A stretch of DNA of 64,000 bases. It comes from Mytilus trossulus. Its lineage: Eukaryota. Of this stretch, positions 1 through 64,000 are shown in pieces; positions within the stretch are counted from its first letter, which is position 1, and every line of letters starts with the position of its first letter. The DNA lies in contig NC_086386.1 of the NCBI RefSeq assembly GCF_036588685.1, positions 21,390,001 to 21,454,000 on the forward strand, written 5' to 3'. The notes beneath the pieces were generated by a model. The model did not search any database. It saw nothing but the letters and a program-made list of their open reading frames with translations, and was not told the DNA's origin. The translations under genes were made by a program, and so were the position numbers.

Positions 1-795
1 GTATTACGGGAAAGGGGGTTGAGATACATTGAACTTTGAAAGTCTACTTGTCATTTGCCAAAAAAGCGTTTGAAACCATTTGTTGATCTAAATATGCCTT
101 TGCATTGCTTTCCTGAAAATAGGAGTATGTGCTTTTGTATGAGAAAATGAAATAAACCACCCTTCCCAACAAACTGGGGATTGTTCATTCGATTGGATTA
201 TGTATCTCCAGTGGCAAATATTTCATGCAATTGAGGACGAGAACGAGTTGATAGTATCATATGGGTGGAAGGGATCAATAGTTAAGGTTTTAAGTCGTAT
301 TGTATCTACATGTATGCATGATTAGTCTTTAGGAACATCTTAATTAGTTCAGTCGTTGGTGTTGTTCCTATATATTTTATCCTGAGGATAGAATTGAACA
401 TATTTATTCATTTCTTTAATAAACATGATAACATTAAGTTAATGGTACGAAAACAAGTTATTTTTACATATAACATACATACATGTATTCTGCGCATGAC
501 GGACGACTACAAACAATATTACAAAGATGATTACAACCTAGCAATTTATCATTTAATGTGCAGTGTTGTTTATTTGTTTTCGTATTTTCTGCTTCGTTTT
601 CTGTTCATCTCCAATTATTTTGATGCTTAATTTCAAAGATCTTCAAATTTTCTTATAAATGTTAATAAATGAATACAAAATGGATTGTTTTTAATTTGAA
701 GGAATTGACAATGATATACTGTACATGATATACACGAAGGTCAGTGATTTTCACCGACGTAACTGTTAGTACATTATCTAGTGTCTTTATCTTAG

Positions 796-804
796 TATAT
801 AAAA
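796..804 (+). promoter_or_regulatory. Candidate TATA box of gene 1
   Basis: TATATAAAA about 50 nt upstream of the ATG at 850. Confidence 0.45.
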
Positions 805-849
805 TACCATAGTCGCATATATGTAATCAAAAATCTGGATATCGCAGTC

Positions 850-3800
850 ATGAAAGGTAAGAACTAGTATCTGTTATGTCGACCCAGTTATAATACATAC
901 ATATTTACAAATACATATGTCAAAACCAGTACATACAGGTACATTTTTGTAATTTGTCATTTGGAATTGCATATTTTTTTCTTCAAATTTTGTGAGATAC
1001 ATGGAAAATAGAAGTGTATTCTTATTATAACGACCTGATTAAACGTGAAAACAAACACGACAGACAGTAAACAACGACATCCACTGAATGACAGATGTTT
1101 GGCTTAGGACAAGAAACAATATTTTGATAAATGCATTTTTTCCGACTTTTCAATGAACTATATATAAAAAACCTTAAAAAATGGTTCTTAACATTTATAT
1201 TATATGTTTATTTTTAGAAGTCCCAATTTTGTTATTGGCATTGGTAGTGATTGTTGCTGGATGTAATAGAATAGTAAACGTACAGAGTAAGTGTTTACCT
1301 ATCTATACAGGTAGAGAAGAAAGAAAAAAATGGGTGCACACAAAATACTCTAATGAAAGTGTGCTCAATTCTCCGCACACGAACATGCGCATACATTCCT
1401 GCGACTAACATAACAGAGAATATTTTCAACATTCCAATCATTTCAAACAGCACAAGCGAGTATGTATTTTTAGTGACACCATGCATGCTTCAGAGCCTGC
1501 ATGCTGTGTATCAAATTCAGAGATTGAACCGTTGAAAATTAATCATAATGCTGTTAAATAAATGTAGCACCAACATGTTTATAAGGAGTAAATGCACTGT
1601 ACCTATAGCTAGACCTCAAACATTTATTTTATAATCTCAAAAAACATATTTTAAATAATTATGACCGCTGGTTTTCCCGATTGAATGGTTATACAATACT
1701 TTTTTGGGGGGCCCTTTATACATTGTATCTTGCTGTTCGGTGTGAGCCAAGTCTCCGTGTGGAAGGCCGTAACTTGACCTATAATGGTTTACTTTTATAA
1801 AAAAAAATTTGGATGGATAGTTAAGTTGTCTCATTGGCACTCATACAACATCTTCCTATATCTACATGTATATATATGATACATGTACATGTTGTACATG
1901 TATATGTAATATATTACAGTACCACGTTTAATCTTCAACTTTGTTTTTGTACATTTTACAATGACATGTGACAATGAATCATATACATGTCTTAAACATT
2001 GTACCGATTTATCTATCATTATTTTGTATACATGTACATATACGATGAATTTTATTCTAATGATATAGGACTTTCTCAAACCCATTATTTCTTTTCTCGT
2101 CCATGCTCAAACTGAAGACGAAGAAAATTGAAACTAATGTTCATTGTAATTTAGATCCATATTATCCGCATTTTGATAAGTGCAATATAATTTAAGGCGT
2201 CAAAAAAACAACCATAGCTAGAGAGTAACTGGTGTTATGTTGAAGATTCTATTTTGAAAGGGCTACAGGTACACTTGTATTCATATCTGAAATCATTTTG
2301 ACAAAAAATTATTGGAGCACTGAAATGATAATTTATATCCGAGGACTTCCATTCCACCACAATAAGCGTATGAAAATGAAACAACTAACAAAACCCACAT
2401 ACATGTACTTGTAGAAAATGCGAAAGGTGGTAACATGAATGGTCGGTATCTGGTAGCCAGTGGCGGCAACCAGGCTGTGCCTTTTAACGATGACTATATG
2501 AGTAAAGGTCATGAGTATTTTGATGTCTACTCACCAGAAATTGCAACACATTATGGTGAAGTGTTTTGGACCGACCAAGGCAACAACCTGATTCCACAAG
2601 AAATCATCGACAGATTTGCAGGTATATATAATAAATATCAAGTTCCTACATCAGAGGCGGATTTAGAGGGAGCCCCCCCCCCTCTTTTGGGATAAAATTT
2701 GGTTGCTTATACAAGGAATCACGGAAGCGTGACTGGAGCGGGCCCCCTCTTAGCTCAGTCAGTGGGCCCCCACTTATGAAAATTTCTGGATCCGCCACTG
2801 TACATTAAAAAAATGCTCGATTTATTTCACTTGACTGGGCGGAGTTTAACCGGTTCGCTCATAATAAACCAGTCTATAGATAGGTGTTTTAGGATAAACT
2901 CATAAATGCAGTGTCCAGTCATTCTTTTGTAAATTCCGTTGATGACACTGATATAATAGGTGATTAGAAATCAGTAATAATTATATCGGCAATCATGCTT
3001 ATCACACGCATCTTCAAATAGACTGTCCTAATGCAAATCAACACGTACACAACAGTGTTCTTCATCTGTTCTGAGGTCTTAATTTTCTATTTTTCTCTTT
3101 GTTTTTTTTAGGAAAAGTCCTGGCAATTACAGGTTACGAGCAGGACCAGGTTATGGTGTATCCACTAGATAAGCCAGGTTTAAATCCCGAGAATGATGTA
3201 TCTGTTCCAATCAACTGGGCATATAACCACCACTACATGGCATGGATGACTGGAAACCATTCTAAATTGGTAAAAATTAAGAATCCAGACCCAAGTGACG
3301 TCAGTGCTCACGGATCTCCAATGAAATGGGTAACAGTAGATTTGCCTTCAGCAAAGGATCGAGAGTACAAAAACGTTCCAACGAGTCAGATGTTTAGTGA
3401 AGGAAATGGTGGAGAGTCAAGGAAAAGTTTCCACGGTTATCCAGACGGATTTGCCCAATTAATTGACTCGCCCGACAAATGGCATATAACTCCTATGCAA
3501 ATTGATACACGTAACCGAGACTGTGGCGCCACACCACAAGACGTTCACAACTGTACCGTTTTCACACCAGGAGATGAACCACGACAGGCTAGATATGGTC
3601 GTGGCATTCCGAAAGGAGGAGCAATTTATTCTGGAATTCTAGAATGTCCATGCAATGGACGTTTTGGTGGTGACCCTGCGATATACGGTCCTAGCACAAA
3701 AACAAAATACACTCAGCACCATTACGCATTTGTTGTAGCGCCATCTTGTAAAACCCCCACGAAAAGTGCGACCATATGTTTTGATGCGGTAGCCAACTTA

Positions 3801-5213
3801 GGAGTCAAAGCAACTAAGAACGTAACCATGGTTTCCTCTTCAAGCGAAGTTCCTAGTGGCTGTAGTGTTGACTCAGAGTCTGATGGTTTAATAATTGTGT
3901 CTTACAACGAGTTTAAAAGTTCAAAACAATGTTCGACATCGAGTAAACGAACAGGAAATTTGAAATTTAGCACCGGTGTATCAATAAAAATTGAACTTTC
4001 TGGGGCTAGCACAATAACCTTGAGTGGACCTGCAGACGCATGGTTTGGAGTTGGTTTCAATGCTACACATATGGCCGACAAACCGTATACTTTAATTGTT
4101 AACTCTACAGGTGTATACGAACGGCAGATAGGTACTTGTGGAAGCGAGGCAGACCATTGTCCAGGAACTCCTTTGAAATCAAGCATTAAGATTGTATCCA
4201 ATACAGTCGTCGACGGTGTTAGAACAGCCGTCCTGACACGACCTCTAAAAGGTTTGACGAAAGAACATTACAGCTTTAACGCTTTAAATGCACAAATCAA
4301 CTTCATTTCTGCTATCGGTTCTTCTCAGGTCTTTGCTTACCATAAGATACATACTACCGGCATTATTGCGTTAATAGCAAGCAACGAACCAAACTGCATC
4401 TGTGAAGTAGGAGAAACAGGTATGATGTGTGATAATAATGGGTCTAACTGTGATCATTTCGTCAAAAACTGTGTTCCAGCACCTGCTGGGGAGCTGTTAT
4501 CTCAGAGAAATCCAACGTGTAACTCAATGACATATGCCGGCGGACTCCAATGTTGTAAACACAAACGTATAATGTTGGATGCTGACCAACCTATACGACC
4601 AGAACTCTTACGATATCACATGAAATTTCGCTTTTGGTTCCAGGAATACAAGGTAGTTGGTGCAAAAGTTTCTCATCATGATTTACCCCGTATTTATTAC
4701 CAAACAGAAGCTTGGGCAGGTGAATATGATATTCCCCCAGCATTTGCCCTGCCAGGAAAACCTATCCCGGGATATAACAACTGGCCATTAAACACACCAA
4801 CTCCTGGAACTAAATGTACTGGAAATTGTCCTTATGGGGACGATTGTGAATGTGTCCATACAATAGAATTCAAATGGACCGTGAGTAATATAAGACTGAT
4901 ATACGCTGGAGGTCACTGTCATGCCCCAGCGTGCATTGCTATGGAACTTTATAGGAACGACACTGGTCATGAGATGGAGCTGTTATGCAGACAAGTTCCA
5001 GTATTTGGCAAAGGGAACATTAAAGAGAACAAATACGACGAAGCTGGATATATAGCACTGCCTCCCTGTCTTTGGGGAAACGATACAGGTTTAGAACCAT
5101 CCGTACTATTGCCTAAAAATACACCTATGGTGGCCATTAAGCATAACAGGAACACTAAAGTGGGTCACTTTGGCGAAATGGCCTCCTGGCAAATGAGAGG
5201 AGTCAATTTCTAA
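850..5213 (+). CDS. Gene 1: secreted SURNod19-like / copper type II monooxygenase-like protein with an internal DOMON-like domain (~794 aa, 4 coding exons)
   Basis: Exons 850-856, 1218-1286, 2415-2621 and 3112-5213 join through GT..AG phase-1 introns (2385 nt = 795 codons including stop). The N-terminus MKEVPILLLALVVIVAGC is signal-peptide-like. Motifs YNHHY, EGNGGESRK, PMQIDTRN, ECPC, GGLQCC, GGHCH, DEAGYI and HFGEM follow the order I recall for plant SURNod19 proteins. WFGVGF..HM...RPL...AYH resembles DOMON. Confidence 0.85.
1218..1286 (+). CDS. Gene 1 exon 2 (signal peptide)
   Basis: tttttag acceptor and A|gtaagt donor; encodes VPILLLALVVIVAGCNRIVNVQ. Confidence 0.75.
1700..1863 (-). mobile_element. 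Dispersed repeat family A (agatataggaagatgtgg... head), partial copy
   Basis: Reverse complement of the copies at 51403 and 57707. Confidence 0.75.
2415..2621 (+). CDS. Gene 1 exon 3
   Basis: ttgtag acceptor and G|gtatat donor; in frame with ORF 2435..2695. Confidence 0.85.
2652..2800. mobile_element. Short MITE with CAG(A/T)GGCGGA terminal inverted repeats in intron 3 of gene 1
   Basis: cagaggcggat...atccgccactg, flanked by the direct repeat TACAT; GC-rich relative to the flanks. Confidence 0.7.
3112..5213 (+). CDS. Gene 1 exon 4 (2.1-kb exon holding nearly all catalytic-type motifs and the DOMON-like domain)
   Basis: Long polypyrimidine tract plus AG at 3110-3111; 704-aa ORF. Confidence 0.92.
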
Positions 5214-6426
5214 AATAATGTCATATATGTGGATATAACCCTTGTTTAGGTATTTTATCATCTTATATTTTTAGTTTAGACAAAAACATACTAGATCATT
5301 TGTGTACATCATTCTCAAATTTTCATATAATTAAAGCTTTATCAAATGTAATTGGCCATTACTTCGGTGACCCTATTGGACTGCACAGATATTAAAAATC
5401 TTTTTTTTTTATTAATAATTTTAAAAAGAATAGAAAATCTAAATCTAAGGTAGCATGGATTGGGTAGATATTTTTATTACGTGAAAAAAAACTTAATTAT
5501 GTATTTCATAACTTATGAAATCTGTAAAAGAAGGACTATCAACGCAGCAGACTGTCTTTTGCTGGATTAAAAACCAGAATATTACACACTTGATTATTTA
5601 AAAGACCGTGTCGAGTGGTATTGACGCTCGGTCAATTTGACAGACCGTATTGTATGATGACCTCCTAACAATCTATAGGTTTACATGCTGGGTCGCTTAT
5701 CATTGTCTTGAACTCGGCATCTGTATTCAACCTTTTACATCAGTTTGTATTTGTTCATCTATTCACATAAGCCCACATATGAAAAGGGGAATTAGGTTGA
5801 TGAAAAACTGATGATGTAGTACATGTATGGAGTTTCAAGAACCCTACCTGAACTAAAGTGTTTCGGAAGGGAATGCTGTGTCTTGTTTACCAATAGTTTC
5901 CGTTACGTTAACTATGAAAATGAAAACCCAGTGAATGGTCACATTTTTTAACGTTCAGGAACGAGCAACAAATAAAAAATAAGGTGGGTTCAGAATTCCG
6001 CAAATTGAAATATGCACTCCATAACGCCATCTAACTAGAATCAAATCGAAATTAAATCAGCAAAAAACGGGGAAGCTCAATAGACATAATAAAAAAAAAT
6101 CGTATGTACCTTAGAAATATATGAAATGCTGGATATGGTTATTGCACGTTAATGCAGTAGCAAATATTACAGTATTTTAATAAATAAATTTGAAAATGGA
6201 AATATGGAATGTATCAAAGAAACAACAACCCGACCAAAAAGACAATAGAAATCCACTATTAGGTCTTCAACCCAGCGAGCAAGAAAATAATGCATCAAGA
6301 GGTATGCTTTTATCTGGTCAAGTAAGTTTATTGAATGTTGTGTCAAGCAGATATATTGTGGCTTTGAAACAATTAAAACTGGAAATGTTTTTAATATACG
6401 GAAAACATATCATTTTGTTATATTTC

Positions 6427-6640
6427 ATGGTAGAGTGTTTGCATTGAGTTCGAGAGGTCTTGTATTCGAAGCACGGCCGGATAAAACCAAAGACTTTAGA
6501 AATCAATTTGACATTTCCTGCTTGTATCCAAACCGTGTGAATTTAGGAGTAAACAAATACTGGTTGGTTCGGAATCCAAATTATGTAATGTCTGTCTTTC
6601 TGAGGACTGTTACCTTGTCAACTAGAACGTTAAAAAAAAT
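6427..6640 (+). mobile_element. Degenerate tRNA-derived SINE (MetaSINE-like)
   Basis: B-box-like gtattcgaagc followed by accaaagacttt...tttcctgctt...ggagtaaacaaatactggttggttcggaatc, which resembles a bivalve SINE central domain as I recall it. Confidence 0.5.
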
Positions 6641-7571
6641 GCAGAGTGTCACCTAGCATCATCATCAAACAAATTATAAACAAATCATTTAACGTGTCTC
6701 ACTGGCTTTCAAATGAATACATACATGAATTAATGCAAAACAAAACCTTGAAAAAATACTATATTTGAAGTTGGTTGATTGGTATAAAGCTTGCTCTGGC
6801 TCTGGATAAAGCTGATGCGGAGTTAAGTGATTTCAAAGCTAACTCTATGAACAGTGCATATGGAGTTGCTAGAGTGCTCGAGTTGTTTAGAGATTGCTTT
6901 GGGTATATTTCATTCAGATTTGATTGGTTGGCATAGAGCTAGCAGAGCTCTAGCCTCAGTATAGACGGAGTTGTCGTTGGCATCTTAGTTCATTGATTTC
7001 GAATCCTGAAGTGGGAATACTATAGTCAAACAAGTCCAAAATGAAAGTCTGTCATTGTTTGGTAGAACTCAAATCCTGAATCAATAGATTTAAGAAGATG
7101 TGGTTAGTTATCTCGACTGGTCCCATGGTATCTTCTGCCTCATATGACTCTTACTAATATTAGACAAAGCTGTACTTTTGGAATGACGTCCTATTAACCT
7201 TTTCACATCTTTTACCTGTAGTTCTTATTTATATTTACATGTGCAGTATGTATACATCGGAAAGTTTGTTCGTGCTGTAACACTACATGCATTTTTCTCT
7301 TGAGATTGTAAGATAGAGTTATCGTTCTTTCGTCGTGTACATAGTTAACAGGACAATACAAAGAACGTTTGAACTGACCTCCAGTTGTGGGGGTTTTCTC
7401 GTTGCGTTAAAGCCTGTTAATGACCTTGGACTGTTTTATGCTCTTTAGTCAGGATTCACAGTCTGAGACACATTCCACGATTACATGATTTCGCTGTTAT
7501 ATTCGAACAAGATTGAGAAAATGAGAAAATAAATACCCTCGTTTGTGTTGCTCTGTAAAATATGTACTTTA

Positions 7572-7725
7572 CACTAGTAATTTTGGGGCCCTTTATAGCT
7601 TGTTGTTCGGTGTGAGCCAAGGCTCCGTGTTGAAGGCCGTACTTTTACCTATAATGGTTTAATTTTTAAATTGTTATTTGGATGGAGAGTTGTCATTGGC
7701 ACTCACACCACATCTTCCTATATCT
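7572..7725 (-). mobile_element. Dispersed repeat family A, partial copy
   Basis: Near-identical reverse complement of 51403-51560. Confidence 0.8.
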
Positions 7726-7856
7726 ACTTTGCACACTCCAATTTTACATATAATCCTTACAATTTATAAAAAATTATATCCTACATGTATATGTTTAGGC
7801 AGGCATTATACCTTTAAAGTATCGATTCAGCTTTGAAATATATTGTCATTTCTCAA

Positions 7857-8141
7857 GGTGGTACCCAACACTTTCACTAAAATTGATTTGGCTAGTTTAA
7901 TTTTCATAAAATTTGACAATGTATTTACTTTGACCTTTTAACAAAAGTATAAAAATTTCAAAAATTTTGAACCAACGGTTCGCAAAAAAAATTACACAGG
8001 TTATATAGCAGTTTGACAAACACCAATTTTGATCTTTGAGAAGCTTAATTAATAGTCCCTTTACAACACAACGTAATTAGAAAAAAACGTTTTATTAAGA
8101 TGAATTTACAGAGTTATCTACCTGTAGTGTTAGGTACCACC
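7857..8141. mobile_element. MITE with GGTGGTACCYAACAC TIRs (uninterrupted copy of the element at 34227-35122)
   Basis: ggtggtacccaacact ... agtgttaggtaccacc; the interior matches the 34227 element in the opposite orientation. Confidence 0.8.
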
Positions 8142-9177
8142 TTTAAAGTAATTGCAAGTGATTTGGGTTGAAGAATAAATTTCACATTGTTAAACTTCAT
8201 TAATTTTTCATACCCAGCAAAACGTTATGTGTTGATTACTTTTACCCCCAAAAAATGCAGATTTGAAATACAATTTTCCTTTTTGATTACTTTTTAAGAA
8301 ATTTCCACTTCTAAAACTGCTGTTTATAGCGATCATATTAACTTTTTTTTGTAACTTTTTTTTTTTGGGGGGAGGGAGGGTTTGAAAAAAATATTTCAGT
8401 TCGACAAACTTGTAGATACAATTATTGATGATTTATCCCCTGGAATATGTGTGTTTATTGCGTCATTGTGTGCTGACTAATGACGTTCAGAAAAAGTTTG
8501 TTCATCAATCTGTTTAAATTTTATAAAAATACTCAACCAATATAAAACATCTTTTTTTTTATTTATTTGTAATTACTTGGCATTATTTTTTCGTGTTATT
8601 CTCGTTATTTGTGTTGATTTCTTAAGAACAGTCGGAAGGTTGATTTCCTCCTACAAAATGAACCTACATGTAAGAACAATTGTGCTATACTTTAATGTCG
8701 CTCTTGGTCCTTTAGCTTTTGATGTATTCGGGTAATTATACAACCCTGCCGGCTTTAACATGTATGGGTTTGTGCGTTCATGAAGAAGGAAATTCAGAAA
8801 AGCGTCATTGTAATTCTGTGAGTTAAATAATTATTGAATCAATTGTATGGGTAATAAATACATATGCACTGTCACAAGACTTTCTCTTTTTTACTAAAGC
8901 CATGAGATATGAAGAATTGAACTACAAATGCATGTCCCATATTAACAGATTTAGATATTGTTTCACATGAATTAAAAGTTAAAGTTAATCAAATAACATG
9001 TCCTCTGTCTTTCACACTCGTTATATTTTGTGGATAGTGTTCTCATTGACATATATACCATATGTCATATGTTATATGTATGAATTCATGTACGACAATA
9101 TTAGGCAATATATATTGCGTTCAAAGCTGAAATGCATAAAACTACTTAATGTTATACAATAACAAATAACATAAGAT

Positions 9178-9790
9178 AGAAGATGTGGTTTGATTGCAAA
9201 TAAGACAACTCTTTACAAGATACCAAATGACACAGAAATTAGCAACTCAAGGTCACTGTACGGCCTTCAACAATGAGCAAAGAGTCGACGTAAAAAGCCC
9301 CGAATCGACAAATGTAAACAATTCAAACGAGAAAACCAACGGCCTAATTGATGCACAAAATAAATGAATCTAAAAACTAATACAAAGTCATGTATGTAAC
9401 ACAGTAAAAAACGACAAGCACTGAATTACAAGCTCATAACTTTGAACAGACACATACATACAGAATGCGGCGAGATGAAATATGCTAGCGGGATCCCAAC
9501 CCTTTTTTGATGAAATATGCTAGCGGGATCCCAACCCTTTTTTCCTTACAGCAACTTAAATGTAGATGTGAGACAGTGGTGTAATAGTAACATTAAAGCA
9601 CACACAGTTAAAAGGGCTTAGCTAAACAGATGGATACAAATATAACTACATTTACCTAGAACAAAGAGTGAAAATGGCCGGGTACTTGTACAATGCTTAC
9701 AACAAAAAGACACATAGTACTTATCTGATAGTATTCACAGTTACTGACAGCTAGTTCAAAGTCAATACAAATATCATGGCTTTGAGACTT
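9178..9790 (+). mobile_element. Dispersed repeat family B (gaagatgtggtatgattgcc... head), diverged copy with an internal 35-bp tandem duplication at 9474-9543
   Basis: Collinear with 22445-23103. Confidence 0.75.
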
Positions 9791-12700
9791 AAGTTCGTAT
9801 TTGTCCCGAAAAGACAGATTTTTTAACATGTCAGAAGACAAATTAGTACTACGATTGGATATCATAACTTACTTAAGTAGTCTTGAATACTAATATTTTC
9901 ATTATACAGTAGCACTTTACAATTTTTGTTTTAGTTTTTTTTTTTGTAAATTTGAGTTGCAGCCCTTCGACCAGTAGACCAATACTTCATTTATCCTTAA
10001 TAGATACTTGCGTCACCGTTTGTTATCAAAGGTAATTTTATTTCTTTTACCTTTAATCTTTGTATTTATTATAACACAGTCTTAATCTATATGCAATCAA
10101 ATAGAATAGAATATAAAGCTATAACAATAATGAGAAAAACGGTAAAGACCTATGCATTTAAAAGATTAATTGAAATGTTGAAAGAATATTTTCCCATCAA
10201 AAGCTCGATAAAAGTTGCTAAGGTTGGTGAATAGGTGTCAAAGTCGACTAAAAGCTTTATTGAAATATATTTGAATCCAGTCTTTTCAATTTCATTTATA
10301 TTAGAAGTGTATAGCAGAACTTATATTGAAAGGGTTAAATAGTTTACACAAAGTGTTCCAGAATTAAATCAAATATCCTCCATAATTTTAGTTATGCATA
10401 CAAACAATTTTATGTAAGGATAAATATTTAACGTTCATCCTATAAAGAATAGTTAATGTTAAAAATATTATCACAAAATTACGAAGCAATGAAATAAATC
10501 TAAAAGTTATAATAATCTTTTAATAAATGGAATTAAATAGGCATGAACAAATTCTATAGCTTGTGAAACACATTAAACAAATTAAAAGAAATTGTATATA
10601 CATAGCAACATAAAATGTATGCATAGACTCATGGACCTATAAAATACCCACAGAACTGTAAATCATATAATCCTCATACCTCAAAACAGTATGAGGTTAA
10701 AGCCCGATCAACGCATTATCGGATAAACTTATAGCCTGAGGAATACAAATACTGAAAACACCCAGTTAGCATGGGAAATGTATATATTGTCGCAATTCAA
10801 TGCATTTACTTGTTATGTAGCAAGTTTCAAAAAGCTTGATTTCATTTCAATGTTGTTTTAAACTTTATTTGTACATACTATTTTTGATACATTTTCAAAA
10901 CAATGCATTAATCCCTTTCGACCACATACACATACTATTATGTCCCTTTAGTGGGTTCGTGGGTTACATCAAATTTTAACAGAAATGAAAAATAAAATGT
11001 TTTAATATTATGCTGAAATTTTTGTACCCACGAGCCTCCTTAAGAAATCACAAATTTGTATATACTATTCTCCCACTAATTAAATGGAGCCAATTTTTTC
11101 CCTACAGCAACTTAGATGTGAAAATATTACGAAACAAGGAAGCTATCAGTTAAGACTTGTGTGCTTTCAAACAGGGTGTCGATCACATTTATATCGTTGT
11201 AAGTATAAGACTTCGTCTTGATGACCGTTCCTTGATCTATAATGGTTTACTTTTACAAATTGTAACATGGATTGCGAGTTGTCTCACTGGCACTGATACT
11301 ACATCTTCTTATATCTATTGCAAAAATAAGGTGATGTGGTATGATTAACGAGAGAAATTTATGTATTAAAGGCCAAGATATTATTGAGATAACTATACAC
11401 CAGAGTACAAATGAGCAGAAGATGTAATTAAGCAACCACATGTCACCGTACGTACAATGTATACGGCCTTCAACAATGAGCAAATATATACCACATACTA
11501 TGCTCCAAAAGTTTCCAGCACAACAAAATGTAAAACAAATCAAGCAAGAAAACAACGTTTGCGTTAAGACAAACAAAATTCAAGAATAGCAACCAGCTAA
11601 AATACAAACGGGAGAATAACATATTATGAGCGCTATGCAAATTTGTATATACGTAGTACATGAAAAACGAAAAGAAATTGTTCAAACAATTGAAAGCCCG
11701 GGGTTAATTTGGAACGTAAAAATAAAAATGATAACTATATGAAGTAATGTACCCCAAAGACGTTATATAATTATCTCAAAATAAGATAAGATGCATACAT
11801 GCTTACTCGATCAACAATTCAAGACACGAAAGAACAGTAATGATATGATGTAAAAATGGTTTTTTTAGTATTTATTACTGCTACACAGAAGTGACTATAA
11901 GTGTCTTATTGTTTTTATTCTAAAAGTTTCTAACACTAAGGTGTTGTGTGTTGGGAGGGGGTGGTTGCGTGCATTTGCCATTTGCATTTTTAAAACATGT
12001 TCAATGTAGGCCCTTGACTGTTAGTGCTGAACATTTCAATAGCTTGCATAGAAATTCGTGTTCTATATCCTGTTTAGTATTTTCAAATATTCACAATTGT
12101 AAACGATGTTGTCTTCTGGATGACATTTATTATCTATAACTGATAGTTTGAAGTAGAGCATTGTTGTGTATCCCAGTAATACTGTCCCCTCAGTTGTATA
12201 GAGTTAAATCCAAAGATTACATCAGAAATTTAAGGTAATGTTTTTATTATTTGTGTCATAGTTTTTACTAATATATTTTATTCATTTTCATATTTATAAT
12301 ATTCTTATTGTTTGCAAACGCATGACAGTCAGTTGTATCAAAGAATATGTTTAATTTTGATCACGATCGATTTGCTGTATACATGTACATCTGGTTGTCA
12401 AACTTACATGCAGTGCAATGTCTACATGTATCCTGTGGACTCGTAATACTCTTGGATTGATCAATTATGGAATGTGTCAAATTAATGCTTCTTCTCGCTT
12501 GATTTTTTAGTGTTTCTAATCTGTAACATTTGCTATTGCACTGATCAAGATTAAAAGGGAGATTATTGAATATCTGCACTAAACAAAAGGAAGACTTAAG
12601 TTCAATGTATATATAATAAAAAGTGCCTTTCCCAACTCAGGAACCTAGTATTAGTGTTTTTCTGTCCATTCAGGAATTTAGTAGTCTCTGTTTTATTTAT

Positions 12701-13647
12701 TAAACGGAAGAACAACCTGTCTAGACGAAGGGTCAATTCTGATTTAATCTTTTTGATTTACATATACATGTATGAAATTGAAGACCTTGCCTATAGATAA
12801 CATTTTTGTTTTATGATATTCCGGTTTATCTAAATAATGTGGATCTACATTTTAAACTTAGCAAGGAATAACGAATACAAGTCCTTGAAATATGAGAATC
12901 CAGAAATTAAAGAAGGTTTTATTATATAGAAAATGGACAAAAAGTAACTAGTGTAAACATGAAGCTGTCTAATTTACAATTCTACAACATCTTTTGATTT
13001 TGATACAAATAAAAAGAAATAAGCCTGTCGAGTCAGTGAAATGTGGATGCCATCTAATTACTAGAAATCGAAGACACAAACAAAAGCTAAATATGTTCAT
13101 TGCTAAAAGTCCCGGTATTCTGTAAATGTAAACACTACATTATGTACCTCCTTTATACATTCCTATACGATGTACTGTACAACCTCTCGTTCATTTATAC
13201 TAACTGTTGAACTCTATGTGTACTCATGCATGGTGAACTTTACAATGAACACACGTTCGTGTTGCTCGTTCTTTAGATTTTCGTCGGGTGTTTTATTTTT
13301 TTTCGTTTTTCAATAGTTTGTGATATAAATTGAAGAGACGTGGTGTGATTGCCATAGAAACAACTATCCATAAGAGACCAAATGACGCAGATGTTAACGT
13401 CTAAAGATCGCCAGACGTCCTTCAATAATTGGCAATGTTGTGGTTTCGTCTGGAACATTTGTTTTTGATATGCCCCTGAATGTCGTCTCCGTTTTTGTAT
13501 TTTTTTTAAATATTTTTATTTCTAGGATATAAAAGTGCATCAATTTCAAACATATTAACAATAAATTTCATTGCATTACACATTTTAAGATATGTGTGTG
13601 GCTATTACATTTATATTTGTTATAAAACGTTATTATACTTCAGCATT

Positions 13648-15346
13648 ATGGAAAAGAAGAGCTTACGAATCGGGTTTGTTGGAGCTGGCGCCATTCACTT
13701 TGGACGAGGAGATTTGCCTTGGGCTCATGCTACAAGGTTAGAAAAGATGGGCCAGATAAACGTTCTTGCTATTGTTGATCCAGATACCAAAGTAGCAGAT
13801 AGTATATTAAAGGAAAAGCTGTCTTCAGACCAAACTAAGCAGTTCTACCAGGACTGTAAACTGTTAACACACCACAAAGATTTGATTGCATTGAAGCCGG
13901 ATGCAGTGTTTATAGGGATTCCCCCAGTATATCGCGGTTCATTAGATAACGGCCATGATATAGAGCTACAATTTATTAAGGCTGGAATTCATGTTTTTGT
14001 AGAGAAGCCTCTTTCAGTTGTTCCACCAGAGAAATTTGATCAGTACAAGGATGAAATACAGAGAGTCAGTAGTGAGAATAATGTGATTGTATCTGTCGGT
14101 TACATGTTTAGGTAGGCAGAAGTACAATATATGATATAGTATTTAAAAGTACAGTTGTGGCATCTCAGGAGTTCAATATTTTCCCCAATTAAAAAAAGTA
14201 TCGCAAAAATAAACATACACTGTATACACTGTACACATACGCCTATAGTTCTAGTGCAGATAAAGTTCTCAAACAGGGACTCTGTATCAAAGAAAATAAT
14301 TATTATCTTTCTGAGAAGGTCAAAACAATTCTGATGCACATTTTTGTTCTTTAATAAGTTGGTATAATCATAAAACGTGTATCATTTGTATAATTTGTTT
14401 GCATTCCAAATGATTTGAATATTATTAGCATCTACGCCTTTTGAATAATTCTACAAAGGATGAAAACTTTTAAGTGTACCATTTCTCCAACAGTAATTGT
14501 TTTCTTTTCATGCAAGGTCAAAATGATACATATTGAGAAGCTATATTAAATTTCCATCAGGATTACTGATTGCATCCTTTAATATGACAAAGCCGTATTC
14601 TATGATATGCATTAAAAACTGTAAAGTGCAGTTCCACAATATTATTTTTATTAATGTCTTTCAGATACCACGACGCCATTATCAAAATGAAGGAACTTAT
14701 TAAAGAACACGGAAAGAAGGTCATGGCCTTCAATGCCCGATATTACTACGCTTACTCAGATGGCGTCAATAAATACTGGTACAACCAAAATCTAAGCGGT
14801 GGACCAATAGTTGAACAGGCTACACATCTATGTGATTTAGGGAGATATATCGTTGGAGATGTCAATTTAGACACGGTTCATACCATCATGCTCAGAGATA
14901 ACGACCCATCTGGGGCCGGATGTCTATCACATTTGCCACATGATGGCGAGGAAGATATTCCCCCTGGTCAAAAACTCCCCAGAGTAACGCTTAGCCATTG
15001 GCGATTTAAAGACGGTGCCGTTGGGACACTGATGCATTCTATAGCCATACCCGGAAGTAGATACGAAGCAACAGTTGAGGTTCAATTAGACGGAATGCAG
15101 TTGTCACTAATTCGACCGTACGAAGACGAGTGTATTTTACGTGTAAGGGATATCAAGTCAGGAGATCCAAACAAAGATGTGGATTACACATTCAGGGGAA
15201 ACGACTCTTACTATAATGAACTTAGTACCTTCGTGAAGGCAGTTAAATCTGGAGATAAGTCTGGCATTAAAAGCTCGTATGAAGATGCGTCGAAGACGTA
15301 TTTGTTAACATGGAAAATAAGAAGAATGGGAGAACAGAACAACTAA
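13648..15346 (+). CDS. Gene 2: Gfo/Idh/MocA-family NAD(P)-dependent oxidoreductase (381 aa, 2 coding exons)
   Basis: Exons 13648-14111 and 14665-15346 joined by a phase-2 GT..AG intron give VGYMFRYH. Rossmann motif RIGFVGAG, HVFVEKP, and GGPIVEQATHLCDL. A probable non-coding first exon ends at AG|gtaatg near 12234. Confidence 0.92.
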
Positions 15347-15626
15347 GTTACACTATCATGAATAACATTATAATACAGGACATGGTGTACCAAACATTTA
15401 AGGAAAACAACTAAATATGTAGTAGTATCTACATATGTAAGAAGGCGATTATAATTTAGAGAAAAACTTACAAGAAAGGTGCACATTAAACGACATAAAC
15501 TTGAAGATTGCTTTCAGTTAAACAATAGGCTCAAAATAGTTAGTTAAGCAAATATAAAAAAAAAAGGTAATATGATTGCCAATTGCAACGAGACAGCACT
15601 TTACTACATTAAACAACTTTATAAAA

Positions 15627-15820
15627 AAAAGAAAATGTGGTATGATTGCCAATTAGACAACTGTCCACAAGAGACCAAAATGACACAGACATTGACAACT
15701 ATAGGTCACCGTATACGGCCTACAACAATGAGCAAAGCCAATACCGCATAGTCAGCTATAAAAGGCCCCGATAAGACAATGTAAAACAATTCAAACGAGA
15801 AAATCAACGGCCTTATTTAT
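15627..15820 (+). mobile_element. Dispersed repeat family B, 5' part
   Basis: High identity to 22445-22640. Confidence 0.8.
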
Positions 15821-17080
15821 ATTAAAGTAATATTTAGACGATTTTACTTGATATAGGTAAGATATGATAAGTCAGTCCTGTGTTATTTGACCACTATCGC
15901 GCGAGTAGCAAATACTTTAAGTTTGGTATATATTGTATCGAGGAAGATATAGGTGTATTTGTTTCTCAAAGCAATAAAAAAAAAATACTTACTCGGCGAA
16001 CCCATATGGTTGAGGTATGGAAATGTTGCTTACACCAGGAGATGCTTGAATGAAATCTAATCATCAAAACAAGAAATCACGAATCGCTGACTTCTATATT
16101 TCTTTACAATAATGGTAGACCATGTCCACAGGGATTAGTAATTAAATGAGATGTATTTTTACTGAACGGGTTTGCACAGTGTAATTTGTTAAAAATATAT
16201 CTAGATATATTCAAGAAAATGTAACAAAAAGATATGTATAAAATATGTGTATGCTTTCATATATAAATGTTTAATAAAAGATTATGTTCATTTTGATTGC
16301 GTGAACAGAACTGTTGGACTACAAAATGTTGCATTGATATACTGTTATAATTATTATATTGACCAACAGTTCAACTCCAAATGTGACTGTAGTATTTGAA
16401 ATTACTCGTAAAACACCGACTATTTGGTTCCACCAGTCTACGGGGATATTATAATCTGTATTTTCCAACAGCCATCAGATCTTATGATCATCCGAGCAAA
16501 CAGGTACGTCATTCCTTTGATTTGTAGTTTTGAATTAATCTTACTGCTACTAATAACAGTAGCAAGCGATATCTAACTGGACTAGTAAGTGCTCAAAATA
16601 TCAATTATTTTGTAAACATATTAATAAATAATACAGGAATCTGTTATTTAATTTATCGTTATAGAGCTTTGATATATTAGATGACTTTTAGATTACATCG
16701 AAGTAAGAATTTACTTAACTAACAATAAAAGCATCAACATTTGATTCATATTAAATTCATATTATGAATTGAAGCCCATCCAAGCAGACATTTTGCAAGA
16801 CTTTATCATAAACAGTCTAAGATTTGTTGGGTTGAAAGGGAACGAGAAAGCCTTTAATATAATTTATACAACTGTGAAACCTGGCAAGAATGTACAAAAC
16901 TAGTATTACCAAAGGGATGTTTGTATCACACAAGTGCATATGTGTAAAACTTGTAACCTTCACTTGACAAAGAAAGTTCAATGTTCTATCACAATTTCTA
17001 ACAAGTTACTTACCTGATGTTCAGTGGTTGTCGTTTGTTGTTTTAGTTTATATATATATATATATATATATTCATAAGTG

Positions 17081-17339
17081 ACATCTTCATGCCTTATATA
17101 TCATGTACTGTAGTACGCCGCTAGATTAACACTGACGTGGAAAGGTAACATATGGCCAGCGAAGCTCTTTTTTTGAGAGCCCAGATGGTCATGTGGTCTA
17201 GCGGGACGGCTGCAGTGCAGGCGATTTGGTGTCACGATATCACAGTAGCATGGGTTCGAATCCCGGCGAGGGAAGAACCAAAAATTTGCGAAAGCAAATT
17301 TACAGATCTAACATTGTTGGGTTGATGTTTAGACGAGTT
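17081..17339 (+). mobile_element. Element with an internal tRNA-like segment (A box 17186-17196, B box 17253-17263), truncated copy ending in (TA)n
   Basis: tggtcatgtgg and ggttcgaatcc boxes; GAAA hairpin at 17282-17301; inverted partner at 17407-17666. Confidence 0.75.
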
Positions 17340-17406
17340 ATATATATATATATATATATACAACTCGTCTAAACATCAACCCAACAATGATATATATATA
17401 TATATA

Positions 17407-17770
17407 CAACTCGTCTAAACATCAACCCAACAATGTTAGATCTGTAAATTTGCTTTCGCAAATTTTTGGTTCTTCCCTCGCCGGGATTCGAACCCATGCT
17501 ACTGTGATATTTTGACACCAAATCGCCTGCACTGCAGCCGTCCAGCTAGACAACACGATCACCTGGGTTCTCAAAAAAAGAGCTTCGGTGGGCATGTGTT
17601 ACCTTTCCACGTCAGTTTTAATCTAGCGGCGTACTACAGTACATGATATATAAGGCATGAAGATGTTATTGTTACAGATCAGCTAAATTGTCTATATTAA
17701 AGGATCCTACAAATTAATGTAAGATACAGTCACAGAAAATAATTATATCCATAAGTACGTCTGAGTCAGT
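17407..17770 (-). mobile_element. Longer inverted copy of the same tRNA-like element, with (TA)n on both sides
   Basis: Reverse complement of 17081-17339 plus about 105 bp more; (TA)n at 17390-17406 and 17771-17790. Confidence 0.75.
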
Positions 17771-20038
17771 TATATATATATATATATATAAGGGTTTCTC
17801 GATTTCGTTTTTTATTTAGATTAGATGGTTTTGACAGTTTGAGTTGTTTAACACCATGTATAGCTTTCTGTTCGGTGTGAGCCAAGGCTCCGTATTGAAT
17901 ACCGTACTTTGACCAATTATGGTTTACTTTTACATATTTTGACTTGGATGAAGAGTTGTGATACCACATCTTCTTTTATCTATATACACTACATATTAAA
18001 CATAATAACAAGTGGCACGATTGACAATAAGACAACTCTTAACAAATAGGTCAAATGTCACCGAAATTAACAGCTATATGTCCCGGAACTGCCTTCAGCA
18101 ATGAGCAAAACACATACAGCATAGCTCATATGATTGCTGAAACACGTTTTTTAACCGAACGTAAGTAAAAAGAGTAAATCATGACTAACAAACAAACAAA
18201 CAAATATACAAGGGAGAGTAAAGTGACGTGTATTTGATTGACAGCTGTCTTTACTTTTCTCAATCTCTGGGTGCCTGATATATTTGAAAAGCACATTGTA
18301 TTTATTTATGAATTATAGTTCTAATTTTAAACATTTATAAAACACATTTTAAAAGTATATGAAGATACCATCTGGTGTTTCGCTTGATATACAATGTAAA
18401 AGGTACTGCTAGTAATGTGACTTCCGTATTTTTTTTTTTATTTTTTTTTTTAACTTTTCCCGAAGACCTAGTGATTAATGGCAAAGTATGCACATTACAA
18501 AACAGATGACAATCATGTTAGATTTGCAGAGCGAAAATTTGAAATCTATGAGTTTTTTAAAAGTCTTTATCGAGATGATTGCATAATAAAAATGGACTGC
18601 AATGAAAAAACATATTATTATGCCAAATGTGGATACCATATACCGGTTCGAACGGATCATTAGGCGTGCAGGTGAACCAACATTTTCATACAAAAACAGA
18701 TTGGATTTATCGTCCCCATTCCTACCGGAAGTGTTTGTGGACTAATCTATCTCATTCAGCCAATTCAAGCATATCGTGCAGAGGAATCAAAAAAAGAAGT
18801 GGGTGACATTTCACCTTCACTAGGTACTCTCAGTGACATTTGAGGGGAGAAGTGAAAAAACTCGAACAATGAAATATCTATGATGGCGAGAGTAGATTTA
18901 TATTTTTATTACATATTTTAGGACAGCTTTTTTGAGGCATTTTACAATGAAATCGACACAAGCACATCTATTTCGAAACGTACAGATAAGGATAGTGCTA
19001 CATGTATAATAGCTTCATTCCAATTCTATTGGGAAGCACTTCAATACAAATAAAGTAACACTTCTACAAGGTGCGGGGGTAGATGTAGTTCCAAGTAACA
19101 ATTTTGTTTGCGGTTGATTTCAGTTCACTGTCATTTTTATATGGATATAAAAGGGGGGGAAACAATGCTTTAATGTTAAAATTTTTCCTAAGGTGTTCAT
19201 CCAGACAAGTGTAGGAGGCAGCTTGCTGGTTTTAAGTGTAATAGTAGTACACTTTTATACATTTGATTTGTAAGCTGATCATATATATTTTACATCTTGA
19301 GTGATTTTAAATCAAATTTGCAAAACAACTGTATAATTAATTCATAATATCAGCGTAAACATTCCCAACAAAGACGGCAGATCCCAGTAGAAAATCGTCT
19401 GAATAACACATATTGTAAAGTAAGACAGATTAAGAGGTACTTGATTTCAAATGAATAAACAGCCTTTTATTGCAAGGGACCCGAATGGATGCACACGTCA
19501 GTATTTACAAAAGCTTTCAAATAAGTGCAGATGTTTATGTGTAATGTATGCTGCATTTTAATATAATTTCAAGAGGTTTGTTCAGTTAAAAGCATCCATT
19601 GTATAGTAGGAACTTCAAACATATATTTCATTGGCAATACGATACAGTGGCAGCTTACATATCTTGTTGAAAATACAAGTACATTGTACGGTAGCAGTTC
19701 TTAAAAGTACGGTAGTAGTTCTTAAAATGACCGAAACCAAACTGTCATACATTTTGACACCAGACACGATCAAGGGAAAGCAAACTTACAATGTACTTAA
19801 GCATAAATATGTTCATAAAATAAAAGATAATACTATAAATAAAATACTTAAAACAGATTTCCTTTTGTCCTTAAACTTTGTGTAGGTATTAGTCAGTAAT
19901 TTAATGGCCTTATTGATACACGAAATTCTCCCCCAGACGCTTGTTGTTGTAACATATTGTAAATCTTTTCAATATTTGTAGGACGGATCTTTTTTCTGTA
20001 CGACTGTGGTAATGACCTGTTGAACCCTCATGTCTGGT

Positions 20039-20245
20039 GCTAGACTTGCTACAATTCCCTTTCTTTTATTTCTTTCTGACTTATTTATATTTCTACTAAT
20101 AAGTGCCGGTCTACTGATTGCCCTTGGAGAAAGGTTCTCCTGCAGATATATGTATAATGGTATTCTCCTTGTTAAAGTAAAATTGTTAAAGGGGCAAAAT
20201 TGAAAAAAAAAACATAATAAGGGAGGGGCTTGTAGCAAGTCTAGC
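20039..20245. mobile_element. Small MITE-like element with 16-bp TIRs
   Basis: gctagacttgctacaa ... ttgtagcaagtctagc, flanked by the direct repeat CTGGT. Confidence 0.6.
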
Positions 20246-22444
20246 CTGGTGCATATCCAAGCTCACATAACTGGTAACATCGCCTACAGTTTCTTGGTAC
20301 ACCTCTGGATATTAGACTGGTATCTACACCACATTTTCATTATTGTAATTATTTCATAGTTTCAACTGGGTTTATTTTCGTGCACGTAATCAACAATGGC
20401 CTTATGAACAAAATTCTTAGAACCTGAACCTCATTTTACCTTGCAAACTGAACACTTAATTCATATTATGAAATTCAATGTCATTATTTAGAATATATTT
20501 GATTGAAGATCAATAACTAATAATAACAAAGTCGCAAAGAAAGTACATGCTACAGTAAGTCTCCACATGACAAACATTGTACTTTGTGAGAAGTGTAAAC
20601 GGGGGAGGCAGTCGATAATTAACAATAGTAATGGATTTATGTAGCTTAAACAATTAGGAAAATAAACCAAATATGTCAAGACTTCAACGAAAGAATGTAA
20701 ATAAAAAAATTCCATTATGACAAAGAATGTTCGCGTTCTTATCGGATTTCCACCTGAAAAGTAAATTTCATTGAGAAACCAATTAAGGGATCAATAGCAA
20801 TTAGAAGAAATTGTAGTACCCTTCCTGCTAATAAAACACTTGTACAAATTAGCAGAAAATATATATTTATTTTCAAGCTTATTTACCATGGTTTGAATTG
20901 ATCTTGCATTTATAGTTTTAAATACAAGAGTTTTCTCCCTTCGTCTAGTAAGAAACCAAATTTTCAAGTTGTACTTTTATTTGGTTGATCGGATAACATT
21001 CTTTATTAATTTTAACATATATTTTTAATGTATACAAGACTCATTATGGTAGTTTTCAGAAAAATAAGCATAAAATCAATAAAAAGTAAAAACCGAAGTG
21101 AAAAATTTCTTTAGTGAACTTCATTTCTTTCTTGTTTGTAGGTCTAGAGAACGGATTTTGTGAAAACTAGCTCTTTTGTATTAATAAAGTGTCCACATTA
21201 TTTTTTACAAATAAGATATCAAACTCAAACATAAAAAAAACACACAAAAGAGTATATTAATCTAATTGTTAATAAAAATGTGTTCTCAAAGATTTATTTT
21301 TAAAAAGTGATAAATGAAAATAAATATCTAGCTTCAGAATTGATATCAAAATCAATGAATGTTTAACTATTTATCTAATGTGGAAGACGTTCTTTGTGGA
21401 GTGGATAAAAGCTTTTCTTTTCCATTCTTCCACAATTTTAAAAGATCTTTAAAAGTCTTTAATCACGATCCTATGTGAATATAAATATGCATATTTGTTA
21501 GGACAATAGAGAGAATTATGTAGACCACATGAACTTATTTGGTGACTAAAATAAATAATTATTATCTTTGACTTTTCTTTTCGATGAATTTCAATTAAAT
21601 AGCGCTCATATGCATTCAAACGGAGAATCACTCTTAACTTTGAATGATTTACATTAGTCGAAACTGAACCCCGACTTTTCCTTACGGTAAAATCAATGTG
21701 CGTGAACTTTCGATCAGTATTGGGTTCTATGTGTATTGCTGTCGTGTTTACTGTAACAAAGGAGTAGATAAAAAATATAGTAATACAATACTATTATGAT
21801 TGACTTGTCAAAACAAAAATGCTTTCTACTTGATACTTACTTAACGACACAAAAGAAATTAAAACAATAGGATAGGAATTAAACATGGCTCCAAGGAATA
21901 ATAATAAATATTAACAATTCTGAATATACATTTGGATTATGTTGAAATTAAAAAATAAAATGATAAAGTAAACAAATTTGGATAAACCAGCTTTCAGACA
22001 GTAATGATTTGGATCTTCGTTTTATGTGTCTTCGTTTCGAGGATAGCTGTAATTGGTAAGTATTGAATGCATATATAAATATACCAGTTTTAAATAATAT
22101 ATCAATAAGTACAAGCACAAACCTAAATATCTGCACACTGAGATTTTAAGTTTAACATTCGAGGAAATACAGTTTAGCTATATGTATCTATGTTGGCACG
22201 AACTCGATATTTATAAGTTTCCGTTATAGCTATATTACATATCTTGCTGTTTTTATCACAAGGCAGATGATATGAAAAACAAAAGCGGTAATTTCTATAT
22301 CCTCCGTCCCATAGCAAAGCAGTAATTCCCCAGAAATCACCCGTCCGTTCTTTCGAGAGTCCGTGTGTATGTTGTATCAGCAACTCATTATAAATCACTG
22401 AGTTTATATGGTGTCTTGAAAAGTTTGAGAACAGCTGATATTAT

Positions 22445-23103
22445 AAAAAAGAAGATGTGGTATTTTTGCCAATGCGACAACTATCCACAAAAGACCAAAA
22501 TGACACAAACATTAACAACTATAGGTAACCGTAAGGCCTTCAACAATGAGCAAATCCCATACCGCATAGTCGGCTATAAAAGGCCCCGATAAGACAATGT
22601 AAAATAATTCAAACGAGAAAACTAACGGCCTTATTTATTTTAAAAAATGAACGAAAAACAAATATGTAACACATAAACAAACGACAACCACTGAATTACA
22701 GGCTCCTGACTTGGAACAGGCACATACACAGATAATGTGGCGGGGTTAAACATGTTAACGGGATCCCAACCCTCCCCTAACCTGGGACAGTGGTATAACA
22801 GTACAAAATAAGAACGAACTACAAAAATCAGTTGAAAAAGGCTTAACTCATCAGATAGACAAAAAATACAAGTAGACGTGGCCGAGTACTTATACATCCC
22901 GACAAAAAAAGACACAATGAACAGATCTGAGAGTACTCGCAGTTATCTGACAGCTAGTTCAAAGCCACTAACAACTAATAAAAAAATCATGCATCTAAGA
23001 CTAAATAATCAATCCGCACACATCCAACATCCAATGAATTTAGTGTAAAGACGTCTTAAACAGCCAGAGAAAAACATGACCTTTTGGAATGCCAAGTTAC
23101 AGG
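22445..23103 (+). mobile_element. Dispersed repeat family B, longest copy in the window
   Basis: Shares its head and body with copies at 9178, 15627 and 57163. Confidence 0.8.
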
Positions 23104-24009
23104 TTACTTATAGCCCTATGCACTGCCGTTTTTTGTTTTGTTTTGTTTAGCTACATTTACATCTTTTTATGTTCCATAACAAAACTAGACCTTTATCCTA
23201 TTTGCGAACATGCCCATCAGAAGTAGGATCCGCCAATCCGCCTAGACAAACAATCATATTGCTATATACCATTGAAAAATCGTTATTTCGTCTCAACAAT
23301 GTATATCTACAAAAATTAATATGCTTTTGATATGATTTATATGTATAAAATAACAACATTTATCATATCAAACATGCTTTATATTTACAGCTTCTTACAT
23401 GTAATGTGTCTATTTATATTAGTAGGCATTTTTCATTCGAATTAGTTTTCGACAAGTGTATCAGATTTATGATGTCTTCGTTTCAGATTTATGATGTATC
23501 TATATATTGGGGTTTGCTTTGTTTTGCTACATGATTACTTGTAGTTGTGGAGTAGAGCTTTTCACATAGAATATATATCTCTGTCATTTATTGAGATGTA
23601 TACATTCCTAGTTTAACACTTGTAAGAATGAAGATGTTCATGAATTAGAACTAAATGATACTGTAACATGTATGTGAAGTTAGCAGCCGGTTCGTTATTC
23701 GTTATTCGATATCTAATATCCAACAGGCTGCTAGCAGTCGGATCGATATTTTTTTTTTGATTAAGTTGAAAATCATAAGAAAATGAAACACTTGATAACA
23801 TTTAAAGCATGATTTTCATAGTTAAATGACTGATAAGATAAGTAGGAAATCATTAAATGACTTCTTCAAGCTGTCGTAATTTTTCGTTGTCCTCGAATAT
23901 AAATCTTAACCCTTTTCTAAGTTACATAATTGTCTTTTTGTAATAATTATAGATTTATGTCAATAAAACGACTTCAAAGATTAACTTTTGTATATTATAT
24001 TCTAAAGAC

Positions 24010-25955
24010 AAAAATTTTAGGACAAAGGGCACAGGGTAATAGTGAGAGCCCCCTGATCTCTCAATCTTTCTAATATTATGCAGATCTTTTGTCAATAGGA
24101 AGATACAAACGTGACTAAAATGAATTTGGGTACATGTCCTGTCTTCCATGTTTACGGAGCGCCCAAAGTGCCAGTTGGATATTCAAAATATATAGCGAAA
24201 ACCTTCCCGAGACCGCTTAAATGACGTTGAGACCCTCCTGGACTTTCAATGTCCATAAAATTCACCCAAATCATTGACTCTGTATATATAAAGGTTGTAA
24301 TAAAAAGTTTTTTCAGAATAACGTCATCATCAATATCTAAGGAGGGCTTAGATTGTCACTTTTCAGCCAAATAATGTCAAAATTTTAGGACAGAGGGCAC
24401 AGGGTATTAGTGAGAGCCCCCTGATCTCTCAATCTTTCTAATATTATGCAGATCTTTTGTCAATAGGTAGATACAAACATTTGGGTTCATTTCCTGTCTT
24501 CCATAATTACGGAGCGCCGAAAGTGCCAGTTGGATATTCAAAATATAAAGCGAAAAACTACCTGAGACCGCTTAAATAATGGTGAGACCCCCTGGTCTTT
24601 CAAAGTCCATAAAATTCAACTATATCATAGACTTTGTATATATAAAGGTTGTAGCAAAAGGATTTTTTCAAAAGAATGTCATTTCCGTTATCTACGGAGG
24701 GCTTAGATTGTTACTTTTTAGCTAAAAAAAATGTCAAAATGTTAGGACAGAGGGCACAGTGCAATCTGCATAATATTAGAAAGATTGAGAGATCAGGTGG
24801 CTCTCACTATTACCATGTGCCCTTTGTCCTAAAATTTTGACATTATTTGGCTGAAAATCTAAGCCCTCCGTATATATTAATGATGACGTTATTCTGAAAA
24901 AATCCTCTTATTATAATCTTTATATATACAGAGTCAATGATTTGGTTGAATTTTATGGACATTGAAAGTCCAGGGGGATTTCAACCCCATTTAAGCGGTC
25001 TCGGGTAGGTTTTCGCTATATATTTTGAATATCCAACTCGCACTTTGGGCGCTCCGTAAACATGGAAGACAGGAAATGTACCCACATTCATTTTAGTCAC
25101 GTTTGTATCTAACTATTTACAAAAGATCTGCATAATATTAGAAAGATTGAGAGATCAGGGTGCTCTCACCATTGCACTGTGCCCTTTGTCCCAACATTTT
25201 GATATTGTTTATTTAAAAAGTGACAATCTAAACCCTCCGTAGATAACAAAAATTACATTCTTCAGACTGAAAAAAATTCATTTGATACAACCTTTATATA
25301 TACAGAGTCTATGACTTAGTTGAATTTTATGGACTCTGAAAGACCAGGGGGTCTCACCATTATTTAAGCGGTCTCAGATAGTTTTTCACTATATATTTTG
25401 AATATCCAACTGGCACTGTGGGCGTTTCGTATACATGGAAGACAGGAAGTGTACCTAAATTCCCTTTAGTCTCGGTTGTTTCTACCTTTTAGCTAAATGT
25501 CTGCATAATAATAGAAAGATTGAGAGATCAGGGGGGTCTCACCATTGCACTGTGCCTTTTGTCCCAAAATTTTGACATTTTTTAGCTAAAAAGTGACAAT
25601 CTAAGTCCTCCGTAAATAACGAAATGACATTCTTCTGAAAAAATCCATATGATACAACCTTTATATATACAGATTCTATGATTTAGTTGAATTGTATTGA
25701 CTCTGAAAGACCAGGGGAGTCTCACCATTATTTAAGCGGTCTCAGGTATTTTTTCACTTATATATTTTAAATATCCAACTGGCACTTTGGGCGTTCCGTA
25801 TACATAAAAGACAGGCAGTGTACCAAAATTCCTTTTAGTCCCGGTTGTATCTACCTATTAACTAAATGTCTGCATTATATTAGAAAGTTTGAGAGATCAG
25901 GGGGCTCTCACCATTGCACTGTGCCCTTTGTTCCAAATTTTGACATTTTTGGCTG
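24010..25955. repeat. ~370-bp tandem repeat in two oppositely oriented blocks (about 2 units forward, about 3.2 units inverted; switch near 24764)
   Basis: aaaattttaggacaaagggcac recurs near 24011, 24379 and 24737; tctgcataatattagaaagattgagagatcagg recurs near 24765, 25127, 25500 and 25869. Confidence 0.85.
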
Positions 25956-26453
25956 CAGATTTGTTTTTTTTGGCTTTCCATAAATACTTCTATTTATATT
26001 CTAAATTTGTTTAGAGTTATCATGATCATAAAGAAGGGAACACATTATAAAGTCCACATAAAGCTATATAAATGAAAGCTAAGGACCATAGCAATATCAA
26101 AGTTACGTTTAGCAGCACACTATGACTATGAATAGAGAAGAATATTGAAGATGTAGAAATTTTATTTATTTTTGTCACTTTATTGCTATTTCATTTACGT
26201 TAACCAGCTGGCATTTTTAATTGGTCAGTAGTGACCCTTTGAAACGCTGCATGTAAGATCTATCAAATACGCCCTTTCTTTGAAGGCAGTAACAAATCCA
26301 CCATTCCCCTACTCATATACGCCAACCGTTTTTTGAATTTGCACATACATGTAGCATATTTTCATCTTTCCCGAATATGTTGCAAACACATACATTGTAA
26401 TTAGATGAGCATTACGTTTTCGCGGCATTATTTATGATTATGTTTCCTTGCAG

Positions 26454-26652
26454 AGCCAGCATGTTCTAACCTATTACCATTTGCTGCATCAACAACGTGG
26501 AGAACAAGTAGCAAAGGAACATGGACAATTAATGCAGGTCAGACACAAATACAAAATTTTGAAGTAACCACAAGTAGTGTTACCGGACCTGTCAAATACA
26601 CAATGGATTGTGAGGATGATACAACAGATACTGATGGATACACTTTACTTAA
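26454..26652 (+). CDS. Gene 3 ectodomain exon (PACSNLLPF...YTLLK)
   Basis: ttgcag acceptor and AA|gtgagt donor; open frame. Confidence 0.75.
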
Positions 26653-29600
26653 GTGAGTATATTAATTATTCAATAGTTATGAAACGTGTTGTAACACTTA
26701 CATCATTTATTAGTATATATGTGTTTTACTCGATTAAAGATGATAAGATGTAAAGAATCTATAATTGATATACATCATGAGTTCTTAAAACTAGATTTAA
26801 ACTCATTAAAAGGTAAAAAAAAAATGACTCAGTATGGCTCATAAATAAGTACATGGTAGTAATGGTTTGGAAGGGATATCATATTATTATTTATTTTGTT
26901 AGATCTGCAACGACAGTCAATTTATTTGGCGGCCCCAAATATATCTATGTATGTGTGAAATTTGAGCAGAAAGACGCATCGTCAACAGATTCTTACTTGT
27001 ATTATTTTGGATCAGGTATGTTTTTGTTTACATGTTGCTTTTGTACTTAAATGGTTTGCTTAATAAGGATGAAAATAACAAGATTGTGATTTGGAATATT
27101 CTTTTTTATTGTTATTGTGAATTTCTTTTGTCAATATTGCTGATGTAAAATGAATGCAAAGAATATTTTTGTATCAAACAAAGGAGGTGTTGGGTCCAGA
27201 CGGATAATCAGTGTTCCCATTTAACAGTCAATGTAAATGTTATATTTCTTTAACACTAAAGTGGTTATTAAATTTAGGCATATTGTATTAATTCATACAA
27301 AACAGCCATGCAAATTGACGAATATGGTTTCAAATGCAGTAGTGTTATCAGGCACTTTTTTATATAATTTTGTAGCATAAAAGCACGTTGGTTCATCAAT
27401 CAGTTATATATAACTCAAAATGTCCCCATTACTAGTAAATGTAATTAAGAATCATTCTTTGTTTTAGTATTCTTCATAACCACTTTTTTATTTCAATTTT
27501 ACTTCTTCTATTATTTCTCATTGCATCTCCCTTTTCCTCAATATCAACTGATAGATATTAAGTTATTGAATTATTTTTCGTCTTAGTTCTGACAACTGAT
27601 TACATGGCAGGTAAACTACAGCTAAAAGTTCTTGATATATTAATAATGTGCAGCACTACTTATCTTTAATTTTTCACCATAATTTTGCATGTGCAATATT
27701 TGTTTTAATAGTGATTGTTTTCTACTTTCGATTTTATATTAATTTATAATAAGTAATACGCTTACTTCTTATAAAAACTCACTAGCCTTATTAATACCAG
27801 CCAAACGGACTGTTTCTCTCCTATGAAGATAAAATTTGAACATACAATGTAAAAAATAATCCAAAATGAGACACATTTATGAACCAAATCAGCAATCAAC
27901 AAGAAGAAATATTTAAACAGGATAACATCTTAATTCAGGCACTTCGCTTTCTCTTTCATTTAATCAAATTTCAAGCATTCATGGCATTTGTTTCTTAATT
28001 TCTTTAGTTCAAATAAAGTGAAAACCATTTCATTTCAAGGCACTACCTTTAGTTGTCATATCGTGATGACAATCAGCTGACCTCTTATGAATGTATTATA
28101 AAAGAACGTACAAAAGTCCAACTTTAGAAATACAGAAACATCTACTCATGATCTTAGAAACAGACAACCTGATACACTCATGCATCTTTTTGTTATTCAA
28201 GAGCATCCGATTCCAGTTCATACCAGAATTAATTCAAATAGTTTGAAAGTAACACCTACATGACATATGTGTATGAACTATTTTGTTTTATATATTTACT
28301 ACAAGTTTAGTGTTGCGTTCATTTCGATGAACTAGTATGTATTACTATTTAACGAAAAAAGTGACGCCCGCCTCAGGGTTCTTGCTGCGTGAACGTTGGA
28401 GGCATTAAACTGTGTTCTGCTCTAAGTCGAGTTGTTGTCAGATTGTCAAATTTCTATTTTACTTTTAGGAAAGATCTGAATAAGTGGTGTAAAAAAGTCA
28501 AATCACAAAAATACTGAACTCCGACTAAACTCAAAACGGAAATTACATAATCAAATGGCAAAATCAAAAGTTCACACACCTCAAACGAATAGACAGCAAC
28601 AGTTGTAATATTGCTAAAATGTTACACCTTTACTCTTTTTATCTTTTGAGTTCCAATTTTTATTTGACCAGCCACAAGACAAATTATGCATGTTGCAGCA
28701 AATAATTTTGAACTAGATTTCTTGTGCAAATTTTTCCCCGACTAAGTTTTAGATAGGAAGTATTGATAGGGATCACATGGCCTTACACGTCATTCTGTGT
28801 TCAAAATATTATGTTCTTGATTATGAACAAAATGACTTTTTGCCAGACTTCGATTCTAGATCTAGACTTTGTGTATTGTATATTCAAACTCCTTATATTC
28901 TATTATAAAACCAATTTTACTAAACGCTAACACTAACATTGTAATTGTTAAATTAGTACCTTAGATTTGCTTTTAAATTGCTTGCGTTAACATATATGGA
29001 CGACCATTTGATTTTTGGGGAATGGGACTACGAATTTTGAAAATGGATATCAGCCACTACCGAAGCCTCTATAGAAATAACATTGGCCAACACTTGATGC
29101 GAAATGAATTTTCTGTATCACAATATACACAAAAGAAGTATTTTCGTCTGTAGGCATTACTATTCCTACTGGCAAAGAAACTTCTATAAATTTGATTGAT
29201 ATCTCCCGACTTGATATAGCTATATCATGACGTGTGTCATGTATGTCATGACGAAAATGTCGTCTTTCTTTTACCCATTAGAAAATTAGAAGACTATGTA
29301 AAATCCAAAGTAAACAGCACAATGTGGTCCGAATGAATAGTTTATTGATGGTGTTTTATTTCACGCATTCATATTATATTTTTAAAGATGGTAATAACCA
29401 ATTTAAATCAAAGCATTATTTTAACTTGTCTTGTTCTGAGCGAATCAACATATATATTAGTTAAATATACGAATGTACTGTTTCTCTGAATTTAAGAATG
29501 TCAGAACAGGTATTTCAGATCTAAGAAACAGCTTTTTTTCAAATTGCACGTTATCTTAACTTTGAATGTCCTCCTTTTGTTTTACCAACCATAAGAAGAC

Positions 29601-32600
29601 TTTTGAGAATTGCAACATAATTTTGTGTTCAATGATTTCACTATTTGAGTTTTGTTTATCTACAGTTTGATAGTGACAATCGGTTTTAACACGTCATTCA
29701 ATATATCCTCAAACAATGGCCACTTTTAGGATTAATAGCTTTTGTTTCTAAGGCTCCGATTTCAGACTTAATTTATTGATCAAACTAACTGCTAGATTTA
29801 TAATGCTATCAGTAATCATAAATATTATGGATGTAGTGCCTTTTTTATCTGAACATTTGCTTACATTTTCCTTTTGTACTTTTATCTTACACACAATTTC
29901 TTACATTTCGTAATTTACTAATTAACATTGGTTAGAACCTTAGCTTTGCTTTTAAATATTTGCTTTTCTTGAAAGGGAATTTTAGAAATGTATGTATCAT
30001 TGACTGGTTGGCACTTAGTTCATGCATATACAAAATTGCCCGAAAGAGGATCAATTGACTTTTCATAATTGTGCTCAACTGTAAGTGAAAATTAATTTTC
30101 TGACAGCAAAACATCCTTTCAGAACCTTAATGGTCGTCCCTTTACAAAGTATATTTATTAAACTTCTATATACATACATGTATAATTCTTCTACAAGTCT
30201 GTTGTTATTGAATAATAGGTCGTTTGTCTTTAACATATGTAATAACTGGAATATGTTGTTATAAGCAAAGTGAACGGTACTATGTGTCGAATAAATATTT
30301 TACAGATTGTTAATACTTTCGATTAATGTAAACATGATAATTTTTCAAAACAAGGACACAGATGGACAAAAAGAATACATTCTTATATAACAATCATCCC
30401 TTTACCTTATATGGTTACATGTTTGTAGTTTCTTTTAGTTTTATAAGCTCTTTGAAGTTTGTCTAGAGGGTTATGTGCATCCCTCAATTAACAATACATG
30501 TGTTTTATCTCTAGGTAATGTTCACATCGCATTTATATAACAGTGGACATCACTGCTTTACAATAAATATAGTTGTTGACTTATCAACGAGACCGTCTTA
30601 TATAACATTCTCTCATTTCGCGGAATATTTCAAAAACAAACGACAAATAGTGATATTTTAGTTTGTTATACTGACTCGATCCACAAAGCTTTACGACAAA
30701 GGCGAGCTGGTTTTAACATAAAAAAAACAATCATTGTTTCTTGTCACCATTTTTTCTCCCATGTGTTTTAGTTGGGTAAATTATCTAATGACATAAAGTA
30801 GGTAACACCATTTTTTGTTTGCAATCAAATGACTACAATGATTGTTCTGTTGTATGAATGACGTTGCCTGAATTTCATTGTTACATCGACGCGGATATAT
30901 ATGCTTCTATATTGGCATGTGCGTTTTTCTTTTTCTTCCGACCGGTAGCTATTTGGTTTTTTTTATACTCAACGAGAAACAGTCGTTTATGACTAAAATG
31001 TATATTTAGTACGTGCTGCAATGCATTAACGTTTTTTCAAAGAAAGATATTGAAAGTTAAAAAGAACATTGCAAAACATAATTTGATTTTGCGCAAGTAA
31101 TAACCTATGCTCAATAACATTTAAATAATTTAAGTTCTGATTTATCTGTAAAGAGGTTTTAAACATTTGCCCACAATGAAGTGATGGTACAAAGTTATAA
31201 TGATAATGCATATTTCCAGGTTCTACTACACTAGCTGTCGGTACATATGAAAGGATTATTTTGTTGCCAACAACATCTACATTTAATTTTGCTAGCCATT
31301 GTGCAGAAAAATCAACAGCGGCAGAAAGGACACATGTTGCGATAAAAGATGGTATTTGTCCTCTATTATTAACGAATTGGAATGGAAAAATTACCGTTGG
31401 ATTACAGTTTTTGACGTTTAAAAAATAATATTCACGTCAAAATGAGGATAATTTTACCAAAGCTTTAAACTCTCCACCAATTGTGCACATAATATATAAC
31501 ATGAATTACAAGAGAGGCATTCACTTGTTCAAACATTCCTTAGGGTACCATCTTTGTTTCCAGTACTACGTTACTGGCTCAATTTAAATAACTGATTTTT
31601 AAAACAAAAGAGGTCGCAAAAGTTCATTGGTTTATTGAATAAAAGTCCATACTACCTAATCAAATCATATGCTCAATTTTATCAAACAACTGAACGAAGG
31701 CTAACAATTGTCAGATTCGTTACTTAGGACATAAATTTTAAGAACAAAATGATGGCAAAAGGCGTACTTCTCTCCAATTTTGACCAATATGAAGATTTGA
31801 ATAAATTTGGTATAAGTGCCAATGAGGTAACTCTCCATCCAGGTTTCAATATATATAAAGTAAATAATAACAGGTCAAAGTACGGTCTTCAACACAGGTC
31901 ATTGGCTCATACCAAACTGCAAGCTATACATGCACCAACATGACTAGTATGATACATTCCAAACATGAAAACAACGATATAAGTCTATATTAGAAATGAA
32001 AACACCTAGTATATATAAACAACACCAATAAACGACAACCATTGAACGAAAGGATCTTACTTAAGATCCCCTTCCGTTTCATAAATGTGACCTACCGAAT
32101 TTACCGGATTTATTATAACATGAGCAACACGACGAATGCCGCATGTGGAGCAGGATCTACTAACCCTTCAGGAGCACCTGGGATCACCCCTAGTTTTTGG
32201 TGGCGTTCGTGTTGCTTATTCTTATTTTTCTATGTTATGCCATGTGTACTATTGTTTGTCTGCTTGCCTCTTTCATTTTAAGCCATGGCATTGTCAGTTT
32301 ATTTTCGATTTATGAGTTTGACCGTCTCTCTGGTATCTTTCATCCCTCTTTTAGGACAGATGCGTACAAAATTTTAGTTGAAATATAAAAATGTTGGAAA
32401 TGAAATTTTGTTATTTCATTCATTTAATTATTTCAAAAATGTAAAGTTTCATAAAACCAAAAAACTTAACGTTGCGAATTCCAAAATTATATAGATTTTT
32501 AAAATATACTACTAAAAATCTAATATACACAAAAAGTCCTTATATGGATACATTAATTACAGATCATATTCTCAATTATGTGAAATATTTAATTAGAATA

Positions 32601-35600
32601 CTAGACCGGGTCAAACGATGAAAGCACTAACATTGAGATCATTAAGAAATATATAAAAAATTCAGATGTAAGTAAAGAACAATAAGTGCAAGAGGAGAAG
32701 AATTGTATATACATATATAGATTTAAAAACGAAACTTTATGCTTACATAACTCGTCTCTTCCTTTCATAAACTTCAAAGAAAGATACAGATAATTTAGAG
32801 TATTCATGCTATACTAGCTGTGATGTCAGTATTATATATTACTGATTCTGCTGTGTTTCAGGAACTGAAGACAATGCAGCGATAACATGTCCGACGTCAA
32901 TACATGGGACATTTTCGTACAGTGATACAGCTTGCACAAGTACTTTTCTAGACGTGTGTTCCACCCTTACACAGTTTTATTTCAATTATACTGTTTGTGC
33001 TGAAGAACAAATATTTTCTGGTAAGTTAAACTTAAATTTTGGTTTAATAATGTTTTTGGTAAAGCATCGCATAAGTCTTCAAGTATTTATTATACATTTA
33101 TAATTCACATTAATTGGTTTGAACTTTTGTTCAGACAAACGCTTTCGATGTAATAAATGAAGTGTTATTTTTTCTGACACTGAATAAATAAAGCTGCTGG
33201 AAGAATGCCAGCTCCTCAGGGTAAATTGAGCTCATTGGACAGCGCTTTTGAGCTGATGTGACTTTTTGAATACCAGTTTTGGAATCAATGTTGGTAAATT
33301 TAAACAATTTTCAGAAACTAAAGTTATACGGCTAGGCTTAAAATACAATTTTGGATATAACAGGTTTTTTTTTTGTCCTTTTTTATATACCGCAATGAAG
33401 TATGTATAAATCAACGACCTTTTTAATATTTAGATTTCGGCATTACTTTTAGAAATGTATTTTTAGTTAAATATTGCTTTTTCCCACATCCCATTAGCGT
33501 ATTTGATATTTGTAGAAATGGCCAATGACTTAATCCAGATACACAAAAAAAGTCTGCATATTGAAAGTCAGTCTTTAATTTAGATGTGTAAAATTATTGT
33601 GGCTCTTTTTTTAAATTTTTAAACCTATTTACAAAAGACATGTATTCACTCTATATGATTGATGATGTGACGTTTAATTAGATTTGATAGTGCAAATGTG
33701 AATAATTTTAAAAGGAGAAATTGGTGTCGAACTCTAGTTCACCGATTTGACTCAAAATAGCATATTTGGTTTATACCATACTGAAACTTGTAATCAAATT
33801 ACAAAAAATCTAAACAAATCATTAAACCATGCATGCATATGATTTCTAGTTTATACGCAATCTTAAAACAGCTGGATACTATTTGAGGCCTTTTCAAGAC
33901 ATTCGACTGGTGTAATATGAAATCATTGTACTTTTAAATTTTAGTTCGTTAGACTTTTACTTATTTTACTGGATTATTAAAATATACCATTTAAAATCTC
34001 AGGTTAAATATAAGTATATTTTATAACGATAATGCATGTACATTTGTCGTCCCTGTCTGCAAATCTATGAACTTTTACATTTGAGAGTTTTAAAGTATTT
34101 GCTTATGATATATGTAATAATCAATGGATATATAGTTACATTTAAAGGGGGCATTAATTGCCAATTTTATTTTAAAAAGTTGACCCATACTCAGTAATTA
34201 GACTTACAAAATACTAAAACATTTAAGGTGGTACCTAACACTACAGGGAGATAACTCTGTAAAATCAGCAGAACGTTTAAATGACGTTGTGTTCTTAAGG
34301 GCATACGATACAGTTTTGATCCTGTATTTACAAGTTCATGAAAATTTGCATATAGGCTATTTTTTACCTGATTAATTCAAATATGTAATGAAAAATATAC
34401 CTTCATGTGCTACTTTTTGAGTAAAATGAGGTCGAAATTTTGAAGATTTGCTCAAAATTCAGATTTGTGGCCGTAATTTCTTTTTCGAAAGAAAGACATA
34501 ACTTTTTTGTTATAAAAGATAAACACAAATTGTTTTTTGTTAAATAATCGGTAATTTCTGTATTTTATAAGTATTCTAAAAAATACGCAATTTTTTATTC
34601 AGAAATAACACATATTTATCAAATGTTCATGAATATAGGAAAAAACGTAACTTTTTACTGCATGTTTATCAAAATTAAAAAAAATCCTCTATTTACAGTT
34701 TTATAAAATTTGGGTCACATAATCTCCCTGCAAAATGAAACATATTGCCGTTTTGAAAAATAGGGGTCCATGAACTCGTTTTCAAACTAAATCAGTTTGA
34801 ATGATAAAAATCAGTCGAAAAAAGCATCTTTTCCCGATATGTCACAGTTTGACGTCGCGAAAATAACATTTTACGTTAGCAACGTCATTACCTCCCCTGT
34901 AACTGTATCGTATGCCCTTAAGGGAATATTAAGCTTCTCAATGATCAAAATGAGTGTTTGTCAAACTGTTATATAACCAGTGTAATTTTTCTAATAAAAC
35001 GGTTGGTTCAATATTTTTGTTTTTTTTATATTTTTGTCAAAGGGTCAAAGTAAATACTTTGTCAAAATTTTAAGAAAATTAAACGAGCCAAATTAATTTT
35101 AGTTCAGGTGTTAGGTACCACCTTAACAGAACTACAAAAGTTCAATAGGAAACAATATATAATTCATGCAATCGTTTTAAAGTATCCGAAATTCGTGCGC
35201 ACTTTCGGATTCGCAGACAAATCAATAAATATTGAGATGACAGCTAAATACTTCGAATTACCTAATGATCCGAGATAATAATATAATTTGTAGTAAAGCA
35301 TGTGCTATTATTTTATGACGATTTTCCTACGTCTGTTTGATAATGTCATAGATTCAATGCTTACATTTTTTAAATTAGCATGCTCATTAAATGCGCAGCC
35401 AATCTGAAACTAAAAGTCAAATCATGTTTTCATACCATGCAACTAATATCAAATTGCTCCCTGTCAATGCTTGTGCCGTTGTTTTGCAAGGCAACAGTAA
35501 TAAATGAACTTTAGTAACAGGGATGTGCTCCTTACATAAAAACCTTTCCAAAAGAGTAACGGAAACGAACGACTGAAATTGTGACTACACGTTTTACGAC

Positions 35601-38600
35601 CCCCCTCATTAATTGGTGGGCCGATAATATTTGTCAATCCACTTGCGATATGAACGGTCTTATTTAGACGAAACGCGCGTCTGGCAAATTATGAGCCCGG
35701 TACCTTGCTAACTCTTCGCGGCCTTAATAAGATACCAGTTTTGTCGTCTGATCTTCAATTAAATCAACATGAGCATATGACCGATTGTTATTTTGACTGA
35801 GTGTGAATGTATGAGTAACTCGAGAAGTTTTCTCTGTCGAAGATTGTAGTTTCGCTAGTTGGAGATCATGTGATTCCCTTGGTTTTTTTCTTTTACCTTG
35901 ATTTGTCTCATATAAATCGTTTTATGAAATTCTAACATCGGTAAACAATTAAGGTAGCTCAAAACAAAAATGTGTTTACTTCCAATCACTAACCTTTAAA
36001 AGGCTGTTACTTATGAATGTCTAAAAGATAATAAAAGAGGTAAATATAGATAGATATAGAAAAATCTTTAAAATGAATGCAATATTTTTTTTATGCAATC
36101 GTGATGTACTATTTATGTAATTAGTTGCAACAATCTCGGTTAGTTCACTTGAATGAATTTACCTCTATCATCTCTTTAACTATACAGAAAATTTTAACGA
36201 AATCTTTATCAACACATCATGGGCTTCAAAAGGGTGTCTCAAATAGTCCCTATGGTATTCCATTCTCTCATGTAAACATTCTAACCACATAAAAGAAGAT
36301 ACTGTTTCATTAGGTGTAAAATTTGTTCTATACACTCTAAAATCTGAGACACTTTTTTGTAGATAATATCAATAGGAACAGCATATAATAAAACCAACAC
36401 TCTAGGAATAACTATGCAGAAGCTAATTCCAATTGATAGTGGAAATTTGGAGGACAATACTTTAGACACAGTTAACATTATAATTGGAACTACATAATTG
36501 TTGTATATTACTAACATTGCATTAATTTGAAAGAGTAATCTGTTAGCTATCCATAACTACTACTTTTATAAATTTTCAAACATTATCAAGAAAGTTAGAG
36601 CATTTTTAAACTTGGAAGTTATAAAATCGTCGTCTTGTGCTAGCTTAAGTGTTGCTTTTATTTTCACTGTCAAACAACACTTAGGGGTGGCCTTATCTTG
36701 GCGAAAGTGGGGTAGAGAGTTGTCTCATTGGCACTCACACCACATCTTCCTATATCTATAAACCATCACCTGCCAGCATAAACAAACCTTAAGCGACGCA
36801 GTACAAGCACTATAAAACTTTAACACGTAGTAATTGAGAAGTTTTGAATAAGGTTTTTTTGTAACAGACGCAAACTAAAGATTATTTGCGAATGTATAAA
36901 ATTGCCGGAATGTTTGGTTGTTTTGTTTTATAGCGGTTGACTATCTCACATAGGTTTAGAAGTTAACTGTAGTTAGTGAATATTCTTTTATATGTTTCAG
37001 CTGTCGGCCAGTTACTATGTGTATTTACTAGTACCAGTGGCAGTAACAACTACCTCACTCTTTACAATAAAGATGCAGCGCCTACTTATCAGTATGCCTG
37101 TTTAGTAAGTATTCATTTATGCTTATTTTTCCTCTGAATTTTTCAAATGTGTTGTTGATGTAAGGAATTATTTTTGCCATTGTTACTTTCTGGCATTGTA
37201 ATTCAAATTTTCTTTGATTTATTACCGTTTTGGTGGGGTTCATGGTACTAAGCATTTTTAATTGTAGTCGTCTTTCCCTTTTCAATCTCGCAACCTGATG
37301 GGAAACGTAGAAAATGTTGTCATTACATATGTAGTCATACATAGTAAGTTTCATTTACCTGGAAATATGAACAGAGGTATGGAGATCAACCAAAGAATAA
37401 TCAGACAATGATGCTACAACTGCAAGTCAACATATAACATTAAGCAATCTGACCATGGTGTTTTGTAGAGCGGTGTTAATATGCATAACACATAGAATAT
37501 GTATTCTACATTTGCTTTTGTCAACATAAATTTTGTTTTACTGTACGCATGGTACAGCCGCAACTTATACGGACACATTATAGTTTATATTAAAATAAGT
37601 TATGAATAAGAAAAGCACTGTTGGTGGTTTTGGGTGTACATGTTGTGCCGTGAAAGTATAATATTGCATTTTCCGAAATATTTGTCGTATACAATGTCAT
37701 TCATTGAGGACCAACATGCGTTCTCCACACACCTAAATTGTACATACTATATTTAGGTATACTCAACCTCTGATACCATAGTGTCAGCATCTATAAATCC
37801 AAAGGAGTGTTTTGATAGTTCACTACAAACTCCAACATCAACTGTACATCCGGATGGAGTCACACGAACTTTCACAAATTATGGTGATTGTAAGTATTTT
37901 ATAGCATTACACTTTCAGTATCAGCAGAATTAAGAATTTAAGCATTATATCATATAATTCAGTATTTTTACCTTACTGCCTTACGATTTAAGTTATCCAT
38001 TGAATTATTCATATGTTCCGATAGTTTGTAATCATTATAGTGACTATGATTTGTATAAGATATTTCTTATAGAATGTAAAAAAGTGTATTTGTCCTAACA
38101 AACAACTATTTTTTTATGTATTGGTGCTAAAAATCGGTGTAGCTATTGAGGTATAATCGACTTCTGGAACCATTGTATCAGCATTTAACCTAAAGGTTTG
38201 ATTTGATAGTACACTGCAAACTTTTACATCACAACACACCCACTGACTTCCTAAAGTTTTATCGGAATAGGCTCAGGAAAGCAATAATTGCGTTCATCAA
38301 AATAATTTATTTGATTGAAACTTATTCTATTAAACGTATATGCGGTATGATAATAGAAAAGAGAGGCAACGGTTACTAAAGGGTTATTCAAAATCCAAAG
38401 TCTTTCCTTATTAATTGTCATTTACCATGTACGATTAACTAATTGGTATTCAATTTATTTGTATATATTTCTTATTTCAGCTGTATGTTGTAAGTATAGA
38501 TTTTTATCAATTCCAATTATCATTGGCTTTTTTTCTTTCTCTTCCAACAGCTTTTTTTCTTTCGCTTCCAACAGCTTTTTTTCTTTCTCTTCCAACAGCT

Positions 38601-41600
38601 TTTTTTCTTTCTCTTCCAACAGCTTTTTTGTAACCAATTGAGTACCAGACTTTGTAAAAATCAGTTATGAATAATATCAAAACATGGTCTATAAAACAAC
38701 CTGCCAGCCTATGTTACTGTAATCCCCATTTTGGGTTTGAAGGGGAGGTCTTGCATGTTCACTAATTCAAGCAATATCTAGAACAACTTTAATTCGAATG
38801 GTAGCAGCTTATGGATTTAGATCCCCTCAAATGTCAATTACTAGTAGTAGTGTATTTTCACCAAATAAAAGCGTATATATACCAGAATAATCAAAAGACG
38901 AATGTTATATTCATGTTCCATTATACATTCTGAACTTAAATAGTGTAAAAAGTAAAATCACAAAAATACTGAACTCAGAGGAAAATCAATTAGGAAAGTC
39001 CATAATACATGGCAAAATCAAATAACAAAACGCAACAAAAACGAATGGACAAGAACTGTCATATTCCTGACTTGGTACAGGCTTTTTTTGAAATGTAGAA
39101 AATGGTGGATTAAACCTGGTTCCATAGCGCTAACCCTCTCACTTTAATAATAGTCTTTTTAGTGGGATGTTGTTTGCCATTTCTTTCACCACTGTCTGAT
39201 TCTTATGAGATTGGCACTTGCAGTATTAATGGTGAAAATGCAGTGTTGTACAGTGTTTAAACCCTTTTGTTTTGCCTAATATATTGTAATAGTAGCAAAC
39301 TAAATGATGAATTGAACATTATTCATATCATGAACCTGTTCAACATGCAGTCAAAGACTTTACCGTTACCTTCTTTTATATCATTTAAATTCTAAATAGT
39401 GGCTATTATTTGTAAGTTTTAATTAACTATCTAAGCGAACAGGAGCTTAAATTGTAATAGCATTGACCAATACACGAAGCCAGGCGGATTATTAATATAG
39501 TATTTAAAAAGGTTTTAAAAAATTCAGACTTTTTATCGGAATTCTCTTGCAAAATTTTAAATATTAATTTGTAAAATAAGTTTTTATTCAGTTTTTCTAT
39601 TCATTATTATATGCAAGACTAATAAATTGCTTGCATTTTATCAGTTTTAGTTAAAGTAACATCTTAAGAAACATATCAAAAGTAAACATTTTTTGTTTTT
39701 GTTTTCTTTTTTGTTGTTGAGTGTTCAGCGTCTTTAGTATCTACTCATATTTTTTTTTTCATCATTCATTAGTATGTATTTCTTTCAGATCCATCGTCGT
39801 CACCGACATCTACCAATTTACTATGGCTGTATATATTAATAGCAATTATTATTATTCTAATAATAATTGCTATCATAATACTGATATGCTATCTGAAACG
39901 TAAGAAGAAACGAAAAGAACAGAAAAAAGCAGATGAAGAATCATTGCACCCTTCTGAATCAGAAGAAGAAGAAAAGAGAAACGATGAAGAACAAAAACGA
40001 GACGAAAAGAAACGAGAAGAACAAAAACGTGAACCAAGTCCCATTCCAGTGAAAGATGAGGACAGGACTTCCATAGACTCGGGAATTCAGCAGGATAAAA
40101 AAGAAGAGGAGAAAGCCAAGAAAGTGGTAATAGTGAGTGTGACAGTAGTTCTTTCTTTAATACTGTAGCTTATGTGTGATATATATTTACATAGTTTGAT
40201 GCTAGAATTAGACAACTAACACAATAAAACTTTATCTTTACACTTTCCTTAATCTTTGGATTACAACATGAGTGTGTGCTTTTCTTTAATTTCTACTGCC
40301 TTTCGTGTGATAAAAGTTAAATTTGAATTTAGCATATAGTGTTAGTTAGACGATTCCCTCCCAGAAAAAAGGAAGAACAAACATATTGGTAAAATAAATA
40401 TCACAGTCTAATAAAGAAATTATTGTTTAATGGTTGGGATGTGTGGTATTGTTACCTTTGCCTTATGCTTTATATTTCGATGTATATGCATGACAATATA
40501 AATGTACCAAAGCAACAAGGTTACAAGGATCAAGTTTTCCTTTAATATTCTCCTAAAAGTACTTAAATCCCAATCTATCTTCTGACTTTTTTACTAGGTC
40601 TTTATTGCATAACAAAAAGAATCATTTAATTCGATATAGTGACCTCTATTTATGACACACAGGAATCGGATAAGTCAATACATTGACCTCTATTACATTA
40701 ACACAACGAATCTAATTATTAAATACAGAAACCTTTATTTCATTGCATCCTTCAAAAGTTGTTTGATCTGACATCCATAATTAGACTATTTCCAAAGTTA
40801 GGACTTGAACATTAATGAATCAATATTGTAATTTAATCCAGACAATTTAATTCTCATGAAATGCAGAATTTTAACTGCAAAGGTGAAGGATATTCATCTG
40901 CAAATTGCATGTTAGATTTTACCTGAACAATTGTCAATTAAAAGTCCATAGAACTATTGAATCTTTTCTTCTTGGTTTAAATACACAACATTAGCTTCGC
41001 TATCAACGAAGTATTCAATATAAAAAAACCTATTGAAATTAAAAAGGAAAGCTTTTATAAGTGCTTCAATATTTTCTTTTTAAAAGTTATAGACATGATT
41101 TAAATACAAAATTGTTAAATTCAAACACAAAGTTTATGATGTAAAACCATTAGACTTATTCAATAATGTCGGATAATAGTAAAACAGATTACCAAGGTGA
41201 CTTTCATCACAATAGCGATTCAGAGGTATGTAAATTTACTCTATGAATATATCTACGTATAACTTTTGTTAAGTTTAATTGATTATATAAAATGGGAATA
41301 TTATGATTCTTAGCTTTTTTGTTGATACAAGTCTTTAATCTTAAATCATTTTTTATTTAAAATTGTTTGTAATTTGTAAACAGATTTTTATATAATTTCG
41401 TCTGTCTTACAAATGTATGTTTACAAACAAGCATTTCTTTCATTATAAAGCATTTTGTTACGTTTCTACTTAGTGTCCACCGGAAGTATCAAACTAAGTC
41501 CATAAACAACAAATAAGTAAATAGTAAAATGGTAAAAACATATCTTTATATTTTTCATTTTCGCTATCAGTTTCACATATTTCACACGTGGACAATACTT

Positions 41601-44600
41601 ATGATATAACATTAGTTGTTGTCATTTCGAATACAACTAAATCCAAAACATACTATATTTTTAATATGCAACATATCCATTATCTACTTTCAATTATTAA
41701 CAGACTATTCCAATGATGTTTTATTAAAGTACATCTTAGTATTAGAAAAGCCATGTGGTATGTGTACCTATCCGGCATGCTCTTGAAATATATACATGAT
41801 ATATGCGTGATTAGTCTACAAATTGGACCTTTCTTTATTTCTTGTTACTAGAAATTATAGGAACTGCTATTTATTTGTAACACTATCGTATCTGACTATT
41901 GAATTAGTTCTGTTGAACATGAAAGGCGATCAATCATCAACATTATCTGACAAAGAGCTAAGGGATGACCTGCAATTAAATGGCTTTGATCTCAAAATTG
42001 CAAATCGTAACCAGTTGTCTTACATTTAGTCATACTGCTATTTGGACATTTGCATTGACTGGCGCCACACAAATAGAAACACAGCCCCATGACAACATTG
42101 CATAACAACATATCACAAGAAGACTCATTGCAAATCAATTAAATATTGTTTGCAATTCAGTTTCCTTTTAAATTGTTATTTAATATTCAATACATTCACA
42201 TCTAAATAGATAAGTTGTCCTTCATGAATTACATTATCATTGTTGAAAAAGCAAATAGAGACCATGAATTTAAATTTCAAAATTCACTGTTGTTTAAAGA
42301 ACGATAAATTTATTGAAACAAGTTTCATTAGTAAATTTGTTCTCTGCTTAAATTAGATAAAGAATTGAAATGGTAAGAAAACATAATCTATATAAATATA
42401 TTTCATCTATTGACCATTTTACAAAAAGGAGATAAGTTTTTATTTTGTGTATAAATGTTTCACAACAAGATATATGGGAAACTTTATGAATCGCGAAAGT
42501 GGGGTAAGAATTTATTTTAAAATAATATTGTTATGTATTTACTTTTTTTTCTAACTTGAATACATTGACCTGAAGCCCCATGTTTAACAGATCTTGTATT
42601 ATGTATCAGTGTTCATAATTCAACAAAAGATTATCACTAGTATCCTATACAACAAATGTAGATTTTTAATATTTTTATAGATATAAGAACATGTGATATG
42701 AGTGCAAATGAGACAACTCTTCACCCAAATCACAATTTGCCAAAAACAAAGACCATTATAGGTCAAAGTAGGGTCTTCAAGACGAAACCTTTGCACACAC
42801 CGAAAAGCAAGTTCATGTTCAAATAACATAAGTTAAGTCCCCGTGGTAAATATTGTATTTCATAATGATAAAAAGTGACTCTTATTATCCGAATTCAACT
42901 TTCCAAAACAATCCGAAGTTTAATTTGAAACAAGCTACGTGAGTGCAATTTCCAAAACAAGTATTCAATGGAAAAAACAATCGTCATACAAAAACGCATT
43001 GTAAATTTGTCTATATGTAAGACAACATAGAACAGGTTAATGACTAAACACTATGTTTGTCTTACCAACCATACATCCCTTACTGATCGATTGGATTTTT
43101 AAAAACTCTTGTGAAGCAAATGTTTTTCAAATCTTTCTGATAATTGAAAAAAGGAGATTCTGTGAAAAAGAATTTTAGACATTGACAATGTTACTCAATA
43201 ACCCATATTTCATGGAGTACTTGCATCTAATATCTAATATACTCTTGAATCTAAAATATCTGGTGCATATCTTATCGGTATTTACACAGATTCACAACTT
43301 CAAAGTACACTCTGTAGCAAGTGTGATGATTTCAAAATTCCAATTGTAAACTTCTCATTTCTTAACAGTTAAATGTCCTCTACCTTACCGTATGACGATA
43401 CGCTCTAGAATCTAAAAACTATGCGTCAATTCCCTTCGATTGCTTTCGACACAAAATCGGTCCCAAGTGCAGAAATAAGGAACTACGACAGGTATCGATA
43501 CCATATAAGTTTAACAAATTGACCATTACGATGTGTCTCAACTCATACCGATTCTTATGCCGATAGCTGCAGGAATATTGTAAGATGCTTACCACTTTGA
43601 AACAACTGACCTTTCTTCTTTAAGATTTATTGGGATTCCCTTTTTTGTACCTTGATAAGCAATAAAATGAAAGATAATAGGAATAGCAACAAGTCATTGA
43701 TAGATCTAGCTATCTATTCTCCAAAAACATCACATGACTATTCTAAGAGGACTTTATTAGAAAACCATATGCATTGGTTTTACCAATCTGGATGTTTTTG
43801 AAAACTTATCAAAGATGCTAGGCTTATTATTTTAATCCTTAGTATTTTCAACAATCTGGCTTTAATACAATTCATCTTGTCAATCATGCAGGACACTGAT
43901 CAGTTATGCATTGTATTCTTTCTCTTTTGATGCATACAATTATATTGAAATTACTTTTAAAAGTAAACTTGCATGTTACCCTTACGTTTCTTTTTTGTGG
44001 TTTCAATAATTAATGTCTGATTTTCAACCGGTTTTGATAGTTGTATCCCTTTTTTCATCTTCGATTACGAATATATTTATAACTATTGCATGTCACAAAG
44101 AGACGTCAAATCGAACATCCTAATTAGATTAAGTTCCCATTTCCCCCGAATCCCCATATACTCAAATGTCAGACAACATGAGAGTACTATGTATAGAATA
44201 AGCATGCATTGTCTCAAAATATTAATGTTATTGAAACAAGGCTCACAAAAAGGAAGAAAGCGAGGATGGCCGAGTATTTCAACCAGTTTCTAGCCGAGTA
44301 CAAATAACATTTCTATTTTAAGGCAATGAGTGGTTATTCTTTATGTAATGCAACTCTTATATATGGCGTTGTCAGTTTGTGTTAGATTTATGAGTTTGAC
44401 TGTCCCTTTGGTATCTTTCGTCCCTCTTTTAAAACTGTTCTTAATGAAATATTTAAGGTAAAAGTGCTCATTTTTAATTTGAAGCTGACGACGTAAATTT
44501 TATGCACACCCTGTATGTTTTATTGACGTCATAAATAAAACTCTATGGACCTGCATTGTTAACTTTATAAACAAGGCGATATACGGCCAGTGCTGTATAT

Positions 44601-47600
44601 TACATATGAATATATAGTCAATACAATTAGACTGCACAAATAGTACAGCTGCAGTATATATCATGTTATTTTGTAGGAAGACAAGAAAGAGGATATAGAG
44701 GAGGTAATTATAAAACATATGGCACAGTATGCACAGATGAGATTGTACATGTATATGAACAACATGAGTTTAATATTGAGTTTCCAATAGTCTATTACAA
44801 CTCTATATAATAGATTCATTGTTGAGTTAGAATGATAAGAGAATAATGGTATACTCCTCAAATAAATATTTGCATGATTTGCATTAAAAAAAAATAAAGT
44901 TATCATTTTATTACCTCAGTTATTAAAAGCGTCATTTTAATCAATTAAGTTTGTCTGCTAATTTGAATGGGAAAAGGGACCAAAATATTTGTAAACACAA
45001 AAGAAAAGTAAATCCAAAGATCTACATAACTGGTGAATAGAAAAATAGAGCAAAGGAAAACAAAAATATTCTGTTTATGATTTTTTATGATTGTAAAATT
45101 ATATGTAAAATTATATTATTTTTAGTTTATATACTGAATATAGATAGTTTACCTTGATAGATATTTATTTACAATTTTCAGGAACAACAAAAATCAGACG
45201 AGAATAGTAATGATATGTCCCAAGAAAACGAAAATTTAACTGAAGAAGCTAATATTGATAAAGAAATTCAAAATAATGAAATCATAAATAATTACACAGA
45301 TGATAAGGAAAACATTGATACTGACCAAATTTTAAAACCCGAAAATGATTATGTTAATAATGATAATATAGAAAAGTCTGTAGGGGAAAATGATAATGGC
45401 ATAGAAGAAAATAAAACTACTGATCAAGAAATAATAAACAATGACCCTGACCAAAATGAACAAACGGAACAAAGTAAGGAAATTGAAAACGATAATGAAA
45501 GTGAGACAAAAACTGACCCCAAAGATAAAACAATAGATGTTAATATAACTCCTTTAAAAAATAACAGTATTGAACCAAATGAAAAAGAGGGAGATGTAAA
45601 CGATAATAATGAACCACAAAATGAGGTACAGGAGGAACAAACTCCCCATAATGAAACTAAAATTGAAATTGAGGACGGCAATTCTGATAAAAATGTTGCC
45701 GAAAAGCAAAATCGAAAAGTTAAAATTTATGAAAGAGTTGATTTGGATGACAACTTGGACCAGCGTAAACCAGATGATGTCACTGGCGAAAAGAACACTG
45801 AACAGATCACCCAAACAGTATTGATCACTCCTATATAGTAGACATAGAATTTTTCCCAATTCTTATATTACAATTCTAAATAGCCACTTTCTATAACAAA
45901 TAAATACTCTGCTTTCACATACTACTAACTTTGACAAACTAACAATGATACTTACCATTTATCTCTCTATATATGTATATGTGTATACAATTTAGTACTC
46001 TTATTTGTATCACAACTAATATTTGTTTCTGCTTGAACAGCATGATCTACTAGAGCTTCATATAGATGCGTTTCGACTTAAAAAAATAATAATTTACAGT
46101 AACGATATTAAAATAATTTCTACCGAATAAAAGTGTAAAAGACTTACTGTTAATTTTAATGTCATTTTATTGTAATTTTCTAAAATCAGTTGCATTGTAG
46201 CTACTAAAAATGGTGAAGTCAGTTTTATTCAGTTTGAAATTAGAATATTATGTGACATTATGTATATGTATGATTGCAATATTTCTGTTTTTGTTTTCTT
46301 CAACAATTAAATACAATTGTGTATGTTTCCTTTCAGATTAAAGTCAAAGGACAAGAAGATGAGGTAATTACTATTGTTCTGCTGCCATATAAACTATGAA
46401 TGAATCTGCTGAGATATTTGTTTACAGCGTTCCAAACTTATATAAAACCTAAAATATATAGCATCGATATCAATACATGTTAAATACTTCTCTCTCGTCT
46501 AGCTGGCTTTATGTATCTATATTACTCAATAATGAAACCATAGCAAAAAGTGAAATCACAAAATAATGAACTCCAAGGAAAATTAAAAAAAGGAAAGTCC
46601 CCAATCAAATAGCAAAATAAAAAGTACAAACACATCATATTCCTGACTTGGTACAAGCATTTTCTTATGTAGAAAATTGTTGATTGAACCTGGTTTTATA
46701 GCTAGCTAAACCTCTCACTTGTGTTAGTCTCATCAAATTCCATTAAAATGTCACCGATGCGTGAACAAACTAAATTACTGTTAACTTGCTAATAGACCAG
46801 CATGTCATAAAAAAAAGGCAACAGTAACGTGTACATACCGTTATACTTGGAGTTTGTTTTACTGATCACCGTTTTTAAGCCTGTTAGTATTCATAGAAGG
46901 TTGCCACTGATGTAGACGGTACACACATAGTGTGAAACAATGTAATTATGTAATGGAAAAAATGAAGAAAATTACATTGATGACCAAATCTTCAGTTTGT
47001 TCTAGCTACGTTTCGTTTATTATTTGTGCATTTTTTTCAGATTTTTTTTAAAATATAGTTTGAAAGGATTTTCCAATAGTAGATTGATGTCTGATAACTT
47101 ACAGAAAGTGCTATTCTTACTTGTTGCTCATTATACAGTTTTCTTCTTTAAATGTCTGTATGCATAAGCTTCCAATTGAGTGATTGTACCGCTATTGCAT
47201 ATTGTTATTTACATTAGGAATTTATTTGTTTGTTTTTTGGTTTTTTTAGCAAAAGGAAGACGTTGAAGATGAGGTATATATTAATAAACAATATGTTCCT
47301 ATTCAAGCAAGATGAATAAACAGTTAAAAATGATAAAAAAAAATGATATTAGTTTTTGTTTAATTATGTTTGTAGTCATCTTATGAATGATATGTTATCA
47401 TTACCAATCAGAAACCTATAAACACTGTTTCCACTACTGACCACAGGACGAGAATATAAACAAAGATAACAACCATATTAAACATTTTAAAGTTCAAATA
47501 TATAGACAATGATGTAATTATGCATACCTGTCACGTGTCTACAGCTAATAGCTTGAACAGTATCATTCTGCAAACAATTATTTTAAATTATACCAGTATA

Positions 47601-50600
47601 ACTTTTAAAAAACCGATAAGCAACGCACATTTTGACAATATATTTACTTAATGTAATTGCACCATAAAAGGTTAAAAAGTTTTATTTACAATTGAATTTG
47701 AACAAACATTGAATCCTTAGTATTTCAATACAACATTGATATTGTTATCTGTTTGTCATTGATTATTAAGCCAAAAACTACCATATTACCGATAGCAGCA
47801 AATCCTTTCTCAACTGCTAACGTATCTGAAATCACTTTGCAGGCTGAAAACTCTGGATCAGAAGAAACTGCATCGTCGAGTCGGGTTACTACTCCCGATC
47901 CAGAGGAAATAGAAAGAAATATCCGTAAAATAGGAATGAAAAAATCTACAGATTTCAAGGTAGGTAACCAGACAGTTTAAAAGCGAAATTCAAATTATGT
48001 CTCTTGCTATCTTCGCTCGTAATGCAAACTATTAGTAGATCAGGTATTAAGACGTTTTGAATTTATTCTTTTTTACATCTTTTCTTTTATTTTAGATGAA
48101 CCCTAAGTAGCTATATAGACTAAGTATCAAATATATGAAATTTAACAAAAAAGAAACAAACAAAAGCACACGAAAGTAAATCACGCTTAACCCACCAGAA
48201 AAGCTGTAAATAGTCAAAGTACATGATATGTGAAACGTAATCATATGGAAACATAAAACAATTAATAAGAGTATGTCTATAAGGAATATCCTATTTCCAT
48301 TTTATGTTACAATGGAATACTATTATAATAACTCATATTTGACGATTATAAATATGCATATTTTAGCCTCAAGGCGAGTTAAGCAAGGTTCTCGTTACAC
48401 GGAAAATGGAAGAACATAAACGAAAGGAAAAAGACCACGGAAAATGGACAAAGATGAAAAATATATTTCGTGTTAAAGCAAAAAAGATTAAAGTTGCTAG
48501 CTATCAAAACAATGACAACAAAGACCACAAAAAAGAAGACGGGCGAAATGCTGACTCTGACGACGAAGGGATTCACCGAGAAAAGACTATTGCTCCGTTC
48601 ATGAAGGAATATCATTATAAAAAACAGATGGATCACGTATTGGATGAACAACATGTTCGGGAAAAGCAACCTGATTTCAAAGATAGAATTAAAGATTCAG
48701 ATGATGACGATGAGGTAATGTATACAGTTCACACATTTAACAAATTTGTCATATTACCTTTTATATCTTATACATTTCATTCAACTACCAATTAAAACGA
48801 ATGTGACATACCGAATTAAACTATTCACCGGATTTGTAATACATGTAACATAAGCAACATGACGAATGCCACATATGGAGCAGGATCTGCTAACCCTTCT
48901 GGAGCACATGAAATCACCCCCTGTTTTTGGTGGGGTTCGTGTTGCTTAATCTTTAGTTTTCTATGTTGTGTCTTCTATAAACTATTATTTATCTATTTGT
49001 GGGTTTTTTTAGCCATGACGTTGTCATTTTATTTTTAATCTAAGAGTTTGACTGTCCCTCTGGTATCTTTTGTCCCTCTTTTATAACTTGTGTATATTAA
49101 AATCAAGTCTAAATGCATATGAATAATTGATCAGTAAAAAAAAATATTTAACTGGTGCACATGATTGAAATACGTGTATTTTAGCATAAAAATGTAATTT
49201 TTTTTAAATATATTTTCATAGCTATTTTGTTTTCTATCCTGATTATTACTCTAAACTTCCAGGAATTTGGTGGCATTGTTGATGATGAAAAGAAACGTAG
49301 AGAACATGAAAAAATCGAACAAACTCGAATAGAAAAACTCAATGAAAAGAATAAACATGAAGGAAAGAAACCTTTACAGTCTTCCAAAAACGCGGGGGAG
49401 AAAAGGTATACAAAAGGATCAGAACATACGAGAAAGAAACAAATGGGTGGAGATCAAGGCAAAGAAATGGATGAACTAGAAAGAGCAAAACGTAAACAGA
49501 GAACTGAGGATCAGGGAAAAGATAGTGGTGTCGATAGTCCGGACTTTAAAAAGGAAACAAGCTTTATTGAAAACAACGAAGAAATGGAGGCTGTTGAAAT
49601 GACAGAACCACCGCCAGGTTATATCAGAGACAGCACAGGTCAAATCATTGTAAGTATAACACTTTCAAAAATGTATTCTGGATTTAAATATTGACAAAGA
49701 ACTTTCAATTTTCAATTTTCAACCAAAGCGTTGTAAATAAACTCATGACATTATATATACCAAGATTCAAAATTGGGCTTTGCCTGCGAAGAAATGAAAC
49801 TGTAGGTTAGATTTTTCTTCTATAAAATCTTTATTTTTATAAAGTAAATTTGAAGGTACAAGTAATAAATGCATGTCACTAGACATATTCTTCTATGTCC
49901 CTCGTACATTTTTATGAGACAAATATTACGTTTCATCCAATTGAAATCAATAGTTTTGAAAAGTTTAGTCCTGTATGAACGAACAAATGTATTGCTGGAA
50001 TGTTGTTTACACAAATTTACATCAATTAGATAATCATTAATACGTAAATATTACAAACATATATTGTTACTTCCTTTTCAAGTACTGTCTCTCTTTTTTT
50101 TAAAGCGTCTATATGATGGAAAAGTTATGACACAGGAAGAAATGCAATCCATATTTCCCACGGCTAGACTTGGAATGTTATTCCATGTACCAAGATTAAA
50201 ACGAACATCACATGGGCGTCCTACAGGCGTAAGTAATATATATACTATACTCTTTATTTTGAATACCTTTCGTTACCTATTCAATTTCTATCAGCATTTT
50301 TTAAGGGAGTTGGCTTCTCAGTATCAAAGTAATTAACTTTCCAAAACACTAGTTTATATTGAAAGGGGATTAATAAAGGAGTCCAAAGAGCAAAAAAAAT
50401 ATATAGGTCACCGTGCTTGTTTTCGATATATAAGCCATTGAAATTTTGGCGGGAAAATATTCTCTCTTGACTTTTCATAGCTTTATCATCGACAGGTTGA
50501 AGCTCTCAAAAACTGTTAAAAAGTAATTAAAATTTTATCAGACTTTAACAGATGGCTTATCATTATACATGTAAAAGATTTACAAAAAGAAAATTGGGGG

Positions 50601-53600
50601 TCACCAGGCAATTTTTTTCAAGACATACAAATGGATAAAACCAGAGGATTCCGAAAATCTGACAAAAAATCCAAAACATGACAAGCCAGCTTCCTTAAAT
50701 TTCAAGTACAGTGTTTTTTGTACTGCATCACTTAATATGCTAGTGTTTTGATTTGACAGACGTTGCAATCATGTTTTATATTAATATAAACTGTTCTATT
50801 TATAGGAATATATCGAAGATCCTTTTGGTCCAAAACTGGAAAATGATAAGGAAAGCATTCGTAACGTCGAATTGAAAGAAGAACATTCCAAACCAAAGCA
50901 TCCCAGATCATCAAAAGGGGTAACTATTGATTACATATTCATTTTGAAGTAATGAAACGATGAAAAATAATTTAAATTCTGTTCTACTTATAATGAATTG
51001 ATGAATTACAAAGTAATATTAATTATACATGATACTTTTTTATCATTATTTTAATTGAAATCTCAATTATCTTTGTTTAAGCAACTAGACTATTTGATCA
51101 GATACATCAGAAAATAATTCTTCATGGATATTCATATTATGTTGAAAAATGCACATTTTTATGTGTTCCTCAGGTACATGTATATACATTGTAATACATG
51201 TATATCAAAATGCCAAATACAATACATTACATCAAGTTTTTTAAACAAAATAATATTTGCAGTCCGCACGGAGAGATATTAAAGAAAAAACAGTCGCCTT
51301 CGATATGGATGATGGACAATCAATGAATTCTGATATACTCATGGTTGAAGACGAGGATGAATGGAAGGTATGTGCAATTTATTAATTCCATGTAAACAAA
51401 ATAGATATAGGAAGATGTGGTGTGAGTGCCAATGAGACAACTCTCCATCCAAATAACAATTTAAAAATTAAACCATTATAGGTTAAAGTACGGCCTTCAA
51501 CACGGAGCCTTGGCTCACACCGAACAACAAGCTATAAAGGGCCACAAAATTACTAGTGTAAAACCATTCAAACGGGAAAACCAACGGTCTAATCTAGATA
51601 AACAAAACGAGAAACGAGAAACACGTATATATTACATAAACAAACGACAACTACTGTACATCAGATTCCTGACTTAGGACAGGTGCAAACATTTGCAGCG
51701 GGATTAAACGTTTTAATGGGCCCAAACCTTCTCCCTTTTTCTGAAACAATAGCATAACATCACAACATATAAAAATATACGATAAAATATCAATTAGCAG
51801 ACTTAACTCAATCAAAAAACGTATGATTACACAAAGAACGAATAAATTTGATCTGCGATATCTGAATACAAATGCACAGTTAATTAAATATTAGAGACAA
51901 ACAGTCATGACCAAAAGGCTATCAAACAAATTCGAACACACTGAGAAATATTTAACCAATCAATGTTAAGAATGGATAGAAAGTCCTTCATTTTTTATTT
52001 TTTTATTTTCTTATGTCATTTTCTCTATTATTTGTTTGTCCATTGTAAATCTTTCTTTGTATTTTAGCCCCTCATTATTGTCTTGTTGATCTTTTGGGGT
52101 CCTTTTTTTCTCTTATTTTTTCCTTTCCCATTATCCTCTTTTCTGAACCACCATGATAAACGAAAAATTGAATAAAACAATACCAGAATGGCATTACCGG
52201 CGAAACGCTACTGGTTTCTGGTAATCGTTTAATACAAAATAATGATGTAACAAGAGTTATTGAAATCTACCAACATTCCTTTTTTCAGGATCTCCCTCCT
52301 TAAGTGTTAGATTTATTAAACCACAAAGAAAAGTCTGGCGATTTAGAATAAATTAAAGTGCAATTTAATCGTGTGTTTGTTCATTGTTGTTCGAAACAGT
52401 ACAAATAGGGTAAAAAAACCATTTGTTATTTGTAGCATCGGCGAGACAGCTCTACCACGAACAGAGAACTTCTCAGAAAAAGACTTTTCAAAAATAAAAG
52501 GAAGTCACGTTCACATGGAGGGGTAAGATTGACAATGTTTGTTAGATAATATTGTTTTCACCAAAAATACCAATTTGGTGTTATATTTAAGCCATTTAAA
52601 ACGATATGTATTTTAAACTGCAGTGAGTATCCTCTTTTTATGACATACATAAATTAAATATGAGCTGGAAAATGAACTACTTTAACAGTTGACATTAAAT
52701 ATGGTGGTTAAAGTAAACATCGCTTTGAAATGATTGAGATTTTAGGACAATTACAGTAGTACATTTAAATTGTATTTTTGTCATATAGGCTGACAACAAG
52801 ATGTTTATGTCCGATGATGGCCGACCTAGAGAACTAAGTGATCTGGTTCGTGTTATTCCACAAAATAGTGCCAATAAGTATTTATTAAATGGTCGTGCAC
52901 CTATTCCTGGGTCTGTTGTTTCTAGAAATGATAGCATGAAAAACAAATTTGACCATGAACAGCAGCAGATGTACAGAGAAGGTCTTGCCACTGATAAAAA
53001 GATTCTTGAACGTTCACCGTCACTCAAACGTAAGTAAAAGTAATAACTTTGTTAAGCCAAAGATAAGACTAATAATTAAATACAAATAAATACAAAAAAC
53101 TAACAAGAAAAAAGCAATTACCGATTCAATACCCAAAACTATATTGCAAGTAAAATCCTATTTTTAATTTAAATTGTATCCAAATAATGGCAAATATAGA
53201 CCTGCCTTAAAATGAATGTAAAGTTATTTATACATGTATAAAATTGCAGGACCTCCCGGAGTACCACGGCAAGCTTTTACAGAACAGGATCCTGATGATA
53301 TTCGAGTTTCAATTGATAATGAAGAAAACGAGGTAGATTAACAAAATGTTATATTTTTACATTTCGTATCAATGGAATATTGTCGATTTTTCTGTCTTTC
53401 GAATAGGCATGCATAAGTTATAAACTTGTCAGTTTGATTTTTCTGAACTGATGTTAATATATGTAAGGGAACAGGTATATTTTGGTTCAAAGTTAGACAT
53501 AACGTTTACATCTAATACAAACGCATCTAGTAAATTGTATAAGCATATGTTTGGGCTTGGACATTTAATTTTAATTTGGAATGTAGATTTGTTAAGATAT

Positions 53601-55468
53601 CAGTTACTAGGTCCTTTACTTCATGATAGTCCCAATGATGTGCATCTGATATCATGAAAGTTTTTATGACGTACATGTAATGACATATGGGTCATTGTTC
53701 GGCCGTCAAGTTGCATTTTAAAAAGATATATCAATAATATTTCTCTCTATATAACTGAAAACTTCTCCTAGACATGTAACTACCAAATTTGAGCTACTAG
53801 TTAATTCATCTTAAGAATTTGTATGCATTTAATCTTATATATTATTAATTCCTGTTACAGAATCGTTTACAAAGACAGGAAGATGGCATTAATATTGGAA
53901 GTGATGACGAATTCTTTCTAGTCGGTGACAATAGAGAACAGCAGCCAGAGGTACACTCTTTGGTGTGATTTTTTTTAAAAACAAGTAAAATTTCAAGGCA
54001 TACAAAACTCTACACATTTTAATATCTTAAACAAATGTACCTTTCTGGTGAAAAGTTAAAAACAAGGGGAAAATGAAGGATTTTAAATGTTAGTGTGCAA
54101 TTATAAGGACGTAAAACATTTTCAATATAAATTGTGACGACACGCTTGAAATTTGCATTTTCTTTTCTTTTCAGCAGTTTTTTACTCATACACGACGACC
54201 TGGACAAACAACTGTTCGACCTCTTCCTGGGAGTCATGACATGTTTTGTCATAAACATGACATGCGCCATGCCTTGCCATGGTCTTTAATAAATCAGTAT
54301 CAAATAAGAGAATCTTCCCTACTGGACATTAATAGTGTATCCAAGCACCATACCATGTCTAAATCAGCTGGCAATGTCAAACGAGATATGGACGATAGAC
54401 GATTAAGAGAACTTTTAGAAGAGTTGTACAAAGACAAAAAGTATTTTGATCACGTGATAGATACAACCGGTAAGATAATCTTAAATTTCATTGTTTTAGA
54501 TAAAACTCATAAATCATTAAAACAACCTTTCATCAATGGAATACAAAAGTGGTATCCGGACGCATAGTGTAACTCTGATAGGTCAATTTTACTAATAAAA
54601 AATACTTTGTAGTATGATTTGAAATTATTGCGGACATTGCTTAAGAGAAAGTAATTTGTTATATTGCAAAATTTAATTAACATATAATATCTGTACAGAG
54701 CGAGCAACACACGAATGTACGATTTGCCTGCTTTATACTGATAGGTACTTTATCCTTTCTTAATGTTTTGTATCGCATGTTAACGTTTCATAGACCTATA
54801 TGTACATGTATTTTATAGCTTTCGTGTCTTTAATTTATCAATAGGTGGTTTGAAATGCATTACATAAATTTTCATAGCTTTTATTGATTTACTAACGCAA
54901 CATCATTCATATTAGGGAAAACAAGTAATGAGAAAGTTCTGAAGAATATTTATTCTTTTATTAACAATAGTTTCAACTATTATATGAAGATTTGTATATC
55001 AGCATAACAATTAATGAAATGAAATTCTAATTTAGAACTTTATTCCGTCGTGATATAACTAATAAAGAACAAGTAGAATAAGTTAATTTAAAGATTTTCA
55101 CTAGTTGAGAAGGAATCTAATATACCCATAGGTTCATGATAATTGAATCAATAAATCAACTCTTTTTAATTTCAGAGCCCAACACAGAACCAATAATAGA
55201 CGAACGAGATTTAGCAGAACATGGCCGAGGATTCTTGCTAGATCGTGCAGAATTTTGGGATGGAAGAGGCGTTCACATACCTCGCCCGCCTACAACTGCC
55301 TTAGGACTACGCTTATCTAGAATGAACACTAATATGCTTGACTCTGGTCGTGTATCTAATATATCATACGCATCCACAGTTACCCCGCCACCTCACCCTG
55401 AACAACGACAAGAAACACCAAAACAATCAAAAGAAGCTTTCGTTGAACGTGAACATACTGTGTGCTGA
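26454..55468 (+). CDS. Gene 3: uncharacterised type I membrane protein with a Cys-rich ectodomain, one TM helix and a long acidic low-complexity tail (~1390 aa; 5' exon not located)
   Basis: Phase-consistent GT-AG exon chain: 26454-26652, 26903-27015, 27587-27610, 31220-31351, 32862-33020, 37001-37104, 37757-37889, 38481-38489, 39789-40126 (or 40132), [41154-41225], 45182-45817, 46337-46363, 47250-47273, 47843-47959, 48367-48714, 49263-49649, 50106-50228, 50806-50919, 51263-51367, 52436-52522, 52789-53029, 53250-53332, 53861-53950, 54175-54469, 55176-55468. Confidence 0.7.
26903..27015 (+). CDS. Gene 3 ectodomain exon (SATTVNLFGGPKYIYVCVKF...)
   Basis: Phase 2 in, phase 1 out; G|gtatg donor. 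Confidence 0.75.
28492..28605 (+). mobile_element. Dispersed repeat family C (aaagtaaaatcacaaaaatactgaactc...)
   Basis: Further copies at 38947-39155 and 46546-46772. Confidence 0.65.
31220..31351 (+). CDS. Gene 3 ectodomain exon (STTLAVGTYER...HVAIKDG)
   Basis: ttccag acceptor and G|gtattt donor. Confidence 0.7.
32066..32352 (+). mobile_element. Dispersed repeat family D (ggagcaggatct...acccttc.ggagcac...)
   Basis: Second copy at 48796-49082; 3' fragment near 44363-44430. Confidence 0.75.
32862..33020 (+). CDS. Gene 3 ectodomain exon (CPTSIHGTFSY...LDVC...FNYTVC)
   Basis: tttcag acceptor and G|gtaagt donor; Cys-rich. Confidence 0.8.
34227..35122. mobile_element. Outer MITE with TTAA target-site duplication (Kolobok/piggyBac-type target)
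   Basis: TTAA|ggtggtacctaacac ... gtgttaggtaccacc|TTAA. Confidence 0.9.
34299..34917. mobile_element. Inner MITE nested in the outer one, with TTAA TSD
   Basis: TTAA|gggcatacgatacagtt ... aactgtatcgtatgccc|TTAA, a perfect 17-bp TIR. Confidence 0.9.
35651..35685 (+). ncRNA. Degenerate minimal hammerhead-ribozyme core (Penelope/retrozyme-type repeat remnant)
   Basis: gtct-tattt-agac helix II followed by GAAAC-GCGC-GTC; the CUGANGA box is decayed to tgaacg. Confidence 0.45.
37001..37104 (+). CDS. Gene 3 ectodomain exon (GQLLCVF...YQYACL)
   Basis: tttcag acceptor and |gtaagt donor. Confidence 0.8.
37757..37889 (+). CDS. Gene 3 ectodomain exon (VYSTSDTIVSASINPKEC...)
   Basis: tttag acceptor and T|gtaagt donor. 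Confidence 0.75.
38151..38245 (+). pseudogene. Decayed duplicate of gene 3 exon 37757-37860
   Basis: gtataatcgacttctggaaccattgtatcagcatt...tttgatagtacactgcaaact aligns with the exon about 395 bp upstream but has an in-frame stop and indels. Confidence 0.65.
38526..38630. repeat. 24-bp minisatellite, about 4.3 copies
   Basis: Unit gctttttttctttctcttccaaca. Confidence 0.9.
38947..39155 (+). mobile_element. Dispersed repeat family C
   Basis: Collinear with 46546-46772. Confidence 0.7.
39789..40126 (+). CDS. Gene 3 transmembrane exon (LLWLYILIAIIIILIIIAIIILICYL followed by KRKKKRK)
   Basis: Hydrophobic helix followed by a basic stop-transfer cluster; tttcag acceptor. Confidence 0.85.
43060..43570 (+). 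mobile_element. Decayed Penelope-like reverse-transcriptase remnant
   Basis: Frameshifted translation FRHIDNV..NNPYFMEYLHLI...LCSKCDDFKIPIVNFSFLNS* resembles the PLE RT consensus FRYIDDVLSLNN...LYDKRDDFNFPIVNFPFL. Confidence 0.7.
45182..45817 (+). CDS. Gene 3 Glu/Asn/Asp-rich cytoplasmic exon
   Basis: In frame with ORF 45215..45838; tttcag acceptor. Confidence 0.8.
46546..46772 (+). mobile_element. Dispersed repeat family C
   Basis: Collinear with 38947-39155. Confidence 0.7.
48367..48714 (+). CDS. Gene 3 cytoplasmic exon
   Basis: In frame with ORF 48406..48795; GAG|gtaatg donor. Confidence 0.8.
48796..49082 (+). mobile_element. Dispersed repeat family D
   Basis: Collinear with 32066-32352. 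Confidence 0.75.
49263..49649 (+). CDS. Gene 3 cytoplasmic exon
   Basis: In frame with ORF 49227..49694; ATT|gtaagt donor. Confidence 0.8.
50305..50694. mobile_element. MITE with TTAA TSD and imperfect TIRs
   Basis: TTAA|gggagttggcttctca ... tgacaagccagcttcc|TTAA. Confidence 0.8.
51403..51960 (+). mobile_element. Dispersed repeat family A, longest copy
   Basis: agatataggaagatgtggtgtgagtgccaatgagacaactctcc head; collinear with 57707-58128. Confidence 0.8.
52789..53029 (+). CDS. Gene 3 cytoplasmic exon
   Basis: In frame with ORF 52801..53037; C|gtaagt donor. Confidence 0.8.
54175..54469 (+). CDS. Gene 3 penultimate exon (LRELLEELYKDKKYF)
   Basis: Strong polypyrimidine tract with tandem CAGCAG acceptor; G|gtaag donor. 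Confidence 0.8.
55176..55468 (+). CDS. Gene 3 last coding exon
   Basis: tttcag acceptor, phase 1; ends at the TGA of ORF 55136..55468. Confidence 0.8.
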
Positions 55469-56444
55469 ATGATAAATCATGTACATGTCTTATTGTTGAT
55501 GTGCATATCAATTTGATAAGTTGAAATCAAAATCAGTGTCTCGTATACTAGAAAATTACTTTTAATCACGGTATTAAGTACATGTATATTCAGATATTTT
55601 GTTTCTTTCGTCTAAAAAAAATACTGTACAAGTCAAAACAAAATGGATACATATTAGAAGTGGTAAAGTGTTATAAACAATTTATTACTATAGAAACAAA
55701 AGTATTATTAAGCTTCCTGTGATATTTTGCCGTATCAATCATTGTTATTTATTGATATTAAAAATGTATTTGTTATCAAATTGTTTTGTTTCTGTTTAAA
55801 AAAAAATCCTTTTCTCTGACTGTACACTTGAAAGAAAAGAAAAGTTAATTTTGAGTACAAAGAATATTGAGAGTTGAATAGAAGAAAAAACCTGATGACA
55901 AGCTAGTCAAACAGCTGTCTTTGTTTTTGTCGAACGGGATCCTTAAAAATTGATGAAATCTTAGTTTTGTGGTTTCCTGATGAATAACTATTATTGTCAC
56001 CTATATCACCACTTATTTTTTATGATGTTCACTAAACTAAACTTTGCGACAAACACAGTAATTTCTATCTTGGCGTGGTGAACCTTTCAATCATATATAT
56101 GTTATACTTGTCATGCACCACTGCATATGGAATCAACATAATTATTTAGCATCAAAAACGATTTCAATACATGTTTTTTTTTAATAATGTTATATTCCAT
56201 TGAAAAATATTTTTATGTTTTAAAATCAGGAATTTACTTAACTGCAAAGTCATGTATACTAGTATAGTCTATTTTTTCCAGAAACTATGTTGTTGATTGG
56301 TTAGACAACATGATTTTTAAATGTTGCTCAGGGTTGACACATTAAAATTGTTGTATTAAGATTGGCAAAAAAGAATTTCAAACATTAATGCATGAAAGCA
56401 TACCAAATCAACCATCAACACTTACTATCATGCTCACGTACATG

Positions 56445-57110
56445 TATACAACCTACCACATCAACTACTAAAACTACCATGCTTATATATACAACCTACC
56501 ACATCAACTACTAAAACTACCATGCTTATATATACAACCTTCCACATCAACTACTAAAACTACCATGCTTATATATACAACAGACCACATCAACTACTAA
56601 AACTACCATGCTTATATATACAACCTACCACATCAACTACTAAAACTACCATGCTTATATATACAACCTACCACATCAACTACTAAAACTACCATGCTTA
56701 TATATACAACAGACCACATCAACTACTAAAACTACCATGCTTATATATACAACCTACCACATCAACTACTAAAACTACCTTGCTTATATATACAACCTAC
56801 CACATCAACTACTAAAACTACCATGCTTATATATACAACAGACCACATCAACTACTAAAACTACCATGCTTATATATACAACAGACCACATCAACTACTA
56901 AAACTACCATGCTTATATATACAACAGACCACATCAACTACTAAAACTACCATGCTTATATATACCACAGACCACATCAACTACTAAAACTACCATGCTT
57001 ATATATACAACCTACCACATCAACTACTAAAACTACCATGCTTATATATACAACAGACCACATCAACTACTAAAACTACCATGCTTATATATACAACCTA
57101 CCACATCAAC
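56445..57110. repeat. 43-bp minisatellite, variant 1 (about 15 homogeneous copies)
   Basis: Unit atacaac(ct/ag)accacatcaactactaaaactaccatgcttatat. Confidence 0.95.
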
Positions 57111-57706
57111 CTTTAACACTACCAAACTAACGTATACAACAGACAACATAAACCTTCAATTTAAAAAAGAAGATGTGGTATGATTGCCAATGAGACAACT
57201 GTCCACAAGAGACAAAAATGACACAGACATAAACTACCATACTAATATATGCAACAGACCACAACAACTTCCAACACTACCAAAATTACGTATACAAATG
57301 ACCACATACACCTTCAACACTATCATGATTACATATACAACAGACAAAAACAACCCCAAACAATGCCATGTGCACGGATACAAACAAAACACATCAACCA
57401 ACAACACTACTATACGTATATGAACAACAATCCATTTGACCACCAACACTATCAAGCTCACGTCAACAACAAACCACATCAACAACCAATATTACCGTGC
57501 ATGCTCATGTATACAACAGACCACATCAACCACCAACCCTACCATACTCGTGTATACAACAAACCCTATTGACCACCAAAACTACCAAGCTCACGTCAAT
57601 AACAGACCACATAAACAACCAACACTACCATGATCACGTAAACAATTATAGATTACATCAACCACCAACAATACCTTGCTAATGGATACAAAATAGTTCT
57701 TCAATT

Positions 57707-58128
57707 AGATATAGGAAGATGTGGAATGAGTGATAATGAGACAACTCTCCATCCAAAAAACAATTTATAAAAGTAAACTATTATAGGTCAAGGTACGTCC
57801 TTCAACACGGAGCATTTGCTCACAACGAACAACAAGCTATAAAGGGCCCCAAAATTACTAGCGTGAATCCATTTAAGCAGTCAAACCAACGGTTTAATCT
57901 ATTCAAAAAATAGGAACCAGAAACACGTATAAATTACAAAAAACAATCTACTGTACATCCAATTCCTGACTTAGGACAGGTGCAAACATTTGCAGCGGGA
58001 TTAAACGTTTTAATGGCACCACATTTTTCTAACTTTTTCTGAAAAAAAAGTATATACCATCACAACATAAAAAGAACACATGATAAAATATCAATTGGAA
58101 GGCTTAGCTCAGTCAAAAAACGTAAGTT
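57707..58128 (+). mobile_element. Dispersed repeat family A inserted into the degenerate part of the satellite
   Basis: Collinear with 51403-51830. Confidence 0.8.
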
Positions 58129-58269
58129 AACACAACACTATCATGCTTCACGTTAACAACAGACCTCAACAACAACCAACACTTAGTCTACCATGCGAAC
58201 ATACACAAAATCAAACAAATCAACCCCTTACGCTACCATGCGCATGTAAACAGCAAACCATATAATTAA

Positions 58270-61200
58270 GCAACACTACTATGCTCATGTCAACAACATA
58301 CCACATAAACCACCAACACTACCATATCCAAGTATACAACAGACAACATCAGCCACCAACACTACCATACCCATGTATACAACAGACAACATCAACCACC
58401 AACACTACCATACCCACGTTTACAACAGACAATATCAACCACCAACACTACCATATCCACGTTTACAACAGACAATATCAACCACCAAAACTACCATACC
58501 CACGTTTACAACAGACAACATCAACCACCAACAGTACCATATCCACGTTTACAACAGACAATATCAACCACCAACACTACCATACCCACGTTTACAACAG
58601 ACAACATCAACCACCAACACTACCATACCCACGTTTACAAAAGACAACATCAACCACCAACACTACCATATCCACGTATACAACAGACAACATCAACCAC
58701 CAACACTACCATATCCACGTATACAACAGACAACATCAACCACCAACACTTTCATATCCACTTATACAACAGACAACATCAACCACCAACACTACTATGC
58801 TCATGTCAACAACATACCACACCAACCACCAACACTACCATATCCACGTATACAACAGACAATATCAACCACCAACACTACCATATCCACGTATACAACA
58901 GACAACATGAACCACCAACACTACCATATCCACGTATACAACAGACAACATCAACCACCAACACTACCATATCCACGTATACAACAGACAACATCAACCA
59001 CCAACACTACCATACCCACTTATACAACAGACATCAACCACCAATACTACCATATCCACGTATACAACAGACAACATCAACCACCGACACTACCATACCC
59101 ACTTATACAACAGACATCAACCACCAACACTACCATATCCACGTATACAACAGACAACATCAACCACCAACACTACCATATCCACGTATACAACAGACAA
59201 CATCAACCACCAACACTACCATACCCACTTATACAACAGACATCAACCACCAACACTATCATATCCATGTATACAACAGACAACATCAACCACCGACACT
59301 ACCATACCCACTTATACAACAGACATCAACCACCAATACTACCATATCCACGTATACAACAGACAACATCAACCACCAACACTACCATACCCACTTATAC
59401 AACAGACAACATCAACCACCAACAGTACCATATCCATGTATACAACAGACAACATCAACCACCGACACTACCATACCCACTTATACAACAGACATCAACC
59501 ACCAACACTACCATATCCACGTATACAACAGACAACATCAACCACCAACAGTACCATACCTACGTATACAACAGACAACATCAACCACCAACAGTACCAT
59601 ATCCATGTATACAACAGACAACATCAACCACCAACACTTCCATACCCACGTTTACAACAGACAACATCAACCACCAACACTACCATACCCACTTATACAA
59701 CAGACAACATCAAACACCAACACTACCATATCCACGTATACAACAGACAACATCAATTACCAACACTACCATATCCACGTATACAACAGACAACATCAAC
59801 CACCAACACTATCATATCCACTTAATTCAACAGACAACATCAACCACCAACACTACCATATTCACTTATACAACAGACATCAACCACCAACACTACTATA
59901 CCCATGTATGCAACAGACAACATCAACCACCAACACTACCATACCCACGTTTACAACAGACAATATCAACCACCAACACTACCATACCCACTTATAAAAC
60001 AGACAACATCAAACACCAACACTACCATATCCACTTATACAACAGACATCAACAACCAACACTACCATATCCACGTATACAACAGACAACATCAACCACC
60101 AACACTACCATACCCACGTATAAAACAGACAACATCAACCACCAACACTACCATACCTACGTATACAACAGACAACACCAACCACCAACAGTACCATATC
60201 AATGTATACAACAGACAACATCAACCACCGACACTACCATACCCACTTATAAAACAGACAACATCAACCACCAACACTACCATACCTACGTATACAACAG
60301 ACAACACCAACCACCAACAGTACCATATCAATGTATACAACAGACAACACCAACCACCAACACTACCATATCCATGTATACAACAGACAACATCAACCAC
60401 CAACACTACCATATCCACGTATACAACAGACAACATCAACCACCAACACTACCATATCCACTTAATACAACAGACAACACCAACCACCAACACTACCATA
60501 TCCATATTTACAACAGACAACATCAACCACCAACACTACCATATCCATGTATACAACAGACAACACCAACCACCAACACTACCATATCCACTTATACAAC
60601 AGACATCAACAACCAACACTACCATATCCACGTATACAACAGACAACATCAACCACCAACACTACCATACCCACGTATAAAACAGACAACATCAACCACC
60701 AACACTACCATACCTACGTATACAACAGACAACACCAACCACCAACAGTACCATATCAATGTATACAACAGACAACATCAACCACCAACACTACCATATC
60801 CATGTATACAACAGACAACATCAACCACCAACACTACCATATCCACGTATACAACAGACAACATCAACCACCAACACTACCATATCCACTTAATACAACA
60901 GACAACACCAACCACCAACACTACCATATCCATGTATACAACAGACAACATCAACCACCAACACTACCATATCCACTTAATACAACAGACAACACCAACC
61001 ACCAACACTACCATATCCACTTAATACAACAGACAACATCAACCACCAGCACTACCATATCCATGTATACAACAGACAACATCAACCACCAACACTACCA
61101 TATCCACGTATACAACAGACAACATCAACCACCAACACTACCATATCCATGTATACAACAGACAACATCAACCACCAACACTACCATATCCATGTATACA

Positions 61201-64000
61201 ACAGACAACATCAACCACCAACACTACCATATCCACGTATACAACAGACAACATCAACCACCAACACTACCATATCCACTTAATACAACAGACAACACCA
61301 ACCACCAACACTACCATATCCATGTATACAACAGACAACATCAACCACCAACACTACCATATCCATGTATACAACAGACAACATCAACCACCAGCACTAC
61401 CATATCCATGTATACAACAGACAACATCAACCACCAACACTACCATATCCACTTATACAACAGACAACATCAACCACCAACACTATTATACCCACTTATA
61501 CAACAGACAACATCAAACACCAACACTACCATACCCACTTATACAACAGACAATATCAAACACCAACACTACCATATCCACTTATACAACAGACATCAAC
61601 CACCAACACCACTATACTCACGTATACAACAGACAACATCAACCACCAACACTACCATATCCACTTATACAACAGACAATATCAAACACCAATACTACCA
61701 TATCCACTTATACAACAGACAACATCAACCACCAACACTATTATACCCACTTATACAACAGACAACATCAAACACCAACACTACCATACCCACTTATACA
61801 ACAGACAATATCAAACACCAACACTACCATATCCACTTATACAACAGACATCAACCACCAACACCACTATACTCACGTATGCAACAGACAACATCAACCA
61901 CCAACACTACCATATCCACTTATACAACAGACAACATCAACCACCAACACTACCATATCCACGTATACAACAGACAACATCAACCACCAACACTACCATA
62001 CCCACGTATAAAACAGACAACATCAACCACCAACACTACCATACCTACGTATACAACAGACAACACCAACCACCAACAGTACCATATCAATGTATACAAC
62101 AGACAACATCAACCACCGACACTACCATACCCACTTATAAAACAGACAACATCAACCACCAACACTACCATACCTACGTATACAACAGACAACACCAACC
62201 ACCAACAGTACCATATCAATGTATACAACAGACAACACCAACCACCAACACTACCATATCCATGTATACAACAGACAACATCAACCACCAACACTACCAT
62301 ATCCACGTATACAACAGACAACATCAACCACCAACACTACCATATCCACTTAATACAACAGACAACACCAACCACCAACACTACCATATCCATATTTACA
62401 ACAGACAACATCAACCACCAACACTACCATATCCATGTATACAACAGACAACACCAACCACCAACACTACCATATCCACTTATACAACAGACATCAACAA
62501 CCAACACTACCATATCCACGTATACAACAGACAACATCAACCACCAACACTACCATACCCACGTATAAAACAGACAACATCAACCACCAACACTACCATA
62601 CCTACGTATACAACAGACAACACCAACCACCAACAGTACCATATCAATGTATACAACAGACAACATCAACCACCAACACTACCATATCCATGTATACAAC
62701 AGACAACATCAACCACCAACACTACCATATCCACGTATACAACAGACAACATCAACCACCAACACTACCATATCCACTTAATACAACAGACAACACCAAC
62801 CACCAACACTACCATATCCATGTATACAACAGACAACATCAACCACCAACACTACCATATCCACTTAATACAACAGACAACACCAACCACCAACACTACC
62901 ATATCCACTTAATACAACAGACAACATCAACCACCAGCACTAACATATCCATGTATACAACAGACAACATCAACCACCAACACTACCATATCCACGTATA
63001 CAACAGACAACATCAACCACCAACACTACCATATCCATGTATACAACAGACAACATCAACCACCAACACTACCATATCCATGTATACAACAGACAACATC
63101 AACCACCAACACTACCATATCCACGTATACAACAGACAACATCAACCACCAACACTACCATATCCACTTAATACAACAGACAACACCAACCACCAACACT
63201 ACCATATCCATGTATACAACAGACAACATCAACCACCAACACTACCATATCCATGTATACAACAGACAACATCAACCACCAGCACTACCATATCCATGTA
63301 TACAACAGACAACATCAACCACCAACACTACCATATCCACTTATACAACAGACAACATCAACCACCAACACTATTATACCCACTTATACAACAGACAACA
63401 TCAAACACCAACACTACCATACCCACTTATACAACAGACAATATCAAACACCAACACTACCATATCCACTTATACAACAGACATCAACCACCAACACCAC
63501 TATACTCACGTATACAACAGACAACATCAACCACCAACACTACCATATCCACTTATACAACAGACAATATCAAACACCAATACTACCATATCCACTTATA
63601 CAACAGACAACATCAACCACCAACACTATTATACCCACTTATACAACAGACAACATCAAACACCAACACTACCATACCCACTTATACAACAGACAATATC
63701 AAACACCAACACTACCATATCCACTTATACAACAGACATCAACCACCAACACCACTATACTCACGTATGCAACAGACAACATCAACCACCAACACTACCA
63801 TATCCACTTATACAACAGACAACATCAACCACCAACACTATCATATCCACTTATACAACAAACAACATCAACCACCAACACTACCATATCCACGTATACA
63901 ACAGACAACATCAAACACCAACACTACCATACCCATGTATACAACAGACAACATCAACCACCAACACTACCATATCCACTTAATACAACAGACAACATCA
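58270..64000. repeat. 43-bp satellite, variant 2 (with 40- and 44-bp variants), running off the end of the window
   Basis: Unit atacaacagacaacatcaaccaccaacactaccatatccacgt, more than 130 copies. Confidence 0.97.

What the first reader, a model, noticed from the sequence alone, without database searches (positions are those of the whole stretch)
850..5213. Secreted SURNod19/PHM-like putative copper enzyme with a DOMON domain inserted inside it
Seen in sequence: a signal peptide, then NHHY (3228-3233), PMQIDTRN (Met 3495), ECPC, a ~130-aa insert (about 3970-4375) with WFGVGF..HM (Met 4071)...RPL...AYH (His 4341), then GGLQCC, GGHCH (4914-4922) and HFGEM (5166-5180). Established knowledge: PHM/DBH monooxygenases bind CuH with HH...H and CuM with HxH...M, and heme-binding DOMON domains use a Met/His pair. 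As I recall, plant SURNod19 proteins carry YLHHW, VHAIDTR, ECRC, GGL.CC, HQH and HTGVM in this same order. Inference: this is a two-copper monooxygenase-like enzyme in which a possibly heme-binding DOMON sits between the copper sub-sites rather than N-terminal as in DBH/MOXD1. It could be a self-contained heme-to-copper electron-transfer enzyme. I do not know of such a protein being characterised in animals.
Basis: partly seen in the sequence, partly recalled or inferred. Interest (0 to 1): 0.8.

Follow-up and report, generated by a model that had tools for sequence, protein, structure and literature searches.

The report
Mussel copper enzyme with built-in cytochrome
This mussel gene encodes a secreted protein folded like the copper enzymes that make noradrenaline and amidated peptides, with a probable heme-carrying module spliced into its middle; it belongs to a large, uncharacterised family of marine eukaryotes.

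Summary

- The model of the 98%-identical database protein P0001 (pLDDT 88.9) matches PHM (Z 15.5) and the DBH catalytic core (Z 14.8) across both copper domains.
- Residues about 374-520 match heme-b cytochrome DOMON domains of cellobiose dehydrogenase (Z 12.8).
- Candidate ligands are invariant: H134/H135, H696/H698/M784 and the DOMON pair M415/H505.
- DOMON-less relatives show a clean gap at that site.
- Pfam SURNod19 is below cut-off for this protein, but 41 of 60 relatives hit it.

The third CuH ligand is unresolved between M223 and H202. Copper, heme and substrate are untested.

The family is large (3712 representatives). It occurs in bivalves and many marine protists, and on two contigs labelled viral. 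Horizontal transfer into bivalves is not shown (AU p 0.73).

No held paper links SURNod19 to copper monooxygenases or to DOMON. Earlier scan notes on this genome concern other PHM-like genes, not this family.

The parts
850..856 (+). Exon 1: start codon and first 7 nt of the CDS. The 5'UTR reaches back at least to 677.
   Evidence: Sequence. Joint 856>1218 in contigs of X1 and X4, and X4 record 24 covers 677-854.
1218..1286 (+). Exon 2: hydrophobic N-terminal segment, the putative signal peptide together with exon 1
   Evidence: AG/GT borders. Joints 856>1218 and 1286>2415. Same N-terminus in P0001.
2415..2621 (+). Exon 3: start of the conserved N-terminal (CuH-type) domain (NMNGRY...IDRFAG)
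   Evidence: Homologous to the N-termini of protist relatives.
3112..5213 (+). Exon 4: 700 codons plus stop, 88% of the CDS. The 3'UTR runs at least to 5445.
   Evidence: ORF. Joint 2621>3112 and contig cover to 5445.
3228..3233 (+). His134-His135 (P0001 numbering): putative CuH ligands
   Evidence: His in 115 of 115 aligned close homologues and 80 of 81 aligned representatives. Invariant in A4.
3432..3434 (+). His202 (FHGYP): candidate third or extra CuH ligand
   Evidence: 119 of 119 aligned close homologues. 86 of 96 aligned representatives, with Lys in 8.
3495..3497 (+). Met223 (PMQIDTR): candidate CuH ligand at the position that lines up, weakly, with PHM His172
   Evidence: 119 of 119 and 100 of 101 aligned. 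Fragment model 1..131 aligns to PHM 90..175, but only at Z 3.0.
3705..3947 (+). Small alpha/beta sub-domain (residues about 293-373) that precedes the insert and is kept in DOMON-less relatives
   Evidence: Secondary structure. Alignment A3.
3948..4388 (+). Inserted cytochrome-type DOMON domain (residues about 374-520)
   Evidence: VIA: 4qi7_B Z 12.8, 4qi3_A Z 12.5, 6jt6 Z 11.7, 1d7b_A Z 11.6, 2ivf_C Z 10.6. Clean gap in DOMON-less relatives. Pfam DOMON in 13 of 60 relatives at E <= 0.001.
4071..4073 (+). Met415: putative axial heme ligand
   Evidence: 120 of 120 and 112 of 117 aligned. Invariant in A4.
4341..4343 (+). His505: putative axial heme ligand
   Evidence: 120 of 120 and 112 of 113 aligned. 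It lies 14 residues before the last model residue aligned to 1d7b_A; His163 of PcCDH lies 17 before the last aligned chain residue.
4389..4598 (+). Cys-rich linker (residues about 521-590, with GGLQCC). The match to the Pfam SURNod19 profile begins here in relatives.
   Evidence: Invariant Cys columns. SURNod19 profile positions 178-375 map from here to the C-terminus in relatives.
4599..5210 (+). C-terminal (CuM-type) beta-sandwich domain
   Evidence: VIA alignment to PHM and DBH runs to residue 793/794. SURNod19 hit at 582-652 of exon 4.
4914..4922 (+). His696-Cys-His698: putative CuM ligands (HxH)
   Evidence: 120 of 120 for each. 88 of 90 and 88 of 89 aligned representatives.
5166..5180 (+). 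His780...Met784 (HFGEM): Met784 is the putative CuM Met ligand
   Evidence: M784 in 117 of 117 and 83 of 83 aligned. It lies 9 residues before the end of the DBH alignment, as Met487 does (496-9), and 10 before the end of the PHM alignment.

Best explanation
The gene encodes a secreted, disulfide-rich enzyme with the two-domain catalytic core of the PHM/DBH type of copper monooxygenase. It belongs to the wider SURNod19 superfamily. A b-type-cytochrome DOMON domain is inserted in the linker between the CuH-type and CuM-type domains.

Proposed mechanism:
1. The heme, held by Met415 and His505, takes single electrons from an outside reductant such as ascorbate or a membrane cytochrome b561-type partner.
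2. The heme passes them to the CuH site (His134, His135, plus Met223 and/or His202).
3. The electron then reaches CuM (His696, His698, Met784), where O2 is activated and a C-H bond of a still unknown extracellular or lumenal substrate is hydroxylated.

Shown here: the gene model, transcription and splicing, the fold of both modules, the insertion site, and strict conservation of the candidate ligands across a very large family.

Inferred: copper and heme binding, the direction of electron flow, monooxygenase chemistry and the substrate.
For: - Gene. Spliced contigs show all three GT..AG junctions, one of them from a run on record as RNA-Seq. The database protein P0001 has the same model.
- Fold. 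AF2 model of P0001 with a 74-sequence alignment: pLDDT 88.9, pTM 0.77. Foldseek: DBH 4zel_B E 4.7e-9, prob 1.00; CDH cytochrome 4qi3_A prob 1.00; PHM 6nck prob 0.89. VIA: PHM 6ala_A Z 15.5 (246 aligned, rmsd 3.7, model 57..794); DBH 4zel_A Z 14.8; CDH cytochrome 4qi7_B Z 12.8 (137 aligned, rmsd 2.6, model 325..517). Other heme-b DOMON proteins score Z 9.6-11.7, while sugar-binding CBM9 scores only about 6.
- Ligands. H134, H135, M223, M415, H505, H696, H698, H780 and M784 are invariant in 60 sequences down to 33% identity, with the counts given.
- CuM register. Met784 is 9 residues from the end of the DBH alignment, as Met487 is. The DBH ligands come from passages of PMC4846438.
- Heme pair. 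The Met...His spacing is 90, against 98 for Met65/His163 of PcCDH (passage of PMC11112829).
- Insertion. DOMON-less relatives keep all copper-site residues and have a clean gap.
- Family. SURNod19 is hit in 41 of 60 relatives and DOMON in 13 of 60, and no other Pfam family is hit.
- Circumstantial. Bean Nod19 is a target of the copper-economy microRNA miR398 and responds to copper (PMC3882225, passages).
Against: - No metal or heme was measured.
- I had no access to model coordinates, so I could not test whether the residues cluster into two copper sites and a heme pocket.
- The Pfam Cu2_monooxygen models are not hit at E <= 1. The PDB sequence search with the family profile found nothing at E <= 10.
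- Pfam DOMON is not hit by the window's own protein.
- The position matching PHM His172 seems to hold Met, not His. That mapping rests on an alignment of Z 3.0, tied with unrelated beta-sandwiches, and could not be repeated because no PHM row appeared.
- DBH itself has a DOMON without heme ligands (PMC4846438), so a DOMON next to such a core need not be a cytochrome.
- The substrate is unknown.
Confidence: 0.55

Rival explanations
1. It is a PHM-like two-copper enzyme, but the inserted DOMON is not a cytochrome. It would bind a sugar, a small ligand or a partner, or serve a structural or regulatory role, as proposed for the heme-less DOMON of DBH. The coppers would then be reduced directly by ascorbate.
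For: DBH's DOMON has the same fold as the CDH cytochrome but lacks heme axial ligands (PMC4846438, passage). One relative (P0064) carries a ricin-B lectin at the same insertion site, which hints at glycan contact. Pfam DOMON scores are all below the cut-off.
Against: The Met415/His505 pair is invariant: 120 of 120 close homologues, and 112 of 117 and 112 of 113 aligned representatives. Its spacing resembles that of the PcCDH heme ligands. The best structural matches are all heme-b DOMONs (Z 9.6-12.8), ahead of sugar-binding CBM9 (Z about 6).
Confidence: 0.2
2. It is not an enzyme but a binding or metal-buffering protein that merely shares the PHM/PNGase F sandwich fold, for example a lectin-like or copper-sequestering stress protein.
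For: No biochemical function is known for any SURNod19 protein (PMC9632046 and PMC10326430, passages). PNGase-type chains also align (Z about 6).
Against: The match to PHM and DBH is far stronger than to PNGase F (Z 15 against 6). It spans both domains in the catalytic arrangement. The conserved residues are exactly the HH / HxH...M pattern of the catalytic coppers.
Confidence: 0.1
3. The gene is not a working mussel gene: an algal contaminant, a dead transferred copy or a mis-assembly.
For: Its closest non-bivalve relatives are marine protists at 55-65% identity. 88% of the CDS is one intron-less exon.
Against: It has three spliceosomal introns whose junctions are seen in contigs of three runs, and an intact 794-codon frame. 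There is a paralogue at 81% identity on the same contig. Homologues in a 99-supported clade come from five further named bivalve genera. It lies inside a 64-kb mussel window with mussel repeats in its introns.
Confidence: 0.02

Closest known systems
Peptidylglycine alpha-hydroxylating monooxygenase (PHM) and dopamine beta-hydroxylase (DBH) catalytic core; also TBM and MOXD1
   Same: It has the same two-sandwich core in the same mutual arrangement (Z 15.5 and 14.8). HH sits in the N domain and HxH...M in the C domain, with the Met at the same distance from the end of the alignment as DBH Met487. It is secretory. DBH also combines the core with a DOMON.
   Different: There is no detectable sequence membership: Pfam PF01082 and PF03712 are not hit. 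Here the DOMON is inserted between the CuH and CuM domains rather than N-terminal, and it keeps a Met/His pair that DBH's DOMON lacks. The position of the third CuH His may hold Met223, with His202 nearby. An extra sub-domain (293-373) and a Cys-rich linker are present. It has no DBH-type C-terminal dimerisation domain.
Plant and fungal SURNod19 / MtN19 / NOD19 proteins (Pfam PF07712)
   Same: Relatives of this protein pass the Pfam cut-off (P0171 47.8 bits, P0175 45.0, P0172 44.8). The window protein itself hits at 20.5 bits. These are secreted or membrane-anchored proteins of unknown biochemistry. There is a copper link through miR398.
   Different: Plant proteins have about 400 residues (404 in bean), which leaves no room for a DOMON. 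Only profile positions about 178-375 align, and the N half is not matched. The window protein is below the gathering score.
Cytochrome (CYT) domain of cellobiose dehydrogenase, which reduces the copper of lytic polysaccharide monooxygenases
   Same: It has the same heme-b DOMON fold (Z 12.8, rmsd 2.6) and a Met/His pair with similar spacing. The proposed role is also alike: a mobile heme domain feeding single electrons to a copper oxygenase. CDH as an auxiliary enzyme of LPMO is from the abstract of PMC11112829.
   Different: In CDH the heme domain is fused to a flavin dehydrogenase and reduces a separate copper enzyme. Here it is built into the copper enzyme itself, and no flavin domain is present.
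DOMON-less paralogous subfamily of marine protists (P0248, and P0302 of Emiliania huxleyi)
   Same: It has the same N and C domains, the same 293-373 sub-domain and the same HH, H202, M223, HCH and H..M residues.
   Different: It lacks residues about 376-535 (the DOMON plus a short Cys knot), and identity is about 33-37%. It too is uncharacterised.

Membership tests
PHM/DBH copper type II monooxygenases | Two-domain beta-sandwich catalytic core fold | tested here: met
   VIA: 6ala_A Z 15.5 (246 aligned, rmsd 3.7), 4zel_A Z 14.8, about 25 further PHM entries at Z 11.3-13.8. Foldseek: 4zel_B E 4.7e-9.
PHM/DBH copper type II monooxygenases | Sequence membership (Pfam Cu2_monooxygen PF01082 / Cu2_monoox_C PF03712) | tested here: not met
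   No hit at E <= 1 for the window protein or 8 homologues. None in 60 relatives at E <= 0.001. The family profile against PDB sequences gave 0 hits at E <= 10.
PHM/DBH copper type II monooxygenases | CuM ligands His-x-His ... Met | tested here: met
   H696, H698 and M784 are invariant. M784 is in register with DBH Met487 by its offset from the end of the alignment. Site geometry could not be tested because no coordinates were available.
PHM/DBH copper type II monooxygenases | CuH ligands His-His ... His | tested here: inconclusive
   HH (134/135) is invariant. The third ligand is unclear. The end of the fragment alignment puts Met223 at PHM residue 172, but at Z 3.0 only, and this was not repeated. 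His202 is conserved nearby, with Lys in 8 of 96 representatives. That His107/108/172 are the PHM CuH residues is taken from PDB entry titles and from recall.
PHM/DBH copper type II monooxygenases | Two coppers bound; ascorbate- and O2-dependent hydroxylation | not testable with these tools
   Needs purified protein.
SURNod19 (Pfam PF07712) | Score at or above the Pfam gathering cut-off (25 bits) | tested here: not met
   Window exon 4 scores 20.5 bits and P0001 20.6 bits. Relatives in the same HMMER family do pass (29.3-47.8 bits), and 41 of 60 hit at E <= 0.001. So it belongs to the superfamily but is not a formal Pfam member.
SURNod19 (Pfam PF07712) | Match over the whole 377-position profile | tested here: not met
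   Only positions 266-330 match in the window protein, and about 178-375 in relatives. The N half never matched.
   No plant sequence was obtained. Two scans of prokaryote genomes found no relative.
Heme-b (cytochrome-type) DOMON | DOMON beta-sandwich fold | tested here: met
   4qi7_B Z 12.8, 4qi3_A 12.5, 6jt6 11.7, 1d7b_A 11.6, 2ivf_C 10.6, 7b04_C 9.6.
Heme-b (cytochrome-type) DOMON | Pfam DOMON (PF03351) gathering cut-off of 32.7 bits | tested here: not met
   No hit for the window protein at E <= 1. Relatives score 16.7-25.7 bits, and 13 of 60 hit at E <= 0.001.
Heme-b (cytochrome-type) DOMON | Conserved Met and His axial ligands | tested here: met
   M415 and H505 are invariant. Their spacing is 90, against 98 in PcCDH. 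Their placement in the pocket was not verified because no coordinates were available.
Heme-b (cytochrome-type) DOMON | Heme actually bound | not testable with these tools
   Needs spectroscopy.

The most novel reading that the evidence does not exclude
This would be the first animal example of a self-reducing heme-copper monooxygenase: a PHM-type enzyme that carries its own cytochrome b and has a His2Met-type electron-transfer copper. It would belong to a gene family that moves between marine eukaryotes, with giant-virus-like contigs as carriers, and that reached an ancestor of bivalves by horizontal transfer from plankton.
Probability: 0.2. Interest if true: 0.85.

Novelty: new variant of a known kind. 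Interest (0 to 1): 0.62.

Why it matters
PHM and DBH depend on diffusible ascorbate to reload their coppers. A version with a cytochrome wired between the two copper domains would be a new solution to that electron-supply problem. It would resemble the CDH-LPMO pair fused into one chain.

It would also give a first biochemical hypothesis for the SURNod19 superfamily. That family is studied in plants and in plant-pathogenic fungi only as 'stress or nodulation up-regulated, function unknown'.

The family is very large in marine eukaryotes (3712 representatives at 50% identity) and highly conserved (55-65% identity between mussels and algae). An unknown but probably important oxidative reaction in the sea may therefore hang on it. 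The hypothesis can be tested directly with recombinant protein.

Tried and rejected
- Sequence routes to PHM failed. phmmer of exon 4 against PDB gave only chance hits (E > 1). The family profile against PDB gave 0 hits at E <= 10. Pfam Cu2_monooxygen was never hit.
- SURNod19 in the mussel genome. The six-frame family search rang nowhere, not even in the 14 control genomes, so it says nothing.
- Prokaryote relatives. Two pattern scans of genome contigs, with A1 and with A5, found none. These scans see only the chosen motifs.
- Third CuH ligand. I folded the exon-4 fragment that ends at Asp226 and read the ends of its alignment to PHM. PHM appeared only at Z 3.0/2.9 (ranks 6-7), tied with unrelated sandwiches. 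In the second look, PHM was not among the 23 rows. The mapping Met223 = PHM 172 is therefore only a hint.
- Horizontal transfer. In the 128-row tree (LG+G4, quick) all 7 named bivalves fall in one 28-row clade (99*). That clade appears nested among protists, but on branches with only 87-93 support. On a 46-row subset (10 of that clade's 28 rows, 31 of the 91 other ingroup rows, 5 of the 9 remote rows) the AU test did not reject protists as one clade with bivalves outside. p was 0.734, and the constrained tree was in fact 20 log-likelihood units better. Nestedness is not shown. I dropped P0055, a 601-aa fragment, from the 128-row tree.
- Organisms behind the unnamed bivalve-like proteins. Absence from other animal phyla was therefore not tested.
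- Model coordinates are not exposed to scripts, so no inter-residue distances were computed.
- Supplementary files of papers were not requested.

Full report
**What is in the window.** The region 850-5213 (+) holds a four-exon gene. Exons are 850-856, 1218-1286, 2415-2621 and 3112-5213. All have AG/GT borders and all junctions are in phase 1. They sum to 2385 nt, which is 794 codons plus stop.

Exon 4 (88% of the CDS) was used by reference. For full-length work I used the database protein P0001, 'Hypothetical predicted protein [Mytilus galloprovincialis]' (794 aa). It is 98% identical over exon 4 and has the same splice model.

Contigs of public runs laid on 600-5500 carry GT..AG joints at exactly the three predicted introns:
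- 856>1218 in X1 and X4;
- 1286>2415 in X1, X4 and X13;
- 2621>3112 in X1, X4 (2 contigs) and X13.

X13 is on record as metatranscriptomic RNA-Seq of an invertebrate gut sample. The other runs are only guessed to be RNA, but spliced contigs cannot come from genomic DNA of this locus. The gene is therefore real, intact and transcribed. A paralogue of 81% identity lies on the same contig, 58 Mb away.

**Family scans.** Pfam gives only a sub-threshold SURNod19 hit for the window protein: 20.5 bits against a cut-off of 25, at residues 582-652 of exon 4, profile positions 267-330 of 377. It gives no DOMON hit. Among 60 family members down to 33% identity, 41 hit SURNod19 at E <= 0.001 (best 1.2e-12), 13 hit DOMON (best 1.4e-5), and no other family is hit.

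Several distant members pass the SURNod19 cut-off: P0171 47.8 bits, P0175 45.0, P0172 44.8, P0158 41.3, P0214 40.6. The match always covers profile positions about 178-375, and these map to the part after the DOMON. So the protein belongs to the SURNod19 superfamily by transitive homology. It is not a formal Pfam member, and the N half of the profile is never matched.

**Fold.** AlphaFold2 on P0001 with a 74-sequence alignment gave mean pLDDT 88.9 and pTM 0.77. Foldseek against the PDB ranks human DBH first (4zel_B, E 4.7e-9, prob 1.00). The cytochrome domains of cellobiose dehydrogenase (prob 1.00) and PHM (6nck, prob 0.89) are also found.

VIA-align on Foldseek's top chains:

| Match | Z | Aligned / rmsd | Model range | Chain range |
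|---|---|---|---|---|
| PHM 6ala_A | 15.5 | 246 of 297, rmsd 3.7 | 57..794 | 60..324 |
| DBH 4zel_A | 14.8 | 263 aligned | 45..793 | 196..496 |
| CDH cytochrome 4qi7_B | 12.8 | 137 aligned, rmsd 2.6 | 325..517 | 3..189 |
| About 25 further PHM entries | 11.3-13.8 | | | |
| Other heme-b DOMON proteins: 6jt6, 1d7b_A, 2ivf_C, 7b04_C | 11.7, 11.6, 10.6, 9.6 | | | |
| Sugar-binding CBM9 modules and PNGase F-type chains | about 6 | | | |

The core is therefore PHM/DBH-like with both sandwiches in the catalytic arrangement. The segment between them is closest to the heme-binding kind of DOMON.

**The DOMON is an insertion.** The exhaustive representative search found 3712 cluster representatives at E <= 0.001 and 645 at E <= 1e-30. 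One of them, P0248 (632 aa), aligns to P0001 residues 32-373 and 530-788 and skips the DOMON. A word search with P0248 listed 20 of 120 rows with at least 95% coverage and 601-694 aa, among them a protein of Emiliania huxleyi.

I aligned 8 of these with 4 DOMON-bearing proteins. There is a clean gap for P0001 residues about 376-496 and 510-535. H134, H135, H202, M223, H696, H698, H780 and M784 stay invariant.

The same site carries other additions elsewhere. Many protist forms of about 900 aa have an extra Cys-rich piece before the DOMON. P0064 carries a ricin-B lectin there (29 bits). I could not root this comparison on plant SURNod19, so gain cannot formally be told from loss. Bean Nod19, with 404 residues (PMC3882225, passage), has no room for a DOMON.

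**Candidate metal ligands.** Counts come from 120 close homologues and 148 further representatives, many of them fragments; only aligned rows are counted.

| Residue | Close homologues | Further representatives |
|---|---|---|
| H134 | 115/115 | 80/81 |
| H135 | 115/115 | 80/81 |
| H202 | 119/119 | 86/96 (Lys in 8) |
| M223 | 119/119 | 100/101 |
| M415 | 120/120 | 112/117 |
| H505 | 120/120 | 112/113 |
| H696 | 120/120 | 88/90 |
| H698 | 120/120 | 88/89 |
| H780 | 119/119 | 82/83 |
| M784 | 117/117 | 83/83 |

All but H202 are invariant in the 60-sequence alignment A4.

DBH binds CuH with His262, His263 and His333, and CuM with His412, His414 and Met487 (PMC4846438, passage). Met784 lies 9 residues before the last model residue aligned to DBH (793). 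Met487 lies 9 before the last aligned DBH residue (496). In the PHM alignment Met784 lies 10 residues before the end (794), and the corresponding chain position is 314 (324-10). Met314 is the residue mutated in PDB entry 1yi9. Its role as the CuM ligand is my recall.

The CuM triad His696-x-His698...Met784 is thus well supported at sequence level, and so is the CuH pair His134-His135. The third CuH ligand is open. I folded the first 131 residues of exon 4, ending at Asp226 (pLDDT 87.6). In an all-against-48,161-chain comparison PHM aligned as model 1..131 to chain 90..175. That would put Met223 on PHM residue 172, the residue mutated in the 'H172A, CuH absent' entries listed. But Z was only 3.0/2.9, tied with unrelated sandwiches, and the second look contained no PHM row. 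His202, on the neighbouring strand or loop, is the alternative or an additional ligand.

**Heme.** The DBH DOMON lacks axial ligands (PMC4846438, passage). P. chrysosporium CDH ligates heme b with Met65 and His163 (PMC11112829, passage). Here Met415 and His505 are invariant and 90 residues apart, against 98 in CDH. His505 lies 14 residues before the end of the alignment to 1d7b_A, and His163 lies 17 before it. I could not inspect the pocket, because no coordinates are exposed to scripts.

**Mechanism proposed.** The protein is secreted. It has a hydrophobic N-terminus and many invariant cysteines, and no predictor was run. I propose that the heme DOMON takes single electrons from an external reductant and relays them to CuH and then to CuM, where O2 is activated and a substrate C-H bond is hydroxylated. 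This is the logic of the CDH cytochrome feeding LPMO copper, built into one chain (CDH as LPMO auxiliary: abstract of PMC11112829). Fold, insertion site and conservation are shown. Metals, electron flow, chemistry and substrate are inferred. The lectin-bearing relative is the only hint to a substrate class, namely glycoconjugates, and it is weak.

**Distribution and origin.**
- Named bivalves: Mytilus (2 species), Pinctada, Mercenaria (2 copies), Dreissena and Mactra.
- Named protists: the green alga Pterosperma, the diplonemid Namystynia, the stramenopile Incisomonas, the dinoflagellates Gymnodinium, Pelagodinium and Alexandrium, and the haptophytes Prymnesium, Haptolina, Chrysochromulina and Emiliania. 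Identity to the mussel protein is 55-65% for the DOMON-bearing forms.
- Tree: all 7 named bivalve rows fall in one 28-row clade (SH-aLRT 99) together with 21 unnamed rows. Of those 21, 7 diverge into unrelated residues directly upstream of Gly-Lys-Val at the exon-4 border, which fits a shared intron position. Ten start at the Met just inside the exon and are uninformative. Two start slightly downstream. Two are full-length.
- Position of that clade: it looks nested among protists, but only on branches with 87-93 support. On a 46-row subset the AU test does not reject bivalves lying outside all protists (p 0.734).
- Prokaryotes: no relative was found by two motif scans.
- Viral contigs: two IMG/VR contigs (87 and 170 kb) encode a full-length, DOMON-bearing member. 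It is 38% identical to P0001 over 794 alignment columns (BLASTP E 5e-158), with all candidate ligands kept. Its neighbourhood is compact and intron-free and holds SWIB, kinase, RING and FolD genes. I did not verify viral hallmark genes.

Horizontal spread is therefore plausible, but transfer into bivalves is not demonstrated.

**Literature.** I ran four searches of the held library:
- SURNod19/MtN19/Nod19: 51 papers.
- SURNod19 and DOMON together: 1 paper, an unrelated domain census.
- Combinations with monooxygenase or copper-binding: 4 papers.
- Spelling variants since 2015: 43 papers.

By their listings, none is about an animal or algal member, a structure or a biochemical activity. Passages of PMC9632046 (2022) and PMC10326430 (2023) state that the function is unknown. 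In PMC13355928 (2026) the words copper and monooxygenase do not occur. Subscription journals and supplements are outside these searches. Database curators may already place PF07712 in the PHM/PNGase F clan; that is my recall and is unchecked.

Earlier notes of this scan on the same genome concern other, non-canonical PHM-like genes beside a repeat-peptide gene, not this family. They did not change my reading.

**Verdict.** I rate it a new variant of a known kind: a PHM/DBH-type copper enzyme with an internal cytochrome-type DOMON. It is a member of a very large, uncharacterised and mainly marine family that is already present in databases as hypothetical proteins.

Noticed in passing
window 13594-15346 (+): Two long ORFs (13594-14115 and 14654-15346) that look like two exons of a Gfo/Idh/MocA-type oxidoreductase. 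Pfam: GFO_IDH_MocA 56.9 bits and ox_reductase_C 143.5 bits.
   Followed up: partly
window 56445-64000: A 43-bp satellite array of about 175 copies runs to the end of the window and is strongly C- and A-rich on the + strand (GC skew about -0.8). It produces long spurious ORFs.
   Followed up: partly
window about 1584-1911 and 2568-3059 (introns 2 and 3): Interspersed repeats. Hundreds of contigs of all four runs pile up here with very high summed depth and loose ends, unlike the exons.
   Followed up: no
window 45215-45838, 48406-48795, 49227-49694 (+): Three ORFs rich in Asn, Glu, Asp and Lys, of low complexity, with no Pfam hit for the two that were scanned. They may be exons of one gene.
   Followed up: partly
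G000:C14:79937826-79939922 (L002): A paralogue of the gene, 81% identical over exon 4 and again one open 709-codon frame. It lies on the same contig 58 Mb away and matches the M. edulis-named protein P0002.
   Followed up: partly
L004 4962-7121 and L003 2942-5050 (IMG/VR contigs of 170 and 87 kb): Contigs labelled viral encode a full-length DOMON-bearing family member with all candidate copper and heme ligands. Its neighbours are compact intron-less genes (SWIB, two kinases, RING/ZZ, FolD). Viral hallmark genes were not checked.
   Followed up: partly
P0064 (residues about 469-578) and the protist forms of about 900 aa: The DOMON insertion site is a hot spot. Many protist homologues carry an extra Cys-rich piece of about 100 residues there, and one also carries a ricin-B lectin (29 bits).
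   Followed up: partly
window 700-849 (5'UTR): Read by eye from the sequence, not counted by a tool: three short upstream ATG-started frames that each hit a stop before the main ATG at 850. Whether they lie inside the transcript depends on its start. X4 record 24 reaches back to 677.
   Followed up: no
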